Below are positions 1-64,000 of a stretch of 64,000 nucleotides of DNA, one piece after another. Within the stretch, counting starts at the first letter, position 1. Each line of letters begins with the position of its first letter. The position numbers were made by a program, and so were the translations under genes. The stretch comes from Candidatus Borrarchaeum weybense (GTDB lineage Archaea; Asgardarchaeota; Sifarchaeia; Borrarchaeales; Borrarchaeaceae). The notes beneath the pieces were generated by a model. That model was not told the origin of the DNA. It made no database searches and saw only the letters and a list, made by a program, of their open reading frames with translations. The stretch covers positions 948,727 through 1,012,726 of the forward strand of contig JAHQJS010000004.1 in NCBI GenBank assembly GCA_019057385.1, written 5' to 3'.

Positions 1-2
1 TC

Positions 3-1195
3 TGGGAAAGTGAGTTATGCGTGAGACCTGAAGGATATTTATTGCATGAAATGGGGCTCTCATCAAATGTTTTTTTTCAAGAGGATATGACTCTCTTTAA
101 GAGAAGTCGAAGCGTTGAAGGACGTTTATCTAATGATGATTATCACATTCCATTGTTGAGATTATTAGTAGCCTTAGAGCCAGAAAATTCTATCACAATA
201 AGTGCCTTAAAATACAGTTTAAGTAATAAACACCATTTACTAGACATTCTTTTTGGATGTAGTTGCATTTTCATTTTAGCATTGATGGAACTTGATTATT
301 CTAACTACATTGACATAATTGAAGATGGTATCAAACACATTAAAGGTAAACAAAACCAAGATGGATCTTGGGGGAAACACAAGCACTATGACGATATGCA
401 TTTTGCAATAAAAGCAATATCGAGAATTAATGGAATTTATAATGACTATATAAAGAGAAGTATTGAATTCATAAAAACATCTCAGAATCCTGATGGAAGT
501 TGGGGTGAAAAAGTCTCAATATTTCCAGAGGAGCCTGAAAAAGAGCCCATTTATGTTCATTCCGTTGATAATACTTCATACGCACTATTAAGCCTACTAG
601 CAGTTACTCCGCCCCTTTCAATAACTCAAGAGCAATATCAGTTAGAAAAGATCCAGTACGAACAAAAAATAAATCGGAAAAAGTCAGACTTCATTCATAC
701 GTCACCTCTCTATGACACAAAAGATAAGATACTCCATGTTACGACGTTACATGATAAAATAAGTGAAGTATTGAATAACGCAAAACACACGCTTCTCATA
801 ATGTCTCCTTACATCGACATGCACTATAAGGAAATTACCAATTTATCAGCACGTAATCCATTACTTGACATACGAATAATCACCCGACCAAAGGATGAGA
901 TCGGGGCGAGCGAAAGAAGATATCAAAGCATGCCATCAATTTGTTGAAAAAAGCAACCAAAGGAAAGCTAAAACATTTGGATATTATTCATTCAAGACTC
1001 ATAATTGTTGATAATCAAGAAATAATACTTTCCTCCGCTGATTTAACACTGGAAGGATTAGCCGACGAATTTAATGCGGGAATTTATACGAGAGATCCTG
1101 AACTTGTTAAACAGTCCATAGACTATTTTGAGAACACTTGGAACTATGAAGATATTGTTGCTAAGATAAAAAATGAAAAACAGTTAGAATATTGA
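3..1195 (+). pseudogene. Prenyltransferase/squalene-cyclase QW-repeat protein fused to a C-terminal PLD-like nuclease domain; 5' end outside window; frameshift at ~903-906
   Basis: QNQDGSWG and SQNPDGSWG repeats; PLD-like LLIMSPYI...IRIITRP in ORF 21..947 continues after a frame change as GERKKISKHAINLLKKA...HSRLIIVD...SSADLT (ORF 941..1195). One extra G in the GGGG run restores one ORF. Confidence 0.7.
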
Positions 1196-1228
1196 GGTCT
1201 TATATTTCTTTATTCCTTTTTTTTAGAA

Positions 1229-1426
1229 TTATAGCTTCTCGAACTGCTCAATGATCTCAAAAAATTCTTGTTTTTCCAACATTGACCTGTAGTTCTCCAG
1301 ATCTTTGATGAGTCCCTCCATACTTTCAGATTGTTTTGCTAGTTGAAGTACAAAAGCTAATGTTTTATTAATTGCGGTCTTGGTATCAAGAGATACGACT
1401 ATTTTTTTATTACTGGGAAACAACAT
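1229..1426 (-). CDS. Small hypothetical helical protein (65 aa)
   Basis: ORF with GTGAGGTGAG RBS-like sequence directly before ATG. Confidence 0.55.
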   Translation of the reverse strand: MLFPSNKKIVVSLDTKTAINKTLAFVLQLAKQSESMEGLIKDLENYRSMLEKQEFFEIIEQFEKL

Positions 1427-1551
1427 CTCACCTCACATTTGTTGATGAATTCCACTATTTTTGTCGTATATCTTAGTATAAATAACTAACGGGAAGAACA
1501 GTCAGTTTAAACGAATATTAGGCGAGGAGAGAGACCCAGGTAAAAATGACC

Positions 1552-1613
1552 CCATCACTTGTTTTAAAAAAACGACAAAATCATGAAAAACATAATATAC
1601 GGGTATACTCATG
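1552..1613 (+). repeat. Imperfect ~62-bp direct repeat, copy 1
   Basis: CCATCACT..AAAAAAACGAC.AAATCATGAAAAA.ATAATATAC..GTAT..TCATG also at 3478-3540; internal TCATGA...TCATGA dyad. Confidence 0.85.
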
Positions 1614-1647
1614 ATTTATTTTAAATAGAAAATAGGGAGGGACTTCT

Positions 1648-2922
1648 ATGAAGTTAAGCGAATTTTTACTCACCCTAAACAAGAACGAATTAACCAATAT
1701 TGCTCGGAAAAGTGGAGTAAGTGGATACAGTAAACTCAAAAAGGAAGCACTTATTGATTTGATAGTATCCCACATGAGCAATCCTGAAACCTTGGAAGAG
1801 CATCATCTATTCCTTTTAACGCCATCGGCCATAGAACTCTTAAAGATACTCCTAACGGCAGGCGGACGGATGAAAGATGATGGTCTGAGAAAAGAAATGT
1901 TGAAAATACGATCTAGCACAACCTACTATAAAGCTCTCAGGGAAGTCCAAGCGTTATCATTGGTATTCGAGGAGTGGGAAGAGGAAGAGAGAGAAGACTA
2001 TTGGGAAGAGAGCTATTTCTACACAATTCCTGAAGATTTGATCGCCCCACTATCAAAGATAACGGAAACCATTGTTCCAACCACGGTTGATGAGGAGGAA
2101 GAAGGGGATATCGGAGAAATAACATCTTTTGACGACCTTCTTGATACATTCTACACGAAGGACGAATTGAAGGAACTAGTAAGAGAAGCGGGACTCAAAG
2201 TAAGTGGTAAAAAGGCCGAATTAATCGATCGGGTACTTTATGAAAGCGTGTATGACCTCGATGTACTTCTTGATACCCTTTTCAGCAAGTCAATCCTACG
2301 TGAGATATGTTCCTTTCTCGGACTTCCAGTATCTGGGACGAAAATAACGCTCATCCAAAGAATAATCGATAAGGTGCCGCCAAAAAAAGAACGAAAAATG
2401 GCTCCCGTCACTCCAACACCAGAAGTACAGCCAGCCCTTGCGAAACCGTCTGTTGCTGCAGTTGAAACCGCTCCTGAGGTGACTCCTGAACCACTCGTAA
2501 GAATAAAGTCTAAGCAACTTTTTGAGGATCTCTATGAACTGATGAGACAGCTTCCCGTCGAGAGTTTAAAACTTTCTAGGAAAACAGGAGCAAAGGAAAA
2601 AGATATAGAACGATTTGTGTATGGCTCATTACTTACTTGGGGTCAACAAAAGGGAATTAATGTCGACAATCAAGCCGTAGGATTGTTAGGTCCAGATGTC
2701 AGGGTGCCAGATATAAGTATCGGAAATTACGATGTGGCCATTGAGTTGAAATATATTTCCGCTGTTGAGGATGCAAGAGCCGCCTTTGGACAGGCGCATG
2801 AATATGCAGACCGCTGGAAATATGTTATTCTCTATGTATTCGACCCAAATAACAACTTTACCCCGTCATTAGAGAAAGCACTCAAGAATAATCCGCAGAT
2901 CAAAGTCATCATTCGAAGATAG
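1648..2922 (+). CDS. Multi-SAP/HeH-repeat protein with C-terminal PD-(D/E)xK nuclease domain
   Basis: Three SAP/Rho_N-like motifs (LNKNELTNIARKSGVSGYSKLKKEALI; TKDELKELVREAGLKVSGKKAELIDR; LREICSFLGLPVSGTKITLIQRI), Pro/Ala linker, then PDISIG..AIELKY...GQA..Y. Confidence 0.75.
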   Translation: MKLSEFLLTLNKNELTNIARKSGVSGYSKLKKEALIDLIVSHMSNPETLEEHHLFLLTPSAIELLKILLTAGGRMKDDGLRKEMLKIRSSTTYYKALREVQALSLVFEEWEEEEREDYWEESYFYTIPEDLIAPLSKITETIVPTTVDEEEEGDIGEITSFDDLLDTFYTKDELKELVREAGLKVSGKKAELIDRVLYESVYDLDVLLDTLFSKSILREICSFLGLPVSGTKITLIQRIIDKVPPKKERKMAPVTPTPEVQPALAKPSVAAVETAPEVTPEPLVRIKSKQLFEDLYELMRQLPVESLKLSRKTGAKEKDIERFVYGSLLTWGQQKGINVDNQAVGLLGPDVRVPDISIGNYDVAIELKYISAVEDARAAFGQAHEYADRWKYVILYVFDPNNNFTPSLEKALKNNPQIKVIIRR

Positions 2923-2954
2923 AATTATAAACCTCTTTTTCCTATTTTTTTACC

Positions 2955-3455
2955 ATGTATGTTGTCAGATTCAAGGATAAAAGCCTAGAAAAGCGTGTGT
3001 ATGACTATATCCAAGAAAATTCTGAAGTTGAGATATTTTTAGGCTTAATTGGTTTTTTACGAGGTAGTGGAACAAAAGATATTGAATACATGATTAATGA
3101 TGTTATTCCTTTTCCAAATCTTAGTTTACGACCTCAGGAAACCGTAATAGTCCCGCAAGTATGGTATGAAACCCTCACAATGTATATCCGATTAAAATTT
3201 AGGAAGGCAAACAGTATTCATCGCCCTCTAGGATGTCTTCATTCGCATCCTGGTGAGATCCCCCTACCTACTCCACATGACAAAAACTTCGCCAAGGCTC
3301 TTGCTAAAGATGCAGGAAACGCGCTTATGGTAATCGTGGGAAATAATAACCTCATGTATGCCTATAGAGCAGCAACTGATAACGATATGGAAAAAATACG
3401 TGTCCACTCAAATTATTTTAGGGTCAGAACTCGCCCTAAAAAGAATCGTTTGTGA
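2955..3455 (+). CDS. JAB/MPN (JAMM) domain metalloprotease
   Basis: N-terminal E (EVEIFLGLIG) and HSHP-x5-PTPHD JAMM motif. Confidence 0.8.
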   Translation: MYVVRFKDKSLEKRVYDYIQENSEVEIFLGLIGFLRGSGTKDIEYMINDVIPFPNLSLRPQETVIVPQVWYETLTMYIRLKFRKANSIHRPLGCLHSHPGEIPLPTPHDKNFAKALAKDAGNALMVIVGNNNLMYAYRAATDNDMEKIRVHSNYFRVRTRPKKNRL

Positions 3456-3477
3456 AAAAGTATTACTATCTTTGAAA

Positions 3478-3540
3478 CCATCACTAATTAAAAAAAAACG
3501 ACACAAATCATGAAAAATATAATATACACGTATTTTCATG
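3478..3540 (+). repeat. Imperfect ~62-bp direct repeat, copy 2
   Basis: Matches 1552-1613; CATGAAAA...TTTTCATG hairpin; overlaps stop codon of the HEPN gene. Confidence 0.85.
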
Positions 3541-4198
3541 CCTTCTCAAATATCTCTTTGGCTAATTTTAAAGTATCAACGGCCTGTTTCTTGTCAGGAA
3601 TGTTTCCTGAATGAACTATATCATTTCTTAAGTCTCTAATATTCTTTATTTCAGTTTCTTTATATACGGGTATTCCCTTTTTCTCAAGCCTTTTTATTTT
3701 ATCAGGAATACCCTCATCTAGCGGAGGACCCTTTATTCCCAGAGTTTTCATTTTTTCAGTAAGTATTATTTCGTTTGAGGTGTCAGCAAGGATTACCATT
3801 ACCATCCTCTCGAATTCATTGTCTGGGTTTAAATTTTCCGCAAACTCAAGGATACATCCAGCCCGTTGCAGCGTTATAGGTCGAGCGTCTATTAATTTTT
3901 TTACACATTCCTGAGCTAGGCGCACTACTTCAGTGGCAATACCCTTGAAATCTTCTAAGGATATGCTCGGAGTACCACTTATGTAAATAGTGTCAGTTGT
4001 GTGTATGCGCACATGCATGTCTTTTTTGTCTTCAAGATTAAGTCTACCATGATAAATAACATATTTACCTTTATCCTCAACTCGATGAGAGTTGAATTTT
4101 CTTTCTAAAGCATATTTAAGCCGATCTATGGCCTCTTTTGAAGAAATTCCAGAAACCGTTGCTTGCCTTTTATGGCTCTTATGCGTGCTCATCTTCAC
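3536..4198 (-). CDS. HEPN-domain protein (putative RNase) with N-terminal TBP-like/RNase HIII-N-like domain
   Basis: C-terminal RNDIVH (R-x4-H) HEPN motif; N-terminal VRIHTTDTIYISG resembles the TBP-like fold (weak). Confidence 0.65.
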   Translation of the reverse strand: MKMSTHKSHKRQATVSGISSKEAIDRLKYALERKFNSHRVEDKGKYVIYHGRLNLEDKKDMHVRIHTTDTIYISGTPSISLEDFKGIATEVVRLAQECVKKLIDARPITLQRAGCILEFAENLNPDNEFERMVMVILADTSNEIILTEKMKTLGIKGPPLDEGIPDKIKRLEKKGIPVYKETEIKNIRDLRNDIVHSGNIPDKKQAVDTLKLAKEIFEKA

Positions 4199-4834
4199 AC
4201 ATCTACTTTGTATTACCTATTGTCGACGTAATTAACATAAACTTATGCCATCTATTTAATATACTTTTATTTCGTTGAGTGATAAAATAAGTGACCTAGT
4301 AAAGGAGAAAAAGTTTCACCACACAGTTATCTTCTTTATGGAGTGTGTTGTGATGTTTTCTCTTAACTTTCTATCAAGTCACTTTGGATTCTGTATATAT
4401 AGTATAATAGCGAAGCCACATATCAACCTTATTCTTTATGGAAGCCTAGTGTCCACAAATCCCTCACAGAGTAGCAATGACAAAAAATGCGCTGGCTTTA
4501 TATACTCTTTTTCATTGCAACAGGTGACTGTTTGCCTCGACAGTTGGACCTATGCCTTCAATACCCCAATCACCCACATTAATTTTGTATAAAAGGCGTA
4601 GCAGTCCAACTTCCCCCCTCTCTCAAGTATTACTCAAAACACCTTCATTTATAAAGAAAAGCAGCACCTGGACACAGATCCTGAGTACCAGGACACACTT
4701 GAGTATTATTTTGTGTCTTTTTTCGATATAAAATATCTTTCGAGTACACGCAGATAACACTCGAAGAAAGTCGGCTGTTAAGTGATCAAGTAAATAAAAA
4801 AAGAAAATTATGTAGGGAGTGATTTTTTCGTGGT

Positions 4835-4855
4835 TTGTAGACATCGTCTGTAAAC
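4835..4855. repeat. 21-bp dyad motif TTTRYAGA-N5-TYTRYAAA
   Basis: TTTGTAGA-CATCG-TCTGTAAA; related copies at 9397, 53451-53488 and 56003. Confidence 0.5.
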
Positions 4856-4876
4856 TATTTTTGGAAGTTACGACAA

Positions 4877-6994
4877 TTATTTAACTTTAGGAAGTAGCAT
4901 ATGAAAGGTACTCCCTTCACCAATTCGACTTTCCGCCCATATTTTACCGCCGTGCATCGTCACATATCTTTTCGTGATAGCTAGTCCTAGTCCTGTGCGT
5001 TCGAACTCGGATGGGAAGTGAACGGATTCAGGAATATCTGCTACGTGAAACGGCTGAAATATCTTTTCAAGATCCTCTTCTGCGATACCTATTCCCGTGT
5101 CTTTCACCGTGACGTGGAGGTTTTCTGCCTCTTCCAGTAATGTGATATCGATTGTACCGCCGTCAAGAGTGTATTTGATGGCATTGGAAAGCAGGTTGCC
5201 AAAAATCCTATGTATTATTTCTTTATCTAGGTAAATAAAAGGCAACATCTTAGGAGTAGTGAGTTTAAGTATATGCCTGTGTTTTAATGCTAGTGGAAAG
5301 ACTTCTTTGACAGTTTGGATAGCAACGGTTTTAAGTGAGCCTAACGCCATCTTCGGTTTTATGGTACCTGCTTCTAGGTGAGAGTAATCAAGGAGGTTGT
5401 TTATAAGCACGGCGAGTCTTTTAGCATTCCGAGAAATAATCCCTATCCTTCTATTAACATCTGCAGGAAGATTCATGTTTTTACTTGTTATTTCAAGAAG
5501 TTCGACATGTGCTTTCAGGGCGCTTAATGGAGTTCGAAGTTCATGGGCAGCTACATTGATGAACTGTGTTTTCATTTGCTCAAGTTCCTGTCGCTCGGTG
5601 ATATCCTTCGCCACTTCCACAATAGCTACAATGCTTCCCTCGGCGTCTCGTACTGGAGAACTTGTGACCAGGATATGACTACGCCTTCCCTCCGGAAGTA
5701 TGTTAACTCGTTCCGAAATAACTGTTTTTCCTTCATTAAACACCGTCTCGAAATAACAGTCAGGACAGCGTTCATCTAAACCCTTATACGCTTCGTAACA
5801 CTTCTTACCGATGACGTCTCCCCAGACGTCCTTCATTGGCTGATTCATCCAGATGATGTCTAAAGCCTTATTTTGGATCGTGATTTGGTCTCCGATTCCA
5901 GCCAACATTGCCTTGAGTTTTTCTTCTGATTCTTTTAAGGCCTTTGTTCGTTCCTCAACGATCTTTTCCAGGTTTTCGGCATAGTCTTTCAGTTTTTTTT
6001 CCAATAGTTTTCGTTCAGTGATATCTTTAAACACTTCCACAACTGCTACAATGTGTCCCTCAGCGTCTCGTACTGGAGAACTTGTGACTAAAACAGGAAT
6101 ACTCCTTCCATCCAGAAGTACGCTAACTCGTTCCGAAACAACCGTTTTTCCTTCATTAAACACCGTCTCGAAATAACAGTCAGGACAGGGCGCATCTAAT
6201 CCCTTATACACTTCGTAACACTTCTTATCGATGACGTCCCCCCAGATGTCCTTTATTGGCTGATTCACCCAGATGATGTCTAAATCCTTATTTTGAATCG
6301 TAATTTGGTCTCCAATTCCGGTCAAAATTGCCTGCAGTTTTCCTTTCGATTCTTTTAAGGCCTTTGTTCGTTCCTCAACGATCTTTTCCAGGTTTTCAGT
6401 ATACTCTTTCAGTTGTTTCTCCAATTCCTTTCTTTTCTCAACGATCTTTTCTAGGTTTTCAGCATACTCTCTTTGTTTTCTCTCCAATAGTTTTCGTTCA
6501 GTGATATCCTTGCCCACATCCACAATAGCTACGATGTTTCCCTCGGCGTCTCGTACTGGAGAACTTGTGACCAAAATAGGAGTCCGCCTTCCATCCGGAA
6601 GTATATCAACTTGTTCCGAAACAACCGTTCTTCCTTCATTAATCATCGTCTCGACATAACAGTCAGGACAGGGCACATCTAACCCCTTATACACTTTATA
6701 GCACTTCTTACCGATGACATCTCCCCAAATATCCTTTACTGGCTGATTCATCCAGATGATGTCTAAAGCCTTATTTTGGATCGTGATTTGGTCTCCGATT
6801 CCGGTCAAAATTGCCTGCAGTTTTCCTTTCGATTCTTTTAAAGCCTTCGTTCGTTCTTCAATGTTCTTTTCGAGATTTGCAATATGTTCTGCTATCTTTT
6901 CCTCAGTCTGCTTGCGATCAGTGATCTCTCTTTTTATCGCATCCTTTACATCTGTTGGAACATCTTCCCTATCTAAATACTCTTGTAAGTCCGT
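4877..6994 (-). CDS. Soluble triple-PAS sensor histidine kinase (frame open to an ACG at 6994)
   Basis: Three PAS/PAC repeats, H-box AAHELRTP, N-box NLLSNAIKY, DTGIG and GLGL boxes; reading frame open 62 codons upstream of the called TTG. Confidence 0.9.
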   Translation of the reverse strand, partial: TDLQEYLDREDVPTDVKDAIKREITDRKQTEEKIAEHIANLEKNIEERTKALKESKGKLQAILTGIGDQITIQNKALDIIWMNQPVKDIWGDVIGKKCYKVYKGLDVPCPDCYVETMINEGRTVVSEQVDILPDGRRTPILVTSSPVRDAEGNIVAIVDVGKDITERKLLERKQREYAENLEKIVEKRKELEKQLKEYTENLEKIVEERTKALKESKGKLQAILTGIGDQITIQNKDLDIIWVNQPIKDIWGDVIDKKCYEVYKGLDAPCPDCYFETVFNEGKTVVSERVSVLLDGRSIPVLVTSSPVRDAEGHIVAVVEVFKDITERKLLEKKLKDYAENLEKIVEERTKALKESEEKLKAMLAGIGDQITIQNKALDIIWMNQPMKDVWGDVIGKKCYEAYKGLDERCPDCYFETVFNEGKTVISERVNILPEGRRSHILVTSSPVRDAEGSIVAIVEVAKDITERQELEQMKTQFINVAAHELRTPLSALKAHVELLEITSKNMNLPADVNRRIGIISRNAKRLAVLINNLLDYSHLEAGTIKPKMALGSLKTVAIQTVKEVFPLALKHRHILKLTTPKMLPFIYLDKEIIHRIFGNLLSNAIKYTLDGGTIDITLLEEAENLHVTVKDTGIGIAEEDLEKIFQPFHVADIPESVHFPSEFERTGLGLAITKRYVTMHGGKIWAESRIGEGSTFHMLLPKVK
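5600..6860 (-). repeat. Three near-identical tandem PAS+coiled-coil modules within the kinase gene
   Basis: GIGDQITIQNK.LDIIW.NQP.KD.WGDVI.KKCY..YKGLD..CPDCY repeated three times with high DNA identity. Confidence 0.9.
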
Positions 6995-7241
6995 TTATAT
7001 CACCCATATCACCGATTTACGACTGCTTCTTGCCCCAAAATAATTCTTAGAACCTTTGCGAGAGATAACAATCAAGAAGAAGAAATACTTGTTTAATAAT
7101 TTAAACTGAAATATACAAATATATAAGAGTTCTGAGCACACTCTTCGGTGTTTTAGTTTGCTAGTAAAATGCCTTCATATTCTATATTGAAGGACTAAAA
7201 GGTCTATATATTGTTTTAAAAGGCAAACTTAGACAGAATGA

Positions 7242-7568
7242 GAACTCTTAGATCCAATTAAAGTAAAAATCTGCGAAGAAGGCATAATGTCTTTTAAACA
7301 TCTGGTTGAACTTACCTTCCTATTCGGCTGTATTGATGATAAAATTAGAGATAAGATAATCTGCTTTGATCGTGAGAGAAACCAAATCGCACATAGACTT
7401 CTAAAAATGGAAATTCCTTCGCAAAAGCTTAAGCAAATATGTTCACGGGGTTTGCAGTTGTTGGACGCATTGGAAACATCTTTTTCACAGATAATTCCAA
7501 AGCCCAAGTTCATAAAAATGAGAGCGTTTAAAATCATATCACTAACCCCTCCTAAATCGGGTACATGA
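7242..7568 (+). pseudogene. Probable 5'-truncated HEPN-fold gene
   Basis: RNQIAH R-x4-H motif preceded by a typical helix; only the C-terminal half present; in-frame stop at 7239. Confidence 0.45.
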
Positions 7569-7767
7569 AATCCTGTAAATGTTAGTTTTTCACTTATGTT
7601 CTAAGATAAAGTTCTCTTTTTTCGATGTTTTGCGACCGTTATCAAACTATGCCGATCTCAATTCTTAGAGCATTTCAGGATTTTAGTCTAAGTTCCTAGG
7701 ATGAATTTCTAAAAAACTAATTTGTTAGGAATTACTCTTATCAAAATCGTATCTGACAACCTGCTTA

Positions 7768-9150
7768 TCACTTTTCCCTCAATCTAGGCAAAGTAAAGAT
7801 GAAGGTGGCTCCCTTGCCCTCTCCCTCTGAATGAACCCAGATTTTGCCTCCGTGGGCTTCAATTAAGCCCTTGGTAACACTGAGTCCTAAATTCGCGCCT
7901 CTGAAGTAGGTGGGCTTCTTTATGTCGTCAAAAGGCTGGAAAATCCTTTTCAAGTCCTCCTTTCGGATTCCTATCCCCGTATCGGATACCTGTATATGAA
8001 TGACATTATCCTCTACTTCCACGCTAAGGGTTATAGTGCCATCTTCCGGTGTGAACATCGTAGCATTGTGGAGTATGTTCATTATTGCTTGCCTGAGCCT
8101 AATAGGGTCTCCCCGGATCATTAACAGGCCATTGGGAATTTCTAGGTGTAACTTTTGCTTTTTTTCGTTGATGAAGTCTTTAATGTCCTTCATGCAAATG
8201 TCTATTATCTCGGATAAGTTCAGATCCACAAGTTCTAGGTGGAGTTCTCCCGATTCGATTTGTTGGATGTCCAGTAGATCAGTGAGATAGAGAAGCTGGT
8301 CAATATTTCGTTTGACTACCTCCACACTCGTTTTGATTACTCCAGGCAATGATCCCAACTTTCCTGAATTGATGTAGTTAATGTATCCCTTAATGGAGAT
8401 TAGGGGCATTCTAAGTTCGTGGGTGGCTTTATCTATGAACTGGGACCTCACCTGGTCCAGTTTCTTCCGTTCGGTGATATCTCGGGCGATGCCTAACAAC
8501 AAAGATTGCCCTTTGATTTTTGCAGGGTACGTCCTTAATTCCACTAAAACTTGAGTGTTATCTTTTCGACTTACAATAAACTCATCTGGGCCAGTAGATT
8601 CGCCCATAGCATTTTTAACCAGAATGGCAGTCGCTTTTGGGATCTGATCTGGAGGCAATAGATTCAATTTTAAAAAACTCTTATTGATGAACTCTTCCCT
8701 CTTATAACCACTTAGTTTTTCTGAGGCTCTATTACCGTCAATGAAATTGCCTTTTAAATCACTAAAATAATACGCATCTGTTGCAAAGTCAAATAATAAC
8801 TTCAGCTGCTCTTCCGAACTTTTTAGTTCTTCCTCTATCCGATTGAACTCATTTTGTGGTGTTTCTAGTTCAGTAACACGTTGGCGCAATTCCATCAGTT
8901 CTTTTATAAATTGCTTCGCTCCTGAGGAATAATGCACAATGGTTTCCCTTAGGTCTTCTATTGAAAAATGTCCGTTTTCATAGGCTTCTACAGCTATTTG
9001 TAATATCTCAACTTTTGCAATGTTTTCGTCAGTATCACCTTTTTCTTGAACCTCATTCCAATAAAGAGAGAAACAATCCTTAATAGCAGAGAGAGGAGTC
9101 TCTTCTCGTAAAAAATTATTTAATTCGTTACATAATTCCGAATATTGCAT
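7768..9150 (-). CDS. PAS-domain sensor histidine kinase
   Basis: PAS (DGNRASEKLSGY...ARDITERK), THELRMP H-box, DTGIG box. Confidence 0.9.
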   Translation of the reverse strand: MQYSELCNELNNFLREETPLSAIKDCFSLYWNEVQEKGDTDENIAKVEILQIAVEAYENGHFSIEDLRETIVHYSSGAKQFIKELMELRQRVTELETPQNEFNRIEEELKSSEEQLKLLFDFATDAYYFSDLKGNFIDGNRASEKLSGYKREEFINKSFLKLNLLPPDQIPKATAILVKNAMGESTGPDEFIVSRKDNTQVLVELRTYPAKIKGQSLLLGIARDITERKKLDQVRSQFIDKATHELRMPLISIKGYINYINSGKLGSLPGVIKTSVEVVKRNIDQLLYLTDLLDIQQIESGELHLELVDLNLSEIIDICMKDIKDFINEKKQKLHLEIPNGLLMIRGDPIRLRQAIMNILHNATMFTPEDGTITLSVEVEDNVIHIQVSDTGIGIRKEDLKRIFQPFDDIKKPTYFRGANLGLSVTKGLIEAHGGKIWVHSEGEGKGATFIFTLPRLREK

Positions 9151-9396
9151 GCCGTTCTCCCATCCTCCTATGTTTCCAGTCTACGAATGCGTAGACCACG
9201 ATCTAGTGCCCTAGCTTCGAGTGCGAATAGCAACTTTCTACCTGTCGACCATTACAACTGCTACCACTAAAAAGTCTTGAAAATATGATAGTTCTTCTTT
9301 GAAAGAGTGTCTTAGCTTCAGAGATTCTGTTTCGTCGTATGAACGATGTATTTACTTATTTATGTAATAGAACACGCTTGTCGGTGTCTTAAATAG

Positions 9397-9417
9397 TTTG
9401 TAGAAAAATTCTACGCA
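9397..9417. repeat. Degenerate copy of 21-bp dyad motif
   Basis: AAATAG-TTTGTAGA-AAAAT-TCTACGCA; flank AAATAGTTT is inverted relative to 4852-4860. Confidence 0.4.
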
Positions 9418-9670
9418 TGTTCTAAGATCGTAAAAGAATAGCAGTCTGAACCTATCACGTGCGGAATAATTCCGGGGAGAAGTCTATTTATTATAACTAA
9501 CATACTCCTATAGGAGTAAATTCAGTATCGTTTCGATATCAATCAACTAAAAATAGTGTATTCGAGCGTTAATGTGGAGTTATAGTGACACTTCCAAGAC
9601 AATTTCAAAAATATCAATTTGAAAATTTTGAAATTGGCTTGTATCCACTTTATTTGGTCGAAAAATTCTT

Positions 9671-10549
9671 ATGGAGCATTTCTATGTAATAGTGGGTATC
9701 TACATGCCTTGGCCGTATGATCTGGATATAGATTTTCCTGATGAGAATTCAAACGAGTTTTCAGATGAGGCAGTAAAGGAGGATGTTAGGGACTTTTTTA
9801 CAAATCCAGATCATTTTCTTTATCAAAAATGGGGTGAAAAAGCAAACCACAGCAGAATGGAAGATCCTTATCATAAGAAACAAATTCAAGTGCTTTTTGA
9901 AGGAAGAGAATACTGGCACTGGGTTACGGATCGAGCAATAACAGAATTGCTCGAAGAAGGATTCTTAAAAGAAGTAAGAACAGATAATACGATATTTGTT
10001 ATGAGATCTGATGTCAGGTATTACAAACAGAAGATTAAGAAAAGAATGAAGCTGATTCGCAGATATTCAGATCCGTATATTTCTAGAGGATATGGTGTTT
10101 ATGCTGAAGACTTATTTCGTATGACTTTGGAAATCGAAGGATTTCGTACTCTTTCAAAAAATACTAATGAATATGATAACTCAATATGGGAAGAGACAGA
10201 TCACAACCTAGACTTCATTATTGAAAAAGAAGGAATTGTCTACGGCGTAGAAGTCAAAAATACATTGGATTATATTGAACAAGAAGAATTTAATATAAAA
10301 CTTGAGATGTGTGAATATTTTGGTATTATTCCTTTGTGGATTTTGAGAAATGCACCAGGGCTTCAATTTATGGTTATGAAACTACGAGGAGGCTTTATTA
10401 TGCGTTTTGGGACACAATTCTACCCACCTGGATTCAGACGTCTCGTGAGAGATATTTGGAATACCATGCGTCTCCCTGTCAATGTATGGAGATCAATTCC
10501 AGAAAAGATCATAAATGTGTTTTTGAATTTTCACAGTCAGCAAATATAG
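9671..10549 (+). CDS. PD-(D/E)xK restriction-endonuclease-fold protein
   Basis: YAEDLF...LDFIIEKEGIVYGVEVKN catalytic pattern. Confidence 0.7.
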   Translation: MEHFYVIVGIYMPWPYDLDIDFPDENSNEFSDEAVKEDVRDFFTNPDHFLYQKWGEKANHSRMEDPYHKKQIQVLFEGREYWHWVTDRAITELLEEGFLKEVRTDNTIFVMRSDVRYYKQKIKKRMKLIRRYSDPYISRGYGVYAEDLFRMTLEIEGFRTLSKNTNEYDNSIWEETDHNLDFIIEKEGIVYGVEVKNTLDYIEQEEFNIKLEMCEYFGIIPLWILRNAPGLQFMVMKLRGGFIMRFGTQFYPPGFRRLVRDIWNTMRLPVNVWRSIPEKIINVFLNFHSQQI

Positions 10550-10938
10550 TTGTGGGCTCAAGAAAAAATTAGTACCCCCAATAAACACATACTCGTCAGT
10601 GCACCCTATAATTTTGAAATTGACCGAAGCATTATTTTGAATTTGGTATCCTGGAAACATGAAATTCACGAAAATGAGTTTTTTGGTTTGTGTATAGATC
10701 TCATATTAGTTTTTCAGAAGAACGAAGTATACAACAACGAGGACGTATTTTTTATGGTCTGCTTCGAGATCATCAAAAGATTATAAACTCACTTCTTCTC
10801 GAAGATACTCCCATTAAATGGGACTGAAACATGAATGAAAACAAGAAATGATGAAATAGTAAGGTAATTAATGACAGTTTTCACGTAACTATCGGAATAT
10901 TGATTATACATTTATTGAACAATTTTCGAGGGATAGTT

Positions 10939-11508
10939 ATGATCAATATTGGTATAATAATTTTCGATGGCGCAGAAGAACTGGATTTTGTTGGTCCTTA
11001 TGAGATCTTTTCTATCATGAACACGCTTGATGATCAGAAAAGGATCAATGTCTTCACAATTGCGGAAAAAAAAGAATTAGTGAAATGTGCAAACAATCTA
11101 AAGGTAATGCCTGATTTCTCCTTTGAAGAAGCCCCGGAAATTGATGTGTTACTCATTCCTGGAGGCGATGGAAGAAGAAAGGAGATGCACAACGAAACTC
11201 TAAGAGATTTCGTACTAAAAACTGCTAAAACAGCAAAATATACTACTTCAGTGTGTACAGGAGTATTCATTTTAGCAGAAGCAGGACTTCTTGATGGGAA
11301 AAAGGCTACAACATGGAAAGGTGTCCTTAACGAACTCGATAACTATGAAAAAATAGAAATGGTCAAGGAACGATTTGTAGTTGAGGGAAATGTTATCACT
11401 TCGGCAGGAGTTACTGCGGGCATGGACATGGCACTTTATTTGGTAGAGGTTTTGTTTGGGAGCGATGCTAGAAAATTTGTTGCCGAAGAAATTGAATATA
11501 AATACTGA
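10939..11508 (+). CDS. DJ-1/PfpI family protein
   Basis: EELDFVGP, PGG, SVCTG nucleophile elbow, TSAGVTAGMD. Confidence 0.9.
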   Translation: MINIGIIIFDGAEELDFVGPYEIFSIMNTLDDQKRINVFTIAEKKELVKCANNLKVMPDFSFEEAPEIDVLLIPGGDGRRKEMHNETLRDFVLKTAKTAKYTTSVCTGVFILAEAGLLDGKKATTWKGVLNELDNYEKIEMVKERFVVEGNVITSAGVTAGMDMALYLVEVLFGSDARKFVAEEIEYKY

Positions 11509-11584
11509 ATTGTTTTCATTGAAAACAATTAAAAGTAAAAGTCTATAGCTTTGAAGACAGAGTTTTGAAGAGCGGAAGCGAATC

Positions 11585-12013
11585 ATGATGAAAGATAACG
11601 AATCAAGCACTGGAGAAATGAATCTTAAGAAATTACTTTATGATATTGCATGCCGACCTCTTTGCAGGTTTTATAAAGAAGGACAAGAAGACGATCCAGA
11701 GGAAACAGAATGTGGTGCTTGGGAAATTTTAAGTAAGCACATTATAGACGGGTCATTAACTGTCGATGAACTACGAAAATTTTCCGAATCTAGTAAAGAT
11801 GAAGTTGATATGACTGGAGAAAAAAAGCCACCCTTTGATACACTTGATCAATCGCTTACTAATAAGATATGCAAACCGCTCTGCGAATTTTATGCGGAAG
11901 GTCAGGAGCACTGGGAGAAAGACTATCAATGCGGGGCCTATAAACTTATAAAGACTCTCATCACATCAGAAAAATTAAGACTTGAAGACCTTAAGATTAA
12001 AAAAGACGATTAA
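11585..12013 (+). CDS. Hypothetical protein with duplicated Cys motif CxxxCxFY-x10/11-CGA
   Basis: CRPLCRFYKEGQE..ECGAW and CKPLCEFYAEGQE..QCGAY; co-oriented with ZIP transporter. Confidence 0.7.
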   Translation: MMKDNESSTGEMNLKKLLYDIACRPLCRFYKEGQEDDPEETECGAWEILSKHIIDGSLTVDELRKFSESSKDEVDMTGEKKPPFDTLDQSLTNKICKPLCEFYAEGQEHWEKDYQCGAYKLIKTLITSEKLRLEDLKIKKDD

Positions 12014-12042
12014 GAAATAATCGATGACGCAAGAGGATTGTA

Positions 12043-12813
12043 ATGGATCCAATTCTGTATGCAATTGCAATAAGCACATTAGCAGGATCAGCAACGGGTT
12101 TGGGTGCTTTAATAGTTCTCGTTTTAGGGAAACGTAGTGATAACATTCTTGGAATGATGCTTGGATTTGCAAGTGGAACAATGATTGCTGTTGCCGCGCT
12201 GATTCTTATAATAGAAAGCGAAGCACTTACTAACGTAATATGGGCGGCACTTGGCTTTGCACTCGGAGCATTTGTAATGTTAATTGTAGATGCACGTTTA
12301 CCTCATTTTCATGTAACATGCGAATATGAGGGTGGTCAAAAAGAATCAACAACACGAGACTTAGCGTCACTCAAATGTGGAATGTTAATTGCAATTGGTA
12401 TCACAATACATAATTTCCCTGAAGGACTATCGGTGGCGACTGGGTTTGCGATCACACCAAGTCTTGGTCTTGTAATTGCATTATCGATTGGATTTCATAA
12501 TATTCCTGAAGGCATAGCTGTAGCTATACCCTTGTATAAAGCTGGCATGAGAAAAGACCAATTGTTTTTGGTTACTCTTCTTTCAGGACTATCGGAACCA
12601 CTTGCCGCGACAATTTCCCTGTTGCTCTTATTACAGGTTTCTATTTTTATTCAGGCTATATTTCTAGCCTTTGCAGGAGGAGCTATGATCTATTTGGTTT
12701 GCGACGAGTTAGCACCGCAGGCACATAGCGAAAAAACACACGAACATATACCAATAATAGGATTAGTTGCAGGTTTTTTGATTATTCTTCTTTTGAAGAG
12801 TCTTATTGCATGA
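12043..12813 (+). CDS. zupT: ZIP family divalent metal transporter (ZupT-like)
   Basis: HNFPEG and HNIPEG motifs, multiple TM helices. Confidence 0.9.
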   Translation: MDPILYAIAISTLAGSATGLGALIVLVLGKRSDNILGMMLGFASGTMIAVAALILIIESEALTNVIWAALGFALGAFVMLIVDARLPHFHVTCEYEGGQKESTTRDLASLKCGMLIAIGITIHNFPEGLSVATGFAITPSLGLVIALSIGFHNIPEGIAVAIPLYKAGMRKDQLFLVTLLSGLSEPLAATISLLLLLQVSIFIQAIFLAFAGGAMIYLVCDELAPQAHSEKTHEHIPIIGLVAGFLIILLLKSLIA

Positions 12814-12978
12814 AGTTCGCTAAAATTCAACGCAAAGTAATATTTACTTTAAAGTACAATTATTAAAAACTGGCATTTAAATTAGAGCGACATATACGAC
12901 TAGAAAAGTAGTACATAAGTTTTTATGATAAAATAACACTTTTCCTAATTTACCAATTCTAAGGAGTGATAATTTTAG

Positions 12979-13734
12979 ATGTTTTCTAATCATGATATCG
13001 AACTTATAGCAGAAATTCTCGTCAATTCAAAATACTTAGTTGCTTTTACGGGAGCAGGTGTTTCAACAGAATCTGGACTGCCTGATTATAGAGGTCCTGA
13101 GGGAGTTTGGACACTTCGAGATAAAGGACTCAAACCGAAATTACCAAGGAAACCAATCTCTGAAATCGAGCCAAATTCAGGTCACTATGCATTTGTTGAT
13201 TTATATGAACTGGGTATTTTAAAATATTTAATCTCGCAAAATGTTGACAATCTTCATTTAAAATCTGGAATTCCGCTTGAAATCATTGCTGAACTTCATG
13301 GCAACCATGCACTGACGAAATGTTTGGACTGTGATGCTCGTTTTACTAAACAGGAAATTGGTTGGGATGATCTGATCCATGGAAAGGGTTATCGGACTGA
13401 AAAGCCTAGATCAGATCAACCTAAATGCCCCCATTGCAAATCGCGAATAATTTCGTCAATTGTTAATTTTAATGATCCAATGCCTGAAAAGGAAATTATA
13501 GAATCTGATAACCAATCGAGAAAATGTGATGTAATGTTAGTAGTTGGTTCTTCGCTGAGCGTTTATCCTGCAGCCGAACTTCCGGTCATAGCTAAACGTT
13601 CAGGAGCGATACTTATCATAATTAATAAAGGTCCAACTCAACTTGATAATTTGGCTGATGTTCGTATTGAAGCAAAATCTGGCGAATTCTTGCCTAAAGT
13701 GGTAGAACAAATTAGGCAACTAAAAAACAGTTGA
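12979..13734 (+). CDS. Sir2-family NAD-dependent deacylase
   Basis: GAGVSTESGLPDYRG, QNVDNLH, ELHGN, two CxxC, GSSL.VYPAA. Confidence 0.95.
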   Translation: MFSNHDIELIAEILVNSKYLVAFTGAGVSTESGLPDYRGPEGVWTLRDKGLKPKLPRKPISEIEPNSGHYAFVDLYELGILKYLISQNVDNLHLKSGIPLEIIAELHGNHALTKCLDCDARFTKQEIGWDDLIHGKGYRTEKPRSDQPKCPHCKSRIISSIVNFNDPMPEKEIIESDNQSRKCDVMLVVGSSLSVYPAAELPVIAKRSGAILIIINKGPTQLDNLADVRIEAKSGEFLPKVVEQIRQLKNS

Positions 13735-13756
13735 AAATTTGCTTCTTCTTTTTCCT

Positions 13757-14041
13757 TCAAGATTTTGTTTCTTCAAGCCTTTGTTTCTCAGTTAAATTTA
13801 ACAAAAAGGAGCGTGCTAGCTTTGGTGAACTAAATCTCGCAATTGCCCATTCTAGATGAATTGTGAAATTCTTTCCACAAAAAGGGCAACTCTTTTTTCT
13901 CGATTTGACGAATTTTTTGTGAGATTGGTAAATCTGAGGCTTATCACATGATGTACAACGGACGAGATAGTAGAAGTGCTTTGACTTTTGAGAATTTTCC
14001 ATTTCAACCGCTTCAATGAATATTGAATCTAGATGTACCAA
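13757..14041 (-). CDS. Small zinc-ribbon protein (DUF1922-like)
   Basis: CTSC...CPFCG pairs. Confidence 0.6.
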   Translation of the reverse strand: MVHLDSIFIEAVEMENSQKSKHFYYLVRCTSCDKPQIYQSHKKFVKSRKKSCPFCGKNFTIHLEWAIARFSSPKLARSFLLNLTEKQRLEETKS

Positions 14042-14088
14042 GATTTGGTTAGAAAACTATACCTTTCGGTTTTATTTATTATAACGTC

Positions 14089-15663
14089 TTATGAGAAGTG
14101 GTTAATATAAAAATCTGCTGAGTTGTACTCTCTTTTTTTAATGATTTTATTGATCTCGTAATGTACCTGTTTTGATTTTAATTTTCTGAGATGACTGTTC
14201 TCTCGTTCACGTTTCTTAAATTCCAAAATTCCAAGCAAGAAAACATTTTTGTCTATACCCTCGTGATATTTGCTATTCTTACTTATTCTTACGCCTTTAA
14301 TGAAGCCTCCAAATTTTAGAAACTCTATACAAGCACTTATACTTTGATTTTTAAGTCGTAAAATTCCAGACCAGTTCGTTTTTGAACTTATTAAAGTTAG
14401 AATAATGTTAAACTGTTTTGCGATTTGCTGCAGTTGTTTGGATAAAACGGGATGAGTGCATGCGAGCATCAATGAAGGACAAAGGTATTCGTTTTTTATC
14501 CCACGTTTATTGTATTCTCTTGTTTTATAAAATGTCATACTTCCCTCAGTTGACATCCAAATTCTGAAGGCAATTTTCTTCTCAGTCTCAGGCGCACTAA
14601 TTAAATAGTCTAAATGCGGTTGTGGTTCTTTCAAATATTCATCAATAGTTTGTCTGGATGCAGGTGACGTTTTTGTATTTCCAGAATGTTTCGTAATGTC
14701 ATTTACGATTGTTTTTACTATCTTTTGAGTATAAGAAGTACGATACATCTTAGTTTCAGCATTGTATAAGCAATATGATGTGGGTAAAAGGTCGTACTCG
14801 TAATACATGGCATCTACAAAATAATTGTGCAAAATACTATTACGTCCATCAAAATGGATCATGTAATTATATTCATTGGAATTTGGTCGACTTACACAAC
14901 CGTCACTCTGGAGACATGGGATAATAATAGAGCGCTTCAGATCGACTCCCTCTTCATGCCAGAATCTTGCTTCACTTGTGAGCGGGGGGTATATTTTAGG
15001 GACTTTACTGTATTGAAAGAAGGTTGTAAGATAGTTGTATAAGTCTCTTGAGTAGATTCTTTTATCGCGGCTATTAATGTGAAGTGTTACATTTAGTGTG
15101 TCTTTGATTTCAGAAAGAGTCTCCATAGAACATTTGAGTAAAGTCAGAACATTTGGGGCACGAATACTGGCTGTTTGGGGGGAGATATAGGGTATAATAT
15201 CAATAATTTTCTCAAATTTTACTGGTAAGGTGACATTTTTCAGAGAGAGCTTTCCTTGATCAATAAATGAATATATTGTAGACTTTGATACACCAAATGC
15301 TTCAGCGATGTTAATTAGTGAGTGTAATGGTATTCTATTGACATTTTTTTCCCATTGGCTTGCAGTGCTCAAACCGGATTTGAAGATTTTAGCAATATCT
15401 ACCAATCTGAGACGATTTTTCATCCTTATATTCTTAATGAATTGTCCCGCGCCAGCTACACGTAAATTAGGGACTTTAACTAGATCAAAGAACCCTTGTT
15501 CAGTCAATACATCTTCTTTCAGTTCTACGTAGTATTTATAAACTGATGTTTCACGAATGAGTCCTTTAAAGGTTTTGGGTATATATTTTTTGTTATTTGC
15601 TGATTTTTTGTTTATTTGTGGAACTATAGCACCCAAAAACTCACCAATCATCTCATAGCACAT
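14089..15663 (-). CDS. XRE-type HTH protein with two degenerate LAGLIDADG-like motifs
   Basis: LRLVDIAKIFKSGLSTASQWEKN HTH; IIIPCLQSDGCV and AFRIWMSTEGSM. Confidence 0.6.
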   Translation of the reverse strand: MCYEMIGEFLGAIVPQINKKSANNKKYIPKTFKGLIRETSVYKYYVELKEDVLTEQGFFDLVKVPNLRVAGAGQFIKNIRMKNRLRLVDIAKIFKSGLSTASQWEKNVNRIPLHSLINIAEAFGVSKSTIYSFIDQGKLSLKNVTLPVKFEKIIDIIPYISPQTASIRAPNVLTLLKCSMETLSEIKDTLNVTLHINSRDKRIYSRDLYNYLTTFFQYSKVPKIYPPLTSEARFWHEEGVDLKRSIIIPCLQSDGCVSRPNSNEYNYMIHFDGRNSILHNYFVDAMYYEYDLLPTSYCLYNAETKMYRTSYTQKIVKTIVNDITKHSGNTKTSPASRQTIDEYLKEPQPHLDYLISAPETEKKIAFRIWMSTEGSMTFYKTREYNKRGIKNEYLCPSLMLACTHPVLSKQLQQIAKQFNIILTLISSKTNWSGILRLKNQSISACIEFLKFGGFIKGVRISKNSKYHEGIDKNVFLLGILEFKKRERENSHLRKLKSKQVHYEINKIIKKREYNSADFYINHFS

Positions 15664-15995
15664 TTATCTTAAAAATCTTTGTTGATAAATCATTCTTTTA
15701 AAAGGAATATGTTTTCTTTACTCAAAACATTATGTTAATGATCAAAAATGCATAAAAGTCCTTTTAAACAGCATTAACGCCCCTCATGTTTATTAATAAG
15801 AAGTCGAATTTGATCGGAAAATAAAACATGATTTCGTCCTAACTAAAGGAACAGGTAAAGGCAATGAAAAAATATAAAGAATTCTTAACGTTCATAGGGG
15901 AAAATTTAGGAACCCTTTTGATTTTGCGCCATTTTAAAGAACTCCTTGTGAATTTCCATCAGGGATAATACCATAAGCTTTTACAGGTCATTGTT

Positions 15996-17429
15996 TTAGG
16001 TGTGGTGATTATACGGACAACTTACATCTGGTCCAAGCCAGTCTCCAGAACCTACAAATCCTGTAAATCGGCATCCTCCACAAAGAAAATTAAATTGACA
16101 GTTCCCACAATGTCCCTTTAACTTATTTCTCTTACGTATATGGTTCAGAAGTCGGCTATTTACCCATATATTTTCCAAATCGTCTTTTAGAAGATTTCCA
16201 GTTGTTTGAGGAGCAGGAACACACGGCTGTAAGTCTCCCTGAGCAGTTAACCCAGCGTATGTTATTCCGGCTGTGCAGCCCCCGAAGCCTGAGGCAAATC
16301 GATGTACGATCTTACTGAATTCATTACTAAACTCATCAAATTCAGGCAAATTATCATATCCAGAAAGAGCCTCGCCTACTGTGAAGATTTTACCTTGGGA
16401 ACGTGTATAACTATAACGCCCATAATAAGTCATTCCTCGTGCATAAACTTTAATCCCATTACCCTGTGTTATAGATTTTGAAAGTTTTTCGTACAAGTAT
16501 TTCAACGCTTCAAATTTCTCTTGTGAAGTAACATCATACATGTCAAAAATTCTTGCGCCTCGACCTGCGGGTATTAAACGATTCAGATAAAACCGAGTTG
16601 CCCCTAGTGTCTCTGCAAACTCTATGATTTTTGGAATCTCTTGAACGTTTAATTTGTTAAGAGTTGCAGTAACTGCAATTTCCTGAAAATTACCGTTTTC
16701 AGCACAGATTTTTATGCCCTCTACAGTTTTTTCAAAAGCACCTGGAGTATTTCGAAATCCATCATGAATTTCTGGACGTATTCCATCCAATCCGATTTCA
16801 ATTCTCTGAATTCCGGCTTTTGTCAACTTATCAACAACTTTATGTGTAAGAAGCGTACCATTTGTGGCAACTGTGCAAAGTAGATCATTTGAGCTCGCAT
16901 AATGTGCCAACTCAAAGAGATCTGGTCGTAGCAGGGGTTCTCCTCCAGAAAAAGTTAAAACAGAGATCCCAGCATTAGCCATGTTATCTATTACTTTAAA
17001 TCCCTGCTCGGTGTTTAACTCGTTATAATTATGCGCCATTTCGCCTGAATCTTGATGACAGTGTAAGCAGTTTAAATTGCATTGATTGGTAAAATTCCAA
17101 ACAATTACGACAGGCACGTTTGTAGGTTGAGGTTTCATCACGCCAAAGGTGGATATCCCTTTCACAAGATTAATTATAGTTCTTTGGTAAAGTGGTTTTT
17201 CTAATAATTTCAGTAAACGTTCTTTGGAAATTCTTAAGTGTAGTGACAAAAATTGGATGACGGTATTTATTATATGCCGAGTTATTTTACAACTTGAACA
17301 CAATATCTTTTTTCTGTTTAGTAATTGCGAAAACACGGAACTAATTCTGTCCTTACCACATGTGTCGCATTTCTCTGCAAGATAATCTGAAAGTTTCTTT
17401 GCAAAATAATAAGATGCTTTAATTTCCAA
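15996..17429 (-). CDS. Radical SAM/SPASM protein
   Basis: CNLNCLHC, GGEPLL, C-terminal CGNC....CGGCR...C. Confidence 0.92.
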   Translation of the reverse strand: MEIKASYYFAKKLSDYLAEKCDTCGKDRISSVFSQLLNRKKILCSSCKITRHIINTVIQFLSLHLRISKERLLKLLEKPLYQRTIINLVKGISTFGVMKPQPTNVPVVIVWNFTNQCNLNCLHCHQDSGEMAHNYNELNTEQGFKVIDNMANAGISVLTFSGGEPLLRPDLFELAHYASSNDLLCTVATNGTLLTHKVVDKLTKAGIQRIEIGLDGIRPEIHDGFRNTPGAFEKTVEGIKICAENGNFQEIAVTATLNKLNVQEIPKIIEFAETLGATRFYLNRLIPAGRGARIFDMYDVTSQEKFEALKYLYEKLSKSITQGNGIKVYARGMTYYGRYSYTRSQGKIFTVGEALSGYDNLPEFDEFSNEFSKIVHRFASGFGGCTAGITYAGLTAQGDLQPCVPAPQTTGNLLKDDLENIWVNSRLLNHIRKRNKLKGHCGNCQFNFLCGGCRFTGFVGSGDWLGPDVSCPYNHHT

Positions 17430-17540
17430 AATCTCCTTTCGTTATTATTTTCTTTTTATTTCGATCCCTGTTGTTCCCTCCATTATTTAAAAATAGTAGA
17501 TGAAAAAAAGGACTAGAATACTGAGATGTAAATTATTGTT

Positions 17541-18092
17541 TTATCGATACTTGTCTTTTAAATACGCTAAGATTTCGATGAGTGTTTTATCAGTAAAATA
17601 GGATTCAACGGCATTCCAAAACTCATTAAAAATTTCCTTTGGGTATCCTGCTTTTTGATATTCGACAGCCTGAAGAAGCATTTCTAATTTATCTATCTGA
17701 TGCAACAACTTTGCTTCTTCTGTTTCATTGTTAATATATTGTTCATAGATTGCGAATAATTGCTTTTGTTTCTTCTCGTCTATTAACTCGAACAATTTCT
17801 TAGTTGCTTCTTTTTCCAACTCTCTTTTATTTTTGTCCCCTCCTAGCAATTCAATCGAAGAAGGAGTTAGATCCCCTATTTTACTTTCACCTATATCGTG
17901 TAAAATGGACATTGTCAAAAGTTTTTGAAGGTTGATATCGTTTCTGTCCATACCTATAATAAGAGCCATGAGCGTAGTTGAAAATGAATGTGCTGCAATA
18001 GATTCAGGATCTTTGATACCTTTTACTACCCATCCTGTTCTTGGAAGTCTTTTCAAAACATTTGTAACTTCAAAAAATTTTACAAAATCCAT
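17541..18092 (-). CDS. HD-domain 5'-deoxynucleotidase (YfbR/HDDC2-like)
   Basis: LKRLPRTGW, ESIAAHS, LHDIGE, DKLE. Confidence 0.9.
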   Translation of the reverse strand: MDFVKFFEVTNVLKRLPRTGWVVKGIKDPESIAAHSFSTTLMALIIGMDRNDINLQKLLTMSILHDIGESKIGDLTPSSIELLGGDKNKRELEKEATKKLFELIDEKKQKQLFAIYEQYINNETEEAKLLHQIDKLEMLLQAVEYQKAGYPKEIFNEFWNAVESYFTDKTLIEILAYLKDKYR

Positions 18093-18187
18093 AGACTCAC
18101 CATAATCTCATTTCTTTAATTCTTTATATAATAACAACTATTACAAAGATATCGTATTTAATTAAAATCAATAAAGAATGGAAACCG

Positions 18188-19000
18188 GTGAGAGAAATGA
18201 GTGCACAGAATTCATGGTTTGAAGTTACTGAAGTCCTGAAAGATGTATTTTTGATATCTGAGCCTGGCCATGCAGAATGGATTAATTCTTATTTGCTTAA
18301 AACAGATCCTCCTGTTTTAATTGATACCGGTATGGGAATAGGAGATATTAGTCTCGTCGTCCGTCAGTTACTAGGAAAAGATGATTTAAAAAATGTCTTA
18401 GTGATAAACACACATTCTCATTATGATCATATTGGAGGTAATCACCTTTTCAACAGAATCGCAATATATTACAGTGAAAGGGAATATCTTTACAAGCCTC
18501 AAAAGAAGGAAATTATTGACTGGATCATAGATAACTCGAATTTTACGAGATCTCCTCCTACAGATTTTGACGAAACGACTTTTCGGATTGTCCCTTCACA
18601 TGCAACAATGCTTCTTCACGATGGTGAGGTTATTAAACTCAAGGATAGACATCTAGAGATAATTCATGCACCTGGTCATTCACCAGGGAGCATTTGTTTG
18701 TTCGACTACGCTACTAAAACCTTATTTTCAGGAGATGTGATCTATAAAGGTCCTTTATATGCACATCTAGAAGAGAGCAATCTAAAAACATATTATAGAA
18801 CAATGCGAAAATTGATGTTAACTTGGCAACACAAAATTAAGAGGGTCCTTCCGGCACATAATGAGGTACCGCTCGTTCCAATGGTAATTGAGAGGATGGA
18901 AAAGGCATTTGAACAAATTCTTAACGGTACTGCAGAATTCACACTGGAAAATGATATTAAAAGATATTCCTTCAAACGGTTCTCAATATTGACAAAATAG
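18188..19000 (+). CDS. Metallo-beta-lactamase fold hydrolase
   Basis: THSHYDHIGG, PGHSPG, FSGD, PAH. Confidence 0.9.
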   Translation: MREMSAQNSWFEVTEVLKDVFLISEPGHAEWINSYLLKTDPPVLIDTGMGIGDISLVVRQLLGKDDLKNVLVINTHSHYDHIGGNHLFNRIAIYYSEREYLYKPQKKEIIDWIIDNSNFTRSPPTDFDETTFRIVPSHATMLLHDGEVIKLKDRHLEIIHAPGHSPGSICLFDYATKTLFSGDVIYKGPLYAHLEESNLKTYYRTMRKLMLTWQHKIKRVLPAHNEVPLVPMVIERMEKAFEQILNGTAEFTLENDIKRYSFKRFSILTK

Positions 19001-19053
19001 AAACCCCTTTGTGAAAAAATAAGTAAAGGACGGAAAACCGTTCTATTAGCTTA

Positions 19054-19905
19054 TTATTTTTCCTCCTCTAGCTTTGCTACAATCATTTTTACAGCTTCTT
19101 TGAAGGCCTTTGCTGCAGGGCTATCTGGATGTTCTGCAACGAATGGATTTCCTTTATCAGAATCTTCTGGTATTTTCACATCCAGCGGAATCCGTCCTAG
19201 GAAGGGAAGGCCTAGTTCACCAGCCACTTTCTCACCGCCACCTTTACCGAAAAGGTCAATTTCTGTTACTTTTCCACAATCTGGGCACGTGAATATTAAA
19301 CCGCTCATATTTTCGAGAATACCGAGAACTGGAACATTCATCTTTCCTGCCATGCCTATACTCTTCCGCACATCGAGGAGAGCTACGTCTTGTGGAGTAG
19401 TTACGATTACAACACCATCAAGATCTGGAATAAGTTGACCAACTGACATTGGCTCATCTGCAGTTCCTGGAGGTAAGTCGATAATTAAGAAGTCTAGTTG
19501 ATCCCAATAAACTTCTGCTAGAAATTGACGTATTACAGTAGTTTTGAGTGGGCCTCTCCAAATCACAGGAGTGTCAGGGGTTTGGAGAAGAAATGCGAGA
19601 GACATAACTCGAATACCTGAATGATGCATTACAGGCATCATACCAAATGGACCGGTTTGCTCTATACGGCGTCCCTCCATACCTAGCATTAAGGCTACAT
19701 CAGGTCCAGTAACGTCTGCATCAAGTATACCTGTGCTATACCCCATCATTTTGAACCCCATTGCGAGATTTACTGCGGTCGTTGTTTTCCCGACGCCTCC
19801 TTTACCACTCATTACGGCTATCTTGTACTTTATAAGCGTCATATTATGTTCTAACATTTTCATTTGTTTTTCCATTTCCGCTTTTCGTTTTTGATGGTCT
19901 TCCAT
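19054..19905 (-). CDS. mrp: Mrp/NBP35 Fe-S cluster carrier ATPase
   Basis: [25 protein letters not shown]...CPDC. Confidence 0.95.
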
Positions 19906-20356
19906 TTAATCCATCTCCTTTTACTTTAAACAATCTATAATCAGTTTCTAAATGTAATAACTCACCTAATATCAAATCTTCAAATTATTTAACAAAAGCA
20001 ACAAGTAATATTTTTGTGCATCTGAACAAAAATATTCAAATGAACGTTTGCGTTGAAACGTATTTAAACTTTCTTACAGAGATAAAAATCATACATAATC
20101 TATTATACTAAATGAAAAAGATTAAATGATTTTGAATAGAATCCTAAAAACAGTTTCATAGATAGACATTTTCAGTTAAGTACTATTCATCTGGCTCTAG
20201 AGTTTTTAAGTAGTTATCTATCCATGTTATCTCAGAATTCCATAAAAATCGAAGTACATCTAGCAATTTAGTGTCTGGATCCAATTCACTCAATTCTTCA
20301 AGTTTTTCTTTTAGTTCTTTTTTGTATAAAATAAACATTCTATCTGGTTTTTTTAT

Positions 20357-21732
20357 AATGTGTCCGCAAGAAGACCCCCCAACTTGTTGGGGGGATAAAT
20401 GAATTGCGTGTGTTTACTGGTTTCACTTTCACGGTGGTGTCCCTCAGTTTAAATAGCAGTTTGTGGATACTAACTATCGGTAGTGATATGGCGCTCAAGG
20501 AAACCGAGGAAGACCTGTGATGAAACGCACGTACCAATTCCGCTTGTATCCCACCACACCACAGGCAACGATTCTCACACAATGGCTTACTACTTGCCGT
20601 CTGTTGTATAACAACTCTCTGGCAGAACGAAAACAGGCCTGGGAAACTCAGCAACACTCAGTCAGCTATTATGAGCAAGCCAACCAGCTAAAAGACGCTA
20701 AAAAGACCACTCCCTCTTTACAAAGCGTTCACTCACAGGTACTGCAAGATGTACTGAGACGCCTGGATAAGACCTTCCAGCACTTTTTTCGGCGCATTAA
20801 CAGGGGCGAAAAGGCCGGATACCCACGATTTAAAGGCAAATACCGCTATGATTCCTTCACCTACCCGCAAAGTGGGTTCGCCCTCGATTACCACCACAAG
20901 AAACTCCGCCTCTCGAAAATCGGAGCTATCACCATTACACTCCACCGCCGGATCCCAGTTGAAGGGGTGATCAAGACCTGTACCATTACTCGCGATGTCG
21001 ACCACTGGTATGCCTGTTTTGCAATAGCACTGCCTAATCCCGATCCTCAGCCTCAGAGAGACATACGGAAGGCCGTAGGTATAGATGTCGGGCTGAAGAG
21101 TCTAATCACGTGTAATAACGGAGACACCATCGCTAACCCACGCTGGTTGAGACACTCGGAGAAGCAGTTAGCCAAAGAACAGCGAAGGAAAGATAGGAAA
21201 CGTAAGGGTTCCCATAATCGTCACAAGCAGAACAGGAAGGTAGCACGGGTACACCGAAAGATACGCAACCAACGGAAGGACTTTCATCACCAGCTTAGTC
21301 GAATACTGGTCGATACCTATGACCTGATTGTGTATGAGAACCTTAGGATCACCAACATGGTGAAGAACCATCATCTTGCCAAATCGATTAGTGACGCCGG
21401 TTGGGGGCAACTCATGTGCTTTACCGAGTACAAAGCGGAGGAGGCTGGTTCTCTGGTAGAATATGTGAGTGCCTATAATAGCACCCAACGGTGTAGTAGG
21501 TGTGGCAAACTGGTACCCAAAACGCTGGCAACCCGCATCCACCGCTGTCCTTACTGTGGACTGGTGTTAGCGAGAGACCATAATTCAGCCATCACGGTGT
21601 TACACCGATCCACGCACTATTTAAAATCATGCTCATCATCAGGGCAGGAACTGTCCGTAGAGCCTGTTTGACATGTCCCGTTGGGGAATGGATGATTCAG
21701 GAAGCCAGTCTACTTGTAGGGTGGTAGTTCAC
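20357..21732 (+). mobile_element. TnpB-only IS200/IS605-family element (IS1341-like)
   Basis: Left-end hairpin CCCCCCAAC-TT-GTTGGGGGG after TTTAT; right end GAAGCCA..TGGTAGTTCAC; higher GC than flanks; no tnpA. Confidence 0.85.
20517..21671 (+). CDS. tnpB: RNA-guided endonuclease TnpB
   Basis: TYQFRLYP, GYPRFK, RuvC D (GIDVG), E (YENL), D (RDHNS), CSRC/CPYC zinc finger. Confidence 0.95.
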   Translation: MMKRTYQFRLYPTTPQATILTQWLTTCRLLYNNSLAERKQAWETQQHSVSYYEQANQLKDAKKTTPSLQSVHSQVLQDVLRRLDKTFQHFFRRINRGEKAGYPRFKGKYRYDSFTYPQSGFALDYHHKKLRLSKIGAITITLHRRIPVEGVIKTCTITRDVDHWYACFAIALPNPDPQPQRDIRKAVGIDVGLKSLITCNNGDTIANPRWLRHSEKQLAKEQRRKDRKRKGSHNRHKQNRKVARVHRKIRNQRKDFHHQLSRILVDTYDLIVYENLRITNMVKNHHLAKSISDAGWGQLMCFTEYKAEEAGSLVEYVSAYNSTQRCSRCGKLVPKTLATRIHRCPYCGLVLARDHNSAITVLHRSTHYLKSCSSSGQELSVEPV

Positions 21733-21978
21733 CATCACCAATCCATAGAGAACTTCATATTTTTCTATTATTTTTTCAATCTCATAAGCATAAAGAGGTT
21801 TTTCAACTCTGACATTAATCTTCATAAGTTTAAAACAAATTTTTCATACCACAAAGATACATGAACTTCTGCTAGACAAATTCACAAATTAATTGTGACT
21901 TTGCCGCAAACTCTACCTTTATACCTATGTCATATTAATATGATGTTAAATAATGACAAAAAATTAAAGGTGATAAAA

Positions 21979-22326
21979 ATGGGTGCATATGATTGTGATT
22001 CGTGTGGACTTAAATTTAAAACACGAGAAGAATTCGAAAAACATGCTGAGGAAAAACATGGCATGTCTGGTTTAGTAGACACAGCTATAGAGAAAATGGA
22101 TGAATCTGGAGAATGTCCGACGTGTGGCCTTAGCTACAAGAGCAAAGACGAACTGATGGCTCATATTGAGGGGAAACACGGGATGCCTGGCTATGTTGAC
22201 GTCATAATATCGAAAATGGACGAATCTGGTGAATGCGAGCATTGCGGATTGGAATATAAGAGCAAAGACGATCTAAAAGATCATTACGATGAACACCACG
22301 GCATGCCTGGGACAGGGGCAGTTTAA
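21979..22326 (+). CDS. Triple C2H2 zinc-finger protein
   Basis: Three C-x2-C-x12-H-x4-H units; GGTGAT RBS before ATG 21979. Confidence 0.85.
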   Translation: MGAYDCDSCGLKFKTREEFEKHAEEKHGMSGLVDTAIEKMDESGECPTCGLSYKSKDELMAHIEGKHGMPGYVDVIISKMDESGECEHCGLEYKSKDDLKDHYDEHHGMPGTGAV

Positions 22327-22534
22327 CTCTAGAAAACAAATATACTAGCTATTTTGACCGAAATGAAAATAAATTTTAAAATCTTTAGCCGGAAGAATCT
22401 TTTCTGGCGTCTTTTTTTAAGTTAGATTTAATAATTGCTAATTCATTGTCTGTAAGAATACGACATTTTTCGTTCTCTCAGAACATCTCTCTTCGTTATA
22501 AATAATATTATCATAGCTGTTTTTTTCTAAACTT

Positions 22535-23440
22535 TTATGTCCGCAAAAGAGGCAATGAAAGGCAAGTTGGTCCTCCGCTTCGGTTGTGGCAGATATCTTT
22601 TCCTTCAAATTCTAGGATTTCCACGCCATGATCTTCTAGTTTTCGCTTAGATTTATTTCCTTTTACCATGATTCCCTTTCTAGGTTTCAGCATCAATACA
22701 TTATTGCCATGTACCTTCAATTCATCATAGGTCAATTCAATGAGTTCAATACCTCTCTCTTGTAGAAATTCATACATATTAAGTGGCATGAGATCCAGAT
22801 ACGCGACAGCTAAATCTATGTCTAGAGGATGTATTATAGAGAGTAAATGGATAAGATCTTCGGGACCATGGAAGTAAGGTAAAGGAAATTGAAATACCTC
22901 TACTGATAACTCTTCTAAGGCCATTTTTAATTGCAGAAATCCTAATTCATTAGTTCGATGCGTTTTACCAACGATAACTGTTTGAGGGTCGAGCCATAAT
23001 ATATCTCCCCCTTCCAGTAATGCATCTCCATTAATCTTAAAATAAATTGGAATGCCTATTCGCTGCAGTTCTCTTTCGATAACAGGAACTTCCGCTTCTC
23101 TTAGTTTTTTCCCCATCTTACAAAGGATTGCACCGCTATTGGTCACTATTGCGTTATCAAATACAAAAATAGAATCAAGTAGCGTGTTTGAACCCTTTTC
23201 TTCATCTTGGGCTAGGATAACTTCTACACCTTCTCCTCTTAATAAATCAACGAGTTCTTCATGTTCGCGAATTGCTTGCTCCAGATCGGGTTTGTGAAAA
23301 TATCCAAAGTCTCTCCATGCCTCAGTTTCTTCAGGTTGATCTCGGGGCGATTTTAAGAGGATTTTTTTAAGGGGCTTGATCATTGATTGCCCCCCGAACT
23401 TGATAGTCTGCTGCATATCGTTCATATCCCTTAAGAGCAA
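22535..23440 (-). CDS. Amidinotransferase/dimethylargininase (DDAH)-like protein
   Basis: LEGGD, IHL, C-terminal GGPTCLS; real start may be 23383. Confidence 0.85.
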   Translation of the reverse strand: MLLRDMNDMQQTIKFGGQSMIKPLKKILLKSPRDQPEETEAWRDFGYFHKPDLEQAIREHEELVDLLRGEGVEVILAQDEEKGSNTLLDSIFVFDNAIVTNSGAILCKMGKKLREAEVPVIERELQRIGIPIYFKINGDALLEGGDILWLDPQTVIVGKTHRTNELGFLQLKMALEELSVEVFQFPLPYFHGPEDLIHLLSIIHPLDIDLAVAYLDLMPLNMYEFLQERGIELIELTYDELKVHGNNVLMLKPRKGIMVKGNKSKRKLEDHGVEILEFEGKDICHNRSGGPTCLSLPLLRT

Positions 23441-23584
23441 TGAGGATGTTCATCATTTAAAGATTGCACATAGTATTGAGAACCAATATCCATAGTCTTT
23501 TATTTATTACTGATGAACCCCATTTTGCCTATATTGTAAATGCATTAAAGTTCATTTTTACAGCATAATTAAGGCGATGCAACG

Positions 23585-25024
23585 ATGAAAAGCGAATTTC
23601 GTCAACTTTTAAAGATTGTGAATCAAGAAAATATTATTTCTGATGAAACAGACCTCTTAGCGTACTCACGTGACTTAACACCATATATCCTTAAGCCAGA
23701 CATAGTTATTTTTCCTGAAACGACTAAAGATGTTTCAGAAGTGCTAAAGTTTGCTAATGAAAAAAAGATTCCAGTCACAATGCGAGGCTCTGGTGCAAGT
23801 TTTACTGGATCCTCGCTTCCTCGAAAGGGGGGAATTGTACTCGATATGAGCGAAATGAATCACATCATTAAGATAATTCCTGAGGATTTTATCTGTGTTG
23901 CTCAACCGGGAGTGAGTCTAGGTGAACTTAACAGCGAACTAATGAAATATGATTGCATTTTTCCGCATGATATCGGCTCGAAGGATGTTAGTTCGCTTGG
24001 AGGAGTAGTTGCATCCGATTCTCACGGGCATCACGGTCTTAAAAATGGAAAGGTTGGCAACTGGATAATTGGTCTTGAAGTTGTCTTAGCCAATGGCAAG
24101 ATCGTAAAACTTGGAACAAATACCTTACGAAACAATTGCGGCTTTAATTTAATACGGCTATTTGCTGGATCTCAAGGCACTCTTTGTGCTATAACTGAAA
24201 TTACGATTTGTATCGCACCACTTCCGAAAACTTCAGCGACAATAGGCATATTTTTTGATGAGATGGAGAATGTGATGTCTGCTGTAAGAGCAATTATATA
24301 TGCAGGCGTCGAGCCAAGTGCAATCGAAATTGTAGATCAGTTTTCTCTAAATGCTGTGAATAAGACACTTCAATTAGGTTTTCCAAAAGCCGAAGCAATG
24401 ATGATTACCGATGTAGAAGCACCAGACGATGACTCACTTGAGAAAAAGGTAAATGTAGTCAAAGAAATGTGTATAGCACATGATGGGCGCGATATACTGT
24501 GGTCTAAAGACCCAAAAGAAATGGATACCTTGTGGTTGCCTAGGACGGGCATAGATATAGCCATTGCAAAAACTCACGCAGGTTATAGAGAAGTGGGCTT
24601 TGCCATTGCAGACCCATGCGTGTCCCTATCTGCAATGATAGACGTGATGATCAAGATGCGGCAAATCTTCGATGAACATGATGTCTTAGCAGCCGTGTTT
24701 GGGCATGTGGGACTCGGAATAATACACCCTGCAGTTTTTGTAAAGGTAGATGATCCCAATGAGTGGAAGGCTGCAAAAAAGGCTGAAAAGGAAATAGTGG
24801 ACCTCATAGCACAGGTTGGAGGGACAATTACAGGAGAACACGGGATAGGTTTGATCAAAAGCCCATTTGTTCCTGCAGAACTGGGAAACAGCTTGGACAT
24901 AATGAGGGCTATTAAGCAATTATTCGATCCTAATGGAATCCTAAATATTGGAAAAATGTGTTTAGATGAATTATCATTTGAAGAGCCTCCTCATTCAGCT
25001 TACTCAAAATATAAGGATGAATAA
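23585..25024 (+). CDS. glcD: FAD-linked oxidase, GlcD/D-lactate dehydrogenase-like
   Basis: RGSGASFTG, GHVGLGIIH, GEHGIG, FDPNGILN. Confidence 0.88.
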   Translation: MKSEFRQLLKIVNQENIISDETDLLAYSRDLTPYILKPDIVIFPETTKDVSEVLKFANEKKIPVTMRGSGASFTGSSLPRKGGIVLDMSEMNHIIKIIPEDFICVAQPGVSLGELNSELMKYDCIFPHDIGSKDVSSLGGVVASDSHGHHGLKNGKVGNWIIGLEVVLANGKIVKLGTNTLRNNCGFNLIRLFAGSQGTLCAITEITICIAPLPKTSATIGIFFDEMENVMSAVRAIIYAGVEPSAIEIVDQFSLNAVNKTLQLGFPKAEAMMITDVEAPDDDSLEKKVNVVKEMCIAHDGRDILWSKDPKEMDTLWLPRTGIDIAIAKTHAGYREVGFAIADPCVSLSAMIDVMIKMRQIFDEHDVLAAVFGHVGLGIIHPAVFVKVDDPNEWKAAKKAEKEIVDLIAQVGGTITGEHGIGLIKSPFVPAELGNSLDIMRAIKQLFDPNGILNIGKMCLDELSFEEPPHSAYSKYKDE

Positions 25025-25042
25025 CTAAAGGACGATGAGTTT

Positions 25043-25468
25043 ATGAACGAAAGTGCGTCAAACAGTGAAGAATTGGCAAAGCTTAGAGATGAAGTAATAA
25101 TATGTACAAATTGTGGATTGTGTAAAGCGGTATGCCCAATTTTTGAAGAAAACAGACGTGAACCATTCAGCGCAAGGGCTAAGATGATCTTAGCGTATTT
25201 TCTCTTATCAGACCAAATTGAATTAAACGATACGGTAGTATCGAGAATTTATCAATGCACCACATGCAAAAATTGTACATATACTTGCCTGTGTGAATTA
25301 GATGTGGCAAAAATTATCGAGAAATTACGGAAATTATTGGTAGAAAAGGGACATGCAACGGAAGTATCGTCTGAGCTTGTCACAAATATCGAGAAAACGT
25401 ATAATCCATTTGGGGAAGACCCTAAAGTACGTAACAACTTCCTTAAACTTGTCCAAGAAGAAGATTAG
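25043..25468 (+). CDS. 2x[4Fe-4S] subunit (GlcF/HdrC-like)
   Basis: CTNCGLCKAVCP and CTTCKNCTYTC. Confidence 0.88.
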   Translation: MNESASNSEELAKLRDEVIICTNCGLCKAVCPIFEENRREPFSARAKMILAYFLLSDQIELNDTVVSRIYQCTTCKNCTYTCLCELDVAKIIEKLRKLLVEKGHATEVSSELVTNIEKTYNPFGEDPKVRNNFLKLVQEED

Positions 25469-25478
25469 GGGTACAAAC

Positions 25479-26213
25479 ATGTTAGTGTATTATGTGGGTT
25501 GCATGGCGACATACAGACTACCCAGTATTGCTAAGAGTACGATTGAAATTTTAAAAGAGAGTGGAATTGATTTTACTGTTCTAGGAGACAAAGAATGGTG
25601 TTGCGGTTCAGTTGCCTTACGAACTGGATATATTGATATTGCAAAAAAACTGGCAGAGCATAATGTAGAGGAGATCAAGAAATTAGGCGCCGATCGAGTT
25701 GTTACGGCGTGTGCAGGTTGCTACAGAACATTCAAAGTTGATTATCCAGAATTACTTGGCACGGATGACTTAGGCTTTGAAGTGCTTCATGTTCCAGAAT
25801 TGCTTCACGAATTAATTGAAACGGGAAAAGTGGAGCTACAACAATTAGATAAAACTGTAACGTTTCACGATCCATGCCACATTGGACGTCATATGGATCT
25901 CTATGAAATACCAAGGGTTGTTTTACAGAAGGTGCCTGGTTTGGAACTAGTTGAAATGGAACGAAATAAAGAAAATGCGCGATGCTGCGGTGCAGGCGGT
26001 GGAGTACGTTCTGCTTTCAGAGACCTTTCAAGAAATCTCGCAAATAGAAGACTAGAAGATGCCGAAGAAACCAAAGCCGAGATCTTAACGACGGCATGCC
26101 CATTTTGCACTTACAATCTAAGAGAAGCCGTGGACCGAAATGGAACTGATATAGAGATGCTTGATCTCCCTGAATTATTTGTGAGACTCATTAAAAAAAA
26201 GAGTCGTGAATAA
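25479..26213 (+). CDS. CCG-domain Fe-S oxidoreductase subunit (GlcF/HdrD C-terminal-like)
   Basis: WCCG, TACAGC, HDPCH, CCGAGGG, ACPFC. Confidence 0.9.
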   Translation: MLVYYVGCMATYRLPSIAKSTIEILKESGIDFTVLGDKEWCCGSVALRTGYIDIAKKLAEHNVEEIKKLGADRVVTACAGCYRTFKVDYPELLGTDDLGFEVLHVPELLHELIETGKVELQQLDKTVTFHDPCHIGRHMDLYEIPRVVLQKVPGLELVEMERNKENARCCGAGGGVRSAFRDLSRNLANRRLEDAEETKAEILTTACPFCTYNLREAVDRNGTDIEMLDLPELFVRLIKKKSRE

Positions 26214-26248
26214 GCATGTATTAACTATAACGACAAATCTCTATTTTA

Positions 26249-27235
26249 TTAAAAGGAAATCTCTGTTCCTATGTTCTTCTTTTTTGCCGCCAGATATGCA
26301 TGTTTTGCGGCGCTTGCATCCTGAATTGCCATGCCAACCGATTTGAAAAATGTGATTTCGTCTTCTGATGTCCTTCCTGGTTTTTTACCGATAACAAGAT
26401 CGCCTAATTCCGCGTATATATGCTCTTTTGTTATAGCTCCATTCTCTAATGGTATAATAAGGTCTCCTGCTTCACTAAACGATGCTTCAAACGAATCAAC
26501 GACTACCTTAGCCTTTTTTACGGTGGCAACGTCCACTTCTTGCATTTGAGGCGTGTAGCTCCCAATACCGTTAATATGCGTACCTGGTTTAATCCAATCA
26601 CCAGAAAATGTAGGAGTTTTCGACCATGTAGCTGTCAGAATTATATCTGCATCTTCTACAGTTTCTTTGTTGCTTGTTGCTACATTAACAGGAATGTTCA
26701 ATTTTTCACTCATTTGTTTTGCAAAAGCCTCTTGCCTCTCTATTGGGTCTATAGAATAGATTTTTGCCTTTTCTATAGGTCTTACTTCACATACCGCCCA
26801 CAATTGTTTCTCTGCTTGAACTCCTGTGCCGATAAGACCCACTTTTTTCGCCTTTTCTCGTGCTAAGTATTTAGTAGCAACCCCACTAACGCCTCCTGTA
26901 CGCATAGCTGTGAGATAACCTCCATCCATTATGCTAAGAATTTGTCCAGTTTTTGGATCAATTAAGAGAACCGCAGCATGAATTGTTGGGAGATTGTAGA
27001 GTTGTGGATTATTTTTAAATACAGATACAACCTTACAGCTCATAGCCTCCATTTGTTCTAAATATGCTGGCATAAAAAGAACAATACCTTCCTCTTTTTC
27101 GACTTCTATCGGAACTCTTAGGGGGGCCTTCGCGGTTCGCCTAGAAAATTCAGCAAATGCGTGTTCAACTACATTAATAGCATCACTCATTGTTAAAACG
27201 GACTCTAAATCTGAACGAGAAAGGAATAGCACCAT
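26249..27235 (-). CDS. Ornithine cyclodeaminase/mu-crystallin (archaeal alanine dehydrogenase-like)
   Basis: LTAMRTG, GTGVQA, FKSVGMAIQD. Confidence 0.9.
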   Translation of the reverse strand: MVLFLSRSDLESVLTMSDAINVVEHAFAEFSRRTAKAPLRVPIEVEKEEGIVLFMPAYLEQMEAMSCKVVSVFKNNPQLYNLPTIHAAVLLIDPKTGQILSIMDGGYLTAMRTGGVSGVATKYLAREKAKKVGLIGTGVQAEKQLWAVCEVRPIEKAKIYSIDPIERQEAFAKQMSEKLNIPVNVATSNKETVEDADIILTATWSKTPTFSGDWIKPGTHINGIGSYTPQMQEVDVATVKKAKVVVDSFEASFSEAGDLIIPLENGAITKEHIYAELGDLVIGKKPGRTSEDEITFFKSVGMAIQDASAAKHAYLAAKKKNIGTEISF

Positions 27236-27467
27236 TTTTCTAACCTCAAATTTTCGTATGTTGGCTATATGTGTGACTTTCACTAATTAAATGATTGTGC
27301 TCTAAATATAGCAGTTTTCTATTTGACTCGTTGAAGGTGTTAAATCGACTCGTCGACAAAATATGATAGATTTCGAAGCAAATTGACAAAAGTACGTTTT
27401 CACTTACACTACTCTCCCACTCTAGGTTTAAATCTATGAGTGACGTATCTGTAGATGATGATATAAA

Positions 27468-27644
27468 ATGTCAGACGAAGAGTTAAAAAACAAGGTAAAG
27501 GAACTCTCTGGCAAATGGAAAGAAAGTAGAGATTATCAATATATTCAAGAGGCACTACGTGCTGCTAAGCAGATTAAAGATGATAAAGTCCAGGTGTTTT
27601 TAGCAATATTACACGATATTGCCGAAGTATGTGCCGAGTGTTGA
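27468..27644 (+). CDS. Small hypothetical protein, 58 aa (below ORF-track cut-off)
   Basis: MSDEELKNKVKELSGKWKESRDYQYIQEALRAAKQIKDDKVQVFLAILHDIAEVCAEC; helical composition. Confidence 0.45.
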   Translation: MSDEELKNKVKELSGKWKESRDYQYIQEALRAAKQIKDDKVQVFLAILHDIAEVCAEC

Positions 27645-27748
27645 GACAAATTGATTGTCATTAACATAAGGTTTATTATGCCCCTCATAATTGACTTTTC
27701 TTAGGCATATATAATTAAACCTACATCCCTGCTTTAAGGTGATTAATT

Positions 27749-28015
27749 ATGACAAAATTCAGATTGTGCATTGACAATGCTAACGGGAAAGTTTTGGCTG
27801 AGAATGAGGTGATTTTACGCACTAAATTCAATTATCATATAGATAGGGGTTTTAAAAAATTGCTAGAAAAGATTGATTTAGCACCCTATTCTGGCCAATC
27901 ATTATTAGGTCAAGTGAAATATTTCACACCGTATAATGACGTGTTCTTCGTAAGCTCATTTAACATTGAAATATCTGATGACAAAACAGTATCTTCTATT
28001 GAGAGAATCAGCTAA
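27749..28015 (+). CDS. Hypothetical protein (88 aa)
   Basis: AGGTGAT RBS before ATG. Confidence 0.55.
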   Translation: MTKFRLCIDNANGKVLAENEVILRTKFNYHIDRGFKKLLEKIDLAPYSGQSLLGQVKYFTPYNDVFFVSSFNIEISDDKTVSSIERIS

Positions 28016-28181
28016 CTTATTGTACAAATTTGAAGCTTCTTATTCTAATTGATCAATAGTGTGACATTGGCTCGATGCTTCAACGTGAGGCAGTTTACTC
28101 GCAGACTGTTGCAATTAGTTATTTCGTTTCTGCTTTTCAACTTAAACTTTTTAAAAATGAGATACAATTAAAAAAATCCTT

Positions 28182-29084
28182 TTAAAAGGGCAGAAGTTGT
28201 GAAATCATTGGGATATAGACCGTTAGTATTTGTACCCATAGAGTTGCTGTGTTAAAGGCGCCAGTATTGAATTTAAACCACAGACAGAAGGCATACACTA
28301 AAATTGTTATAGCCAAAAATGCGATTTCTCTTGCATGAATTCCTACATCTTCCATGAACGTACGTTTTTCGGGGGCTCCAAATCCTCGGCTTTCAATTGC
28401 AATCTCTAAATCATTTGCTTGCCGCAGGAGTATGAGCACTAGGGGGGTCGTAATTGGTATGTAAGCACTTATTGCTTTTTTGATGAAATTCATTTTGTCG
28501 ATATTGAATGCTCGAAGTTTTTGCGCTTCTACGATTCGACTCCATGTGGCGTCCACCATCGGTACGAACCGAATCGCAGTGACGAGCATAAATGCAAAGC
28601 TAAAAGGAACTTTAATCTTTGTAAGCCCATCTAATAATTTGGATGGCGAAGTGGTCATTATTAAGAGCGGAAGCGCGCATACAGCGGTAATGACACGAAC
28701 AACAATCATTATTCCGAAGAGGAATCCTTCTAATGTAAAGACGCCTAAGTCAGCACCGCCAGCAATTTGATAACTCCATGGTAATTTGAAGAGTGGAGTC
28801 TGTGATTCTCCTAAGCCTACGCGCGCGTACATGAATCCCTGAATGACGATAATAAAGATACAAACAAATAGGAAAAGTCTGAAAACTTTAGCAAGATATC
28901 TTAACCTGATTTTGCCAAACTGCCATAAAATCAATGTATATACAAGCCAGACCAACAGCATCAGTATATCTGCTGTTCGTGTGACAATTAAGACTAAGGG
29001 GAGTGTGAGTAACACATAAATCAGTTTTGCAATAGGACTCATTCTGTGCATGAGTGAATTTGCTTTTATATATTCGATTGTCAT
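28182..29084 (-). CDS. ecfT: ECF transporter T component
   Basis: AIRFVP, AQKLRA and AIESRGF motifs. Confidence 0.9.
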   Translation of the reverse strand: MTIEYIKANSLMHRMSPIAKLIYVLLTLPLVLIVTRTADILMLLVWLVYTLILWQFGKIRLRYLAKVFRLFLFVCIFIIVIQGFMYARVGLGESQTPLFKLPWSYQIAGGADLGVFTLEGFLFGIMIVVRVITAVCALPLLIMTTSPSKLLDGLTKIKVPFSFAFMLVTAIRFVPMVDATWSRIVEAQKLRAFNIDKMNFIKKAISAYIPITTPLVLILLRQANDLEIAIESRGFGAPEKRTFMEDVGIHAREIAFLAITILVYAFCLWFKFNTGAFNTATLWVQILTVYIPMISQLLPF

Positions 29085-29102
29085 TGATTCCGTATCTCCC
29101 TT

Positions 29103-30854
29103 CTAGGATAAAATATGAATCATATCTTCAACAGAAAGCACATCTTGAGGAATATTATATTCTTGCAAAGCGAATGCTAATTGTGTCATTTGTGGAGGCT
29201 TCAGAAACGCCCGCTTTAATACATCTTTCTGATAAAAAACATCTCTTGTGGGACCATCGGCAATTATCTCTCCATCTGCCATGACTATTAGTCTCTTAGC
29301 GAATCTCGCCACGAGTTCCATATCGTGTGTAATCATAATTACAGTTTTCAATAAGCCTTTATCAAACAAGTCTTTGGCTAAATCCGCAAGTAAGTATCGT
29401 CCCCAATAATCTTGCGCTGTTGTCGGTTCATCCATAATCAGTATTTCTGGTCTCATTGCTAAGACCGTAGCTACCGCTAACTTGCGCCGATCTCCGAACG
29501 ACAATCGGAATGGAAATGTGTCATATTCTTTATCAAGACCCACAACTCGTAATGCATCTAGAACACGGTCTTCTATCTCGTCATCTGGCACTCCAATATT
29601 TTTTAAACCGAAACGGATTTCCTTGTCTGCCGAAATAGTGAATAATTGATAATCTGGATTCTGAAGTACCATTCCTACTTTTTTTGCTACGTCACTAACA
29701 TCAAGTTTACTAAGATCTTCGCCTCTGAAGAATGCGTTTCCTTCTGTTGCTTGTAAAATACCCACAAAATTCTTAACCAAAGTAGTCTTTCCGCTTCCAT
29801 TTTGACCAATTATGCCTACAAATTCGCCTTCATAGATTTTCAAATTGATGTTTTTTAACGCCTTAATATGTTCATAACCTTTGTAAGAATAGCTTAAATT
29901 TTCAGCAATTAAAATAGATTCTCCTAATTCCTTTTTTCCATCACCAGGTAACGCTTTTTTGACGGAAAGTTTTCTATCTTTAAAAAGGGCTTCCATTTTT
30001 CCTATTCCTTGATAGAGAGAAATTTGAGGTTCTACGTGAAATCTCTCTTGTAATTTTAGGAATAATTGAGAGATATCAGGCGGACGAACACCGTTTTCTT
30101 CGATTATTTTTGTGCGACTGAGGACTTCATCTGTTGGTCCGTAGTCAATACTCTTACCATCTCTTAAAATTAATATTTTGTCTGCAAGATCTATGATTTC
30201 TTCTGTTTTATGAGTAATCATGATTGTCGTGACTTTACCTTCTTTTTTTAACTGTTGAATTGCATCAAGCACTTCGACAGTGCCGAGTGGGTCTAATTGT
30301 GATGTAGGCTCGTCCAAAACCAATAAGCGGGGCTGCATGCACCACGTTGCAGCAAGAGCAACTCTCTGTTTTTGTCCACCAGAAAGTTCTTGAGGTGTTC
30401 TATCTTCAAATCCTGCAAGACCAACGATTTCTAGAGCATTTTTTGTGCGCATAAATATCTCTTCTTTTGGCACACCGAAGTTAGCTGGCCCAAAAGCAAG
30501 TTCCATATCCACCCCTGGCATGAGTAATTGAGTCTCTGGGTCTTGAAGAACAATCCCCACAGTTCTGGCAGTCTCATAAATCGGTTGTACCCAAGGGTCC
30601 TTTCCAAAAATGTTTATTTTACCTTTAATCTTCCCAGCCCATATTCCGGGGCATACTCCAGAAAGTAAAAAACAGAGCGTTGTTTTCCCAGCTCCGTTTG
30701 GTCCCATGACGGCAAGAAATTCGCCTTCAGACAACTCGAAACTGATGTTCTCTAGAGCAGGTCTTTCAGTATCTTCATATTTATACGAAACGTTGTCAAA
30801 GAAAACTGTACTAGTTTGATCCTTGCTTTCCATTGTCTCCGCTTTCCAATTCAT
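29103..30854 (-). CDS. ecfA: ECF transporter duplicated ATPase (A-A')
   Basis: Two ABC domains: GPNGAGKT/LSGGQ/LDEP and GQNGSGKT/LSFGD/MDEP. Confidence 0.92.
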   Translation of the reverse strand: MNWKAETMESKDQTSTVFFDNVSYKYEDTERPALENISFELSEGEFLAVMGPNGAGKTTLCFLLSGVCPGIWAGKIKGKINIFGKDPWVQPIYETARTVGIVLQDPETQLLMPGVDMELAFGPANFGVPKEEIFMRTKNALEIVGLAGFEDRTPQELSGGQKQRVALAATWCMQPRLLVLDEPTSQLDPLGTVEVLDAIQQLKKEGKVTTIMITHKTEEIIDLADKILILRDGKSIDYGPTDEVLSRTKIIEENGVRPPDISQLFLKLQERFHVEPQISLYQGIGKMEALFKDRKLSVKKALPGDGKKELGESILIAENLSYSYKGYEHIKALKNINLKIYEGEFVGIIGQNGSGKTTLVKNFVGILQATEGNAFFRGEDLSKLDVSDVAKKVGMVLQNPDYQLFTISADKEIRFGLKNIGVPDDEIEDRVLDALRVVGLDKEYDTFPFRLSFGDRRKLAVATVLAMRPEILIMDEPTTAQDYWGRYLLADLAKDLFDKGLLKTVIMITHDMELVARFAKRLIVMADGEIIADGPTRDVFYQKDVLKRAFLKPPQMTQLAFALQEYNIPQDVLSVEDMIHILS

Positions 30855-31143
30855 TGTTATAGACTCTCAAAAGCACTTGACACACTAGGTGTCCGCTTCT
30901 TTGAAGCCCCCCAATAATGAGGATCGAAATAATCGTATGGTCTTTGCATATTTCTCTTATATATATTTTAACTTATGCGGCACGAAGTCACATCCGATAG
31001 GGTGAGGTAGTTTACGAAGCAATCAGGCACTAAAAAACGATCTTTCACGATCTAGATTGTTAAACAACGTAACATTATTCTTGTAGTTAAAAAAAGAAAA
31101 AAAAGGTATGGTAATCAAGGCGTTTCCTTAAATACCACTAATT

Positions 31144-31941
31144 CTACCACAAAGCGCCTGGTACTTTCGGTAATCCGCTTCTATGGAGTCCCTCGATGAT
31201 GGGGATCGAAATTATGGTGATAACTACTGAAAAGGCAGGTCCCCACCAACTGTAACCGACGAATACCGCTTGTCCTAAATCTACAGGATACACGAAAAGG
31301 TACCAGAACGGCAGAAAGAATGGTATCAACCATACCATGACGGAGCTCATAATCGCGAGCAGTAGACCGACGAATTTCTTGCCTATACCTTCTATTTCTG
31401 TTTGACGTGCCCATTCTGGTATATATTTCCAACCAAGAGGACTAATCGTGATGATCAGCCAAGGAATCCAGTACCATCCACCAAGTGCAAAGAACAATCC
31501 TGGGTTTGTTGGATTGTCGAAAGTGGGTGGTCCAGGCACGTAGTATGGGAAGACACTTAACCAGATGCCCATAGCTATAGTGACAATGATATTTAGTCCC
31601 CAAATTATGCGCTTATTGCCGTTCGTAGCTAGATATACTAAAACTGCTGGCATCATTCCTACAACGAGCACATCTATTGGTCCTAGAGGAAACGAAGCTG
31701 GTGAAAGGAAGGCACCAATAATTCCACCAATAAGGGCTGCCAAGATACCAGCTGGTCCCAATACCAATGGTGCAATAGCTGAGAAGGCTACAGAAAGCGG
31801 GAGGAAACCTCCACCGCCTACATAGGGGAATAGTGGTACAAACGTCGTCGCACCTATCAAAGCCCCCCAAATCGCGATCCATGCTACAGAAACTCCTGCC
31901 GTACGTCCAGGGCTTTCTCTCCATTCGTCCCATTCTGACAT
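31144..31941 (-). CDS. Probable ECF substrate-binding S component
   Basis: Hydrophobic membrane protein with LVLGPAGILAALIGGIIG; upstream of ecfA/ecfT. Confidence 0.7.
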   Translation of the reverse strand: MSEWDEWRESPGRTAGVSVAWIAIWGALIGATTFVPLFPYVGGGGFLPLSVAFSAIAPLVLGPAGILAALIGGIIGAFLSPASFPLGPIDVLVVGMMPAVLVYLATNGNKRIIWGLNIIVTIAMGIWLSVFPYYVPGPPTFDNPTNPGLFFALGGWYWIPWLIITISPLGWKYIPEWARQTEIEGIGKKFVGLLLAIMSSVMVWLIPFFLPFWYLFVYPVDLGQAVFVGYSWWGPAFSVVITIISIPIIEGLHRSGLPKVPGALW

Positions 31942-32119
31942 TTAATATGCCCCAATTTTTTTTGTTATTTTTATAGAGTATGAAAGTGTCTTTAAGTATT
32001 AGAAATATATATTTCTTTGCGTATGTCTTGTATTTGTACAACAGTTAAACACAATTTTCAATATGTAACTATACAATTAGTTGGATTTTTACCTGATTTC
32101 TCTATGAAGTGGTGAATAA

Positions 32120-33256
32120 ATGATGATTGAAAAAACTGCACGGAGAGCATTAGACACTCTTGAACCATACGAGATTGAGATAAGCGACTTAGATGTTGTC
32201 AAACAATTCGCTCATGGACTAAAACCATCAGATGTGTTAAAATTTAATCTTAATACTAATCCATACCTTCCAACTCCTGTTCTTGAAGCATTCGCTCAAC
32301 AAATTACAGCACTTGACGTAAATGAATACCCCGATGCAACTTACATTTCTGTAAGAGAAGGTCTTACAAAATATCTTACCAGGTTTGGCGCGAAAGTTAA
32401 TGCTGAAAATATTATGATCACAAATGGTGCGGACGAAGCTCTAGATCATGTTACAAAATGTTTCATTGATGAACATGCTATTTCAATTCTTCCGCAACCA
32501 ACATACGCGATGTTTAAGGTACTTACAGAGATCATGGGAGGCAAAACTCTAGCTGTTCCTAGAAAAGAAGATTTTTCCATTGATGTTGATCTAATAAGGA
32601 AAAATATTAGTACTAAGACCAAATTACTCTTCGTCTGTTCACCAAATAACCCTACGGGTAATACTACGTCTAATTCGGATATAGAGGAATTACTTAATAT
32701 AGAAGATATTGTTGTCATGGTTGATGAAGCGTATGGGGAATTTGCTAAGGAAAGCGGTGAAGAAAGCGCTTTGAAATTCTTGAGCAAATATGATAACTTA
32801 ATTGTGGTTAAAACATTCTCCAAGGCATTTGGAATAGCAGGCGTGCGGGTCGGGTATATAATTACCAACACCGAAATTATGAATCTTCTTAACAAAATAA
32901 GATTTCCGAATTCTGTAGGAACAATTCCTGTAGCAATAGCAAATATAGCTCTGAATAACGTTGATTGGATGCTTTCTGTGGTAAAAAACCTCATCTCTGA
33001 ACGAAAAAGACTGGCACAAGAATTATCAGCATTTTCAGAGTTTCGTATCTTTCCTTCCTCAACAAATTTCTTACTCATTGAAGTTTCAAGCGATTGGAGT
33101 TCAGAGAACATAATGTTAGAGCTAATGAAACGCGGTATAGTAATAAGATCTTATCAAAATCCTTATATGAAAAATCACTTAAGAATAACGATCCGCTCAC
33201 CTGACCAGAATGACAAACTATTAGAAAATCTTAGCGAAATCATGCTTGAATCTTGA
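32120..33256 (+). CDS. hisC: Histidinol-phosphate aminotransferase
   Basis: LNTNPY, NEYPD, NGADE, SPNNPTG, DEAY, TFSKAFGIAGVRVGY. Confidence 0.92.
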   Translation: MMIEKTARRALDTLEPYEIEISDLDVVKQFAHGLKPSDVLKFNLNTNPYLPTPVLEAFAQQITALDVNEYPDATYISVREGLTKYLTRFGAKVNAENIMITNGADEALDHVTKCFIDEHAISILPQPTYAMFKVLTEIMGGKTLAVPRKEDFSIDVDLIRKNISTKTKLLFVCSPNNPTGNTTSNSDIEELLNIEDIVVMVDEAYGEFAKESGEESALKFLSKYDNLIVVKTFSKAFGIAGVRVGYIITNTEIMNLLNKIRFPNSVGTIPVAIANIALNNVDWMLSVVKNLISERKRLAQELSAFSEFRIFPSSTNFLLIEVSSDWSSENIMLELMKRGIVIRSYQNPYMKNHLRITIRSPDQNDKLLENLSEIMLES

Positions 33257-33433
33257 ACAACTTATGTTTTTGTAACCGATCAACGTATGACCTATTCTAT
33301 ATCAGATTTCAAAATAAATCATTAATTTCTATTTACGCTTTAAGGTCAATGTAGCTTGAATATGTTCGCAATCCAAAAAAAATTAAAAGAAAAACTGAAA
33401 AAAACAAAGAAAAGATACGCCGTATGATATCAC

Positions 33434-33619
33434 TTATTTACCTCTTCTAATAATCAGCCAGATTATCAAACCAATTATCCCTGTAATCAATACTATGATT
33501 AACCACAGTACACCGCTTTCACCCTTTGCTTCGGCATCTCTGTACACCCAGACTGCGATCAAAATTGCGATTATGAACCACACAATAAGTGGTATATACC
33601 ACAATAACCCATATTGCAT
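33434..33619 (-). CDS. Small two-TM membrane protein (PLDc_N-like), paralog 1
   Basis: WVYRDAEAKGESGVLWLIIVL. Confidence 0.8.
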   Translation of the reverse strand: MQYGLLWYIPLIVWFIIAILIAVWVYRDAEAKGESGVLWLIIVLITGIIGLIIWLIIRRGK

Positions 33620-33840
33620 TTTATTTTACCTTCCTTTTTGTTATTTGTACTAAGTAAAAAATTTCAATACTTCTATATAAGGTTTGTTTACGTCTCTGAT
33701 CAAGCCTTGTTTACGGTTCTGATAATCGTACTAATTACCAAAAGATTTTTAAAGTGAGTTTGAAAAAAGGTGAAAAATATTATAGAAAAACTTTGCTTCT
33801 TTAATTTAAGTGTAGAAAAAATTGGAAAAAAGGAAGAAGT

Positions 33841-34038
33841 TTAAGATACTACCGGTTTATCTCTTCTAATAATCAGCCAGATTATCAAACCGATTATTCC
33901 TGCAATCAGTACAATAATTAACCATAGTACTCCGCTCTCTCCCCTGCTTTCTGCATCTTTGTACACCCAGACTGCGACCACAATTGCGATTACGATCCAT
34001 ATTATAATAGGTCCCAGAAATATTATCCAATTCTGCAT
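33841..34038 (-). CDS. Small two-TM membrane protein (PLDc_N-like), paralog 2
   Basis: WVYKDAESRGESGVLWLIIVL; tandem duplicate with similar upstream ATACTTCTATATAA. Confidence 0.8.
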   Translation of the reverse strand: MQNWIIFLGPIIIWIVIAIVVAVWVYKDAESRGESGVLWLIIVLIAGIIGLIIWLIIRRDKPVVS

Positions 34039-34250
34039 TTTTTTTACCCTCTTTGTTTTATCCTACTCTATGTGAAAAATTTCTATACTTCTATATAAAG
34101 CTTGTTCTCACTATTTTCATCTTAGAACGCACTCTAGAAATCTATAAAGTCCTTCGTTTCATTATGGACACAAAAATCTTAAGAAGAAGACGAGCAAAAG
34201 ATAATCGAGATAAGATTCAAGAAAGAAAAGTGAAGTTTCTTAGAGAAGTT

Positions 34251-34718
34251 TTATAGCTTCAAAGAACCAAGCCATCCGCCAATAAGTGACCAGAGGATGG
34301 CGAGTGGGTAAACTATGAGAACAGTTGAGGTTAAAAGATAGTTAACGAAATCCTGTTGAAGCATTACCCCTAGAATGGCAAAGTCAAGCAGAAAATTAAG
34401 TATCATAATTATTAACCCTATCAGGAGAGAATCCGCAGCCCATACTGACATGGGTGTCCGGTAGACAGCTGCACGGACGATAAGAACCACAAGTATTGTA
34501 TTAATGACTCCTGTTATTAATACAGTAGTTAGATACAATTCGGGAGCATTTATAACAGCGTAACCAACAATTATGAAACCAATTATCCATGTAATGACAC
34601 CTAGGATCAAACCATAGACAATATCGTTTGTTATTTTGACCACCATTTTCACCACCATTAATACAGGTCTTATAATTTTCATTAATTTAAATCTAATCGA
34701 AAGATTTCTACTAGACAA
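34251..34718 (-). CDS. Four-TM hypothetical membrane protein
   Basis: Hydrophobic segments; start likely further downstream. Confidence 0.7.
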   Translation of the reverse strand: MSSRNLSIRFKLMKIIRPVLMVVKMVVKITNDIVYGLILGVITWIIGFIIVGYAVINAPELYLTTVLITGVINTILVVLIVRAAVYRTPMSVWAADSLLIGLIIMILNFLLDFAILGVMLQQDFVNYLLTSTVLIVYPLAILWSLIGGWLGSLKL

Positions 34719-34759
34719 GGAAAGCCAAAGGAATAAATTTCTTTAATTAAGTAGAAATA

Positions 34760-35938
34760 TTAGGTGCTTTGAACCGAGTTAGGATTCTCAAAAAATTGTG
34801 CAAGTACTGCAGTTGACTCGTCACTCCACGCCATTCCGATGTGACTGTGATTTTCCAATACAACAAATGCTCTGGCTTCGGGAGCTTGCTCAAATTGATT
34901 ACGTGTTTCGTCGATATCAAATAATGCGTCCTTATCGCCGATGATAAGCATTACGGGGACATTATAATACATCCAGAACATTGTGGCGCTTGTGGCTGCC
35001 ATGCCATTGACCATAGTCCACGTCCATTGATTCACCCTAAGTGGGTCTTGCATAGCGGTATTGATAGTTTCGTTAGCAAACTTGTGATTGAAGCCTACAC
35101 AGTATACGTGAGTGTCGCCAGATATCGCCTTTTGGATGGCATAATCATGGACTAAAGCGTAGTTGTCATTAGTCTCTCGAATATGATTTGGGGCTTGATA
35201 ATGATTGTAAGGAGCAACAAGAGCAATAGAATCGACTACTTCTGCTAAGTCCTTTTCTAGAGTCTTATTAACGTATTCGACAAAATGTGAAATGCATCCG
35301 CCTCCAGAACTATGTCCTGCTAGGTGAAACGTAGCTTTTGGCCATTTCTTTTTTAAGTCCTCGAGATGAGTGTTAAGATCACGCGAAATCTGATCCGCGT
35401 CTAAACAATCACCAATCCTGCCGGGATAATAGTTCGAATCGTCAACAGGAATTCTTGGGGTAAATGCAGGGTCACTACAATCTGTAGCTGACTTGCAGAC
35501 AGAAAGGCCATGCCCCCTCGTGTCAATGATTCGAGTAAAAACTCCTCGTTTCGCCAAGCCGTATCCCACCAAGGCATAGCGTCCTGAATGAGAAGTTGAT
35601 CCAGGAACGTATATTACTATAGGACCATTGCCATTCCATCCTTCTGGAACGAACTCTCGGTATGCTAAATTCAACCCTTCTTCTCCCGTCATGAATTTCG
35701 GTTCAGGCCCAGAAGGAGTGCCTGACAAAATAATCTCAGTTTCCCAGTCTGTTAGAGTATACGGTGTTGGTGGGGCCTGCTCAATCATTTCTTCTAACGT
35801 ACGTGAACGTTGGTTAAATAATGTCATAGCAAAAGTCACTACAGCAATCATGTAGATTATCGTACAAATTATGATAAAAGTCATCTTTTTTTTACGGATA
35901 ATTGATTTAATAGAACTAATATTATTCATCAAACCCAT
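34760..35938 (-). CDS. Membrane-anchored alpha/beta hydrolase
   Basis: N-terminal TM, DTRGHGLS, GHSSG nucleophile, GDKD, HSH. Confidence 0.85.
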   Translation of the reverse strand: MGLMNNISSIKSIIRKKKMTFIIICTIIYMIAVVTFAMTLFNQRSRTLEEMIEQAPPTPYTLTDWETEIILSGTPSGPEPKFMTGEEGLNLAYREFVPEGWNGNGPIVIYVPGSTSHSGRYALVGYGLAKRGVFTRIIDTRGHGLSVCKSATDCSDPAFTPRIPVDDSNYYPGRIGDCLDADQISRDLNTHLEDLKKKWPKATFHLAGHSSGGGCISHFVEYVNKTLEKDLAEVVDSIALVAPYNHYQAPNHIRETNDNYALVHDYAIQKAISGDTHVYCVGFNHKFANETINTAMQDPLRVNQWTWTMVNGMAATSATMFWMYYNVPVMLIIGDKDALFDIDETRNQFEQAPEARAFVVLENHSHIGMAWSDESTAVLAQFFENPNSVQST

Positions 35939-36096
35939 CTGATTGTTTTATGGAGTTTACGTTATTGCACCCTCATTGTATTTATAATTTTACAATAATG
36001 TGGTTCTTGCTTATTTAAACTAATTAAAACACAAATAAATTGAATTATTTTGGTCCTATGCACTTGTACGGCTTTTTTCTAAATAAATGTAATGCA

Positions 36097-37341
36097 TTAT
36101 TCTTTTAAAACTGGTAATGTAAATGCACCTTCAGGCAGAACTAACACGGAATCACCTGGCTCAATGACTTTTCGAATTGCCTCTTTTGGTGAATCATGAT
36201 AAGCCATACGCCATGATTCAACTGTTTCTCTTTTCAGACCTTTCGAAACAATATGAATATCCGCCTTTTCTCTTGTGCGGTTTATGTCATCATAAGCAAC
36301 TAAAACTTCGATAAGATCACGTGCAGTTCCGCTAAGTAAAATTTCTTTTAGTTCCGCTTCACTGAGTGTCGAATAGTAAGCAAAATCTTCTCTTCCAACG
36401 CCCTCATAGCTTGGTGTAAACAGGATAATTTTTCCTCTTGGTCTGACAGCAACTCTTGCATTATCGAAACCTTTTGAACCCTGATAAAAATTAAGATCCA
36501 TTGGGAATGAAGTCGCAATTACAACATCGTATTCTTCTGGAATAGTTCTTTCATAAACAGTTTTGGCGATTTCTACTCCTGCATCAAAGGCCTTAATCGG
36601 GTCACCTGCGACCAAGCCTAGGGGTTCCAGTTTTTTACCAAGGATAGCATTGACGATATAATCCATGCTTGCTATTTTTGCAGCCTCGTTCATGTCTTCG
36701 CGAATTGGATTTCCTTTCGTAACTCCTAAAAACTTCACATTAGGAAGAGTCATCATCTGATGATTATGATTGATTGAACGTCTATTTGAGACACCTGGCA
36801 AGATTACTTTTGTTCCTCCTCCATATCCTGCCCAGGGATGCGGCGCTACATCGGCCAGACCAATTTTTATATCAGCTTCTAAGACCCTGTTGTTAATATT
36901 TACCTCAGTACCTCGTTTCGTTTTTCCTAAGATGGTTGTATTTGTATCGACTTCATGTTGATAAATTTGAAACCGATCATAATACTTTCCAATTAATGCA
37001 CGCATTTCCTTTTCATTCATCTGCGGGTGAGTTCCCAGAGCGAAGACAATACTTATATTCTTATCAGGAATAGGGACCTGAGATAATCGTGATATGACAA
37101 AATCTATAAGAAGTTCATTTGGAGTAGGTCGTGCCTTATCACAGGCTATAATCACGATTTGATCGCCTTTATCGACCAGTTCTTCTAATTTTTGTTGTCC
37201 CACAGGGTTCTCTAATATACTATCAACCTCTTGCTCGGAGAGTGGTTGTCTTATTCCTGCAGTTTCTAAAACATCAATTTTTGCCGTGTCTGGTAAGTCA
37301 AGCGTGAGTTTTTCTTTCCCATAAGGTAGATTGATCTTCAA
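36097..37341 (-). CDS. larA: Nickel-pincer-dependent lactate racemase family (LarA)
   Basis: D.ARPTP, ALGTH, PHPWAGYGGG.K.ILPG, NFYQGSK. Confidence 0.9.
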   Translation of the reverse strand: MKINLPYGKEKLTLDLPDTAKIDVLETAGIRQPLSEQEVDSILENPVGQQKLEELVDKGDQIVIIACDKARPTPNELLIDFVISRLSQVPIPDKNISIVFALGTHPQMNEKEMRALIGKYYDRFQIYQHEVDTNTTILGKTKRGTEVNINNRVLEADIKIGLADVAPHPWAGYGGGTKVILPGVSNRRSINHNHQMMTLPNVKFLGVTKGNPIREDMNEAAKIASMDYIVNAILGKKLEPLGLVAGDPIKAFDAGVEIAKTVYERTIPEEYDVVIATSFPMDLNFYQGSKGFDNARVAVRPRGKIILFTPSYEGVGREDFAYYSTLSEAELKEILLSGTARDLIEVLVAYDDINRTREKADIHIVSKGLKRETVESWRMAYHDSPKEAIRKVIEPGDSVLVLPEGAFTLPVLKE

Positions 37342-37507
37342 GACTAATCCCCTTTAATGAAGTGTACATACCCTCTATAAAGTTTTTAGTAGGCAAATTT
37401 TGGAGTGACGAATGTGGTGTTCAGTTCAAAACATTAATAACTGCAACACATGAAGTCTTCAAAACTAACATTTGAGCAACGCAAATATTTAAGGAATGCA
37501 TTAGGGG

Positions 37508-38419
37508 TTGACTGAGATCTCAAACGTTTCAGGGATAGACCGGGTAACCTTCACGATGATGATGGCTGCTGTTTGGATCTATTCTCTAGGCTGGATTGTT
37601 ATCAAAATTGGGCTTAATGAACTCCCGCCCGTAAGTTTCGCTACCTTGAGATTTACGATAGCTACGTGTCTAATGATGGTATTTATTGGCGCGACAAGGC
37701 AATTTTCTGCTATAAAAACTTTTGAAAAAAGAGATTGGGGTATATTTCTTATCTTAGGCTTTGTGGGGGTATTCTTATGTTATGTGTTAACTTTTAGTGC
37801 TCTTACTCTCACAACTGCAACAGATGGAGGGGTATTAATAAATCTCGATGCCGTATTTATTGCAATCTTATCTATTCTCTTTTTGAATGAGAAATTTACT
37901 TTTTTTAAATCCGTTGGCTTCTTTGCCGCATTCTTGGGAGTGATCCTGATTTTAACACAGGGCGATTTGTTTTTCGGTGCTCTGACATCAGCTAGAATTC
38001 TAGGAAATTTCTTAATCATAGCTTCTGCTATATGCTGGGCCGTTTTCAGTGTAATTGGTAAAACGGTAACTGATAGATTCGAACCAGCCCTCGTAACAGG
38101 TTTAAGTTTTGCTATTGGTGCACCCATGCTTGCTGTGCTGAGTTTTTCAATAGAAGACGTAGGCTTGGTTTTAGCGGCATCAATGATTTCTTGGTCTTGC
38201 ATTCTTTATCTAGGCGTTGCAAACTCAATTGCAACCTTATTGTTTTTTACATGCTTGAAAAGAACTGAAGAGGCTTCCCGCGTTAGTGTTTTTTTCCTTC
38301 TCTTGCCAATCTTTGTGCCGATCCTTGCTTTTTTCATCATTGGAGAAATCATTACATATTTTACAGTCTTAGGCGCTATCCTAATAATATTGGGCGTCTA
38401 TTTTGTGGAACATCATTGA
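37508..38419 (+). CDS. DMT/EamA family transporter
   Basis: Ten TM, duplicated EamA pattern (LRF, LNEK, IGE). Confidence 0.9.
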   Translation: MTEISNVSGIDRVTFTMMMAAVWIYSLGWIVIKIGLNELPPVSFATLRFTIATCLMMVFIGATRQFSAIKTFEKRDWGIFLILGFVGVFLCYVLTFSALTLTTATDGGVLINLDAVFIAILSILFLNEKFTFFKSVGFFAAFLGVILILTQGDLFFGALTSARILGNFLIIASAICWAVFSVIGKTVTDRFEPALVTGLSFAIGAPMLAVLSFSIEDVGLVLAASMISWSCILYLGVANSIATLLFFTCLKRTEEASRVSVFFLLLPIFVPILAFFIIGEIITYFTVLGAILIILGVYFVEHH

Positions 38420-38593
38420 GTTTGAATATTGGTTTTTGCTATTTTTAAACAGACGATCCAAAGCTGTCATAGCATTTATTAAAGAGTGTGTCGGAATTTC
38501 TTATAACGAATATACACGGTCAATCCAAACATCTGGAACATGCTATAAACTGCAAAGTTTGGTTGATCGCCTTATTATGAGGAGGACAAATAC

Positions 38594-39202
38594 GTGAGTG
38601 AAATCAAAGTATTTCGCGCAGAAAAAGATGATTTAGTAGAATTATCAGATTTTGATGGGACTTTTACGAATGGAGACTGTTATCTTGTTGATACTGGTGA
38701 ACTTGGAAAAATCTATGTGTGGCTGGGCTCAGAGTGTTCAGTTGATGAGAAATTTCTGAGTAGTGTATCTTCTACAATGTTAGACCAAAGCCGTGGAGGA
38801 TTGCCAGACATAGATACAATCGAGGAAGGTTCAGAACCTCCAGAATTTCGAAATCTCTTCTCACGTTTCCGCGTAGTCGAGGGAGATATCCCAGGATTTC
38901 TGGAAGCGCCACCAGCTGAAACCTTTGTCAAGAAGATGTATCAAGTTGCTGGTGAAACATTTGGAGAAGTTGAAATGGCTCAAATTACTGTGAGTGATGA
39001 CAATCTTGATTCTGGCAATGTATACCTAATTGAGACACTAGAAACGATTTTTATTTGGATTGGCAAAGGAGCATCAGGAATGGAAAAATTCCGTGGAAAT
39101 GTTATGGCTAGAAAACTTAGAAGTAACCGAGGTGGTCGACCGAAGGTTCGCAGAATAGAAGAAGGACAAGAAACTGATGAATTTAGAAGTGTTTTTGATT
39201 AA
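38594..39202 (+). CDS. Two-domain gelsolin-like protein 1
   Basis: F..GDCYLVD...IYVWLGSECSVDEK...EGSEPPEFRNLF; second domain LDSGNVYLIE...IFIWIGKGAS..EK...EGQETDEF. Confidence 0.9.
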   Translation: MSEIKVFRAEKDDLVELSDFDGTFTNGDCYLVDTGELGKIYVWLGSECSVDEKFLSSVSSTMLDQSRGGLPDIDTIEEGSEPPEFRNLFSRFRVVEGDIPGFLEAPPAETFVKKMYQVAGETFGEVEMAQITVSDDNLDSGNVYLIETLETIFIWIGKGASGMEKFRGNVMARKLRSNRGGRPKVRRIEEGQETDEFRSVFD

Positions 39203-39254
39203 TACCTTTAGAGTAGTTAATTAACTCTTAATTAAGAAGGAGGAAACGAGTAAA

Positions 39255-39854
39255 ATGAAAGTGTTCCGTGTGGAAAAAGGAGAACTTGTAGAAATGCCCG
39301 AAGGTTTTAGCGAGTTTACAAGAGGCGATTCCTATTTAGTCGACGCGGGTTTAAAGATGTATTGCTGGATTGGAAGTGAATCAAGTGTCGATGAGAAATT
39401 CCTTACTTCAGTTAGTTCAGTCCTACTAGACCAAAGTCGTGGAGGAGAAGCTGATATCGATACCGTAGACGAAGGAGAAGAACCCCCAGAATTTCGAAGT
39501 CTCTTTGAGAATTTTATGGTAGTTGAAGGAGATCAGGCGGCATCCATATTAAAGAAACCTCCACCAACAACGTTCGCGAACAAGATGTACCGCATCGCCG
39601 GCGAGACATTTGAAGAAGTAGAATTGGCAAGAGTTCCTCTCACTAAGAATAATTTAGACTCTGGCAACTGCTATATCGTAGAAACGCTGGACACAATCTA
39701 CCTGTGGATCGGCAATGGAGCTTCTGCGAAAGAGAAGTTCAAAGCTAACATAGTGGCTAGGAAACTACGAAGTGATCGAGGAGGTCGACCTAGGGTTCTT
39801 AGAATCGAGGAAGGTGACAAAGTAACACAAGCTTTTGAAGAAGCCTTCGAATAA
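39255..39854 (+). CDS. Two-domain gelsolin-like protein 2
   Basis: Same motifs; close paralog of the upstream gene. Confidence 0.9.
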   Translation: MKVFRVEKGELVEMPEGFSEFTRGDSYLVDAGLKMYCWIGSESSVDEKFLTSVSSVLLDQSRGGEADIDTVDEGEEPPEFRSLFENFMVVEGDQAASILKKPPPTTFANKMYRIAGETFEEVELARVPLTKNNLDSGNCYIVETLDTIYLWIGNGASAKEKFKANIVARKLRSDRGGRPRVLRIEEGDKVTQAFEEAFE

Positions 39855-40005
39855 CAAGTCCTCTTTTTTTTATATTATTGTAATGAACTATACTATATCT
39901 GATGTATTCCTTTTTTTTCAGGTATTAGTTCTATTAAGGCCTATAAATAAATAAAACAAAAAAAACTTGATTAAAAAAAAAGAAATATATTATGAGATTA
40001 TCTGT

Positions 40006-41142
40006 CTAAGATTTTGGATTTGCTGTATCTAAGAATTTCTTAGCAACTTGAGGTAAATCAATTTTCTGCGATCGAAGTAAGTCTTGTAGTACTTGAATAA
40101 ACGGAATAACTGCGCCTGCGATGCTGCCAAATGCGCTATTTGAGTCACCTATTACGTACATCTTTTCAATTGGGAGTTTCTGGAAGATTCCAGGAATCGC
40201 TTCAATGAGTTTTAATTGAAATAGGCGTTCATCTGATTCTTTTAAAGCCATGATTTGTTGCAAAACACCCTCAGCTTCAGCAACCAGATCTTGTTTTATT
40301 TTTGCAGCGTCACCTTCAGCAATTAATTGAAGGCGATTTTTTTCTGCAGTAGCTTCAACCTCAATACGTTGTCGTTCAAGTTCTTGTACTTTCACTTCCC
40401 GCTGTTTAGCTTTAGATTGAATTTCGAGTTGAATTTCTTGCTCTGCTACTCCAGTTTTCTCAAGGACATCCAAATCTCGCATTCTTGTTATCTCACGCAT
40501 TTCAGCCTGCCGAAGCTTAGCTTTTTGTTCCTCTGCTGCTTTCTTCACAGCTTCCATATTTCCCTTCAGTTCAGGATCTAAAACTTCGACATCACGTATC
40601 TCTACGCTGTGGGCGGTCACACCCCAGTTTGCCATGAGGTCATGAAGTTCGCTAATCACAGCATCAATAATTTTGGATCGTTCTCTAATTATATCCTCAA
40701 GCGCCATATTTGCACACGTGGTCCTGATGATACTCTCAGCAGCATTTTTGATTACAGTTTCAACATAATCTCCTGAACGTTTATCCCAACTAACACTTGT
40801 AAAAGCTGCACTCGGTTCAGTTACTTGCCAAAAAACGAATCCTGTAACTCCAATGTTCTGATATTCTCTTGAAACTACTTTTTCTTTTGCCTCAAGCGAT
40901 GTCTGTTGGATCGTAGTCGGTATCACAATTACTTCGTCAATCAGCGGGAGTAAAAACAATCGTCCACCAAGCCCTGCTCTCTTCACTTTACCATTTCTTA
41001 GAAAAATTACAAATTCATTTGTCTTGAATTTGCGATATCTGGTTAGCAGGTATAGCAGAAAGAAGAAGAACAGAACAGTCACAGTCACAATCCAAACGCT
41101 GTATGGACCTAAAACTCCTAACTGAAGCATTTTATAGTTCAC
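40006..41142 (-). CDS. SPFH/flotillin-like protein
   Basis: N-terminal TM, SPFH core, Ala/Glu-rich coiled coil. Confidence 0.85.
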   Translation of the reverse strand: MNYKMLQLGVLGPYSVWIVTVTVLFFFFLLYLLTRYRKFKTNEFVIFLRNGKVKRAGLGGRLFLLPLIDEVIVIPTTIQQTSLEAKEKVVSREYQNIGVTGFVFWQVTEPSAAFTSVSWDKRSGDYVETVIKNAAESIIRTTCANMALEDIIRERSKIIDAVISELHDLMANWGVTAHSVEIRDVEVLDPELKGNMEAVKKAAEEQKAKLRQAEMREITRMRDLDVLEKTGVAEQEIQLEIQSKAKQREVKVQELERQRIEVEATAEKNRLQLIAEGDAAKIKQDLVAEAEGVLQQIMALKESDERLFQLKLIEAIPGIFQKLPIEKMYVIGDSNSAFGSIAGAVIPFIQVLQDLLRSQKIDLPQVAKKFLDTANPKS

Positions 41143-41935
41143 TCTCCTTATTAATTCTTTTTACAAGGCAGGTGGTTCCTTCTGCGTCTAATATTTCAAC
41201 TATATCTCCTTTGTAGAATTCTTCGCCGGCTTCATATGATTTAGCGGGTAATAAGATTGACCCCATAGGGCCTTCTATAGTAACACGCACTGAGCCTCCT
41301 CGATACGTTGTCTGATGAACAATAGTGCCTTTTTTTCCCACAAGTTCTTTTGGATGAACAATGCTACCAAGTTCACTTTTTGCAATTCTTTTCCATAGCG
41401 CACGAACCGATGCTGAAAGAATTATCGGCGTTAAGAAGATTATTAGAGTTCTTAAAAATGAATCCATTTGGATTTGAAAGAGACTGATGCCCATCGCTCC
41501 AAAACTCAACATAAATGTTGATACAAGGAGAATTATCGGAGCACTATCACCACTTGCTTCAGTGTGTACATCTTCATGTCCCACTCCGTGTGAAAGGTCG
41601 TGATCTCCAACATCGTGCCCATCTATACTATGATCCCCAACGTCATGACTAATATCATGACTGACGTCGTGCCCATCTATGTCATGTCCATCTACACTAT
41701 GATCTCCGCCATGGTCAAAACTAACGCCGAGAAGAATGGCTGTCAGTACAAAGAGTATTATACCTGAAATGAAAAAACCGACCGATATATCTAATAGAAC
41801 TGCGTCAAAGCCGCTTATTTCCAGGAGGATTGCATTAAAGCCGTTTATTTCCAATAGGATTGTTCCCATACCCATACCCACCACTGCCAATGTATTTTTT
41901 AGAGAATAATCTACCCTGGTGCTAAAGACTAGCAC
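41132..41935 (-). CDS. NfeD-like membrane partner with His/Asp-rich repeat linker
   Basis: TM helices, DGHD/SHD repeats, C-terminal LVGKKG...OB fold; overlaps flotillin start. Confidence 0.8.
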   Translation of the reverse strand: MLVFSTRVDYSLKNTLAVVGMGMGTILLEINGFNAILLEISGFDAVLLDISVGFFISGIILFVLTAILLGVSFDHGGDHSVDGHDIDGHDVSHDISHDVGDHSIDGHDVGDHDLSHGVGHEDVHTEASGDSAPIILLVSTFMLSFGAMGISLFQIQMDSFLRTLIIFLTPIILSASVRALWKRIAKSELGSIVHPKELVGKKGTIVHQTTYRGGSVRVTIEGPMGSILLPAKSYEAGEEFYKGDIVEILDAEGTTCLVKRINKESEL

Positions 41936-42559
41936 AATATCACCGGTAGAATCATTCTCAAAGAATATATGGACGTTTGACTTTATAAATCTTTATGTAT
42001 GCAAGTTCACCTAATTTCAAGCCCATATTTCAGGGCTGGACAGTTGTTCGATGATATTTTAGAAGACGAAAAAGGTTAATTGATAAATCAAGGAAATGAT
42101 AACAATGAAAATAAAGCATTAGAGAATTTTTTAATAAATAAAACTTAAAATATACTTATTTATTACTTGCTATACTTATCGATCAGTTGCTTTGGTTTAG
42201 TATAAGAGAACTAGTGATTTTTGGCAAATTCCAAAAGTATTAATCTATAAAATCACAACTGAATGGTCTTTTCTTTATGAGGAATACAAATATGCAAGTT
42301 TTTCACAAAAAATCCACTAATTTTAGAGATACAAATTTCTAATAGTTTTTGACATAAAAAAAATTTACATAATTAAACTTTTTTACTGTTATTATATTTG
42401 TATTATTCAAAAAAAAATTACATAGACCATTATTCTATTTTACAAATATCAATATATTTTTCTTTTTACGACACAAAAGTTATAAATAGTACATTGTTTC
42501 ACAAACAAACATTTCCAGTTGTTTATACTATAGTTAAAAAAAATTAGGAGAAAACAAAC

Positions 42560-44158
42560 ATGGGCGAAGTCTTTGCTCGAAAAAGTTCTGGTTTAGTTAG
42601 AAACATTAGCGCATGGGAAACATTGATCTTCAATGTACTGGTTATGGCTCCTTCAGCGGTCTATATCTATGGTATCTGGGCGACAGTCACGTTTCCAGGG
42701 GTATATCTACCCACGACTGCTCTGATATGTATCCCTATCTGTCTGATCATAGCTATTTTCTATAGTCTCTATTCGGCGGCTGCACCACGTTCTGGTGGTG
42801 ACTATATCTGGATTAGTCGTACGGTTCATCCAGGTCTCGGTTTTATGACGAATTTCTTCCTGTTCATTGTACTTATTAGCTTAGTTGGAACGGAGATTCC
42901 TTGGACCTTGGAGTATGCGATCGCACCACTCTTAGTGAAAATGGGGAATCCAACGGGAGCAGCAGCAATTTTGAATCCAGTCACGATGATGGTACTCGGT
43001 ACAGTCTATATCATACTTGTTTCACTAATTGCAGCACTTGGATCAAAATGGAACGCTAGGGTGTTAACGATTGCATTCTTCGTTATTGTGGCAGGTATTG
43101 TCACTTTTACAGCAGTCTTTGCAAGTATAACACCCGCACAGTATGCTGCGAACTTTGATGCATCTTCCATCCCTGGTGATATGACCTATGCAGGAACCAT
43201 TGCTGCGGGAAACGATGTAGCGAATACGTATGGACTGCCACTAATGACCGTTTTTCCACTTGCAGCGACCATGCTAGGCGTAACATTCACAATGATCAAC
43301 TTCCTTGGATTTGCACAGTCAGTGTACATTGCTGGTGAAATCAAAGATGTTCGAAGATCACAATTCATTGCTATTCTAGGGGCAGTCATAGTCTTCGGTC
43401 TGCTCACGTTTATGATCTACCAGTCGGCATACAATGGTATGGGCGGTGCTTTCGTTAACGCAATCAGTACAACCTATGTTTATGAAAGCCCGTATTACTG
43501 GACTAATATGCCAGTTGATGCGATAACAGGACCATGGTTTACAGTGCTTGCCATTTTTGCCACAGATAATCTCGGAGCTTACTTCATTATATGCCTAGGA
43601 TTTATGATGATGACTTGGGCCGCTGGACTCACATATGTTTACACCTGCACAAGATTGATGTTCAGCTGGAGCTTCGACAGAATCTTACCTACAAAGGTTA
43701 GTGCTGTAGATACGCGCTTTGCAACACCATGGGTGGCTCTAATCATTTGTGGCATTGTGGCCTTTCTTTTCATGGTACTATGGATCTACACAACAATTAT
43801 GGCATTCTTTGTGTACATCATCACAGGATGGTTCGTAGGAAATTGCATCGCATCAATAGCTGGGTTTATATATCCAACGAAAATGAAAGAATCCTTTGAA
43901 TTAGCGCCGGACATTGTAAGAAAGAAAATCGGTCCATTCTACACGATCCAATGGGCAGCTATAGGCTCATTTATTGTCTCAGCCTGGATGGCATATGCCG
44001 GTATGACTCCAACGATCTCAGGTGCTGTAAGTGTAGCTAATCTCGCATTTACATTCGTGTTCTGGCTAATCGCTTGGATCATCTTCGGAATCGCTTGGAT
44101 CTATCATAAGAACAGAATTCCGCTATCATTAACATTCAAAGAGATTCCACCAGAATAA
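42560..44158 (+). CDS. APC family amino-acid permease
   Basis: FARKSSGLVR, PRSGGDY, AGEIK, SFDRILP. Confidence 0.92.
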   Translation: MGEVFARKSSGLVRNISAWETLIFNVLVMAPSAVYIYGIWATVTFPGVYLPTTALICIPICLIIAIFYSLYSAAAPRSGGDYIWISRTVHPGLGFMTNFFLFIVLISLVGTEIPWTLEYAIAPLLVKMGNPTGAAAILNPVTMMVLGTVYIILVSLIAALGSKWNARVLTIAFFVIVAGIVTFTAVFASITPAQYAANFDASSIPGDMTYAGTIAAGNDVANTYGLPLMTVFPLAATMLGVTFTMINFLGFAQSVYIAGEIKDVRRSQFIAILGAVIVFGLLTFMIYQSAYNGMGGAFVNAISTTYVYESPYYWTNMPVDAITGPWFTVLAIFATDNLGAYFIICLGFMMMTWAAGLTYVYTCTRLMFSWSFDRILPTKVSAVDTRFATPWVALIICGIVAFLFMVLWIYTTIMAFFVYIITGWFVGNCIASIAGFIYPTKMKESFELAPDIVRKKIGPFYTIQWAAIGSFIVSAWMAYAGMTPTISGAVSVANLAFTFVFWLIAWIIFGIAWIYHKNRIPLSLTFKEIPPE

Positions 44159-44284
44159 ATACAAACCAATTTAACGCATCTACACCATGCGCCAACTCTT
44201 TTTTTTATTTTTTAGTTATTTCTGATATGTCTTGCCTTTTAACTCAAACAGTGCGCGATATCCACAGCTTCTAGTTTTGTAACC

Positions 44285-44995
44285 TTATTGTGGATGCCCC
44301 AACTCTTTGAGTGTTTTACTAAAAATCCGATCAAGCTTTTTTTCAGGTGTAATATTATTAAGGATACTTGAAACCTCAGAGGGGCGTTTCTTAGCAAGAA
44401 GTTTACAAGCATAAATGCATGTCCATTTCAAGTTTATGTCGTTTTCTTGACTCCATTCGCTTAAGACATCAATAATTTCTATATTTTTACGTTCAATAGC
44501 CCTAAGTGCAAAAGCAGCGGTTTTTCTTTCGTTTTTATCATCGCTTTGTGCAAATTCCTTAATTAAGTCCATCAATGGCTTTTGTTTTTCTTTTCTGATG
44601 ATCTTTGCAAGCATATCACCAACAGATCTATTTACAATCGTAGTTTTATCCTTTGCTAAGGTACGAACCATACCTTTTAGTTGCTTGTTCATAGCAGGAA
44701 GATGTTCTAGGATTTTAGCTGTTGCCATTCTGACTTCCCAGGAAGGATCATTAATACCTATTTGCGAAAATCTCACCAACACTTCCGGTTTGTTTTTGAA
44801 GAGGTCACCTACAGCAAGTAAGGTCGTACGTCGTAAGTAGGGATTATTATCTGTTATCCATCTTTCTAAAAGAATTAATACTCTTTTCTTAGCTGAAGGA
44901 TGAGCCTTTCCTATCATTTTTAATATTTTTAATGCACGTGTACGTAATTCTGCCTTACTATTTCCTCCGAGCGCTCTGATTTCTTCTGCGTCCAT
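44285..44995 (-). CDS. HEAT-repeat protein
   Basis: DNNPYLRR, DPSWEVR, DDKNERK repeats. Confidence 0.75.
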   Translation of the reverse strand: MDAEEIRALGGNSKAELRTRALKILKMIGKAHPSAKKRVLILLERWITDNNPYLRRTTLLAVGDLFKNKPEVLVRFSQIGINDPSWEVRMATAKILEHLPAMNKQLKGMVRTLAKDKTTIVNRSVGDMLAKIIRKEKQKPLMDLIKEFAQSDDKNERKTAAFALRAIERKNIEIIDVLSEWSQENDINLKWTCIYACKLLAKKRPSEVSSILNNITPEKKLDRIFSKTLKELGHPQ

Positions 44996-45191
44996 TTAAC
45001 CCCTTCATCAGTTACCAATTTTGAGTAGGGAAATAATTCGTAAATAACTCGAATTTTATGTATGATTTCTACATATTTTAAGGTTCAACTAAGTATAATA
45101 TCTTTGCCAAATAATTCACTAAATAAAAAGCGTGAGAAACGAAGTAGAGTATATACAATAAAGGGGAGCAAATTTTGATAAATATTATTTC

Positions 45192-47024
45192 TCACAATAT
45201 AGAATCTAAATTTAATCGCTTAATTGTCTCTGGGGTGGGTATACCTTGATCATCCCACCCGCGAAGCGCATAATATTCATCAAGCATAATATCTTGTTCT
45301 TCTCTAGTAATTACATGGCCTTTTGAAGCACCAGTTATTAAAGGCTCCTCAGAAAGACGTTTTGGCAGATAATCATCTTTTCTCGAAATACCCTCTCGTA
45401 CGCTATACATACGTGATAAGTCATGAATTCGTTCAGCAATTATTCTTAGTTGATTTTCATCATAATCAAAGCCCATGATCGTTTTACACAGTCTAATCAT
45501 TTTATCCCATGGGAATATATCACGGACGAATCGGCAAAGAATAAAGGAATCAAAGATTACAAACCTATCCTCATATTCTTTCACAAGAGGGGCCTTCTCT
45601 TCTGGTGCTAATCTATCCCCTGAAACTCCTCTAAAATCAAAAATGTAACCAGTGCATCGAAGATGGCATGCCCCACGAACCGAAGTCATATATCCTAACG
45701 CCATACAATATAACGCTCGGGGGTCGTATCCAGCTGGCTCTAAGCCCTTAACATGAATTGCTAGATCAGACAAGCCAAGTTTATCAGCAGCTTTTCTAAC
45801 TCCTTCTGAAAGTATATCACCAAAGCCCTCTCGTTTCACGATCTTGTCCATGATGTACATAACGCTTTCAGGATCTCCATAGTCTAATGGAATTTCTGAT
45901 TCTAGTCGTCCTCTCTTGTAAGCTTCAATTGCAAAAGAAACCACATTTCCCCCAGTCATTGAGTCAAAACCCATCTTATCACAGTAGTCATTCATTCTGA
46001 CTATTTCCCGCAGGTCGTTTATCATGTTTAGTCCGCCGAAACTGTAGATCGTCTCGTATTCCGGTCCCTCGATCCTGATTATAGTACCATCTTTTTGCTT
46101 TGCTTCACCCATTTTTCCGCATTTGATTTCACAAGCATAGCACCCTTTCGATTTTATCGTAATCTGTTCACGAACTGCCTCAGCATTGATTTTCTCATAA
46201 TCTTCGAAGAATCCGTCTTTCCAGTAACCACCTGTTGGGAATGATCCTGTGGTATTGACGAGGTTAACGGTTACTGGTGTTCCATAAGTTGGGTAGATTT
46301 CGCTTGTAGCTTTATTCGTTCTTATCTCTTCATTCATATCTTTGAGGAATTTCATGAACCCTTCTCGATCTGCAAGTTCAAAGCGTTTTTTTCCTCGTGC
46401 TGCAATTGCCTTCAGGTTTTTTGACCCCATCACTGCTCCAGGGCCACATCGTCCTGCAGATCGCCAGTAATCATTCTTTATGTTTGCGAACTTGACTAAA
46501 TTCTCTCCAGCAGGTCCAATACAGGCGACTCTAATCTTCTTATCACCTAATTCCTCCTTTATGGCATCTTCTGTGTCATATGTTATTTTTCCCCATAGAT
46601 GTGATGCGTCCTTAATTTCAACGCCTCGATCGCTAATCCAAAGGTAAACTGGGCTTTCAGCTTTTCCTTCTATAATCACTACATCGTAACCGGCAAACTT
46701 AAGCTGAGGTGCAAAATGCCCTGCCGAGTAGGACTCCGCGTATATGTCCGTTAAAGGTGATTTAAAAAAGACCCCATAGCGTCCGCCTGTTGGAAAGCCT
46801 GAACTAGTAGCAGGTCCAACTGTGATAATCAACTTGTTATCAGGGGAAAGTGGTTCCACATCTTTTCCTACTTCTTTGTAGAGTAGATATGTTCCGAACC
46901 CTTTGCCACCAATCCATTCTTTAGCAAAATCTTCCTGTAGAGGTTCTTCTGTGATTTCATTATTTGTGAGATTAACACGTAGAATTTTTCCAGCATATCC
47001 AAAGAGCAATTCTCTTGCCTCCAA
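45192..47024 (-). CDS. aor: Tungsten aldehyde:ferredoxin oxidoreductase family
   Basis: KSPLT, IGPAGEN, GR.G.GAVMGSKNLKA, CYAC...C, PEYET, YYALRGWD. Confidence 0.95.
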   Translation of the reverse strand: MEARELLFGYAGKILRVNLTNNEITEEPLQEDFAKEWIGGKGFGTYLLYKEVGKDVEPLSPDNKLIITVGPATSSGFPTGGRYGVFFKSPLTDIYAESYSAGHFAPQLKFAGYDVVIIEGKAESPVYLWISDRGVEIKDASHLWGKITYDTEDAIKEELGDKKIRVACIGPAGENLVKFANIKNDYWRSAGRCGPGAVMGSKNLKAIAARGKKRFELADREGFMKFLKDMNEEIRTNKATSEIYPTYGTPVTVNLVNTTGSFPTGGYWKDGFFEDYEKINAEAVREQITIKSKGCYACEIKCGKMGEAKQKDGTIIRIEGPEYETIYSFGGLNMINDLREIVRMNDYCDKMGFDSMTGGNVVSFAIEAYKRGRLESEIPLDYGDPESVMYIMDKIVKREGFGDILSEGVRKAADKLGLSDLAIHVKGLEPAGYDPRALYCMALGYMTSVRGACHLRCTGYIFDFRGVSGDRLAPEEKAPLVKEYEDRFVIFDSFILCRFVRDIFPWDKMIRLCKTIMGFDYDENQLRIIAERIHDLSRMYSVREGISRKDDYLPKRLSEEPLITGASKGHVITREEQDIMLDEYYALRGWDDQGIPTPETIKRLNLDSIL

Positions 47025-47216
47025 TTGAGGAGTCTCTATAATTAGATGTTAAAATTTAGTGAAGTTAGTTACAAAAGGTCAATCTATTTATATTTTTGTT
47101 CTTTGGCGTAACTCTATCTCAACTGTTGTTTAGTCACAATTTCATCAACTTTAGCAATAGCTTTTAAAAACAATAGCTTTTAAAAACATCTAAAAACAAT
47201 TTCAGATGTGAAAACA

Positions 47217-47495
47217 ATGGCAGAAAAAACTCTAGAAGAATTGCTTCCAGAAGGACCTGAAAACTTTCCAGTAGGAGAAGGTGTGACCGTGCTAAGAGGA
47301 AAAACCTTGGCAAAAACAGGACAGTGGCTGAAAGCAATTCTCTTAACCGAATCAGGTAACAAAAAGCAATTACGACTATATGGATGGCAAAAGAACAAAG
47401 AAGGTCAATACAAAAATCGCCAAAAGTTCAATATTTCGCAAGGATATATGAAAATGCTTTCAAATATTATGCTGGCATTTCTAGACGAGAAATAA
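47217..47495 (+). CDS. Small protein, possible PC4/Pur-like ssDNA-binding fold
   Basis: Beta-rich LRLYGWQK...KFNI followed by amphipathic helix. Confidence 0.55.
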   Translation: MAEKTLEELLPEGPENFPVGEGVTVLRGKTLAKTGQWLKAILLTESGNKKQLRLYGWQKNKEGQYKNRQKFNISQGYMKMLSNIMLAFLDEK

Positions 47496-47717
47496 ATGCG
47501 GTTTAGAGCACTGTATATCTGAGACGTATGTTTATACCTTCAAACTTTAGAGAAAATATACCCATTCCTTTCTCAAGAGATATCAGTTCTATTTTGCTGG
47601 AAAAACGTAAATACACCTTATTTTATTTCATTTTTCTATAAATCTTTATCAAGGATTTCTACTTACTAAACGAATAAGATGGGTAACAATTAAACGGATG
47701 AAAAAGGTGAAAAAGTA

Positions 47718-48962
47718 ATGCTTAACGGCGAGATCTTGACCATGGACGATTTTGATTTAAAAGGAAAGACAATCTTAATAAGATGTGATTTAAACTCACC
47801 TGTAGATCGCGAAACGGGTATAATCACTGATGATACAAGAATTAAGGCACATGCAAAAACTGTGAGGGAACTTTCTGAAAAAGGAGCTAAGACAGCAGTT
47901 ATGGCTCATCAAGGAGATCCTTTATTTCTTGAAAATTTCGTTCCCTTAAAAGAACATGCTCAGATTCTTTCTAAATACTCTGGGGTAGAAGTTACTTACA
48001 TCGATGACACATTTGGACCTGCAGCTCGAGTAGCAATAAAGAATTTGGAAAATGGCCAGGTTTTATTGCTAGAAAATACAAGATATTTTGCAGAAGACAC
48101 TAGATTATTTGAGGATACAATCACACGATCTCCAGAGGATCAAGCTAAATGTCAACTTGTGCAGAAACTTTACCCCTTAGCTGACTATTTTATGATTGAT
48201 GCTTTCGCTGCAGCTCATAAATCCCAACCTTCAATTGTTGGTTTTGCGGAAGTGCTTCCAACTCTAGCGGGTCGAGTAATGGAAGCCGAGGTGAGTGCAT
48301 TGATGAAGGTTAGAGATGATCCCGAAAAACCTTGTGTTTTCCTTTTGGGTGGAAAAAAAATCTCTGATAAATACGTAGTAATAGAGCCAGTTCTTAAGAA
48401 TAATACTGCGGACAAGGTTTTAACTTCTGGGGTCATAGGCATGATAATGCTAAAAGCTTCTGGTTACGAACTTGGAAAACCTTCAGAAATCCTCATTCAA
48501 GAGATGAAATTCGAGAAATATCTCTCACAATCTAAAAAATTATTAGAAGACTATGGTGACAAAATAGAGTTACCTGAAGATTTTGTTATTGATGGTGTAA
48601 AAGAGATAAACGTTTCTGAATTACCAGTAGATGCTAGCATTGGTGACATAGGTAGAAAAACGATTGAAAAGTATAAGACACAATTAGAAGGCGCAAAAAC
48701 AGTATTTTTCAGTGGTCCACCAGGAATATTCGAAAAGAGAGAATTTGAAACTGGAACAAAGGAGATCCTGAATGCAATTAGCGCTGCTGGGGCTTTCTCA
48801 GTAGTTGGTGGCGGACATTCAATCGCTGCAATAGAGCAATATAATGTCAATGTAAACCTCACTAGCACTGGTGGAGGCGCATTAGTGAGATATTTGTCTG
48901 GTGAAGAGTTACCTGCAATAAAAGCATTGAAGAAAGCTGCAAAACGATATTTGAATAAATAA
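47718..48962 (+). CDS. pgk: Phosphoglycerate kinase
   Basis: RCDLNSP, LLENTR, DAFAAAH, GGGH, STGGGA. Confidence 0.97.
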   Translation: MLNGEILTMDDFDLKGKTILIRCDLNSPVDRETGIITDDTRIKAHAKTVRELSEKGAKTAVMAHQGDPLFLENFVPLKEHAQILSKYSGVEVTYIDDTFGPAARVAIKNLENGQVLLLENTRYFAEDTRLFEDTITRSPEDQAKCQLVQKLYPLADYFMIDAFAAAHKSQPSIVGFAEVLPTLAGRVMEAEVSALMKVRDDPEKPCVFLLGGKKISDKYVVIEPVLKNNTADKVLTSGVIGMIMLKASGYELGKPSEILIQEMKFEKYLSQSKKLLEDYGDKIELPEDFVIDGVKEINVSELPVDASIGDIGRKTIEKYKTQLEGAKTVFFSGPPGIFEKREFETGTKEILNAISAAGAFSVVGGGHSIAAIEQYNVNVNLTSTGGGALVRYLSGEELPAIKALKKAAKRYLNK

Positions 48963-49013
48963 AAAATTCAATAATATCAAATCATTTCTTTTTCCTTACG
49001 AAGATATTATTGT

Positions 49014-49060
49014 GTGAACTACCTCACGCTAAAGCTGTGGTGCTTTCTTGCTTAGGTTCT
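49014..49060 (-). mobile_element. 47-bp IS200/IS605 mini-element (PATE-like)
   Basis: Minus strand TTTAC|AGAACCTAAGCAAGAAAGC-hairpin-GGTAGTTCAC combines left-end and right-end features of the element at 20357-21732. Confidence 0.7.
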
Positions 49061-49084
49061 GTAAAGACTAGCAAAACCGTTAAT

Positions 49085-49321
49085 TTATAATCCCGCATCT
49101 TTGCGAGCTTTATCTGCTTCTTCTCGACCAATATAACCTTTTTCTCCGTTCTGTAGCGTGATTTTGAGTCCTTCTAAATATTTGATCCCGCAATTTTGAT
49201 GCCAATAATAATTATAACCTTTAGATGGGGCAAATCTTAGCCTAATCGAGCCTTTTTTAATCACGTCTCTACAGTATTCACATTTTGTGACCCCTGAGGG
49301 TGCTTCTTCTATATGAAACAT
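49085..49321 (-). CDS. Stand-alone PARP-type zinc finger protein
   Basis: IEEAPSGVTKCEYC...IKKGSIRL...YYWHQNC = C-x2-C...H-x2-C zf-PARP pattern. Confidence 0.8.
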   Translation of the reverse strand: MFHIEEAPSGVTKCEYCRDVIKKGSIRLRFAPSKGYNYYWHQNCGIKYLEGLKITLQNGEKGYIGREEADKARKDAGL

Positions 49322-49565
49322 TGCGTAAAATTCCTCATTCTGTCAAACCGTATTTTACGTTTACATCTTATTGAATTAAAAACTTTCTTAAAAACACCTC
49401 AATAGGAATTAACATCTCGGAGCCTGGGATCGGAAACGCATCCTCCGATGCCGAAGCAGACGATCGAAGGCGATCTAACTGCGTTTAAATCTAGATTTTA
49501 TTGCAGTTACAAATATTTCTGACAGTGGAAAAACTTAATAATAAAGAACTTCAAATTGGCTTACA

Positions 49566-49748
49566 TTGGGAGTTGGGGGGAAAATGGTCAAGAACGATTT
49601 TACAAACGCTATGCTTAATCTCTACAAGAAAGCACTCGCTATGTCTACAAGGGCGAAGAAAATCGAAGAACTCAATGCTTTTATAGAATTCCTGGCTTTT
49701 GAATTTAAGCGGAGAAAGAATCAAAGAGAGGTAAGGCTAGACAATTAG
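49566..49748 (+). CDS. Small hypothetical protein
   Basis: Short helical ORF, likely start at MVKNDF. Confidence 0.35.
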   Translation: MGVGGKMVKNDFTNAMLNLYKKALAMSTRAKKIEELNAFIEFLAFEFKRRKNQREVRLDN

Positions 49749-49901
49749 AATCGAAGAGCTCGTGAAAATGAATTCATGCACCTTAAGATCTTTAGCAATT
49801 AATATCAAGATCTATAGACCAGATAGTTGATATCTAGATTTATTCTTGAGTCTCTTATATAAAAAGATTTAAAATTGATTGAAAAAAGTGGAAGATGGCA
49901 T

Positions 49902-50951
49902 TTACCATAGACGTCGTTTTGGTTCCATGCCCAAATACTTGTTTGTTAAGCTAACTGCCTCAAGACGGTCTGTTTGCAACTGGAGAGATGCTCGAATCCC
50001 GTCTAGCGACTCGGGAATGGTCACAGCTTCCTGCGGGATATATATGGCATACATTGCTAATTTTCCAATAGTCGTCACTGTCTCTTCCCACACCACAGTT
50101 TCATACATATCCGCAAAAGGCTTCCCTGCGAATCGATTGAACTGGAGAAGTGATGTATTCGTATTAAAACCATCAGCAATCCTTAAAACTTGAATCCTTG
50201 GATGCGCATTGAAGGCATCTAGCATTTCTTCCTTTGTCAGGGGTTTCTTTGGAGTTGCTACTACATTTATAATATGGCCATGTGTCACAGGCACATGAAC
50301 AAGGAATCCTGTGGCTTGAACATGAGGCATAATCTCCATCAGATCAACTGCTTGGTGATTTGGAACTGGTTCAGGTTTCAATATGTCAACATACCCTCTA
50401 TGGGTGTCACCTGGGTCAGCACATCGTCGGACGATTGTTACCGCGATATTTTCAATTCCATGAGTTCGATCCAAACAGTCAACGGTTCTGATCAGCCCTG
50501 TCGTGTTGCAACTCGTCAGTTTGAGATAAGATTGACCCACACCTTTTTCGTAATTGGCATATCCATGAAAGAACACATCTGCAACCTCACCTGCTTCCCC
50601 ACCTTGGAAAACTGCAGGAACCTTGAATTTTTCGTAAAGAATCTTATTTTTAGCGCCGATACCTCCCGGTGCCGCGTCTAATATAATATCTACCTCTTGC
50701 AGGAGATCTTCAGCAGTACCAGCAACTGGTATGCCAGCATCTTCAATACTTTTAGTGCGTGAAGGGTCAACGCAATATAACTTGACTTCTTTATCGGCAA
50801 GGCGCATCCCTCTTGCCTTTAGGGATTTGATTGCTAAAGTCGGAGCAATATCAGCTACACCAACAAGTTCCATATCTTTCTGAAGCGCCGCTCCATAAGC
50901 CAAACGAGTCCCAATTTGACCATAACCGAAAATGCCAACTTTTGTTACCAT
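49902..50951 (-). CDS. gap: Archaeal type II glyceraldehyde-3-phosphate dehydrogenase
   Basis: GYGQIG, FQGGE, SCNTTGL, RR.ADP, QEA..IPE. Confidence 0.95.
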   Translation of the reverse strand: MVTKVGIFGYGQIGTRLAYGAALQKDMELVGVADIAPTLAIKSLKARGMRLADKEVKLYCVDPSRTKSIEDAGIPVAGTAEDLLQEVDIILDAAPGGIGAKNKILYEKFKVPAVFQGGEAGEVADVFFHGYANYEKGVGQSYLKLTSCNTTGLIRTVDCLDRTHGIENIAVTIVRRCADPGDTHRGYVDILKPEPVPNHQAVDLMEIMPHVQATGFLVHVPVTHGHIINVVATPKKPLTKEEMLDAFNAHPRIQVLRIADGFNTNTSLLQFNRFAGKPFADMYETVVWEETVTTIGKLAMYAIYIPQEAVTIPESLDGIRASLQLQTDRLEAVSLTNKYLGMEPKRRLW

Positions 50952-51257
50952 TTTGATTTCACCTCAATGAGTATATATCTAAAAAGTGATATCCTAAAGT
51001 GTATACCTAAAAGCTATTTAAGACTTAGCTTTTTTGCTGATAGACACTTACGTCACAGATCAGACAGGTCTTTACCTCACACAAATAGGGGTGCACGTCA
51101 TAAGTCTGAATCCTGCGAAATTGATGACTGGGTTTTGTTCAATATCGATTTTCTCACGTTTAAGCTCGATGCCTTGCGTGATAAGATGCAAGGAATGCTG
51201 TACTAAATTTGTGGAGTTTAAAAATCAACTGTAATATAAGATAAATAGAAGGCGATC

Positions 51258-52784
51258 ATGATGATTCAGACCATCAAACTCCGAATGTATCCTGATGAGG
51301 CACAAGAATATCAACTCCATGAAATCTTTACCATCTATAACCGGGTGAAACGCATTGGTTACAACCTGCTGTTTCATAACGAGGACTACATGGTAGAGCG
51401 CTTCGATGAGGGTAAAACCATCCAACAGTGTTTGATGAGTCTGTGCCACAATAACCCTTATGTCAATACTATCTTGATTGACAACAAGGCGCAACTGGAA
51501 TCACAAAAGACGTGGCTGGAAAAACGACGCACACGCATGACACAGCAGCTACAAGTCATCATCAAGAAAATCAAAACAATAAAAGAGAAAGATACACATG
51601 ACAGACGGTTGAAGGGCTTATACGCCCGTAGATCCTCAATAATGGCTAAACTGCGCAATTTACACCTCGAACCTGTGGTATTTGGCACTAAGAAATTATT
51701 CAGAGACAGAATACGCGGCAACATAAGTAGGGAAGAGTTCAGGATACGACGGGATTCTTCTTTCAGTTGCATTGGAAAGCAACAGGGAAAAAACCTGAAC
51801 ATTAAAGTATTGCCCAGAAAAACCGTCAAGATACGCACCTTTTCCAAGCAAAAAGGATGCAAATGGCTGATCATTTCCCTTTCCGTAAACTCTGTGCAGG
51901 AAAAATGGTTTCAAGATATTTTTAATTCCGACAAATACACGGTGACCGTGAAACGGAAGTTTTTCAAGGGGACGGTGCGTTATTTTGTCCATGTTTCTTA
52001 TGAAATTCCAGAACCTGTACCACGTTGTGGCTACGAACATGGTGCCATCGGATTAGATTTCAACTATAATTTTGTTGCCCTGACCAATGTCGATCAACAT
52101 GGTACATTACTCTCTTATCATACCATTTCGTTTTGCAACCTCCACAGCTATCGAACAAATAAACGTAGCGATTACATCTCTTATAAGATGGATAAAGTCG
52201 TCAATTATTGCATCAATAAGGGCAAGGGCATCGTGGTCGAGGACTTACAATTCGGCCAAGAGTTTTACTATAATAAAAAACGCAACCGAAAATTCAGCAA
52301 TATGAAGACCACTGCCTTGCAGCTGTTAGAGAGAAAATGCAAAAAGCGAGGTGTGTCCTTTCGAAAGGTATTTCCTGGATATACCTCCATAATCGGGAGG
52401 TATAAGTATTCAGGATTACATAATTTGTCAACACATCACTTAGCAAGTTATGTAATAGCTCGAAGGGGTTTAGGTTTCAGGGAAGTCATTCCAGCCATCT
52501 ACGATTGGGTGTCCTCACAAGTCGGGGAGTTCATAGAACCCCGTTTGAAACAGGATAGTCCTTACCGTAGATGGTCGATGATCCATGACCTCTTCAAGCA
52601 CAGTGGGATAACTTCCTTCAAGGCTGCCGAAATACTTAAAAAAACAGTATTAATGAGGCATGTTTTGCACTCGGTGACGAGCGCACAGCCCGATAACCTT
52701 AAGGCTGGTTCTTCCTTCTTGAAAGCAGGGAGAATTGATGATTATTATAAAGTGTGGAATTTTATAACTAATCCCACATTATAA
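51258..52784 (+). CDS. TnpB-related protein with non-canonical RuvC-III and no zinc finger
   Basis: QTIKLRMYP, GLDFN (RuvC-I), VVEDL (RuvC-II), V.PGYTS.IG..KY, HHLASYVIARRG in place of the RuvC-III Asp motif. Confidence 0.8.
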   Translation: MMIQTIKLRMYPDEAQEYQLHEIFTIYNRVKRIGYNLLFHNEDYMVERFDEGKTIQQCLMSLCHNNPYVNTILIDNKAQLESQKTWLEKRRTRMTQQLQVIIKKIKTIKEKDTHDRRLKGLYARRSSIMAKLRNLHLEPVVFGTKKLFRDRIRGNISREEFRIRRDSSFSCIGKQQGKNLNIKVLPRKTVKIRTFSKQKGCKWLIISLSVNSVQEKWFQDIFNSDKYTVTVKRKFFKGTVRYFVHVSYEIPEPVPRCGYEHGAIGLDFNYNFVALTNVDQHGTLLSYHTISFCNLHSYRTNKRSDYISYKMDKVVNYCINKGKGIVVEDLQFGQEFYYNKKRNRKFSNMKTTALQLLERKCKKRGVSFRKVFPGYTSIIGRYKYSGLHNLSTHHLASYVIARRGLGFREVIPAIYDWVSSQVGEFIEPRLKQDSPYRRWSMIHDLFKHSGITSFKAAEILKKTVLMRHVLHSVTSAQPDNLKAGSSFLKAGRIDDYYKVWNFITNPTL

Positions 52785-52918
52785 ATAATTGTAAGGTTTA
52801 AGAATATCCACATAATTTTTCTTGATTCCCAGTCCGTTTCGTAAGTTCAAAATTTGTCTTCCTCTTATAAGCTCTAAATTTAGAAAGTCAAATTAAGGAT
52901 TCAAAGGAGTTCCTAATT

Positions 52919-53326
52919 GTGAATAAACAAACTGATTTACAAAATAATAAGGAACTTTATGGCGTTTTCAATGAATTAAGGAACTATTTAGCCGGTATGG
53001 CTGCTGGTATGACTCGTGATGAAAGTTTAATACAAGAATTGATACCTCTTCTCTTTTGTAAAATTTATACTGAAAAAAATATAGATTTGAAAGATAAGTT
53101 TCGAGCAGAATCAAAAGAATCAGCCGGTGTTATAAAAAGGCGGATTTCAGCAATTTTCAAAATGGTTAAGAAAGAATTTGAGGATATTTTTGAAGAAGAG
53201 GAAAAAATTGATCTAAAGGCGGAATCAGTTAAGTTCATTGTCAGCAAGCTGCAAAATCATGATCTAACGACGGTGGATCAAGATGCAATCGGAAATCTGT
53301 TTGAATCCTTCCTTGGTCGATCGTAG
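52919..53326 (+). pseudogene. N-terminal fragment of an N6-adenine MTase (HsdM-like) paralog
   Basis: GMTRDESLIQELIPLLFCKIY...DAIGNLFESFLG aligns to 56093..58666; stops about five codons before GQFFTP. Confidence 0.85.
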
Positions 53327-53595
53327 CCAAAGATACCAATTTGCTCGTAGCTAAAACAACTAATACTGATACTAAAATGTTACTCAAGCAGATTTGATTG
53401 TTTTGTATAATTAGTAGATGGTATCTAGTGTACAACTGATTTTCTCATTATTTACAAACAACTAAAATCTCAAATAACGTCTATAAACCACGAAAATTTA
53501 CTATCATACTTTTACTGTGGTCTCTCTCTAGTAAAATATATTATATTTCATAATTTTTCTAGAGAGCATGTATGTATTCTATCGAGGTTGTAAAC

Positions 53596-54408
53596 ATGAA
53601 ACAAACAAAAAAACAGATCGTGGTTCGTGCCTATACTCCAATAGCTAAACCTCATAATGTGTCTATTCAAAAAAATTCCACTATGCTTCTTCTAGGTGAA
53701 ATTTCTTATGAAAGTGGTTCGAAAGCATTCAATACAAAACTGTATTACATTAAAGGGGTACGCGGAATGTTGAGGCATGCCGCCATGTCTCTTGCTCAAG
53801 ATTGTGGTATAGAAGTCTGCCATTCCAGTGAAAAAACTGAGCTCAAAGATGGGACTCAACTCGTTCCTTCTGGTTTCCATCCTCTTGGCTCATGTGATCC
53901 TCCTTGTATTCTCCGAAGAATCTTTGGCACCTTCCGCGAAGAATCCTCAATCTCCGTCTTAGTTGATCCTATTGCTTCGATAAAGCATAAAGAATACACT
54001 ACTGAGTTACCTGCTCAAAAAGTCCATATCGCCACTGAAAATAGGATAGCCCTTACTTATGATAGAACGGCTATTCAAGATTTTCGTGAAAGCTATTTCA
54101 GCGGGTATTTTAACTTCGTAATCGACATCACAAATTTAACCGATGATGAGATCAAGTTCATCGTGGAATCGTTGCTCTACATCGAAACACTTGGCAGTGG
54201 CAAAAATGCTGGTTATGGATATATCAAGATTCTAGAGGTCGAAATCCAGAATGTACATGTTTTGCGAAACATCACGATGGATAACGGAGTATATAAGATC
54301 ATTGAAGAAATCGAAGTAAAACCGATACTACTTGAAAACATCGAAGAATGGAGAAACGCGTATATGAGAGAAAATCTGATAAAAATTGAACAACAACACT
54401 CCACTTGA
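53596..54408 (+). CDS. Cas7/Csm3-like RAMP protein
   Basis: First strand RAYTP, KGVRGMLRH helix, C...C..PC..RRIFG, ENRI thumb, G-rich loop LGSGKNAGYG; GAGGT RBS. Confidence 0.85.
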   Translation: MKQTKKQIVVRAYTPIAKPHNVSIQKNSTMLLLGEISYESGSKAFNTKLYYIKGVRGMLRHAAMSLAQDCGIEVCHSSEKTELKDGTQLVPSGFHPLGSCDPPCILRRIFGTFREESSISVLVDPIASIKHKEYTTELPAQKVHIATENRIALTYDRTAIQDFRESYFSGYFNFVIDITNLTDDEIKFIVESLLYIETLGSGKNAGYGYIKILEVEIQNVHVLRNITMDNGVYKIIEEIEVKPILLENIEEWRNAYMRENLIKIEQQHST

Positions 54409-54665
54409 TTAGTTGTGAAAGGGCGTGAGAAATAATGGAGATTTTCTCTTCTAAGACGCTCATCGCCCGCTTTTTCTCAGCTAAGACGGAATACTTCTTG
54501 TAATCTGCAAGAAGCACGTTCTTATGTGAGAGACAGTTATTATAGAGGTCCCAAACCTCGGTTGATGGGGAAAGAATGTCCGGCAGAGGGATGAATAAAA
54601 CGATAACTACTTTACCAAAAGGGTTACAAAAGCCGTTACTTTCCCATGGTCTTATATCTCCCGTT
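54409..54665 (+). ncRNA. Putative structured guide-like RNA, copy A (scaffold 54409-54610 plus variable 3' segment)
   Basis: Multi-hairpin intergenic region with motif string shared with 55537-55698. Confidence 0.7.
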
Positions 54666-54708
54666 TAAATGACAAAAAATTTAAAACATCCTATAGTGGT
54701 GCTGAAAA

Positions 54709-55512
54709 ATGCCAAAAAGATGGTTTAAATTATCTGGTGTAACTAAAACTCCAGTGATCACGAAAAAAAGACATTTTTTTCATAAATTTGGGGTAATTAC
54801 CATTAATGGTAGTCCTAGAGTGTTCGGTAAACTTACGAAAGGTGAGAGACGCGCTCCTATGACCTTTAGGGCATGGCATGGAACAGTAGAGTTTATTATT
54901 CCTCACTCAAAACTCGAACCAGCGCTCGCTATTGAAAGTATCGGGAGATATACCCATGAAGGGATGGGGCAAATACTGTGGACAAGTGTAAAACAACTCC
55001 CCAAAAGACCTCTCTATACTCCAAAAAAAATTAGGATTCGTAAAATGCTCCCAAAACTTTCAGATACATGGGAAAAACTAATGATCGCCATGTTACTACA
55101 TGATTTCGTGAATACTGAAAAACATTCCAGCAAAATTTACTCTGAGGTTACTATCGTTGATGACGACGTATATAATCTAGCGAAAAATCATCATAATTAC
55201 GAGATGGATGAAAGGGAATTGCCCCTCCTCGCTACCCTCCAACATTATGACCAAGTTTCTTCCTCAATTTCTCGAAAGTTTAGGTGGTCTACCTCCTCAC
55301 GTTATCGTGCAGATATTCAAGAGAAAATAGATTTTGATACACTAAAAAGAGAGATAGAATTGAGAAAACATTCTCTTTATGCTCTTTATAGCTTCATCTA
55401 TAAGTCTCAAGTACTTAATGAGATCAATGAGGCAATAGAATTTGGTTTCTCTTCTTTAAAAAACCATCTTCTTCTGATGGTCAATCTCTTTCTTGATGAC
55501 CTTTATGGATGA
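54709..55512 (+). CDS. Compact Cas5-like RAMP fused to HD nuclease domain
   Basis: VTKTPVI first strand, IGRYTHEGMG G-rich loop, then LLHDF...HH...YDQ..S HD pattern. Confidence 0.75.
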   Translation: MPKRWFKLSGVTKTPVITKKRHFFHKFGVITINGSPRVFGKLTKGERRAPMTFRAWHGTVEFIIPHSKLEPALAIESIGRYTHEGMGQILWTSVKQLPKRPLYTPKKIRIRKMLPKLSDTWEKLMIAMLLHDFVNTEKHSSKIYSEVTIVDDDVYNLAKNHHNYEMDERELPLLATLQHYDQVSSSISRKFRWSTSSRYRADIQEKIDFDTLKREIELRKHSLYALYSFIYKSQVLNEINEAIEFGFSSLKNHLLLMVNLFLDDLYG

Positions 55513-55536
55513 GTTTTTATGTCACAAGTTATGGTG

Positions 55537-55780
55537 TTGCAATCCCTCTTTACAGATAAATATACAGGATGCAAGACGGACTGTTCATCGCATATCGCGA
55601 TGAACACGTTCTTGTACATGAGACTGAACCCGAGAGGTCCCACGCCTCAGATGACGGGAATGGATGACAGGCCAAAGGACGAGAAAAGTGATAAATACGG
55701 ACACTTTTTCACGCCAAGAAACGTTGTCAGATTCGCTATTACCATTAATGATCCTAGGAATGGTAATGGCATCCTCCCTA
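55537..55780 (+). ncRNA. Putative structured guide-like RNA, copy B (scaffold to 55698 plus hsdM-like 3' segment)
   Basis: Same motif string as copy A with compensatory hairpins; followed by T-tract. Confidence 0.7.
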
Positions 55781-55794
55781 TTTTTTTATTTTTT
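55781..55794 (+). terminator. Archaeal poly-T terminator candidate
   Basis: TTTTTTTATTTTTT right after RNA copy B. Confidence 0.5.
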
Positions 55795-55803
55795 CAATAA
55801 TAG

Positions 55804-55960
55804 TTTTACATGAACCTCTCTTTTAAAAAAATGCCATTCATCCACATTATCATAGAAACTTCTAGCGAGATTACTAAGACTTGCCCAGAGCATCTATCTA
55901 TAACACACGAAAGATCAAACTTACTATAACAAAATAAACGTCAGAGGGGTTCTGGTAAAA
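55804..55960. repeat. 157-bp segment with 17-bp imperfect terminal inverted repeats (MITE-like)
   Basis: TTTTACATGAACCTCTC ... GAGGGGTTCTGGTAAAA (14/17 complementary); no clear TSD. Confidence 0.4.
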
Positions 55961-56002
55961 TGCTTCATAATTTTGAATAGTTTTGTCGGTTCCCCATACA
56001 AT

Positions 56003-56023
56003 TTTATAGATGTTGTTTGCAAA
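56003..56023. repeat. 21-bp dyad motif copy
   Basis: TTTATAGA-TGTTG-TTTGCAAA. Confidence 0.45.
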
Positions 56024-56092
56024 AAAGAACATCAAATTAGATTTCCTAGTTTTTTAACTTAAGTCAATGATTGCTCAGGTTGGTTAAGAATT

Positions 56093-58666
56093 ATGCCGAC
56101 ACGAACGAAATCAGTTGAAAAGGTTTCCTTTGCTGAGGAACGCGTCAAAGGACAGATGAGACTTATTGATTTTATTTCTGGAAGTTTAGTTGAAGCCACA
56201 CCTGAAGAGGTAGAGGCTGTTCAGGTCTTTTCTCGCAGATTGGTCGAAGAGTTTGGATATGATAAAAATCAAATCCAAACAAGACCTCAATTTAAAATCC
56301 GGGGCGCACCGTCAGGTAAACCAAAATATCCTGTTGACATAGCCGTCTTTAATGACGAAAAAAAAACCCATGGCAACTTGTTTATGATTGTCGAATGCAA
56401 ACGAAAGACTCGTCGAGATGGAGAAAAGCAACTGAAAATATATTTGGGACTATCAAGTGCTCAGATAGGAGTTTGGTTCAATGGTAGTGAGCACCTCTAC
56501 CTACAGAAGATTCTCGACAAAGAGGGAAATGTAACCTACAATTTAATTCCCACGATTCCCAAAAAAGGACAAAGAATTGAAGATATTGGCAAATACAAGC
56601 GAAAAAACCTGACGAAACCGAGTAATATAATCTCTTTGTTCAAAGATATTAAGAATCACTTATACGGAAACGTCGTAGGAATTACTCGTGATGAAGCTTT
56701 AATACAAGAAATAATGAATCTACTATTCTGCAAAATATACGATGAACTGAATACTGCTCCGGAAGATGATGTTGCTTTCAGAGTAGGAATCAATGAAGAC
56801 TCGAATCAGGTCAAGGAGAGAATCTCTGAGCTATTCAAGTTTGTGAAAATAGCATACGAGGATATCTTCGAAGAGCGAGACGAATTACGTCTTGATCCTG
56901 ACTCACTTTGTTATGTTGTTGGCGAATTGCAACCTTATAGTCTGTCAGAAGTAGATAGTAACGCAATAGGCGATGCGTTCGAGGTATTCATTGGAAAGGC
57001 GCTCAAGGGTGCCGAGGGGCAGTTTTTTACACCTCGAAATGTGGTTCGAATGGCTGTTGAGATACTTGACCCACAACCCTACGAACATATCGTTGATCCT
57101 GCATGCGGTAGCGGAGGTTTCTTAATATTTGCAATGGAACATGTGTGGCAAAAACTTAAGATTGAAGCTAAAAGAAAGAATTGGTCAACCGAAATGCTAC
57201 AGAAAAGAAAGACAGAAATTGCGAGCAAATTTTTTGGTGGAATTGACAAGGACATGTTCCTAGCAAAAGTCACAAAGGCTTACATGGCACTAATAGGTGA
57301 CGGTAGAGGCGGAATATTCTGTGAAAACTCTTTAGAATTCCCAGAAAAATGGCAGGCGACTACCCAACAAAGAATAATGCTTGGTAAATTTGATGTTCTA
57401 TTTACTAATCCTCCCTTCGGATCAAAGATCACTATCAAGAAATCATTGTATTCTCAGTTCGAGTTAAGCTTTAAATGGAATAAAAACAAAAAAACTGGTA
57501 AGTGGAAGAAGGGTAATAAACAGGCAGACAAAAGACCACCGCAAGTTCTGTTTATTGAGCGATGTTTACAATTTCTTGCTCCAAACGGAAGAATGGCAAT
57601 CGTTTTACCTGATGGTTTATTAAGCAATCCCAGCGATGGTTATATTACACAGTATATCAAGGATAATGCTGAGATCATTGGACTCGTCGATTTACCAATG
57701 AGTACTTTCTTACCTAATACACCCACGAAGACACATATTTTGTTCTTAAGAAAGAAAAAACCTGAGGGGAACTATCCAATCTTTATGGCCTACGCGAAAA
57801 CTTGTGGACATGATAAGAGAGGGAAGATCATCTATAAAGTCGGTGAAGCTGGTCAAAATGTTGTTGATGATGACATTTATGAAATATCAAAGCATTTTGC
57901 TCGCAGATATGAAAGAGTTAATAAATATGATAGGAAGGGATTTCTTGTTTATCTTGACGATTTAAAGTCAGGTATACTGTTACCGAAATATTATAATCCA
58001 GAATTGAATGAGAGATTAGAAGCGTATCGACAGACTGGTGAATATGACGTTTATTCTATAGGTGATTTAGTTAAACTGGGAAAGTTGTGGATAAGGAGAG
58101 GCCATGAAGTCGGATCTGTGAATTATGGAACTGGCGATATCCCGTTTATTCGGACTTCGGAAATATCAAATTGGGAACTAACTGCCGATCCTACTCATTG
58201 TTTAGCCGAGGATATATACGAGGAATACAAGGATCGCCAGAAACTAAAAAAAGATGATATCTTAATTATAAATGATGGTACGTACCTAATGGGTCGAACC
58301 GCGATACTTTCTGAAAATGATACAAAAATTGTTGTTCAAAGTCACATCAGAATTCTTACAGTCTTAGACCGAGAATTTATTCACCCTTATCTTTTGTTGT
58401 TCCTCTTAGGATTGAGAATTGTTCAAGAACAGATTGAGTCGAAATCCTTTAGACAAGCTACTATCTCTACTCTAGGAAACAGACTTCTTGAAATCAGAAT
58501 CCCACTACCAAAAGATGAAAAAGTAAGAAAAGAAATTGTTGAGCAAGTTTCTAACATAGTTGAGAAGCGCTCGATGCTAAGACATAAGGCGATGAATATT
58601 GAATTCAATGGAACATCAGAGAGTGTTATGGGTATAAAAAACAAGGCAACCTTGGGAAATCTATAG
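56093..58666 (+). CDS. Single-chain restriction-modification enzyme (HsdR-N-like nuclease + N6-MTase + specificity domain; type IIG/IIB-like)
   Basis: PEE...Q, PVDIAV...IVECK nuclease; GQFFTP, DPACGSGG, NPPF; C-terminal TRD (IPFIRTSEI, DDILI, I.IPLP). Confidence 0.92.
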   Translation: MPTRTKSVEKVSFAEERVKGQMRLIDFISGSLVEATPEEVEAVQVFSRRLVEEFGYDKNQIQTRPQFKIRGAPSGKPKYPVDIAVFNDEKKTHGNLFMIVECKRKTRRDGEKQLKIYLGLSSAQIGVWFNGSEHLYLQKILDKEGNVTYNLIPTIPKKGQRIEDIGKYKRKNLTKPSNIISLFKDIKNHLYGNVVGITRDEALIQEIMNLLFCKIYDELNTAPEDDVAFRVGINEDSNQVKERISELFKFVKIAYEDIFEERDELRLDPDSLCYVVGELQPYSLSEVDSNAIGDAFEVFIGKALKGAEGQFFTPRNVVRMAVEILDPQPYEHIVDPACGSGGFLIFAMEHVWQKLKIEAKRKNWSTEMLQKRKTEIASKFFGGIDKDMFLAKVTKAYMALIGDGRGGIFCENSLEFPEKWQATTQQRIMLGKFDVLFTNPPFGSKITIKKSLYSQFELSFKWNKNKKTGKWKKGNKQADKRPPQVLFIERCLQFLAPNGRMAIVLPDGLLSNPSDGYITQYIKDNAEIIGLVDLPMSTFLPNTPTKTHILFLRKKKPEGNYPIFMAYAKTCGHDKRGKIIYKVGEAGQNVVDDDIYEISKHFARRYERVNKYDRKGFLVYLDDLKSGILLPKYYNPELNERLEAYRQTGEYDVYSIGDLVKLGKLWIRRGHEVGSVNYGTGDIPFIRTSEISNWELTADPTHCLAEDIYEEYKDRQKLKKDDILIINDGTYLMGRTAILSENDTKIVVQSHIRILTVLDREFIHPYLLLFLLGLRIVQEQIESKSFRQATISTLGNRLLEIRIPLPKDEKVRKEIVEQVSNIVEKRSMLRHKAMNIEFNGTSESVMGIKNKATLGNL

Positions 58667-58718
58667 TACCTTAGTTGATTTTTGGTCTCTTATATATCTA
58701 AGAATATAAGTTAAAGGC

Positions 58719-59555
58719 TATAAAATCGATAAGAATGGAGATAAACAACTCGATGATGATCTTTTGCAAATAGGTAAGCGATATCATGATCTACGTCAAA
58801 ATTTTAATGAAAAATATGACCATCTAGGTTTTTTCATTGACGTACAGAATTTAAAAAAAGGAATTCTCATGCCAAAATATTACAACCCAGAAATCAAGAA
58901 TGAATTAAGGAGGCTTAAAGAAACAGGCCATTATGATTTGGTAAGTATTGGAGAGTTGGAGGGACAAAACACACTCCAGATAAGTTGTGGTCACGAGATA
59001 GGTTCTATAAATTATGGCACAGGAGATATTCCTTTCATTCGCACCTCTGAAATAAGTAACTGGGAGATTGCAGCAGATCCGACTCATTGTGTTTCAGAAG
59101 ATATCTATGAGATGTACAGAACAAAGCAGGATCTACAGAAAGACGATATTCTTATTGTAAATGATGGGACCTACTTAGTTGGTCGAACTGCAATTCTATC
59201 AGAATTTGATGTGAAAATTGTTATTCAAAGTCATTTTAGAAAAATTCGTGTTCTTGATTGGAGTGACTTGACGCCGTATCTTTTGCTTTATCTGTTAGGT
59301 TTGAGAATAGTTCAGAATCAAATAGAAGCGAAAACATTTCGCCAGGCTACTATCTCGACTCTTGGAAATAGACTGCGAGAAATCATTCTGCCTATTCCAA
59401 AGAATTCCAAACTTAAAGCAGAAATTTCTGAAAGTGTAGAACTCATCGTTGGGAAACGTGCAAAATTACGGAATCAGGCTATGCACATGCAATTTGATGA
59501 TAAAAAAGAGAATGTGATGGGACTGCAAAATAAAGCAGCCCGTGGTAATATCTAG
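58719..59555 (+). pseudogene. C-terminal (specificity-domain) fragment of a paralogous R-M gene; may be expressed from TTG 58764
   Basis: Highly similar to the C-terminal third of 56093..58666; homology extends upstream (YKIDKNGDKQLDDD) with no start codon. Confidence 0.75.
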
Positions 59556-59626
59556 TGAAGTTCTAAAGGTTCGGTTTCAGATAATTGACAAACTAGTCTC
59601 GGGCTAATAAACACACTCAATAAAAT

Positions 59627-59992
59627 TCACGGAAAGGGTCTGATTTCATAAATTATCTTCCCTGTTTTTAATACATGCCGTAAGAATCTACTAATTGGAA
59701 TATGTTCATTTAGTTCCTCTTCTGTATACGCTAGTATATCACAGTCTACAGCCCTCTCTATAATCTCATAGATCTCTTTCATCCATTCTTTTCCTGATTT
59801 TGTGGGAGGCATAATAACAAAGAGGTCTAAATCACTCCATCTACCGACTTTTCCATGAGCTACAGAGCCAAACAATATTATTCTTATAACTCCCATCTCT
59901 TTAAGTTGTTGTGTAATTTCTTTTAGCCCTTGAAACAACTTCTCTTTTCTTTTTTCCTTTTGTGCGCGAAGTTCTTTCAATGTTAGACTCAT
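59627..59992 (-). CDS. Minimal nucleotidyltransferase (MNT) antitoxin
   Basis: ILFGSVAHG...SDLDL, CDIL, GKIIYE. Confidence 0.9.
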   Translation of the reverse strand: MSLTLKELRAQKEKRKEKLFQGLKEITQQLKEMGVIRIILFGSVAHGKVGRWSDLDLFVIMPPTKSGKEWMKEIYEIIERAVDCDILAYTEEELNEHIPISRFLRHVLKTGKIIYEIRPFP

Positions 59993-60165
59993 TGGTATCT
60001 CCAGTCTTTAAACTCGAATAAGTTCTTATAAACCGTATAATTATTCATAGAAATATAATAATCCTCTGAAAGGATAAGAAGTCACTTTTGGCAAATAGTA
60101 ATTATACTTTTGATTTGCACACATTTATCATCATGTGCAAAAATATATTATATTAGATAGAATCC

Positions 60166-60642
60166 TCACACCTCTATTTTGTATATGAATTCACAATAGG
60201 GGTCCCCTGCACACATGGATTTTGGACGTTCAACCGCAGCCTTTGGGTTTATAGTTTTAACAACGATATTTGGAAAGATTAAGTCCCATTCACTGATATC
60301 TTTTGGTTCTGTTTTAAACGGACATTCAGTAATTCTTTGTGTAATGCTTGTCTTAGATCGCTCAAGCCAAGAACTTTCAGCACCAGTGACCTCCCACCAT
60401 ATATCATAAAACTTTTCTATTTTTTCAATATCATTTCCTTCTATTTTAAAGATCTTCATAAGTGACTTTGTCATATTCCTTATTCTATCATCCATTTTAC
60501 TGACCATTTCATAAATTTCGAGTGCTGCAAAGGCTCCGTATTTCTTGCGAATCGCATATAAGAACCCTTTGAGTATAGTTGTCCATGCTCCTAAAACAAA
60601 ATCATATTTAAATTCCAAAGGTATCGCCACTTTCTTAACCAT
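60166..60642 (-). CDS. V4R/ATC-hydrolase-like ligand-binding protein
   Basis: ITECPF...INP...MCAGDPYCEF. Confidence 0.7.
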   Translation of the reverse strand: MVKKVAIPLEFKYDFVLGAWTTILKGFLYAIRKKYGAFAALEIYEMVSKMDDRIRNMTKSLMKIFKIEGNDIEKIEKFYDIWWEVTGAESSWLERSKTSITQRITECPFKTEPKDISEWDLIFPNIVVKTINPKAAVERPKSMCAGDPYCEFIYKIEV

Positions 60643-61005
60643 AGTCTCCTCCTCTCCAGTCTTTCGGCGTTATTTAAGGTTCTAGAAACTCTACATGAAT
60701 TACTAGGGTACATTTATTATTCGCTATTCTCGTTTCTATACTATTCTCACTTTTATACTTATATTCGCTATTCTCAGCTTTAAAACTAGTTTGAAATGCA
60801 AATGTGTTGGTAATAGCAACTAGAGAGCTGGAAACAAATAATTCGCTCAAAGTTGCTTCAAATCACAAAAATCATCTAAAAAATACAAGAAAAACCCGAG
60901 CGATACAAAAAATGATTTCAGTTGATATGCGAACAATAAATATATCTTCAAGTTAAATAAAAAAAAAGAAACTGAAAGTTGAGATCCTGCGGTTGGCAGC
61001 GTGTT

Positions 61006-61323
61006 TTAAGGGTTTAGAGCGGTAATAGCTTTATCAGGATAGAATTTTATGATGGTCTCAAAATCGACACAGGGTAATATTTCATACTCCAGTAGATCCA
61101 TCCAATAGCGATTAAATGCCGATAAATCCCTCATATCACCCTCAGCCACATAGACACTCGTAGTTTGACCGTAGGCGCTAGGAAAATCCCATGTAATGAA
61201 ATTTAACCGTTTAAAAGCTTCCGTAGCTGCTGAATCCTTTCCCTTTAGAAACTCTGCAAAGCGTTGTAAAACCGCTGGCGTTTGTTCAGGCTTCCATCTA
61301 GATATTCCAACAAATCTTGGCAT
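61006..61323 (-). CDS. DUF3303-like small protein
   Basis: MPRFV...W.PE...W.DLLEYEILPC pattern. Confidence 0.6.
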   Translation of the reverse strand: MPRFVGISRWKPEQTPAVLQRFAEFLKGKDSAATEAFKRLNFITWDFPSAYGQTTSVYVAEGDMRDLSAFNRYWMDLLEYEILPCVDFETIIKFYPDKAITALNP

Positions 61324-61476
61324 TTTTTCATCCCCTCCCTATTCTGGGTACTTATAAAGCGCCCCTCCTCGGCGCCTGGAGGTGTAAGAGTCATGTTTCC
61401 CTGAGAATCATTCATACAACTCCTCAGGTATCGACTCTCTTTCGACTGGGGGTGAAATCACCCCCTCCCCCACGAC

Positions 61477-61599
61477 TTGTCATAGTACAAGTTTTGATAG
61501 ATCGTTTGTCGCTATATGACAAACAACTTATCAGTTTATGACAAGTTAAATTACTATATATGACAACTTATATATATAGTTTTCTTTTACAAATGACAA
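61477..61599. promoter_or_regulatory. Helically phased ATGACAA array
   Basis: ATGACAA at 61516, 61538, 61560, 61593; inverted copy at 61477. Confidence 0.6.
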
Positions 61600-61783
61600 A
61601 CTTGAATTCACTCTTAGTCAAGGAATATCAAATAAGTACAAATTCAAAAGAATATCAAAAAAAGAACTGAGCAGAAAGGATACACGATCATGTAGGTATT
61701 ATATGACCAAGTTTTCCTTATATTAGACTTCTGCTGGCTACTAGTACCAAAAACAGAAGTACCAAACAAAAAAGGTTACTGGC

Positions 61784-63514
61784 ATGTCGAACTCGTCATT
61801 AAGATCATCTACTCCCTTCCGAAAACTCTCTGAACTTGGAGAACAAATTGAAGCTGCCACAAAACGTCTAAAAAAGATGTATTTGGCAGGTGAGTTCCTT
61901 GACAGCATACCTCTAGAAGAGGTAGAAGCTGCGTCATTACTACTAATCGGACAACCGTTTCCCCGCACTAGCCAGCGAACATTAGATCTCGATTGGTCTG
62001 CCCTTTCTCAGATCCTTCAAGAGTTACTTAACCCTCCTCCGAACACGATAAGCCAATTTTTCAGCGAAACTGGTGATATAGGTGAAGTAGTTCGCCGAAT
62101 TTACCAAAAATCTGGTGGAATCCGACAAACAACTCTATTCAGTATCCCGCTGACTATTCTAGATGTCTATCAAACCTTTTCAGAAATTGCTGATATTCAA
62201 GGATCTGGTTCTCGCAAAAGAAAAATGACTTTACTTCGTTCCCTCTTCACTAGAGTGACTCCACTCGAAGCAAAATACCTAACAAAGCTTCTTTTTCGTG
62301 ATCAACGAATTGGCTTTAGCGAGGGGATGTTAGAGAGTACCATTGCACGCAAATATAACGCGCCTTTGGAACTTGTTCAGCGAGCAAATATGCTTCGTGG
62401 GAATGTTGGCGAATTAGCACGTATTACTAGAGCAGAAGGTGTCGATGGTCTGCAAAAAGTGAAACTTCGTCCGTTTACGCCCCTTCTTCCTATGTTGGCT
62501 GCCCGAGCAACCGATATTGATGATGTTTTGCAGCAATATGATGATGAGTGGGCCTTCGAAATGAAACTCGATGGCGCCCGCGTACAAATCCATCTGCAAG
62601 AGAATAATGGGGCAACAGAAACTCGTATATACAGCCGTCGACTTACCGATGTTACCGCTAGTTTGCCAGATGTAGTTAATTTAGTCGAACAGGAAATAAG
62701 TGTATTTAGTTGTATTCTTGAAGGCGAAGTTATAGCTCTTGGACCTGATGGACGTCCATTACCATTTCAAAATCTTATGCGACGATTTCGACGGATTCGG
62801 GAAGTGGAAATGATGACTGAAAAAATACCCGTCACTCTTTTCCTTTTCGATTTGCTAATGTTAGACGGTGAGGTGCTAATTGACTCCTCATATGGAATTC
62901 GAAGAGAAAGCCTAAGTTCTATCTGTGGTTCGATTCCGCTCGTTTCCCAAATTGTCACTAGAAATACTGAAGAGGCAACACGGTTTTTCCAAAAAGCAAT
63001 ACAAGAGGGTCACGAAGGTCTTATCGCCAAACGTATTGATAGTCCCTATAAACCTGGTAGCCGGGGAAAACTGTGGTTAAAGATAAAACAAACAATGGAG
63101 ACTCTTGATTTAGTGATCATTGCTGCAGAATGGGGAACTGGTCGTCGTCATAAATGGTTATCAGATTATCACTTAGGTGCAAGAGATCCAGAAACCGGCG
63201 ATTTTCAGATGTTGGGTAAAACTTTTAAGGGGCTAACAGATGCAGAATTTGAGGAAATTACACAACGCTTATTAGAGCTTAAGATTGATCAACCCGGCAG
63301 AATTGTAGTTGTCCAACCACAAATTGTAGTTGAAGTTGAGTATGATGAAATTCAACGTTCACCCCGATATTCATCAGGAATGGCACTCCGATTTGCGCGT
63401 ATCAAACGTATTCGCTATGACAAGACTCCCAATGAAGCTGATACCATTCAAAGGGTTCGATCACTTTTTGATTCACAATTTAAGCGGAAATCACAGTCGG
63501 ATGAAGTGGGATGA
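61784..63514 (+). CDS. lig: ATP-dependent DNA ligase
   Basis: PMLA, EMKLDGARVQIH, EGE, FDLL, EGLIAK, WLKIK, LRFARI. Confidence 0.97.
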   Translation: MSNSSLRSSTPFRKLSELGEQIEAATKRLKKMYLAGEFLDSIPLEEVEAASLLLIGQPFPRTSQRTLDLDWSALSQILQELLNPPPNTISQFFSETGDIGEVVRRIYQKSGGIRQTTLFSIPLTILDVYQTFSEIADIQGSGSRKRKMTLLRSLFTRVTPLEAKYLTKLLFRDQRIGFSEGMLESTIARKYNAPLELVQRANMLRGNVGELARITRAEGVDGLQKVKLRPFTPLLPMLAARATDIDDVLQQYDDEWAFEMKLDGARVQIHLQENNGATETRIYSRRLTDVTASLPDVVNLVEQEISVFSCILEGEVIALGPDGRPLPFQNLMRRFRRIREVEMMTEKIPVTLFLFDLLMLDGEVLIDSSYGIRRESLSSICGSIPLVSQIVTRNTEEATRFFQKAIQEGHEGLIAKRIDSPYKPGSRGKLWLKIKQTMETLDLVIIAAEWGTGRRHKWLSDYHLGARDPETGDFQMLGKTFKGLTDAEFEEITQRLLELKIDQPGRIVVVQPQIVVEVEYDEIQRSPRYSSGMALRFARIKRIRYDKTPNEADTIQRVRSLFDSQFKRKSQSDEVG

Positions 63515-63560
63515 ACAAGTTTTTCTGAGTAGTTATTATTTGCGAGTTTAGGTGTTAAAA

Positions 63561-64000
63561 TTGAATCAAGAGTCTGAAGATTATCTTCAATTATCGAAGA
63601 AGCAAATGAAAAAACTTGGTTATCAAACCATAGACATGATTGTCAAGCATTTTGAGGAGCTTAGAAATAAACCAGTTACACGAAAGGCATCTCGTTTAGA
63701 CATGGAACAAACATTTCGGGAGCCAATCCCTGATCATGGCACGAATCCAGAGCATATTCTCGATATTATTGAAAAGGAAATTTTTACAAATATTATGTAT
63801 ACAGATCATCCCCGTTTCTTTGCATTTGTGCCAACGGCAAATAATTTTATAAGCGTTCTAGCTGATGCTCTAGTTGCTGGGTTTAATCCTTTTGCTGGTA
63901 CATGGCTAGAAAGCTCTTCAGCGGCTCAAATTGAATTAGTGACAGTTGATTGGTTAAGAAGAATTTTTGGAATGCCAGAAGAAGCGGGAGGATTATTTTT
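63561..64000 (+). CDS. Group II PLP-dependent decarboxylase, 3'-partial
   Basis: MKKLGYQTIDMIV...DHPRFFAFVP...IELVTVDWL; runs off the window. Confidence 0.85.
   Translation, partial: MNQESEDYLQLSKKQMKKLGYQTIDMIVKHFEELRNKPVTRKASRLDMEQTFREPIPDHGTNPEHILDIIEKEIFTNIMYTDHPRFFAFVPTANNFISVLADALVAGFNPFAGTWLESSSAAQIELVTVDWLRRIFGMPEEAGGLF

Follow-up and report, generated by a model that had tools for sequence, protein, structure and literature searches.

The structured RNA described below is a concrete candidate for what, if anything, replaces the crRNA in ARAMP modules. ARAMP (Asgard RAMP) was reportedly described by Makarova et al. in CRISPR J in 2020. It is regarded as an array-less derivative of type III CRISPR-Cas (PMC8730458, PMC12669027) whose mechanism has been called enigmatic (PMC8730458), and both ARAMP and HRAMP, its haloarchaeal relative, were entered as array-less systems in the 2025 CRISPR classification. 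We analysed a 64-kb stretch of the genome of Candidatus Borrarchaeum weybense (contig JAHQJS010000004.1; hereafter the window, whose positions serve as coordinates), where an earlier note, made from the letters alone, had pointed to a Cas7-like gene and a Cas5-like/HD fusion, each trailed by the same motif. That arrangement was borne out: both ORFs of the cassette are intact in the ORF list, and a covariance model places a ~130-nt copy of the motif after each gene, copies A and B lying 1,090 bp apart. The cassette and its flanks comprise the following features.

52919..53323, + strand: N6 DNA methylase pseudogene, left fragment; flank, outside the cassette (blastx)
53440..53571, + strand: RAMP upstream region, with a degenerate 45-nt promoter-like element (ATTTACAAACAAC...) and a hairpin (paralogue comparison)
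53572..54408, + strand: Cas7-like RAMP gene, 278 aa (Pfam RAMPs, PADLOC, AlphaFold model)
54481..54611, + strand: scaffold A, after the RAMP gene (covariance model, 92 bits, E 5e-20)
54612..54708, + strand: HD upstream region, with the 45-nt element plus a TATA-like box; the inverted repeat there is only weakly hairpin-like (paralogues)
54709..55512, + strand: gene for a predicted small RAMP (residues 1-108) joined to a Cas10/Csm1-type HD domain (residues 118-267) (VIA-align, model)
55519..55570, + strand: region before scaffold B, with a degenerate TATA box and the beginning of an open frame extending across the scaffold (homologous to B-type promoters)
55571..55699, + strand: scaffold B, after the HD gene (covariance model, 141 bits, E 7e-32)
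55699..55758, + strand: N6 DNA methylase pseudogene, right fragment; flank (blastx)

Identity of the locus

The locus is a copy of the published ARAMP element that lacks the helicase-Cas1 gene. It combines a diverged Cas7-like RAMP, an associated nuclease, the absence of an array and an Asgard host, and all named homologues are likewise Asgard (Promethearchaeota, Sifarchaeia, Hodarchaeales, Kariarchaeaceae, Heimdallarchaeota and Borrarchaeum). The divergent Cas1 of most ARAMPs is missing at the window locus, where a TnpB-like ORF and a methylase fragment lie upstream, and is present at paralogous loci; its absence here is compatible with ARAMP because the feature holds for "most" loci. What the earlier note had taken for a minimal two-protein effector is thus the published ARAMP module, to which six paralogous loci add an upstream ORF of 1,320-1,360 aa. 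Its c2 copy is a Hel308-like helicase-Cas1 fusion of 1,330 aa whose C-terminus matches Pfam Cas_Cas1 (2.8e-6) and PADLOC Cas1 (1.4e-12); a phmmer search with the C-terminal 331 residues matched none of the solved Cas1 structures. The paralogous cassettes all lie outside the window, and therefore so do their helicase-Cas1 genes.

Tandem Repeats Finder detected no CRISPR-like array in the 64-kb window, in agreement with the earlier note, and the only repeats at the cassette loci are the 130-nt scaffolds. Neither Cas10 Palm/cyclase domains nor Cas11, Cas6, Cas14 or an array were seen at the window locus. The locus shares with ARAMP its restriction to Asgard archaea, a Cas7-like and a possibly Cas5-like RAMP that are closest to type III, a nuclease and the lack of an array, but its nuclease is a Cas10-type HD domain fused to a small RAMP and not one of the usual HNH or PD-(D/E)xK enzymes (PMC8730458, PMC12669027). 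Because those two are the commonest in the literature, we class the locus as an HD variant. By literature description, HRAMP resembles it as an array-less Cas5/Cas7 derivative with nucleases and differs in host group and gene set.

Protein folds and predicted pairing

Profile searches placed the RAMP protein with Pfam RAMPs (E 5e-7), PADLOC Csm3 (5.5e-8) and type VII Cas7 (4e-5). Its AlphaFold model (pLDDT 88) found type VII Cas7 as the best solved Foldseek match (6e-8), followed by Csm3 and type IV Cas7, so that the protein is predicted to have a Cas7 fold, as had been proposed. The residues C83, H84, H103, C108 and C112 are invariant and probably bind zinc.

The second protein matched Pfam HD only weakly (0.022). 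Its HD residue set is complete, with H131, D132, H139, H161, H162, D181 and H253 invariant. In its model (pLDDT 88), residues 118-267 resemble the Csm1 HD domain (6ifk_A 2-215; VIA-align Z 8.4), which upholds the RAMP/HD fusion seen by the earlier note and types the HD domain as Cas10/Csm1-like. Residues 1-108 reached Z 6-7 against Csf, Cas6, Cmr3/Csm4-type and type VII Cas5 chains, and Foldseek on the same model returned nothing under E 0.001, the RAMP part reaching only ~0.01. The modelled N-terminal domain is accordingly RAMP-like, with Cas5 and Cas6 not separable.

A contact between the two proteins, made through the N-terminal RAMP domain, was predicted with a score of 0.70 against 0.00 for the best control, a pass that may reflect likeness only, because Cas5-Cas7 complexes have already been solved. 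Among solved complexes 58 of 80 attained this mark, as did 2 of 110 mismatched pairs; the runs agree on at least 60% of contacts, and the partner pLDDT is at least 66. The predicted contact looks like the Cas7-Cas5 packing of types III and VII. Relative to the sister locus, dN/dS is 0.19 for the RAMP gene and 0.29 for the HD gene, indicating that both proteins are still under purifying selection.

Type III and VII effectors (Csm3/Cmr4; PDB 8yhd/8yhe) are likened to this pair by the Cas7 fold, a possibly Cas5-like partner and the Cas10/Csm1-type HD domain. The locus departs from type III in that its match to Cas10 is confined to the HD domain, with neither Palm/cyclase nor array, and its candidate RNA is a 130-nt folded scaffold as against an 8-nt repeat-derived handle.

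Structure and conservation of the scaffold

Scaffolds A and B show ~72% column identity, and their mutual similarity in the alignment ends at GATAAMTAC. The host genome holds 25 copies of the motif, 20 of them at fixed positions in paralogous RAMP/HD cassettes and there always in gene orientation. Scaffold A has the lowest score among the cassette-borne copies of the genome, and two orphan copies score lower.

Compensated pairing was evaluated in 40 copies from other genomes. In these, 91% of cells pair, compared with 81% in shuffled alignments and 39-57% in slid controls, and 16 pairs changed on both sides, a number matched by none of 500 shuffles. G-U pairs are kept on one strand only. The scaffold contains ~26 conserved base pairs. 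Its 5' hairpin covaries, the body is closed by a long-range helix, and a small hairpin is conserved. Folded singly, the copies cannot be told from shuffled sequences (z -1.5 and -0.4), so that the argument for structure is carried by covariation. The motif is, as the earlier note had claimed, a genuine structured element, and it lies on the sense strand. Additional 3' helices (GAC/GTC; GGGGAUG/CAUACCC) were dropped, as variants break the pairs or the pairs sit in the variable tail.

Among paralogues the scaffold core is conserved well above coding DNA, for example 82% versus 69-71%. No Rfam family was found at gathering scores over the window, and with the limit relaxed to E 5 over 54400-55800 nothing appeared but chance matches of miRNA level outside the motif. 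The core pattern had no exact match in viral contigs. In line with the earlier note, we found no account of such an RNA, a conserved structure closing each gene unit, in the ARAMP papers that could be searched, and the two summaries (PMC8730458, PMC12669027) mention no RNA component; the proteins, by contrast, are not new.

The scaffold as the 3' end of a duplicated unit

Similarity among all paralogous cassettes ends at ~55693-55698, the last bases of scaffold B. The flanks revealed the same boundary. By blastx, the left methylase fragment corresponds to residues 169-303 of an intact methylase paralogue (56093-58666), with the alignment ending at 53323, and the right fragment to residues 309-328, with the alignment starting at 55699, the covariance-model end of scaffold B; the methylase reading frame is thus picked up again exactly where scaffold B stops. 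These alignments indicate that the cassette was inserted into a methylase gene, now a pseudogene, and that the motif forms the exact 3' end of a duplicated unit, which probably is or at least once was mobile. At the left end of the unit we found no matching element or inverted repeat, and conservation sets in with the start codon of helicase-Cas1. Comparing filled with empty sites gave no precise insertion boundaries because the intergenic DNA is too diverged between species. A TnpB-like ORF next to the cassette (51258-52784) is a separate element.

In sister loci (L077/L079), most of scaffold A has been lost through a 145-nt deletion between TACTT microhomologies, and the proteins there remain intact, which suggests that scaffold A is dispensable at the window locus. 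Scaffold B and its counterpart in the sister locus differ at 9 of 130 positions, a divergence that matches the synonymous rate (dS 0.068). From these comparisons, the window copy looks partly decayed at the RNA level.

Promoter geometry

Many copies that follow an HD gene (B-type) have a TATA box ~27 nt upstream. Of 40 B-type copies, 23 have a TATA-like hexamer between -42 and -24, with the commonest start at -30 from AAGRCGG; at scaffold B the box is degenerate. A-type copies, which follow the RAMP gene, have no promoter and adjoin no start codon, and scaffold A, preceded by a T-rich tract, likewise lacks a promoter of its own. Beyond scaffold A, ~45 nt and a TATA box are conserved among paralogous cassettes, in which the hairpin of the HD upstream region is also clear. 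When paralogous cassettes are compared, similarity after copy A therefore has no abrupt end, contrary to the earlier note.

Copies in related genomes

Five related genomes carry 3-33 motif copies each. The richest (G005) has 33 scaffolds and HD fragments only; neither RAMP nor helicase-Cas1 genes were found in its assembly, which is 80% complete and comprises 300 contigs. Orphan B-type copies terminate in AAAGGTGAT, which resembles a Shine-Dalgarno sequence and lies exactly 6 nt ahead of an ATG or GTG, and the genes they adjoin include acyl-CoA dehydrogenase, eS19, GlmM and a GIY-YIG gene, whose orthologues in the host genome have empty sites. Several orphans retain remnants of the HD C-terminus of varying length and therefore represent truncated cassettes, not independent insertions; such remnants keep the 3' end and have lost the 5' side. 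We rejected the idea that tandem copies form something CRISPR-like: what might pass for 31-40-nt "spacers" is the promoter of the following copy and nothing else, so the 3' segment there has no guide-like content.

The scaffold was not detected at distant RAMP/HD pairs, where the two genes overlap (a Heimdall-type locus, a Hodarchaeales locus, a head-tail provirus locus and the divergent copy c10 in the host genome). The scaffold is restricted to a single ARAMP subfamily, which occurs in two related Asgard families. The earlier note had staked its reading on the scaffold being present at homologous loci and tied to these genes. The first expectation fails at the distant loci; the second is weakened by the orphans, with 20 of the 25 host copies still in cassettes.

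A candidate RNA partner and its rivals

We tentatively favour, at a probability of roughly 0.4, the reading that the motif is an RNA partner of the RAMP/HD pair that reads into flanking DNA. The transcript of a B-type scaffold would start at the conserved AAGRCGG, often from its own TATA box, and transcription of the RAMP gene would continue into an A-type scaffold. Within the HD protein, the Cas5-like domain may hold the scaffold as an oversized 5' handle, with the Cas7-like protein coating the RNA downstream, so that the complex would carry a flank-derived 3' segment in the manner of TnpB/IscB omega-RNAs. Its role would be element upkeep or self-regulation and not adaptive immunity. The clade-specific match between the segment after scaffold A and a site upstream of the RAMP gene, described below, also speaks for this reading. 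Several observations count against this reading, namely the distant RAMP/HD pairs without a detectable scaffold, the scaffolds of G005 without a detected RAMP gene, the orphans acting as plausible promoter-plus-leader units before housekeeping genes, the tandem copies whose 3' segment is just the next promoter, and the loss of scaffold A beside intact proteins together with the synonymous-rate change of scaffold B.

The same orphans invite a different explanation, somewhat unlikely in our estimate, in which the motif stands by itself as a portable promoter-plus-leader RNA, or is a small selfish repeat, and has no physical or functional tie to the RAMP/HD proteins. It would sit at the ends of ARAMP cassettes and persist wherever it drives the following gene. 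The TATA box and Shine-Dalgarno-like end before unrelated start codons, the empty sites at orthologous host genes, the 33 copies in a genome with no RAMP gene found, and the drift of scaffold B at the synonymous rate are all consistent with it. However, most host copies occupy fixed cassette positions in invariable orientation, several orphans are cassettes truncated within the HD gene, A-type copies lie without promoters away from start codons, and ~26 conserved base pairs exceed the needs of a plain leader. Were it correct, it would explain how decayed cassettes leave functional regulatory relics before housekeeping genes.

The exact coincidence of scaffold B with the right end of the unit suggests another possibility, that the element works as DNA, as an end or attachment site that helicase-Cas1 would recognise during copying or integration of the cassette, with hairpins formed in single-stranded DNA. 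Cas1 is encoded in most full loci, the cassettes occupy many unrelated sites, one of them inside a broken gene, and remnants preserve the 3' side. We nevertheless consider this quite improbable: the left end has no counterpart, copy A is internal to the unit, the many G-U pairs are confined to a single strand, the constant spacing of the TATA box speaks for transcription, and both the window copy and cassette c1 have the element without a Cas1 gene.

It is very unlikely that the scaffold is the coding sequence of a ~50-90 aa protein translationally coupled to the preceding gene. A frame is open through most copies, with an ATG 6-7 nt past the HD stop; its product would open with hydrophobic residues (MLQIMILVFLF...), the peptide ...TFLCMRLNPRGPTP...GMDD... 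recurs, and indels are mostly multiples of three. Yet a coding signature is lacking: the synonymous fraction is 0.32 in this frame versus 0.26-0.28 in the other two, and second codon positions change like third ones. Moreover, the stop codon is not kept (the frame continues for 10 to 474 nt in unrelated flanks), and the most variable "residues" form a perfectly compensated hairpin.

A programmable single-guide RNA with an acquired, invader-derived 3' spacer, close to the hypervariable 3' guide of the earlier note, is scarcely credible: B-type 3' flanks do differ wholly even among close cassettes and paralogous loci do encode Cas1, but the flanks are host DNA (methylase pseudogene, gene starts, convergent gene ends or the next promoter), sister orthologous loci share the same flank, and there is neither repeat-spacer turnover nor an array. 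As the scaffold is the exact 3' end of the unit, the segment after it is not an acquired spacer. Copy A is followed by a clade-conserved promoter element and copy B by the methylase pseudogene, and in relatives the element adjoins housekeeping start codons or the next element's promoter; blastn-short searches for all 3' flanks elsewhere in the genome returned only homologous flanks and the promoter element.

Parallels with transposon-encoded RNAs

TnpB/IscB omega-RNAs read into transposon flanks. The RNA partner that we favour would do likewise, and the two systems also share a structured RNA that closes a multi-copy element and coincides with its boundary, and the occurrence of non-autonomous and RNA-only remnant copies. 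They differ in their unrelated proteins, since the cassette encodes a class 1 RAMP/HD pair and no RuvC-type nuclease, and in the second, internal RNA copy found here. Should the RNA use the flank it reads into as a guide, the omega-RNAs of transposons would gain their first class 1 counterpart, and Cas1, RAMPs and mobility would be connected in the archaeal lineage nearest to eukaryotes.

A further proposal, unlikely and offered as speculation, is that ARAMP is a selfish, Cas1-mobilised element using a Cas7/Cas5-HD RNA-guided nuclease as IS200/IS605 elements use TnpB. Under this proposal scaffold B, made from its own promoter, would read the flank and guide the complex to element-free copies of the site, serving homing or retention in polyploid cells, and the tail of scaffold A would guide it to the element's own promoter upstream of the RAMP gene, serving self-regulation. 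In the window copy, the RAMP-upstream 45-nt element no longer matches the one after scaffold A (local score 9, background). Within the same cassette clade only, the 45-nt segment after scaffold A resembles the site upstream of the RAMP gene (scores of 28-38 versus a background of 9-17), and in cassette c7 the two share 38 of 39 nt.

Protein genes of the cassette

The cassette in the window comprises two co-oriented genes, each followed by an element of ~130 nt that we term the scaffold.

Features of the cassette (window positions)
53572-54408, co-oriented with the HD gene: RAMP gene, ORF of 278 aa (Pfam RAMP, 5e-7)
54481-54611: scaffold A, the copy after the RAMP gene (covariance model, 92 bits)
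54709-55512, co-oriented with the RAMP gene: HD gene, ORF of 267 aa (weak Pfam HD match, 0.022)
55571-55699: scaffold B, the copy after the HD gene (covariance model, 141 bits)

Predicted models of both proteins reached a pLDDT of 88. The RAMP model best matched type VII Cas7 (Foldseek 6e-8), followed by Csm3, type IV Cas7 and Cas7-11, and a profile search of solved chains returned the same ranking. Five invariant Cys/His residues in this protein suggest a zinc site. The HD protein has two domains. Its residues 118-267 align with a Csm1/Cas10 HD domain at VIA-align Z 8.4 (136 residues superposed at rmsd 3.4; chain residues 2-215), and the histidines and aspartates of the HD motif are unchanged across 29 homologues. 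Residues 1-108 resemble small RAMPs such as Cas5, Cas6, Csf and Cmr proteins (VIA-align Z 6-7).

In the predicted complex, the N-terminal RAMP domain of the HD protein packs on the Cas7-like protein with a score of 0.70, versus 0.00 for the best of three controls; out of 80 solved complexes 58 reach this mark, as do 2 out of 110 mismatched pairs. Prediction runs shared at least 60% of contacts, with partner pLDDT of at least 66. Because Cas5-Cas7 complexes have already been solved, the predicted contact may reflect likeness rather than binding. Both genes are under purifying selection, with dN/dS of 0.19 and 0.29 against the sister locus (dS ~0.068).

Homologues of both proteins occur only in Asgard archaea, mostly as unnamed proteins, and the genome itself carries 11 RAMP and 10 full-length HD paralogues (37-79% identity). 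The window's pair belongs to an already known, multi-copy family, the Asgard RAMP (ARAMP) system: array-less, CRISPR-like, type III-derived, distantly related to haloarchaeal HRAMP, with a distinct Cas1 in most cases and an "enigmatic" mechanism (PMC8730458, PMC12669027). These two summaries of ARAMP name no RNA component (PMC8730458, PMC12669027), and as far as searched the scaffold RNA is undescribed in the literature.

Directly upstream of six own-genome cassettes lies an ORF of 1,320-1,360 aa, which is split in a seventh. The copy tested, that of paralogous cassette c2, is a Hel308/Ski2-type helicase with a C-terminal Cas1 domain (Pfam 2.8e-6, above cut-off; PADLOC 1.4e-12). No paralogous cassette, and hence no helicase-Cas1 gene of one, falls inside the 64-kb window. 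The window's own cassette lacks helicase-Cas1; the genes upstream of it are instead a TnpB-like ORF and the fragment of a methylase gene. The TnpB-like ORF (51258-52784, +, 508 aa) has weak OrfB_IS605 HTH and Cas12f1-like TNB matches (E ~0.05), lies directly 5' of the methylase fragment and keeps this place in sister loci L077-L080 (499-507 aa).

A structured RNA element behind each gene

One scaffold copy lies 3' of each stop codon, with ~72% column identity between the two, and their similarity stops at GATAAMTAC. The 64-kb window contains no CRISPR-like tandem array. These ORFs and motif copies, together with the missing array and helicase-Cas1, therefore confirm what the earlier note had observed: a Cas7-like RAMP gene and a Cas5-like/HD gene, each trailed by the same motif, with neither array nor cas1 in the window.

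A profile built from the window's two copies retrieved 25 full-length scaffolds from the same genome. Twenty lie inside cassettes, after the RAMP gene, after the HD gene and sometimes as a third copy; of the other five, four are orphans and one comes after an HD fragment.

RNAalifold predicted a 5' hairpin, a long-range helix (CGUUCUU/AGGGACG), two short helices and a conserved GAGGU/GCCUC hairpin. Across 40 copies from other genomes, 91% of cells paired versus 81% in shuffles, and 16 pairs had both sides changed, matched by none of 500 shuffles; these copies were not used in model building, but their alignment was fitted to the model, which somewhat favours structure. Sliding the pairing partners lowered pairing to 39-57%. 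G-U pairs are numerous, and are such only when the sense strand is read. Among paralogues, conservation of the scaffold core exceeds that of coding DNA with saturated synonymous sites. No Rfam family matches the scaffold, which is a real RNA element.

The covariance model matched all four other genomes of the genus (3-21 copies each) and one genome from another family of the same class (33 copies), but none of the 55 other searched genomes of the phylum. The expectation of scaffolds at homologous loci held for a metagenomic cassette with 76% RAMP identity, which has both copies. It failed for distant RAMP/HD pairs (a Heimdall-type locus, a Hodarchaeales locus, a head-tail provirus pair and the divergent own-genome c10), where the genes overlap, leaving no room for a scaffold, and no significant match was found.

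The provirus pair (L074:8001-9516; also L075, L076) is flanked by the portal gene and the gene for the large terminase in a head-tail (pro)virus, and two small ORFs of 132 and 81 aa come before it; its RAMP protein is 49% identical to the window's, and the scaffold was not detected there, a 17-bit match being chance level. In one cassette (L113:1292-3018; G004:C9, a related Asgard genome), the RAMP gene is separated from the HD gene by three scaffolds, spaced 131 and 98 nt apart, one more follows the HD gene, and ~860 nt with small ORFs separate the RAMP gene from the first scaffold. In cassette c6, a small GIY-YIG nuclease gene (~96 aa; C4:903657-903947) separates scaffold B from a third copy, scaffold C; this gene of the c6 lineage is kept in two other genomes of the genus (L087, L111).

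Readings of the scaffold

Our leading, still tentative reading (probability about 0.4) takes the scaffold for the cognate RNA of a single ARAMP subfamily. This RNA, whose sequence marks the 3' end of the unit, would be held by the Cas5-like/HD and Cas7-like proteins and would read on into whatever DNA comes next, like omega-RNA and unlike a CRISPR spacer. All cassettes are similar from the start codon of the first gene up to the final bases of the last scaffold, and no further.

Rather doubtful, though the best placed of the rivals, is a portable promoter-leader without a tie to the RAMP/HD proteins. A TATA-like hexamer occurs at -42 to -24 in 23 of 40 B-type copies (those behind HD genes), most commonly starting at -30 from a conserved AAGRCGG, a distance typical of archaea if transcription starts at the A of that motif; the window's copy B has none. 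In relatives, many copies close with AAAGGTGAT and stand 6 nt ahead of the ATG/GTG of unrelated genes, among them acyl-CoA dehydrogenase, eS19, GlmM and a GIY-YIG gene, whose own-genome orthologues are present without the element. Several of these gene-leading copies retain HD C-terminal remnants of differing lengths and are therefore 5'-truncated cassettes. At the c2-orthologous site of one relative only the 3' half of the scaffold remains, with the same flank, and tandem scaffolds have nothing between them but the next copy's promoter. The scaffold also occurs apart from RAMP/HD genes, which counts in part against the earlier note: four copies are orphans, and in the relative with 33 scaffolds (G005), many at contig ends, HD fragments but no RAMP or helicase-Cas1 genes were found (80% complete, 300 contigs).

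A ~44-nt perfect palindromic repeat (ATTCTACCTGAAA...TTTCAGGTAGAAT) is present in 4 copies in the own genome and up to 13 in relatives (sites L062:517-562, own genome C4:747518-747561; L121:1380-1425). The repeat occurs 270 nt ahead of a helicase-Cas1 gene, and in relatives it marks the precise point where decayed cassettes are truncated, beside an HD remnant or half scaffold.

That the scaffold is a DNA end for helicase-Cas1 appears unlikely, set beside its sense-strand G-U pairs.

The abrupt end of similarity described in the earlier note stands for copy B and not for A-type copies (those behind RAMP genes), where conservation extends over a further ~45 nt and a TATA box. An element similar to this segment also lies upstream of the RAMP gene. 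The two sites match within a cassette clade only (scores 28-38 versus background 9-17), as in c7 (C4:421712-421750 versus C4:422779-422817, 38/39 nt), with near-identity likewise within the c2/c4/c6 and c5/c8/c9 clades; between clades the elements are unrelated, and in the window's copy the two sites do not match. Such co-variation may point to sites that co-evolve, to a recognition event common to both and specific to the cassette, or to gene conversion.

A small protein encoded by the scaffold is more improbable still. One frame is open across most copies (window 55519-55800, for example), starting 6-7 nt past the HD stop and in phase with the next gene's start codon where a gene follows; in the window it fuses to the methylase fragment as a 93-aa ORF. 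Substitutions between close copies gave no codon signature (synonymous fraction 0.32 versus 0.26-0.28 in other frames), its stop codon lacks conservation, and a compensated hairpin takes up the most variable codons; we do not regard this frame as a gene.

Flanks and state of the window's copy

The left flank of the window's cassette aligns with residues 169-303 of the adjacent intact methylase, up to 53323, and the right flank with residues 309-328, from 55699, the final base of scaffold B according to the covariance model. The cassette is therefore lodged in a methylase pseudogene, which is what the supposed variable 3' segment of copy B consists of; with insertion and flank the same in sister genomes, the single-guide-like RNA of the earlier note, read as carrying an acquired spacer, is very improbable.

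The intact HSDR_N + N6_Mtase gene (type IIG/type I-like; 56093-58666, +, 857 aa) is followed by a 263-aa ORF (58764-59555, +), a duplicate of the target-recognition portion at its C-terminus. The broken methylase that flanks the cassette is another relative, the third, at 42% identity.

Scaffold A of the window scores lowest among the cassette-borne copies of the genome. In sister loci (96% protein identity), a 145-nt deletion between TACTT microhomologies takes out scaffold A and leaves AAGACGGAA. Scaffold B differs from its sister copy at 9 of 130 positions, equal to the synonymous rate, a count small enough to leave room for mild constraint.

Elsewhere in the window, 5591-6885 holds long tandem repeats (periods of 420-483 nt, ~2 copies, 86-87% identity), probably a repeated coding domain.

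Follow-up and report, generated by a model that had tools for sequence, protein, structure and literature searches.

A covarying, pseudoknotted RNA family linked to Cas7-like and RAMP–HD genes in an Asgard archaeon is a candidate RNA partner of ARAMP

The window, a 64,000-nucleotide stretch of the Candidatus Borrarchaeum weybense genome that was analysed as a whole, contains an N6-adenine methyltransferase gene interrupted by a compact cassette. The cassette codes for two proteins and carries, directly 3′ of the stop codons of both genes, look-alike stretches that had already been paired with each other in a first-pass annotation and that we call copies A and B. Its protein-coding frame is as follows:

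52919..53322, + strand: N6-adenine methyltransferase gene, left part, running from the gene's start codon up to the point of insertion
53323..55698, + strand: inserted helicase-less ARAMP mini-module of 2376 nt, delimited by an empty-site comparison with the congeneric genome L139
53572..54408, + strand: gene 1, a Cas7-like RAMP gene (Pfam RAMPs, 5e-7; PADLOC Csm3, 5.5e-8)
54709..55512, + strand: gene 2, coding for a 267-aa protein with a RAMP/RRM domain (residues 1–105) fused to a Cas10-type HD domain (residues 118–267)

Gene 1 probably starts at the ATG at 53596, which is common to the family. A profile of this family recovered the type VII Cas7 as its best solved relative (3.4e-5), with Cas7-11 next. 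The genome has 11 paralogues of gene 1, and matches were found in 22 of 400 genomes of the phylum, with relatives in Promethearchaeota, Sifarchaeia, Hodarchaeales, Heimdallarchaeota and Ca. Borrarchaeum yapensis. The gene 2 product gave no match in a sequence search against solved structures and only weak RAMP matches with Foldseek. In its AlphaFold model (pLDDT 89.4), the HD part aligns with the N-terminal domain of Csm1 (6ifk_A residues 2–215; Z 8.6), while the predicted RAMP part is most like chains of Cas6, Cas5, Csm4 and Cmr3 at Z 6–7, values that do not separate a Cas5-like from a Cas6-like domain. Its conserved motifs comprise a G-rich loop, LLHDF, HH and YD.

Genes 1 and 2 are neighbours in all relatives examined. 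In 7 of the 11 modules of this genome, they are preceded by a gene for a 1363-aa fusion of a DEAD/DEAH helicase with Cas1 (Pfam Cas_Cas1, 36.5 bits at residues 984–1261), which is missing from the module in the window. This upstream fusion gene marks the cassette as ARAMP (Asgard RAMP), an array-less CRISPR derivative with a distinct Cas1 that was named in 2020 (Makarova et al. 2020, CRISPR J 3:156, as summarised in PMC8730458). The Asgard host, the diverged Cas7 and RAMP proteins, the divergent Cas1 in most loci and the lack of an array all agree with this assignment: between positions 44000 and 64000 there is neither a tandem array nor a match to an Rfam CRISPR-DR family, and the window's module has no Cas2, no Cas6 of standard length and no Cas10 cyclase. 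A TnpB-like gene (51258–52784) lies outside the insertion, past the methyltransferase fragment.

Insertion of the mini-module replaced 16 nt of the methyltransferase gene. The left fragment, which matches MAD2/type I methyltransferase models, is 88% identical to positions 1498–1901 of the intact gene for the 695-aa orthologue in L139. On the other side, 55699–55754 is 84% identical to positions 1918–1973 of the same orthologue and matches it at the protein level too, and the homology is lost beyond. The right edge of the inserted DNA thus coincides with the 3′ end of copy B, the orthologous sequence resuming 5 nt past GUGAUA. A second module (C6) has the same right edge at the scaffold end, and there the adjoining HDAC gene runs 17 codons into the antisense strand of the scaffold. 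In both empty-site comparisons, the scaffold 3′ end accordingly lies at most 5–10 nt from the edge; at an orthologous site in a sister genome, all that is left of a scaffold is its 3′ 69 nt. We found no common left end among the modules and nothing in common between the left junctions of the two insertions; nor was an inverted scaffold copy or a matching left end detected. A 45-nt palindrome upstream of one module was considered as a left end and rejected, being a separate dispersed repeat that is missing at the other modules. Likewise set aside was an every-sixth-base pattern, in which wobble positions matched those of the intact paralogue at 1/9 in the first phase and 5/10 in the second, numbers too small to tell the pattern apart from ordinary codon drift. 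The mobility of the cassette is known as presence or absence between species alone and, with the paralogous cassettes only about 70% identical, any recent transposition would be conjectural. Contigs from four DNA runs mapped on the locus as fragments only, together with many other copies of the scaffold; none of them bridged an empty site, and a low-depth joint linking 54498 with 55606 looks chimeric, formed between scaffold copies.

The features of the two RNA copies are:

54409..54484, + strand: P1, the 5′ stem-loop of copy A, beginning directly after the gene 1 stop codon
54480..54605, + strand: core scaffold of copy A (covariance model, 89 bits versus 110–142 bits for most copies)
54494..54514, + strand: inner hairpin of copy A, covarying
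55537..55574, + strand: 5′ stem of copy B, UUGCAAUCC / GGAUGCAA (arms 55537–55545/55567–55574)
55570..55693, + strand: core scaffold of copy B (covariance model, 132 bits, E 2e-29)
55582..55606, + strand: inner hairpin of copy B, covarying
55607..55613, + strand: CGUUCUU, 5′ strand of the long-range helix of copy B (partner 55675–55681)
55629..55658, + strand: CCCG/CGGG stem of copy B, 55629–55632 pairing with 55655–55658 around the GAGG/CCUC hairpin at 55634–55648
55641..55643, + strand: loop CAC, 5′ strand of the pseudoknot of copy B (partner GUG at 55688–55690)
55675..55693, + strand: 3′ portion of copy B, ending ..GGACGAGAAAAGUGAUA, with the 3′ strand of the long-range helix, an A-rich tract, the 3′ strand of the pseudoknot and the scaffold end
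55694..55754, + strand: variable 3′ tail of copy B, of which 55699–55754 is the methyltransferase sequence resuming (GHFFTPRNVVRFAITINDP)
55735..55797, + strand: hairpin at 55735–55770 (−14.7 kcal/mol) and then a T-rich run; the copy B transcript likely ends here

Both stretches are copies of a genuine folded RNA with a core of about 125 nt and a variable tail. Their family, with about 25 members in this genome, has not been listed before and is absent from Rfam: a cmscan search of 44000–64000 on both strands at E ≤ 1 returned 0 matches to ribozymes, introns, CRISPR-DR or sRNAs. Our covariance model recovered 51 matches, 47 of them distinct, at 53–142 bits in this and related Borrarchaeum-like genomes, and nearly all 51 lie immediately 3′ of a Cas7-like gene or a RAMP+Cas10-type-HD gene. 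There are 1–3 units per locus at irregular spacing (102–145 nt or a whole gene), including tandem runs of 2–3 in L071/L117 and M120, and there are also orphan copies distant from every cassette gene. Among relatives with less than 50% protein identity, there is one plausible weak match (L118, 13 bits, E 0.38), found in the expected place, behind gene 2 in a relative with 50% identity; L017 and L134 have flanking repeats of their own that are only loosely like the family RNA. A search for a third, degenerate scaffold upstream of gene 1 was negative even with the filters off. The DNA metagenomes containing the stretch come from sediment, mangrove, soil and seawater only, and there was no RNA sequencing run among the runs listed as containing it. 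An exact-word scan of viral contigs with the conserved core gave 0 matches.

To examine the fold, we used a model-based alignment of 47 sequences and counted helix and pseudoknot pairs over 45 of the copies. Across the whole structure, 96% of the cells are paired as opposed to 90% in shuffles, and both sides of a pair have changed in 83 cells as opposed to 26, with none of 500 shuffles as good. Slid controls reached 43–60% pairing, and the real structure exceeds every one of them. This larger alignment bears out the proposal, made from two copies, that selection acts on an RNA fold. The many U–G pairs fit the gene strand only, and the RNA is therefore assigned to that strand. The inner hairpin, whose sequence had been seen to differ between copies A and B, covaries strongly, with both-side changes in 8 of its 9 pairs. 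The CGUUCUU segment forms with the 3′ GGGACG a long-range helix of 7 bp (97% standard pairs over 45 sequences), in which one compensatory change, U–A to C–G, was noted. The GACG/CGUU helix earlier suggested to close the hairpin can form (91.5% standard pairs), but CGUUCUU pairs better with GGGACG. The GAGG/CCUC hairpin was correctly recognised and has AAGG/CCUU variants among the copies; around it is an ACC/GGG stem with many compensatory variants, such as CCCG/CGGG, CCAAU/GUUGG, CCAUC/GAUGG and CUCAUC/GAUGAG. This stem displaces a pseudoknot that had been drawn between a UCCC loop and a downstream YGGGR: the loop varies (CCC, CUG, CCG) while the GGG is fixed and pairs with the upstream ACC. 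We instead found a pseudoknot between the loop [C/G]AC and a 3′ GU[G/C], whose central pair is G–C in 23 and C–G in 19 of the 45 copies (0/2000 shuffles as good), with at least about 3 independent switches on the tree. A U–A version occurs in L063, and AAC/GUU is kept in the divergent L118 copy. The idea that structure and not sequence is conserved holds only where the hairpin and stems are concerned; elsewhere the 125-nt core has a mean identity of 78% across copies, and its single-stranded joints are highly conserved.

The 5′ stems are more heterogeneous. Both copies have one, as had been described, and that of copy A (arms 54409–54415/54478–54484, plus an inner GGGCGUGAG/CUCAUCGCCC) forms a duplex of −17.8 kcal/mol (z −4.5, 0/200 shuffles as good), whereas that of copy B (−8.1 kcal/mol, p 0.36) is no better than shuffles. 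Across the family, such a stem reaches p ≤ 0.05 in 8 of 45 copies, all 8 of them following gene 1. Copies after gene 1 are without a TATA-like box, and their initial stem begins within the stop-codon region. Among about 27 terminal or orphan copies, 14 have a TATA-like hexamer at −36 to −26 before the core, that is, in the region of the 5′ stem, which is therefore probably promoter there and not RNA. The core of copy A looks like a degenerate family member: two of its three pseudoknot pairs are broken and no hairpin follows downstream.

Tails differ by position. Those of the terminal copies are unique, with no second match in the genome, and neither a search of this genome for targets nor two exact-word scans of viral contigs with two of these tails found a match. 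For copies lying after gene 1, the tail is conserved and reaches over the gene 2 promoter and 5′ region. It recurs within its own module, upstream of gene 1, at 97% over 39 nt in one module and 85–90% over 47–53 nt in others; the similarity within a module clearly exceeds that between modules in one module only, and a shared promoter element would explain the recurrence equally well. Among the 32 downstream hairpins detected, 21 start 38–56 nt past the core. About half of the terminal copies have none or one that is out of place, and the hairpins could be terminators of neighbouring genes; the one after copy B takes its 5′ arm, though not its 3′ arm, from methyltransferase sequence. Core, tail and terminal hairpin add up to roughly 200 nt, in line with the 160–200 nt first estimated.

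These observations make the RNA the leading candidate for ARAMP's missing RNA partner. In the reading that we favour, to which we give a probability of roughly 0.5, a helicase–Cas1 fusion, a Cas7-like protein, a RAMP+Cas10-type-HD protein and one structured small-RNA family would together make up the ARAMP cassette. The 125-nt core, built from the covarying hairpin, the CGUUCUU/GGGACG helix, the ACC/GGG stem on the GAGG/CCUC hairpin and the loop-to-3′-end pseudoknot, would be the scaffold gripped by the RAMP proteins, akin to an overgrown repeat or handle. The 40–55 nt past it, often closed by a hairpin and T-run, would be a variable guide for the Cas7-like subunits. Transcription, protein binding and guiding are here what we infer from sequence. 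A copy at the edge of the cassette, after gene 2, would have its tail transcribed from the DNA of the landing site, following the logic of transposon-end omega RNAs; in copy B this would be the 56 nt of the methyltransferase gene. The copy between the genes, with its conserved tail recurring upstream of gene 1, may feed back on the cassette's promoter. Against a guide function count precisely these conserved, non-variable tails after gene 1, overlapping the gene 2 promoter region, and the finding of no target for any unique tail, in this genome or in the two viral-contig scans. A bolder extension appears speculative and on balance unlikely to us: that ARAMP is RNA-guided, with the pseudoknotted 125-nt scaffold RNA loading a Cas7-like filament and the Cas10-type HD nuclease, and with insertion itself creating the guide from flanking DNA. 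With such a guide, the cassette could recognise its own empty site or neighbouring transcripts. We know of no precedent in Cas7-type complexes for a 125-nt scaffold or for a pseudoknot tying the base of the tail to it.

The placement of copies directly 3′ of the stop codons of genes 1 and 2 would also suit a regulatory element of the cassette that acts in cis or binds protein and guides nothing, for example a 3′-UTR or intercistronic structure for mRNA stability or processing, or a place where the RAMP proteins bind their own message to control expression. For the copies after gene 1, such a role is in keeping with their initial stem arising in the stop-codon region, their lack of a TATA-like box and their conserved tails over the promoter and 5′ region of gene 2. 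It fits poorly with the constant distance at which about half of the terminal and orphan copies have a TATA-like box, with orphans far from cassette genes, and with tandem units separated by unique segments, which are hard to view as UTRs. Moreover, a pseudoknotted core of 125 nt that is 78% identical, where the proteins are about 70% identical, is beyond what a stabiliser usually needs; hence, we regard this explanation as possible but unlikely. The recurrence of the after-gene-1 tail upstream of gene 1, as expected of a guide against the self-promoter, further brings up an antitoxin or addiction-type RNA (a type III toxin–antitoxin system or a CreA/CreR-like one) that restrains the HD nuclease or the cassette promoter, the more so as Cre-type RNAs are known to derive from CRISPR RNAs (PMC8730458). 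With the signal clearly module-specific in a single module, a shared promoter element doing equally well and the tails of terminal copies unrelated, this seems distinctly improbable.

Conservation could alternatively lie in the DNA, with the scaffold as an end, attachment or recombination site of a Cas1-mobilised element bound by the helicase–Cas1 protein. The Cas1 domain within the cassette, the scaffold 3′ end at the right edge of both insertions and the 69-nt remnant in the sister genome are what such a site would leave. Nevertheless, compensatory Watson–Crick and U–G pairs on one strand, along with the pseudoknot, are the signature of an RNA; internal copies between genes lie at no edge, the search for an inverted copy or a left end to match was negative, and the window's module has the RNA without Cas1. 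We give this account only a slim chance as the source of the conservation. A DNA site and an RNA function are compatible with each other at once. The self-cleaving or self-splicing element proposed in the first-pass annotation draws on the compact pseudoknotted fold, the highly conserved single-stranded joints and the lack of a Cas6 gene of standard length. This last premise is weak, as the N-terminal 105 residues of gene 2 adopt a RAMP/RRM fold like that of Cas6, Cas5, Csm4 and Cmr3, so that a domain that could process RNA is encoded by the neighbouring gene; self-processing is also not required where a copy has its own apparent TATA box, as about half of the terminal and orphan copies do. 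No known ribozyme or intron family was matched on either strand at the Rfam threshold above, and splicing would not restore the methyltransferase frame because 16 nt were replaced and the gene is truncated 56 nt on. We therefore deem a ribozyme or splicing element very improbable.

ARAMP and its counterpart in haloarchaea, HRAMP (haloarchaeal RAMP), have been catalogued as array-less CRISPR derivatives and hence thought to be possibly non-programmable; no experimental test of either was found in the literature searched. A covarying RNA tied to the Cas7-like and RAMP–HD genes is a concrete candidate for the missing ARAMP RNA and makes the question directly testable with two small proteins and one RNA. 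If the guide reading is true, both a long pseudoknotted scaffold on a Cas7-type complex and a guide drawn from the insertion flank would be new for class 1 effectors. In the bolder version, ARAMP would amount to a class 1 equivalent, linked to Cas1, of the omega-RNA principle known from TnpB/IscB, and could shed light on the origins of repeats and guides.

Compared with known systems, the cassette is closest to ARAMP, sharing its Asgard host, the diverged Cas7 and Cas5-like RAMP genes closest to type III, the missing CRISPR array and a divergent Cas1, here helicase-fused (DEAD/DEAH) in 7 of 11 modules. It departs from ARAMP as summarised in PMC8730458, where it appears without an RNA component, in its conserved pseudoknotted RNA and in the lack of Cas1 in the window's module. 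HRAMP likewise has array-less pairs of highly diverged Cas5/Cas7 homologues with extra nucleases and a predicted defence role, but belongs to another archaeal lineage with another gene set, and the summary of it in the same source has no RNA.

Like type III/VII crRNAs, the RNA has Cas7-like and RAMP+Cas10-type HD partners, a constant 5′ and a variable 3′ part, and tails of 40–55 nt that would suit 7–9 Cas7 subunits. Type III-A crRNAs begin with ACGAGAAC, the 8-nt tag from the repeat 3′ end (PMC5389561), which is resembled by GGGACGAGAA of our RNA, a matter of resemblance only for the first-pass suggestion that a purine-rich tract before the variable segment may be a handle. Those crRNAs have a repeat of 24–37 nt, whereas the constant part here, with its four helices and a pseudoknot, measures 125 nt. 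The units number 1–3 and are separated by a protein gene, flanking or promoter DNA takes the place of evenly sized spacers, and there is no Cas2, Cas6 or Cas10 cyclase here. A CRISPR array would similarly have regular repeats of about 23–50 nt with unique spacers of similar size, as against 125-nt cores at irregular spacing.

The omega RNAs of the OMEGA systems (TnpB/IscB) offer a likeness of layout only: a structured scaffold of 100–200 nt that terminates the inserted DNA and is read outward, the host flank becoming the 3′ variable part. Their partners are RuvC nucleases, as opposed to the class 1-type RAMPs and HD nuclease found here, and the modules have no IS200/605 ends or transposase. 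Finally, the CreA/CreR-type degenerate CRISPR RNAs may offer a parallel to the between-genes copy: they derive from CRISPR, are encoded within cas operons and have a variable part that matches a promoter at their own locus. The RNA described here has a long scaffold, and its match to the region upstream of gene 1, which may be no more than a shared promoter, covers 39–53 nt at 85–97%, whereas the Cre RNAs have short repeat-like flanks and partial matches of 11–17 nt.

Four features lie within 53323-55698, in the order gene 1, RNA copy A, gene 2, RNA copy B.

Features of the module (window positions)
53572-54408, + strand, gene 1, a Cas7-like RAMP gene (Pfam RAMPs 5e-7; PADLOC Csm3 5.5e-8)
54480-54605, + strand, core of RNA copy A
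54709-55512, + strand, gene 2 (267 aa), without a family match
55570-55693, + strand, core of RNA copy B

The two RNA cores align over ~125 nt through conserved blocks (AAGACGG, CACGUUCUU, GAGAC, GAGGUCCCA..CCUC, GGGAA and GGA.GA..AAA..GAUA), amid which sits a hairpin that is entirely different between the copies. No CRISPR array was found near the module. The host is a Borrarchaeum-like Asgard archaeon, the named relatives of the window genes being Ca. Borrarchaeum yapensis, Promethearchaeota, Sifarchaeia, Hodarchaeales and Heimdallarchaeota.

A profile search recovered ~25 copies of the RNA in the 4.18-Mb genome, which carries 11 paralogous gene 1/gene 2 pairs, most commonly ordered gene 1, RNA, gene 2, RNA. 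Some loci bear tandem runs of two or three units (M120; L071/L117) and a few copies are orphans; the RNA is strictly linked to the genes for the Cas7-like and RAMP-HD proteins. Searching with a covariance model derived from 23 copies recovered 51 (47 distinct; 53-142 bits) from the genome itself, from genomes of congeners and from contigs of sediment metagenomes, and an Rfam scan returned zero matches at E<=1. Copy A scores 89 bits against 132 for copy B, has lost two of three pseudoknot pairs and is without the downstream hairpin, and hence looks degenerate. The most array-like arrangement among the loci examined is on a Ca. Borrarchaeum yapensis contig (L071/L117 6803-8304): after gene 1 come two small ORFs of 120 and 121 aa, then three scaffold units in tandem, all with their own unique spacers of 100-135 nt, and finally gene 2. 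To judge by eye from nothing but the DNA reading, the first of these ORFs looks membrane-like. Orphan or degenerate scaffolds of this genome that are away from the gene pairs (L048 9723-9839, C4:562854, C4:1262893, C6:210621, C7:108104 and C7:768028), one of them beside a gene 2 fragment (C7:768017-768370), are remnants of decayed cassettes.

The RNA family is under selection for its fold. Across the 47 distinct sequences, 96% of the pairs in the consensus structure are standard (90% in shuffles) and 83 cells are changed on both sides versus 26 in shuffles (0/500 as good), while in every slid-alignment control the paired fraction falls to 43-60%. The inner hairpin proposed in the first-pass annotation is borne out, with 8/9 pairs altered on both sides. 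Its closing helix, CGUUCUU with the 5' GACG, has 91.5% standard pairs, but has a rival in a 7-bp helix of the same CGUUCUU with a 3' GGGACG (97% standard, one U-A to C-G compensation); as the two are mutually exclusive, a structural switch is possible. The suggested pseudoknot between the UCCC loop of the GAGG/CCUC hairpin and GGGR fails: the loop varies (CCC, CUG, CCG) while the GGG stays constant. That GGG pairs instead with ACC further upstream, forming a stem that encloses the hairpin and occurs in the variants CCCG/CGGG, CCAAU/GUUGG, CCAUC/GAUGG, CUCAUC/GAUGAG and CUCAC/GUGAG. The pseudoknot that is supported joins a [C/G]AC loop to GU[G/C] at the 3' end, its central pair being G-C in 23/45 copies and C-G in 19/45 (0/2000 shuffles equal), with at least ~3 switches on a tree from the remaining columns. 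The L063 copy has a compensating U-A at the pair beside the centre, and a divergent copy 3' of gene 2 in a 50%-identical relative (L118) forms the pseudoknot as AAC/GUU. Many pairs are U-G, which would read as C-A from the opposite strand, placing the RNA on the gene strand.

Both window copies do have the 5' stem described earlier, but only that of copy A beats chance (z -4.5; copy B, p 0.36). Among 45 family members it is significant in 8, all 3' of gene 1. A TATA-like hexamer stands in its place in 14 of ~27 terminal or orphan copies, copy B being without such a box. Within the 60 nt upstream, 30 of 39 TATA-like hexamers are placed at -36 to -26 from CAAG, which suggests a dedicated archaeal promoter with an RNA 5' end near CAAGRCGG.

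Inserted cassettes have the scaffold at their right-hand edge. By alignment to an intact 695-aa orthologue (86% protein identity) from a congener, 53323-55698 (2376 nt) replaces 16 nt of a methyltransferase gene, whose left fragment begins at the gene's own start. Homology restarts at 55699, five bases past the scaffold GUGAUA, and runs for exactly 56 nt before being lost within a hairpin; the gene's other ~1.2 kb is missing. Within 55699-55770, the 5' arm of this terminal hairpin is a mutated piece of the methyltransferase (ATTGACATT to ATTACCATT), and its 3' arm and T-run are unrelated. Two congeneric genomes lack a second module, the one on contig 6. At this module homology restarts 5-10 nt past the scaffold end, and a convergent HDAC gene has gained 17 codons from the scaffold's antisense strand. 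At a third site all that a sister genome retains of the scaffold is its 3'-terminal 69 nt, and at other modules convergent neighbours likewise terminate at or within its end. No common left end of the cassettes was found, and with the paralogues only ~70% identical, these comparisons do not demonstrate recent transposition.

Directly upstream of the methyltransferase fragment, outside the inserted module, is a 508-aa TnpB-like gene (51258-52784, +; NCBIfam guided_TnpB 4.6e-10, below cut-off). The interval 56093-59555 (+), adjoining the interrupted paralogue, holds an intact N6-methyltransferase of 857 aa that has an HSDR_N domain and shares 43% identity with the fragment, and then a specificity-subunit gene; this locus may be a defence island. 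A perfect palindrome of 45 nt, with arms of 13 nt (ATTCTACCTGAAA / TTTCAGGTAGAAT), is a dispersed repeat (L148 1375-1488 in the congeneric genome G308, and C4:747517, C4:743019, C7:418119 and C6:724509 in the window's own genome). In G308 it abuts a solo 3' scaffold half at the site where the window's genome has a full cassette.

Beyond the scaffold, the 3' tail is variable. Tails of the copies 3' of gene 1 are conserved and are found again ahead of gene 1 of their own module, matching at 97% across 39 nt in one module and at 85-90% across 47-53 nt in other modules; each terminal-copy tail is unique within the genome. A stable downstream hairpin occurs in 32 copies, beginning 38-56 nt past the core in 21 of them, often with a T-run next, and is missing or elsewhere in about half of the terminal copies. 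No tail targets were found in the own genome or in two exact-word scans of viral contigs.

The structure prediction for gene 2 (26 homologues) is confident (pLDDT 89.4). In this model, residues 118-267 correspond to the HD domain at the N terminus of Cas10/Csm1 (6ifk_A 2-215, Z 8.6), and residues 1-105 form a single RAMP/RRM domain nearest to Cas6, type IV Cas5, Csm4 and Cmr3 (Z 6-7); conserved motifs comprise a glycine-rich loop, LLHDF, HH and YD. The best solved relatives of the gene 1 profile are type VII Cas7 (3.4e-5) and Cas7-11, and the two genes remain neighbours in every relative, even at 32% identity. Upstream in 7/11 modules, a ~1330-aa gene codes for a fusion of a DEAD/DEAH helicase with a Cas1 domain (residues 984-1261, 36.5 bits). 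This gene set matches the description in a review of ARAMP, Asgard RAMP systems akin to the haloarchaeal HRAMP, most of which carry a distinct Cas1 and whose mechanism is enigmatic (PMC8730458). A 2025 classification paper makes no mention of such an RNA or of the helicase fusion. Other gene pairs form a second, divergent clade (33-41% identical) in which the two genes overlap and no RNA separates them (C5:80645-82256 in the own genome, equivalent to L053 6046-7675; L077, L118, L123 and others); at L017, L134, L135 and L102, the pair is flanked by its own 66-129-nt repeats, possibly the counterpart RNA. A canonical Cas1 elsewhere in the own genome (C4:153602-154474, Pfam 269.6 bits) indicates an ordinary CRISPR-Cas locus alongside the 11 ARAMP modules.

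We infer that the RNA would be transcribed as a ~170-230-nt unit and bound by the RAMP proteins, with the tail, supplied by the DNA that flanks the end of the cassette, serving as a guide. Among the alternatives to this guide reading, a purely regulatory or processing element ranks highest, ahead of a Cre-like self-regulating RNA; the DNA-level end of a Cas1 element comes behind these, and a ribozyme last. New here are the corrected secondary structure with its covarying pseudoknot, the promoter-like boxes, the right edge fixed at the scaffold end by two empty-site comparisons, and the predicted fold of gene 2. The layout is like that of the omega RNAs of TnpB/IscB, but the proteins are of class 1 CRISPR type. 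In type III-A the crRNA begins ACGAGAAC (PMC5389561); the repeats of that type have an end similar to the GGGACGAGAA tract that precedes the tail here, a likeness that we take as a lead only.

Follow-up and report, generated by a model that had tools for sequence, protein, structure and literature searches.

To our knowledge, the guides of known Cas7-based RNA-guided systems all come from CRISPR arrays, with the recent VIPR using repeat-coded RNAs instead, and flank-derived guides were previously found only with the single-protein nucleases TnpB and IscB. The window analyzed here, a 64,000-nucleotide (nt) stretch of DNA from Candidatus Borrarchaeum weybense, contains one copy of a mobile, multicopy, CRISPR-array-free Cas7 plus RAMP/HD module of Asgard archaea. 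With class 1 CRISPR-Cas effectors (Cas7 of types I, III, IV, and VII), the module shares the Cas7-fold backbone, predicted 5+1 guide blocks, a second small RAMP (Cas5-like) subunit, and an HD domain of the type found in fusion with Cas3 or Cas10. It differs from them in lacking a CRISPR array, a repeat-derived handle, a large or small subunit, and adaptation genes. Its handle would be a structured scaffold of ~135 nt located 5' of the guide, and its putative guide, instead of an acquired spacer, is either the flank of the insertion or a fixed match to a promoter. We know of no reported base preference at the flipped guide base of Cascade or Csm/Cmr.

The OMEGA systems (TnpB/IscB) are similar in other respects: they too are mobile elements with a scaffold at the end, present in multiple copies within one genome, with the adjacent host DNA serving as a guide that matches the unoccupied site. 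In contrast to OMEGA, the module has as effectors, in place of a RuvC nuclease, a Cas7-type RAMP plus a RAMP-HD protein, the scaffolds accompany the RAMP genes and not the 16 TnpB copies, there is no transposase gene, and a second, internal scaffold carries a fixed guide.

Two further kinds of systems were compared. The cr-like regulatory RNAs comprise CreA and mini-arrays in class 1 loci and tracr-L in type II (bioRxiv 10.1101/2023.03.03.530964). A putative locus-encoded guide to the effector promoter, tolerated mismatches at sixth positions, and predicted self-repression would be shared, as judged from relatives' loci; in our case, however, the match is long (~40/48), array-less, and present in relatives' loci and not in the window's own copy. 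VIPR loci lack a CRISPR array and comprise two genes, for a RAMP and an accessory protein, flanked by their own guide RNAs. These vrRNAs are built of tandem YNNGG repeats, carry a structured 3' tail, and use a 2-in-5 code (bioRxiv 10.64898/2026.04.26.720920). The module would share with VIPR the thumb-imposed nonpairing positions, with skip bases that often fall on the wobble position of the target codon. In contrast to VIPR, its scaffold is 5', its guide would be contiguous with a register of 5+1, and G, instead of being fixed, is depleted; the per-position composition of 61 tails shows none of the fixed GG at period 5 that YNNGG (GGY/NN) repeats would give. Vipr itself is a minimal RAMP branching outside Cas5/6/7; the RAMP of the module has a Pfam RAMPs match and its best structural and profile matches are to Cas7. 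Full-text literature searches returned no published description of the module, and Asgard systems of this type go unmentioned in the 2025 CRISPR classification paper. We consider it probable that this locus is an array-less Cas7 plus RAMP/HD module with a flank-derived terminal guide that is held in a 5+1 register.

Genes, scaffold RNAs, and distribution of the module

In the inserted module (53323-55698; all features described here are on the + strand), the Cas7-like gene lies behind an upstream region and is followed by scaffold A and its tail; next come the RAMP-HD gene, scaffold B, and a linker of 5 nt. The module interrupts an N6-adenine methyltransferase gene, the left remnant of which (52919-53322) ends with ...FESFLGRS and shows 42% identity to residues 169-303 of the intact neighboring methyltransferase. 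With the uninterrupted orthologue in two same-genus genomes, this remnant shares 84-87% DNA identity. The homology stops at 53322, and the left junction of the module is 53322/53323. On the right, the first 42 nt of host DNA are followed by the remaining methyltransferase remnant and a T-run (together 55741-55797). Homology to the orthologue fades past ~55780, beyond which the gene is missing, and a pseudogene stub of ~80 nt is retained beside scaffold B. The T-run itself (55783-55797) could be a transcript end. There are only two genes between 53323 and 55698, and neither a large subunit (Cas8/Cas10) nor adaptation genes were found in this interval. The neighboring open reading frames (ORFs) encode a TnpB-like protein, glycolytic proteins, and restriction-modification proteins.

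The first gene (53572-54408) encodes a RAMP protein of 278 amino acids (aa) with a Csm3-like Cas7 backbone fold. It has a Pfam RAMPs match (E = 5e-7), and a profile search against the PDB returned Cas7-11, type VII Cas7, and Csm3. Its AlphaFold model (pLDDT 87) had as top Foldseek matches the Cas7 subunits of types VII, IV-A, III-A, and I-D, with E values down to 2e-8. As modeled, this is a Cas7-fold protein, in line with the assumption of a Cas7 register in the sequence-only reading. The second gene (54709-55512) encodes a protein of 267 aa, the N-terminal part of which is a small RAMP (RRM) domain bearing a G-rich loop and the C-terminal part an HD-type domain. Residues H131, D132, H139, H161, H162, D181, and H253 are invariant in 20 homologues. 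Residues 1-105 align with Cas5/Csf3, Cas6, Csm4, and Cmr RAMPs with modest Z scores of 5-6.5; no Pfam, NCBIfam, or PDB sequence match to the protein was found, Foldseek returned nothing at E ≤ 0.001, and the HD half was barely probed by the structure searches. A complex prediction with two RAMP copies and the HD protein scored 0.56 (best control, 0.00). This gives weak support. The mark is passed by 58/80 solved complexes and 2/110 mismatched pairs, and passes at ≤0.60 comprise only 7/80 solved complexes plus both mismatches. At least 68% of contacts agreed between runs, and the partner pLDDT was at least 56; likeness to solved Cas7-Cas5 complexes may be the cause of the pass.

Each of the two genes is followed by a structured RNA scaffold of ~135 nt, copy A being internal (54468-54604; nhmmer E = 3e-23 to 3.5e-41) and copy B terminal (55552-55693; covariance-model match, E = 1.4e-27, with alignment and structure). 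Copy A has its structure in common with 30 other copies; across them, the share of paired cells is 95%, and compensatory changes are present in 12 pairs, compared to 5.4 ± 1.5 in shuffles. The U-G pairs show that the RNA is on the + strand. We do not regard an ORF covering scaffold B (55519-55800) as a gene, since 1-nt indels distinguish the scaffold copies and their base pairs covary. No Rfam family was found across the whole window. For the following analyses, e denotes the first base past the conserved scaffold end ...GACGAnAAAnGT, which is 54602 in copy A and 55690 in copy B.

The same kind of gene pair occurs ~10 times in this Asgard genome, with 65-79% amino acid identity. Instead of a CRISPR array, each module has one to three long scaffolds. 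No array was detected beside the modules with a crude finder based on exact 18-mers, and the sole array-like repeats in the genome, at 145-149 kb of contig C4, are far from every module. The genome contains 26 scaffold copies. Scans of genome contigs and of metagenomes yielded 13 and 26 loci, respectively. By covariance model, the scaffold is limited to two families and 6/151 genomes of the phylum. Distant homologues (33-38% identity) are encoded in Heimdall-group metagenome-assembled genomes (MAGs) and one Bathyarchaeia MAG, in which nhmmer found no scaffold. Contigs of four DNA runs were compared to 52400-56600; none spans the module. One low-depth joint in these contigs links the two scaffolds and is most likely a repeat artifact. 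No RNA run was found among the public data sets, a result that has no bearing on expression.

Insertion flanks and promoter-matching tails

The sequence downstream of scaffold B was compared with two same-genus genomes (G050 and G031), in which the module is absent at the orthologous site and the methyltransferase gene reads uninterrupted, ...FESFLGRS-LKGSK-GQFFTPRNVVRLAIDITDP... Segment B is therefore host DNA flanking the insertion. We refer to its first 42 nt right of the module (55699-55740; sixth positions 55704, 55710 ... 55740) as guide B; position 55698 belongs to the linker block, as its sixth base. Written as guide/uninterrupted allele, the blocks are GGACA[C/G] TTTTT[C/T] AC[G/A]CCA AGAAA[C/T] GTTGT[C/G] AGATT[C/A] GCTATT. 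In the first 36 nt, 5/6 sixth positions differ from both empty sites, always to C, as compared to 1/30 of the other positions. Two of the changes alter an amino acid. The Q to H replacement that turns GQFF into GHFF, pointed out in the sequence-only reading, occurred after the insertion, since the orthologues keep GQFF. At seventeen further occupied/empty sites (eighteen comparisons in all), the junction was always at e+9.

Segment A has another origin. The sequence-only reading had taken both segments to be variable, but tail A (54605-54652), which overlaps a TATA-like box of the next gene, is a conserved tail, homologous to A-type tails of relatives that match a promoter. In eight relatives' loci, the A-type tail matches the RAMP promoter of the same locus at 33-39/40 nonsixth and only 1-5/8 sixth positions. 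The matched region extends from -66 to -19 of the Cas7 start codon and includes the TATA box. These loci form three sequence clades, which differ from one another at pairing positions. An intact match is present, for instance, in the own genome at C4:524127-524265, with the promoter near C4:525144. Together, the A-type/promoter pairs and the comparison of guide B with its empty site bear out the suggestion that sixth positions need not match the target. Tail A of the window matches the RAMP promoter of its own locus at 22/40 positions at best, and no target was found in the genome under any of the six 6-nt masks (best, 27/40). Judging from these alignments, segment A is a decayed promoter-directed guide that is out of register and has no target left.

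The best surviving alternative, which we nevertheless hold to be unlikely, is that of a cis-acting leader. According to it, the RAMP filament would bind the scaffold and, in a 6-nt register, cover the initial ~40 nt of the mRNA that follows, controlling translation or stability. There would be no pairing in trans, and the sixth-base rule would be a matter of protein-RNA contact only. This would fit the Shine-Dalgarno-like GGTGAT at the scaffold end (the 3' end of scaffold B is AAAAGTGATA) and the flanks, which are mostly coding and in phase with the register. It would also fit the gene start (ATG or GTG) found at e+6 or e+9, mostly exactly at e+9, in 11/62 tails, examples being genes for a ribosomal protein S19e-like, an acyl-CoA dehydrogenase-like, a phosphoglucosamine-mutase-like, and a GIY-YIG protein. 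However, ~50/62 tails have no gene start, and in the window the stub was kept beside scaffold B although the rest of its gene is gone. The e+9 junctions of the occupied/empty comparisons show that the tails are insertion flanks and not evolved leaders. Moreover, a leader leaves unexplained why A-type tails and RAMP promoters covary at the five pairing positions across three clades. The leader and guide roles are not mutually exclusive.

Base composition of the 6-nt register

The starting observation was a C at 6/7 sixth positions in each segment, and the bases are exactly as described: 54615, 54627, 54633, 54639, 54645, and 54651 (with G at 54621) in copy A, and 55698, 55704, 55710, 55722, 55728, and 55734 (with A at 55716) in copy B. 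Relative to the scaffold end, the Cs are at e+8, e+14 ... e+44 in B and at e+13, e+19 ... in A. This 1-nt phase difference is real and results from a 1-nt deletion in A, located between TTTAC and GTTAC, as seen by comparison to relatives. Due to the deletion, the ancestral sixth-position Cs of tail A are now at block position 5. The C content of the window is 19%, and at least six Cs in seven period-6 positions occur by chance at 0.12% of start positions in this genome. Taken alone, the two C runs (~3e-4 jointly, post hoc) are suggestive and not decisive.

The composition 3' of the scaffold was then determined in 61 nonredundant tails from six genomes and metagenomes, with window B excluded, and the same-register signal was present at the sixth positions. 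From e+8 to e+44, G amounted to 5.4% at sixth positions versus ~19% elsewhere (p = 8e-14) and C to 25.5% versus ~16% (p = 3.5e-6). Overall, sixth positions contained 26% C, 34% T, 34% A, and 5-7% G. The signal was weaker at e+45-68 and absent at e+69-104, and it held separately for the own genome (16 tails) and for other genomes (45 tails). A normal composition was found for the phase shifted by three bases, showing that the period is 6 and not 3. The register of guide B coincides with these family-wide G-poor positions. The proposal that sixth positions are selected for C thus stands with respect to the C excess and fails with respect to C as such: what holds in general is that G is excluded and C moderately enriched. 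As read from period-6 composition and the period-6 mismatch pattern, both of them sequence evidence, the nonpairing 5+1 register of Cas7 is real, and its sharper rule is "not G, often C". Since A-type guides have G at some sixth positions, the rule is not absolute.

The direction of change was assessed in the occupied/empty comparisons. At sixth positions, there were 14 gains and 2 losses of C, compared with 1 gain and 9 losses of G; the gain/loss counts for the other wobble-phase position were 3/4 for C and 8/5 for G. With the window left out, the sixth-position counts were small (C, 9 gained and 2 lost; G, 1 gained and 7 lost; p ~0.07 each). At the register sixth positions, G was not scarce in empty sites, with 16%, as compared to 8% in guides. 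In coding flanks, the mismatch rate was 28% at block position 6 and 21% at position 3 (p = 0.34). Since sixth positions coincide with wobble positions in these flanks, mismatch counts from them are by themselves insufficient to tell one effect from the other. This can be done, as far as sequence comparison reaches, with the base composition, the direction of change, and the noncoding A pairs.

These data bear on a second alternative, a coding by-product combined with chance, in which B is a gene remnant with alternate codons ending in C, A is a promoter region, and there is no RNA-protein register. We consider it very unlikely. Every C of B is at a third codon position of the methyltransferase remnant (TAC, CAC, TTC, CCA, AAC, GTC, TTC), runs of at least six Cs in seven period-6 positions are present in ~1.7% of the 60-nt stretches of the genome, and guides in coding flanks differ from their empty sites at both wobble phases. 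But the seven intervening third codon positions in B contain no C, and 5/6 wobble bases changed at sixth positions of guide B versus 1/6 at other wobble positions, all sixth changes being to C in an AT-rich genome and two of the guide's changes altering the protein. In addition, one phase of six is G-depleted and C-rich in 61 independent tails, the effect ends past ~60 nt, and period-6 mismatches are also found in the noncoding promoter pairs.

Hardly credible is the idea that the scaffolds are omega-RNAs of the TnpB-like gene (51258-52784), with the RAMP genes as passengers: a TnpB-family protein is indeed encoded 1.7 kb upstream and the use of a flank as guide is TnpB logic, but for 15/16 TnpB copies of the genome there is no scaffold on the same contig or at a distance of up to 11 kb, 20/26 scaffolds are <2 kb from a RAMP gene, the TnpB element (51024-52796) is a separate insertion that is absent in G050 and G031, and a 6-nt register is, by established knowledge, alien to TnpB.

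Proposed mechanism and possible targets

According to the flank-guide explanation that we favor, the guide would be the 36-42 nt past each scaffold, and the Cas7 filament would hold it in blocks of five pairing bases and one flipped-out base, counted from the scaffold end. Guide B, at the terminal position, is not acquired; it is the host DNA at the right end of the insertion and so matches the allele of this site that lacks the module. Unpaired sixth bases are free to change, and those of guides would drift from G toward C, presumably through the protein pocket that holds the flipped base, which is our suggested reason for the exclusion of G. The Cs of copy B would then be register marks, and those of copy A the same marks from an older guide, one base off in a decaying copy. 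We infer that the RNAs are made and loaded and that the target is DNA; the HD domain may cut the empty allele for homing or retention. In relatives, the internal A-type guide would be aimed at the promoter of the module's own Cas7 gene, allowing self-repression. Such a near-complete match to the own promoter beside an HD nuclease raises a self-cleavage problem.

A more far-reaching view, which in our judgment falls slightly short of an even chance, is that the module is a class-1-type counterpart of OMEGA. It would be a selfish, array-less element that turns landing-site DNA into a guide against the uninterrupted allele, promoting homing or retention, and that is restrained by a built-in promoter guide. 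The flipped sixth base would be read as not G, preferably C, and the element could model pre-array Cas7 effectors. If this is true, the Cas7 and TnpB/IscB worlds would be joined by a mobile Cas7 and HD module that combines a long scaffold with a guide taken from the flank, and class 1 systems would gain a testable model for their pre-array stage. As a prediction on how a Cas7 filament holds its guide, the sixth-base rule is new and directly testable, and the 6-nt G-free comb behind the scaffold is a practical signature by which guides and their register can be found from sequence alone. With two genes of ~270 aa each, the module is compact and could be of interest as a programmable DNA binder.

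Possible targets and their surroundings were also inspected. No PAM-like motif is visible beside the empty-site targets. When terminal and solo guides were searched against the own genome with sixth bases masked, no trans targets beyond self were found, save for two cases of paralogous coding homology. One of them is window B versus the intact neighboring methyltransferase, with 25/35 nonsixth and 0/7 sixth matches; the other is at C4:338790. Of the insertion junctions, three had lost 9-16 nt and one had a 37-bp duplication.

Sixth-base Cs and the empty insertion site

Re-reading of the two segments singled out by the sequence-only reading confirmed a C at six of seven positions spaced 6 nt apart: at 54615, 54627, 54633, 54639, 54645, and 54651 in copy A (with G at 54621), and at 55698, 55704, 55710, 55722, 55728, and 55734 in copy B (with A at 55716). 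In the window's own genome, at least six Cs in seven period-6 positions occur at 0.12% of start positions, and such a run is present in about 1.7% of 60-nt stretches. Because of this background, the two runs on their own are suggestive only. The case for a register rests on empty sites, tail composition, and promoter matches, rather than on the two runs.

Alignment of the two copies showed that segment A (54605-54652) and segment B (55699-55740), both on the + strand, each lie 3' of one copy of a ~135-nt element, the scaffold. Segment B translates as GHFFTPRNVVRFAITINDP, in continuation of a methyltransferase remnant whose last base is 53322. Since two same-genus genomes (G050 and G031) carry the orthologue uninterrupted (...FESFLGRS LKGSK GQFFTPRNVVRLAIDITDP...), the module at 53323-55698 is an insertion. 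At its junction, 16 nt of the target were lost, and host DNA starts again at 55699. Positions were numbered from e, the base following the scaffold end ...GACGAnAAAnGT (54602 in copy A, 55690 in copy B); on this scale, the window junction is e+9, and the sixth positions are e+8, e+14, and so on.

Guide B, the DNA 3' of the terminal scaffold, was compared with the empty site in blocks of six (window/empty site in brackets): GGACA[C/G] TTTTT[C/T] AC[G/A]CCA AGAAA[C/T] GTTGT[C/G] AGATT[C/A] GCTATT. Five of the six sixth positions differ, always with C in the window, versus 1 of 30 other positions. The sixth positions are wobble positions; among the six remaining wobble positions one was changed, and the amino-acid effect of the changes is limited to two replacements (Q to H, L to F). 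G050 and G031 share one base at all but one of the six sixth positions, and C is absent from both wherever the window differs, so the changes would most simply have arisen on the window's lineage.

To the right of the module, the methyltransferase survives as only about 80 nt, followed by a T-run; the remainder of the gene is gone. Directly after this stub lie an intact MAD2-like N6-adenine methyltransferase (857 aa) and a specificity subunit (56093-59555). The metagenome contig L040, whose module is 96% identical, keeps the same insertion and the guide B Cs; its linker sixth base is T, not C.

Tail composition and further insertion sites

Base composition was determined for 61 non-redundant tails, with the internal type and window B omitted. 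From e+3 to e+44, G made up 5.4% of sixth positions versus about 19% elsewhere (p 8e-14), and C 25.5% versus about 16% (p 3.5e-6). C was in moderate excess, but the main signal is depletion of G, not C as such. G counts at e+8 through e+38 were 3, 2, 5, 2, 1, and 3, each out of 61. Farther downstream, G at sixth positions was 13.9% from e+45 to e+68 (p 0.011) and 18.1% from e+69 to e+104 (p 0.88). The phase three bases away was normal, showing that the bias has period 6 and is not a codon effect. The 16 tails of the own genome and the 45 from other genomes each showed it when taken separately. The Cs of window B fall exactly on the G-poor sixth positions of this set, in line with the proposed 6-nt register. 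Across the 61 tails, a further period-6 signal, weaker than the first, was seen at block position 1 (e+9, e+15, and so on), where G was frequent (21-25%, reaching 30% in the first sample) and C scarce (11%).

The flanks of relatives' scaffolds were blasted against the own genome, yielding 17 additional occupied/empty comparisons, almost all of which have homology beginning at e+9. From empty site to guide, sixth positions gained C 14 times and lost it twice (G, 1 and 9), versus 3 and 4 (G, 8 and 5) at the other wobble-phase position; without the window, the sixth-position counts were 9 and 2 (G, 1 and 7). The empty sites were not G-poor at sixth positions (16% G), indicating that guides acquire the bias once insertion has taken place. 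The majority of flanks are coding and have e+9 at codon position 1, which puts sixth bases on wobble positions. Mismatch rates were high at block positions 3 (21%) and 6 (28%); in coding flanks such plain rates do not separate a wobble from a sixth-base effect.

Both junctions were resolved in four comparisons. Three of these insertions (the window and the relatives' loci L054 and L030) lost 9-16 nt of target just upstream of the guide. Locus L051 has a 37-bp target duplication of about guide length (L051:947-983 and 3516-3552 versus positions 891196-891232 of contig C6 in the own genome). Its right copy, the guide, is almost unchanged, and the left copy is altered at 11 positions, most of them pairing positions, as though escaping its own guide.

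Internal tails and the RAMP promoter

Segment A had been taken for a variable segment; instead, internal tails of separate loci are homologous to each other. At eight loci from three sequence clades, the internal tail matches its own locus at -66 to -19 relative to the start codon of the RAMP gene, TATA box included. Matches were found at 33-39 of 40 non-sixth versus 1-5 of 8 sixth positions, in line with the earlier proposal that sixth positions are free of target pairing. In one example, ATCCAA TTTACG AAGAAA AGGTAA AAAAAC CGATAC GTTTAG ATATCC is paired with ATCCAT TTTACT AAAAAA AGGTAG AAAAAG CGATAG GTTTAT ATATCT. Pairing positions vary between the three clades, while the tail and promoter of one locus agree. 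These non-coding pairs are the cleanest evidence for a putative 5+1 pairing rule. The match suggests self-repression at the RAMP promoter. In this it resembles the cr-like RNAs of class 1 loci, which likewise match the promoter of the effector genes (bioRxiv 10.1101/2023.03.03.530964).

In the window, this arrangement has decayed. A 1-nt deletion in tail A has shifted the Cs that ancestrally stood at sixth positions to block position 5, and tail A had no matching site in the own genome under any mask. The closest paralogue in the own genome (C6:562542) is without scaffold A. Scaffold A is also lost from L040, deleted together with most of the tail between two short TAC-TTT repeats (L040:2290-2500).

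Module components and proposed mechanism

All parts of the module lie on the + strand: the RAMP gene (53572-54408) is followed by scaffold copy A, and a gene for a 267-aa protein (54709-55512) lies between copies A and B. The RAMP protein matches Pfam RAMPs, and a profile from 28 homologues matched Cas7-11, type VII Cas7, and Csm3 in the PDB. Its predicted model (pLDDT 87) resembles Cas7 subunits of types VII, IV-A, III-A, and I-D (E down to 2e-8). Sequence searches of Pfam and the PDB gave no match for the 267-aa protein. At its N-terminus, a RAMP-like RRM domain that contains a G-rich loop aligns with Cas5/Csf3, Cas6, Csm4, and Cmr proteins at modest Z scores (5-6.5), and its C-terminal domain has an invariant HD-type set (H131, D132, H139, H161, H162, D181, H253). 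A predicted complex of two RAMP copies and the 267-aa protein scored 0.56 (best control 0.00), with at least 68% contact agreement between runs and partner pLDDT of at least 56. It passed a mark that 58 of 80 solved complexes also reach, along with 2 of 110 mismatched pairs; at scores up to 0.60, only 7 of the 80 and both mismatches pass. The prediction gives weak support to such a complex, and similarity to solved Cas7-Cas5 complexes may account for the pass.

The scaffold alignment indicates a structured RNA read from the + strand. Paired cells made up 95.4% (slid controls, 42-56%), and 12 pairs showed compensatory changes versus 5.4 +/- 1.5 in shuffles (0 of 500 as high); many U-G pairs would become C-A on the opposite strand. 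Rfam contained no match to the scaffold. The own genome (4.18 Mb, 8 contigs) holds 26 copies, 20 of them no more than 2 kb from a RAMP gene and 6 solitary, and about 10 module-type gene pairs (65-79% amino-acid identity). With a covariance model, 6 of 151 genomes sampled across the phylum contained the scaffold, all within two families. Homologues carry the names Borrarchaeum, Promethearchaeota, Hodarchaeales, and Heimdallarchaeota, which places the own genome among the Asgard archaea. At L032-L037 (Heimdall-group and one Bathyarchaeia MAG), 267-aa homologues (33-38% identical) are paired with RAMPs (35-43% identical), with no copy of this scaffold detectable. Two or three consecutive scaffolds, spaced down to about 25 nt or 136-366 nt, occur at L038:3251-3543, L063:1213-1505, and, in the own genome, C5:118036-119851 and C4:903455-904087. 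Such rows resemble an array of long repeats in rudimentary form. Array-like repeats were found near no module of the own genome, the sole ones being distant.

The best reading of these sequences is that a Cas7 filament would assemble on an RNA of scaffold plus guide. The terminal guide would be directed at the uninterrupted allele and, as with TnpB, serve homing or retention; the internal guide would be directed at the module's own promoter. The literature searched held no published description of this module. VIPR systems are likewise array-less RAMP systems; unlike the module, they use YNNGG repeat RNAs. The scaffold may also act as a cis-leader, a role that could coexist with the guide role: it ends in the SD-like GGTGAT(A), and of 62 independent tails, 11 contain the ATG or GTG start of a gene, in most cases placed precisely at e+9, 5 nt past this motif. 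Listed gene-start tails are L038, L046, L059, L061, L071, L076, L079, L080, L081, L085, and, in the own genome, C4:904087 and C4:1262865; the genes resemble ribosomal protein S19e, acyl-CoA dehydrogenase, phosphoglucosamine mutase, GIY-YIG, and others.

The idea that the TnpB-like gene at 51258-52784 supplies the scaffold as its omega-RNA was rejected: no scaffold lies close to 15 of the 16 TnpB copies, and the TnpB-like element (51024-52796) is a separate insertion missing from relatives. This IS, with a 508-aa ORF and 16 copies in the own genome, lies between the GAPDH and methyltransferase genes; in G050 and G031, the equivalent of 51023 abuts 52797 directly.

Follow-up and report, generated by a model that had tools for sequence, protein, structure and literature searches.

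A flank-derived, guide-like sequence behind the scaffold RNA of an ARAMP module in Candidatus Borrarchaeum weybense

The stretch of DNA analysed here (the window) comprises 64,000 nucleotides of contig JAHQJS010000004.1 of Candidatus Borrarchaeum weybense, and all the features of the locus described below are located on its forward strand. A TnpB-related gene of 508 aa (51258-52784; NCBIfam guided_TnpB and TIGR01766) was inserted between a GAPDH gene and a methyltransferase gene. It belongs to a set of about 15 scattered genome copies, which share 74-84% identity and do not travel together with the RAMP modules, and it lies outside the RAMP module of this locus. The methyltransferase gene is represented by an N-terminal fragment of 135 aa (52919-53326), which has 85-88% nucleotide identity to G001:C16 and G004:C42 and terminates with ...FESFLGRS*. 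This fragment is adjoined by a two-gene module (53324-55698), in which each gene is followed by one copy of the same non-coding element (54480-54610 and 55569-55691), referred to as the scaffold.

The module opens with the left junction and a putative promoter region (53324-53595), which has no nucleotide homology to the other copies, followed by a Cas7-like RAMP gene (53596-54408; 270 aa counted from the conserved ATG), scaffold A (54480-54610; nhmmer E=1e-22), which is a degenerate copy of the structured RNA, and a block (54611-54708) that, from its likeness to the blocks upstream of RAMP genes, is the putative promoter of the HD gene. The second gene (54709-55512; 267 aa) encodes a RAMP-like N-terminus fused to a putative HD-type domain, and behind it lies scaffold B (55569-55691; nhmmer E=1.5e-35), a conserved structured RNA ending in ...GACGAGAAAAGTGA. 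A 7-nt linker, TAAATAC (55692-55698), separates this scaffold from the point at which target homology begins. The proposed guide of six hexamers (55699-55734) comes next, and the end of the gene remnant (to 55755), together with a 12-bp hairpin and T-tracts, occupies 55735-55795 according to the minimum free energy (MFE) fold. As the sequence-only reading had pointed out, a methyltransferase motif is encoded right after the scaffold: ORF 55519-55800 translates as ...DKY GHFFTPRNVVRFAITINDP RNGNG... and gave a weak N6_Mtase match (E=0.013). Further downstream are an intact paralogous restriction-modification gene (56093-58666; Pfam and NCBIfam MADS2-like, PADLOC MTase_II), with a nuclease-like N-terminus, an N6 methyltransferase, and a specificity domain, and the C-terminal part of the interrupted methyltransferase gene (58719-59555). 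The specificity part of the broken paralogue thus stands directly after the intact restriction-modification gene (56093-59555). Since it is 96% identical to G004:C42, far closer than the rest of the region (87-93%), its sequence hints at a recent exchange of specificity domains.

The first protein of the module was assigned to Csm3 by PADLOC and matched the Pfam RAMPs family (E=5e-7). The best Foldseek matches of its AlphaFold model (pLDDT 83) were Cas7 subunits of types VII, IV-A, III-A, III-E, and I-D, and the modelled fold is that of Cas7. The genome (4.18 Mb) contains 11 RAMP genes, nine of them with a paired HD gene, and a tenth locus, C3a, is without one; the module paralogues share 65-79% protein identity. 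The RAMP family was found only in Asgard archaea, in 62 protein clusters whose named members belong to Promethearchaeota, Sifarchaeia, Hermodarchaeota, and Thorarchaeota, and it was present in 3 of the 40 related genomes searched. In the second protein, residues H131 D132, H161 H162, and D181 are invariant in five paralogues and the Pfam HD match (E=0.022) lies below the cut-off, which points weakly to an HD domain; the predicted model (pLDDT 54) was too poor for fold classification. Six sister loci carry, upstream of the RAMP gene, a gene of one family encoding a 1330-aa SF2 helicase, and a seventh locus has an unrelated 1337-aa ORF at the helicase place. The helicase gene is absent from the module in the window.

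The protein module is the known ARAMP, with which it shares the Cas7-like RAMP, a second, RAMP-like protein with a putative nuclease domain, the lack of a CRISPR array, the restriction to Asgard archaea, and often a large helicase (with Cas1 in the literature). No short-repeat CRISPR array was found in the window, only long-scaffold copies. ARAMP was reportedly described as a group of array-less CRISPR-like modules by Makarova et al. in the CRISPR J in 2020. In the current CRISPR classification, ARAMP, an array-less derivative of type III systems in Asgard archaea whose mechanism is called enigmatic, stands beside its haloarchaeal cousin HRAMP among array-less derivatives of unknown way of working (PMC8730458, PMC12669027). 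No guide RNA or targets for ARAMP, and no RNA-guided Cas7 element in Asgard archaea, were found in the literature; the original 2020 description may mention RNA. What differs here is the conserved scaffold RNA with a putative 3′ guide, for which targets and a 6-nt register are proposed.

The scaffold is present in about 25 copies in the genome, some of them solitary. Comparison of 48 distinct copies revealed a long-range stem, a small conserved GAGGU/GCCUC hairpin, and a 10-bp hairpin in which compensatory pairs are numerous, and the fold of scaffold B gave z=-3.45; the Rfam search returned no matching family. A small protein gene was considered and rejected, because the frames are not consistently open, several copies having stops and frameshifts, and the stems covary. 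The conserved 3′ end of the scaffold (...GGGGACGAGAAA..., window 55670-55691, in all copies) presumably resembles the 3′ end of a type III-A CRISPR repeat, which gives the crRNA 5′ tag ACGAGAAC, and with such a resemblance a type III origin would fit. Scaffold A is among the weaker full-length copies in the nhmmer search and is missing from sister strains of 94-97% identity. A 145-nt skip over it was observed in L044/L046 and in one contig of run X7, and the existence of a strain lacking it was borne out by contigs from four DNA runs. Because it has no helicase gene and its scaffold A is dispensable, the module in the window may be a crippled copy. The sequence behind scaffold A (54611-54670) was also tried as a second guide, 'guide A', and rejected as the promoter block common to the RAMP-gene upstream region: within each sister locus it has 87-97% identity to the block in front of the RAMP gene, and its sequence is also conserved from one locus to another.

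At locus C4_906, a GIY-YIG nuclease gene (G000 C4:903451-904078, G000 being this genome) has its GTG start 2 nt after one scaffold and a second scaffold copy behind it, so that it is possibly cargo or a nested homing gene between two guide units. A solitary partial scaffold (G000 C7:108012-108107) abuts the stop codon of a prolyl-tRNA synthetase gene on the opposite strand, and five further scaffolds abut the 3′ ends of convergent genes.

The sequence-only reading had proposed that the module splits an hsdM-like gene, and the uninterrupted gene was indeed found in two sister species, in G004:C42 (at least 634 aa) and G001:C16, in both cases directly beside the same GAPDH gene. The uninterrupted protein reads ...FESFLGRS-LKGSK-GQFFTPRNVVRLAIDITDP-DIGKYV..., whereas in the window the left fragment stops after GRS, LKGSK (15 nt) is gone, and 55699-55755 supplies the next 19 codons. 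On the left side, the match to the orthologue ends at 53322/53323 (query position 538 corresponds to window 53322). The upstream fragment had been said to stop about five codons short of the motif; as the orthologues continue LKGSK-GQFFTPRNVV after FESFLGRS, the loss between the left junction and 55699 amounts to exactly five codons. The homology of the remnant to the orthologues stops at 55755 and restarts at 58719, in the C-terminal third. The 749 nt of the interrupted gene that should follow 55755 are missing, and 337 nt and the intact paralogous restriction-modification gene are found in their place. The 57 nt may have been kept in place, or may have been brought in with a 5.4-kb block (53324-58718) replacing 821 nt of the gene.

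The other limit of this stretch is set by the module itself. Its nucleotide homology to nine close paralogues in the genome ends at window 55693-55698, and therefore the stretch begins right after the scaffold; the match to a tenth, distant module copy is confined to the RAMP gene. The contigs of the four DNA runs showed many different tails behind 55693-55695; none of them joined the two sides across the module or offered an empty allele that could be used. In sister strains (94-97% identity) the insertion is shared and none of the 57 nt differs. These results revealed that 55699-55755 is the continuation of the methyltransferase gene interrupted by the module.

Comparison with the uninterrupted alleles showed that this continuation has been altered in a regular manner. 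Divided into hexamers, its first 36 bases read GGACAC TTTTTC ACGCCA AGAAAC GTTGTC AGATTC in the window, against GGACAG TTTTTT ACACCA AGAAAT GTTGTG AGATTA in the ancestral allele. Outside the sixth positions, 29 of the 30 bases agree with both the G004 and the G001 allele; five of the six sixth positions are changed, all of them to C. Over the whole remnant there are ten differences from the G004 allele (positions 6, 12, 15, 24, 30, 36, 43, 44, 50, and 57). At positions 6, 12, 24, 30, and 36 the window has C throughout; the corresponding bases are G, T, T, G, A in the G004 allele, A, T, T, G, A in that of G001, and G, T, T, T, G in the paralogue. Two of these changes to C alter the protein, from Gln to His and from Leu to Phe, and the empty alleles have CAG/CAA for Gln; an empty allele already carrying the same Cs and the His codon, which the sequence-only reading had envisaged, along with a transcript ending before 55699, as the sign of passive flanking DNA, was thus not what we found. 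Against the intact paralogue (57017-57058), our recount reproduced the earlier figures of 28 matches at 35 non-sixth positions and one at seven sixth positions, that is, 13 mismatches in 42.

The 405-nt left fragment of the same gene served as a control. Only 7 of its 48 differences (15%) give C in the window, and no 36-nt stretch of it has five differences in one mod-6 phase, whereas the remnant has five, all C. Gene conversion from another paralogue was tried as a source of the Cs and rejected, because the tails of this genome have no second copy within it. Behind the 36 bases, a GA-to-AC change at remnant positions 43-44 creates two pairs of the 12-bp hairpin (55735-55746 / 55759-55770) of the MFE fold, and T-tracts follow from 55781, so that hairpin and T-tract would form a terminator-like 3′ end of the predicted RNA. 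To judge from these base changes, the first 36 bases seem to have been reshaped into a guide of CRISPR type, one that would still recognise the uninterrupted gene.

For the six-base register, 14 pairs of guide and target, drawn from this genome, from sister species, and from metagenomes, were compared over positions 8-49 behind the scaffold, numbered from the base that follows its conserved ...GT(G/C)A end (GTSA anchor). In every pair the target homology starts at +7 to +12 after this anchor, mostly at +8/+9, and the 7-nt linker at 55692-55698 is part of the element, not of the target. Every sixth base (13, 19, 25, ...) was mismatched in 31 of 89 cases (35%), compared with 7% in the remaining five phases (Fisher p=4e-11, or p=1.7e-8 when the pair of the window is left out), and the bias also held in a comparison with the one phase of equal codon position (p=0.003). 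Further downstream, at 56-320 nt, there was no period of six, only the ordinary period of three of coding DNA, and the mismatch rate at wobble sites was 12-14%. As 35% exceeds this rate, the sixth sites seem to have been actively changed, not merely relaxed. The guide base at the mismatched sixth sites was C in 17 cases, A in 8, T in 6, and G in none, and C was enriched at the sixth phase in 17 tails of this genome (shuffle test p=5e-5; without the window and with the phase fixed beforehand, p=4.5e-4). No obvious C periodicity was seen in the tails of the sister species, the flank-type tails C6_564243 and L070 have no sixth-base signature, and by eye no PAM-like motif was evident upstream of seven targets. 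The extra unit of locus C5_120, which needed three gaps against its own flank, was left out of the pair set, and G004:C54, an orthologous decayed scaffold with the same flank and no guide-target pair, was left out of the statistics. From this pattern we infer that the sixth positions of the guide would be free of pairing constraint, in a 6-nt register of the Cas7 type.

If the remnant is a guide taken from the flank, other copies might carry 3′ segments matching their own insertion sites, and such matches are present, for example in G002:C6, G004:C95, and C4_421. The site of the G002:C6 module is empty in this genome (C6:557713/557729), 14 nt were lost upon insertion, and the flank begins at +9. 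In the flank-type copies L033, L075, and L076 the flank starts at +8, and in G004:C21, L075, L076, and L070 the scaffold runs directly into DNA that is contiguous in G000. The guide of the C4_421 module, located 5′ of its own terminator, joins 8 nt from the left side and 24 nt from the right side of one junction, which is uninterrupted in G002:C146 and G004:C57. The G004:C95 module, an insertion of 2.6 kb at a site that is empty in G000, is bordered left and right by the 7-bp sequence TCATTAA. Its guide matches, in reverse complement and at 27 of 28 positions, a stretch lying 11-38 nt to the left of where the module is inserted, and in the carrier this target stretch has 10 changes in 25 nt against 94% identity overall. 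G004:C9 has three tandem scaffold units; of their guides, two find a match in G000, one at C5:332707-332749 within the 16S rRNA gene and the other at C5:351144-351104, in front of a gene for a deacetylase. Exactly at these two guide sites, the G004 contigs C13 (inside the 16S gene) and C79 lose synteny with G000. The geometry thus differs among copies, from a direct flank to a junction-spanning guide, an inverted copy to the left, or a duplicate a few hundred nt downstream, and because of this variation no one simple mechanism yet accounts for the origin of the guides.

The DNA behind these two points has no counterpart in G000 and extends over at least 48 kb in G004:C13:23589-71960 and at least 18.6 kb in G004:C79:23358-41976. 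Nearly all the genes of these foreign blocks (L057, L060, L061; L058, L062) lie on one strand, and two PCNA homologues and a TFIIB-like protein are among their products. Integration of one or two large mobile elements or viruses is their probable origin. The 16S rRNA gene itself (L038:2361-5000; G000 C5:332567-335206) spans 2640 nt against a 1478-position model, and accordingly contains about 1.1 kb of insertions, among them a 39-nt insert near L038:2612-2650; an ORF of 265 aa inside it (L038:3750-4547) gave no Pfam match. These insertions may be rRNA introns.

We consider it likely that 55699-55734 acts as the guide of an RNA-guided module which, like TnpB, is directed against the empty allele and would serve homing or retention. 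A flank captured as guide had been the first of three options offered by the sequence-only reading, and the own-site segments of other copies and the 6-nt register both favour it. The Cas7 fold of the RAMP, the covariation in the scaffold RNA, and the hairpin and T-tract behind the guide likewise speak for this reading. One transcript would comprise the scaffold of about 125 nt, the 7-nt linker, 36 nt of the interrupted gene, the hairpin, and the T-tract. The RAMP-HD protein would hold the scaffold, and about six Cas7 subunits would line the 36-nt guide with every sixth base flipped out, as class 1 CRISPR complexes flip out every sixth guide base. Pairing of the guide with an uninterrupted allele of the methyltransferase gene would bring the complex to the empty site, where it would act on DNA rather than RNA. 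The HD nuclease would cut there, aided in complete loci by the large helicase, and repair from the occupied copy would allow the element to be copied or retained, as with TnpB and IscB.

Among the rival explanations, RNA-guided integration in place of nuclease homing fares best, and we still regard it as rather unlikely. The scaffold-guide RNA would mark an attachment site at which an integrase inserts the element or a larger island, in the manner of CRISPR-associated transposons (CAST), whose homing spacers on Tn7-like elements likewise point to their own attachment sites. Large insertions at guide sites fit this well: C4_421 stands at the right end of an island of about 28 kb bounded by a repeat of the 3′ part of the target gene, and the G004:C9 guides mark the borders of the two blocks of foreign DNA described above. 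So do the 14-15 nt of target lost in two independent insertions and the 7-bp duplication in one. The integrase could be the Cas1-like part reported for the ARAMP helicase fusion, most ARAMPs including a distinct Cas1 (PMC8730458). However, searches of Pfam, PDB sequences, and the Atlas found no match to a Cas1 domain in the 1330-aa helicase of the sister loci, no Cas1 is present in the window, and the module there is devoid of the helicase gene itself. The insertions lie within or at the edge of the target, not at a fixed distance, whereas CAST inserts about 50 bp downstream; no Tn7-like transposition genes were seen among the conserved neighbours of the module. Moreover, the putative HD nuclease is conserved across the modules that have an HD gene.

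That the 57 nt are merely left-over flank of the split gene, with a pattern arisen by chance, is highly improbable. The overall divergence of 10/57 is similar to the 12-15% of the left fragment, and some other flanks are without the signature. Mere decay, the third option of the sequence-only reading, is nevertheless contradicted by changes that are both directed and periodic: five of six sixth positions went to C from different bases, the phase bias recurs in the 13 other pairs, and two further changes build the hairpin of a stretch that is identical in the sister strains. The sequence 55699-55755 is most probably not a passive remnant.

There is very little to recommend a cis-antisense or regulatory RNA, in which read-through from the scaffold into neighbouring genes would modulate their expression. 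Six tails of the genome do run antisense into the 3′ ends of convergent genes, including those for ProRS, a HerA-like protein, a response regulator, a glycosyltransferase, and a deacetylase-like protein. Yet the orientation is inconsistent, the guide in the window and the 16S-matching guide being sense to their genes; the junction-spanning guides have no contiguous target in their own genome; and the period-6 constraint points to a Cas7-bound guide. Hardly any weight attaches to an anti-defence role, the remaining option of the sequence-only reading, in which the guide would aim at a conserved motif of restriction-modification methyltransferases generally. The conserved FFTPRNVV motif does fall within the guide, and the intact paralogue is 1.3 kb distant. 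This neighbour, however, agrees at only 24 of the 30 paired positions, with a mismatch at guide position 3 included, against 29 of 30 for the ancestral allele, and in other copies the genes matched by the guides are unrelated ones (16S rRNA, the 3′ end of an aminotransferase gene, and the region upstream of a deacetylase gene). By its pairing, the guide in the window would thus recognise G004/G001-type alleles and not the neighbouring paralogue.

The favoured reading, a flank-derived guide aimed at the empty allele, places the module between two groups of known systems. For the OMEGA systems (TnpB, IscB, and IsrB with omega-RNA; IS200/IS605), a homing or retention role has been proposed (PMC10055086, PMC10690162). 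The module shares with them a long scaffold RNA at the 3′ end of the element, the adjoining flank as guide, and the empty site as target. Its effector, by contrast, is a class 1-type combination of a Cas7-like and a RAMP-HD protein, to which a helicase may be added, instead of a single RuvC/HNH protein; TnpA is absent; and some of the guides, located inside the element or in small arrays, span a junction. With the class 1 effectors (types I, III, IV, and VII), it has in common the Cas7 fold, a guide 3′ of a handle, and, to judge from the sequences, a sixth guide base free of pairing constraint. On the other side, its 'repeat' is a structured scaffold of about 125 nt in one to four units, not a short-repeat array, and its guides match chromosomal empty sites, not viruses. 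Cas6, Cas8/10, and Cas11 were not recognised, and no large subunit was seen among the conserved neighbours of the module.

Taken more broadly, ARAMP may be a class 1 counterpart of OMEGA, a proposal to which we give an even chance. It would comprise a Cas7/RAMP-HD effector on Asgard mobile elements, guided by a scaffold RNA that encodes the element's own empty site. Together with the helicase(-Cas1), this effector would drive the RNA-guided homing or integration not only of the module but also of islands that measure tens of kilobases, and the flipped sixth bases would be under active selection, C being preferred and G avoided. If confirmed, this would be the first class 1-type effector to serve a mobile element by means of a fixed guide derived from the flank, which bears on the exchange of parts between CRISPR effectors and transposons. 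A supposedly guide-less relative of CRISPR gains a candidate guide RNA and target, and with a defined scaffold-guide RNA, natural targets, and a testable register, the mechanism of ARAMP becomes open to bench experiment.
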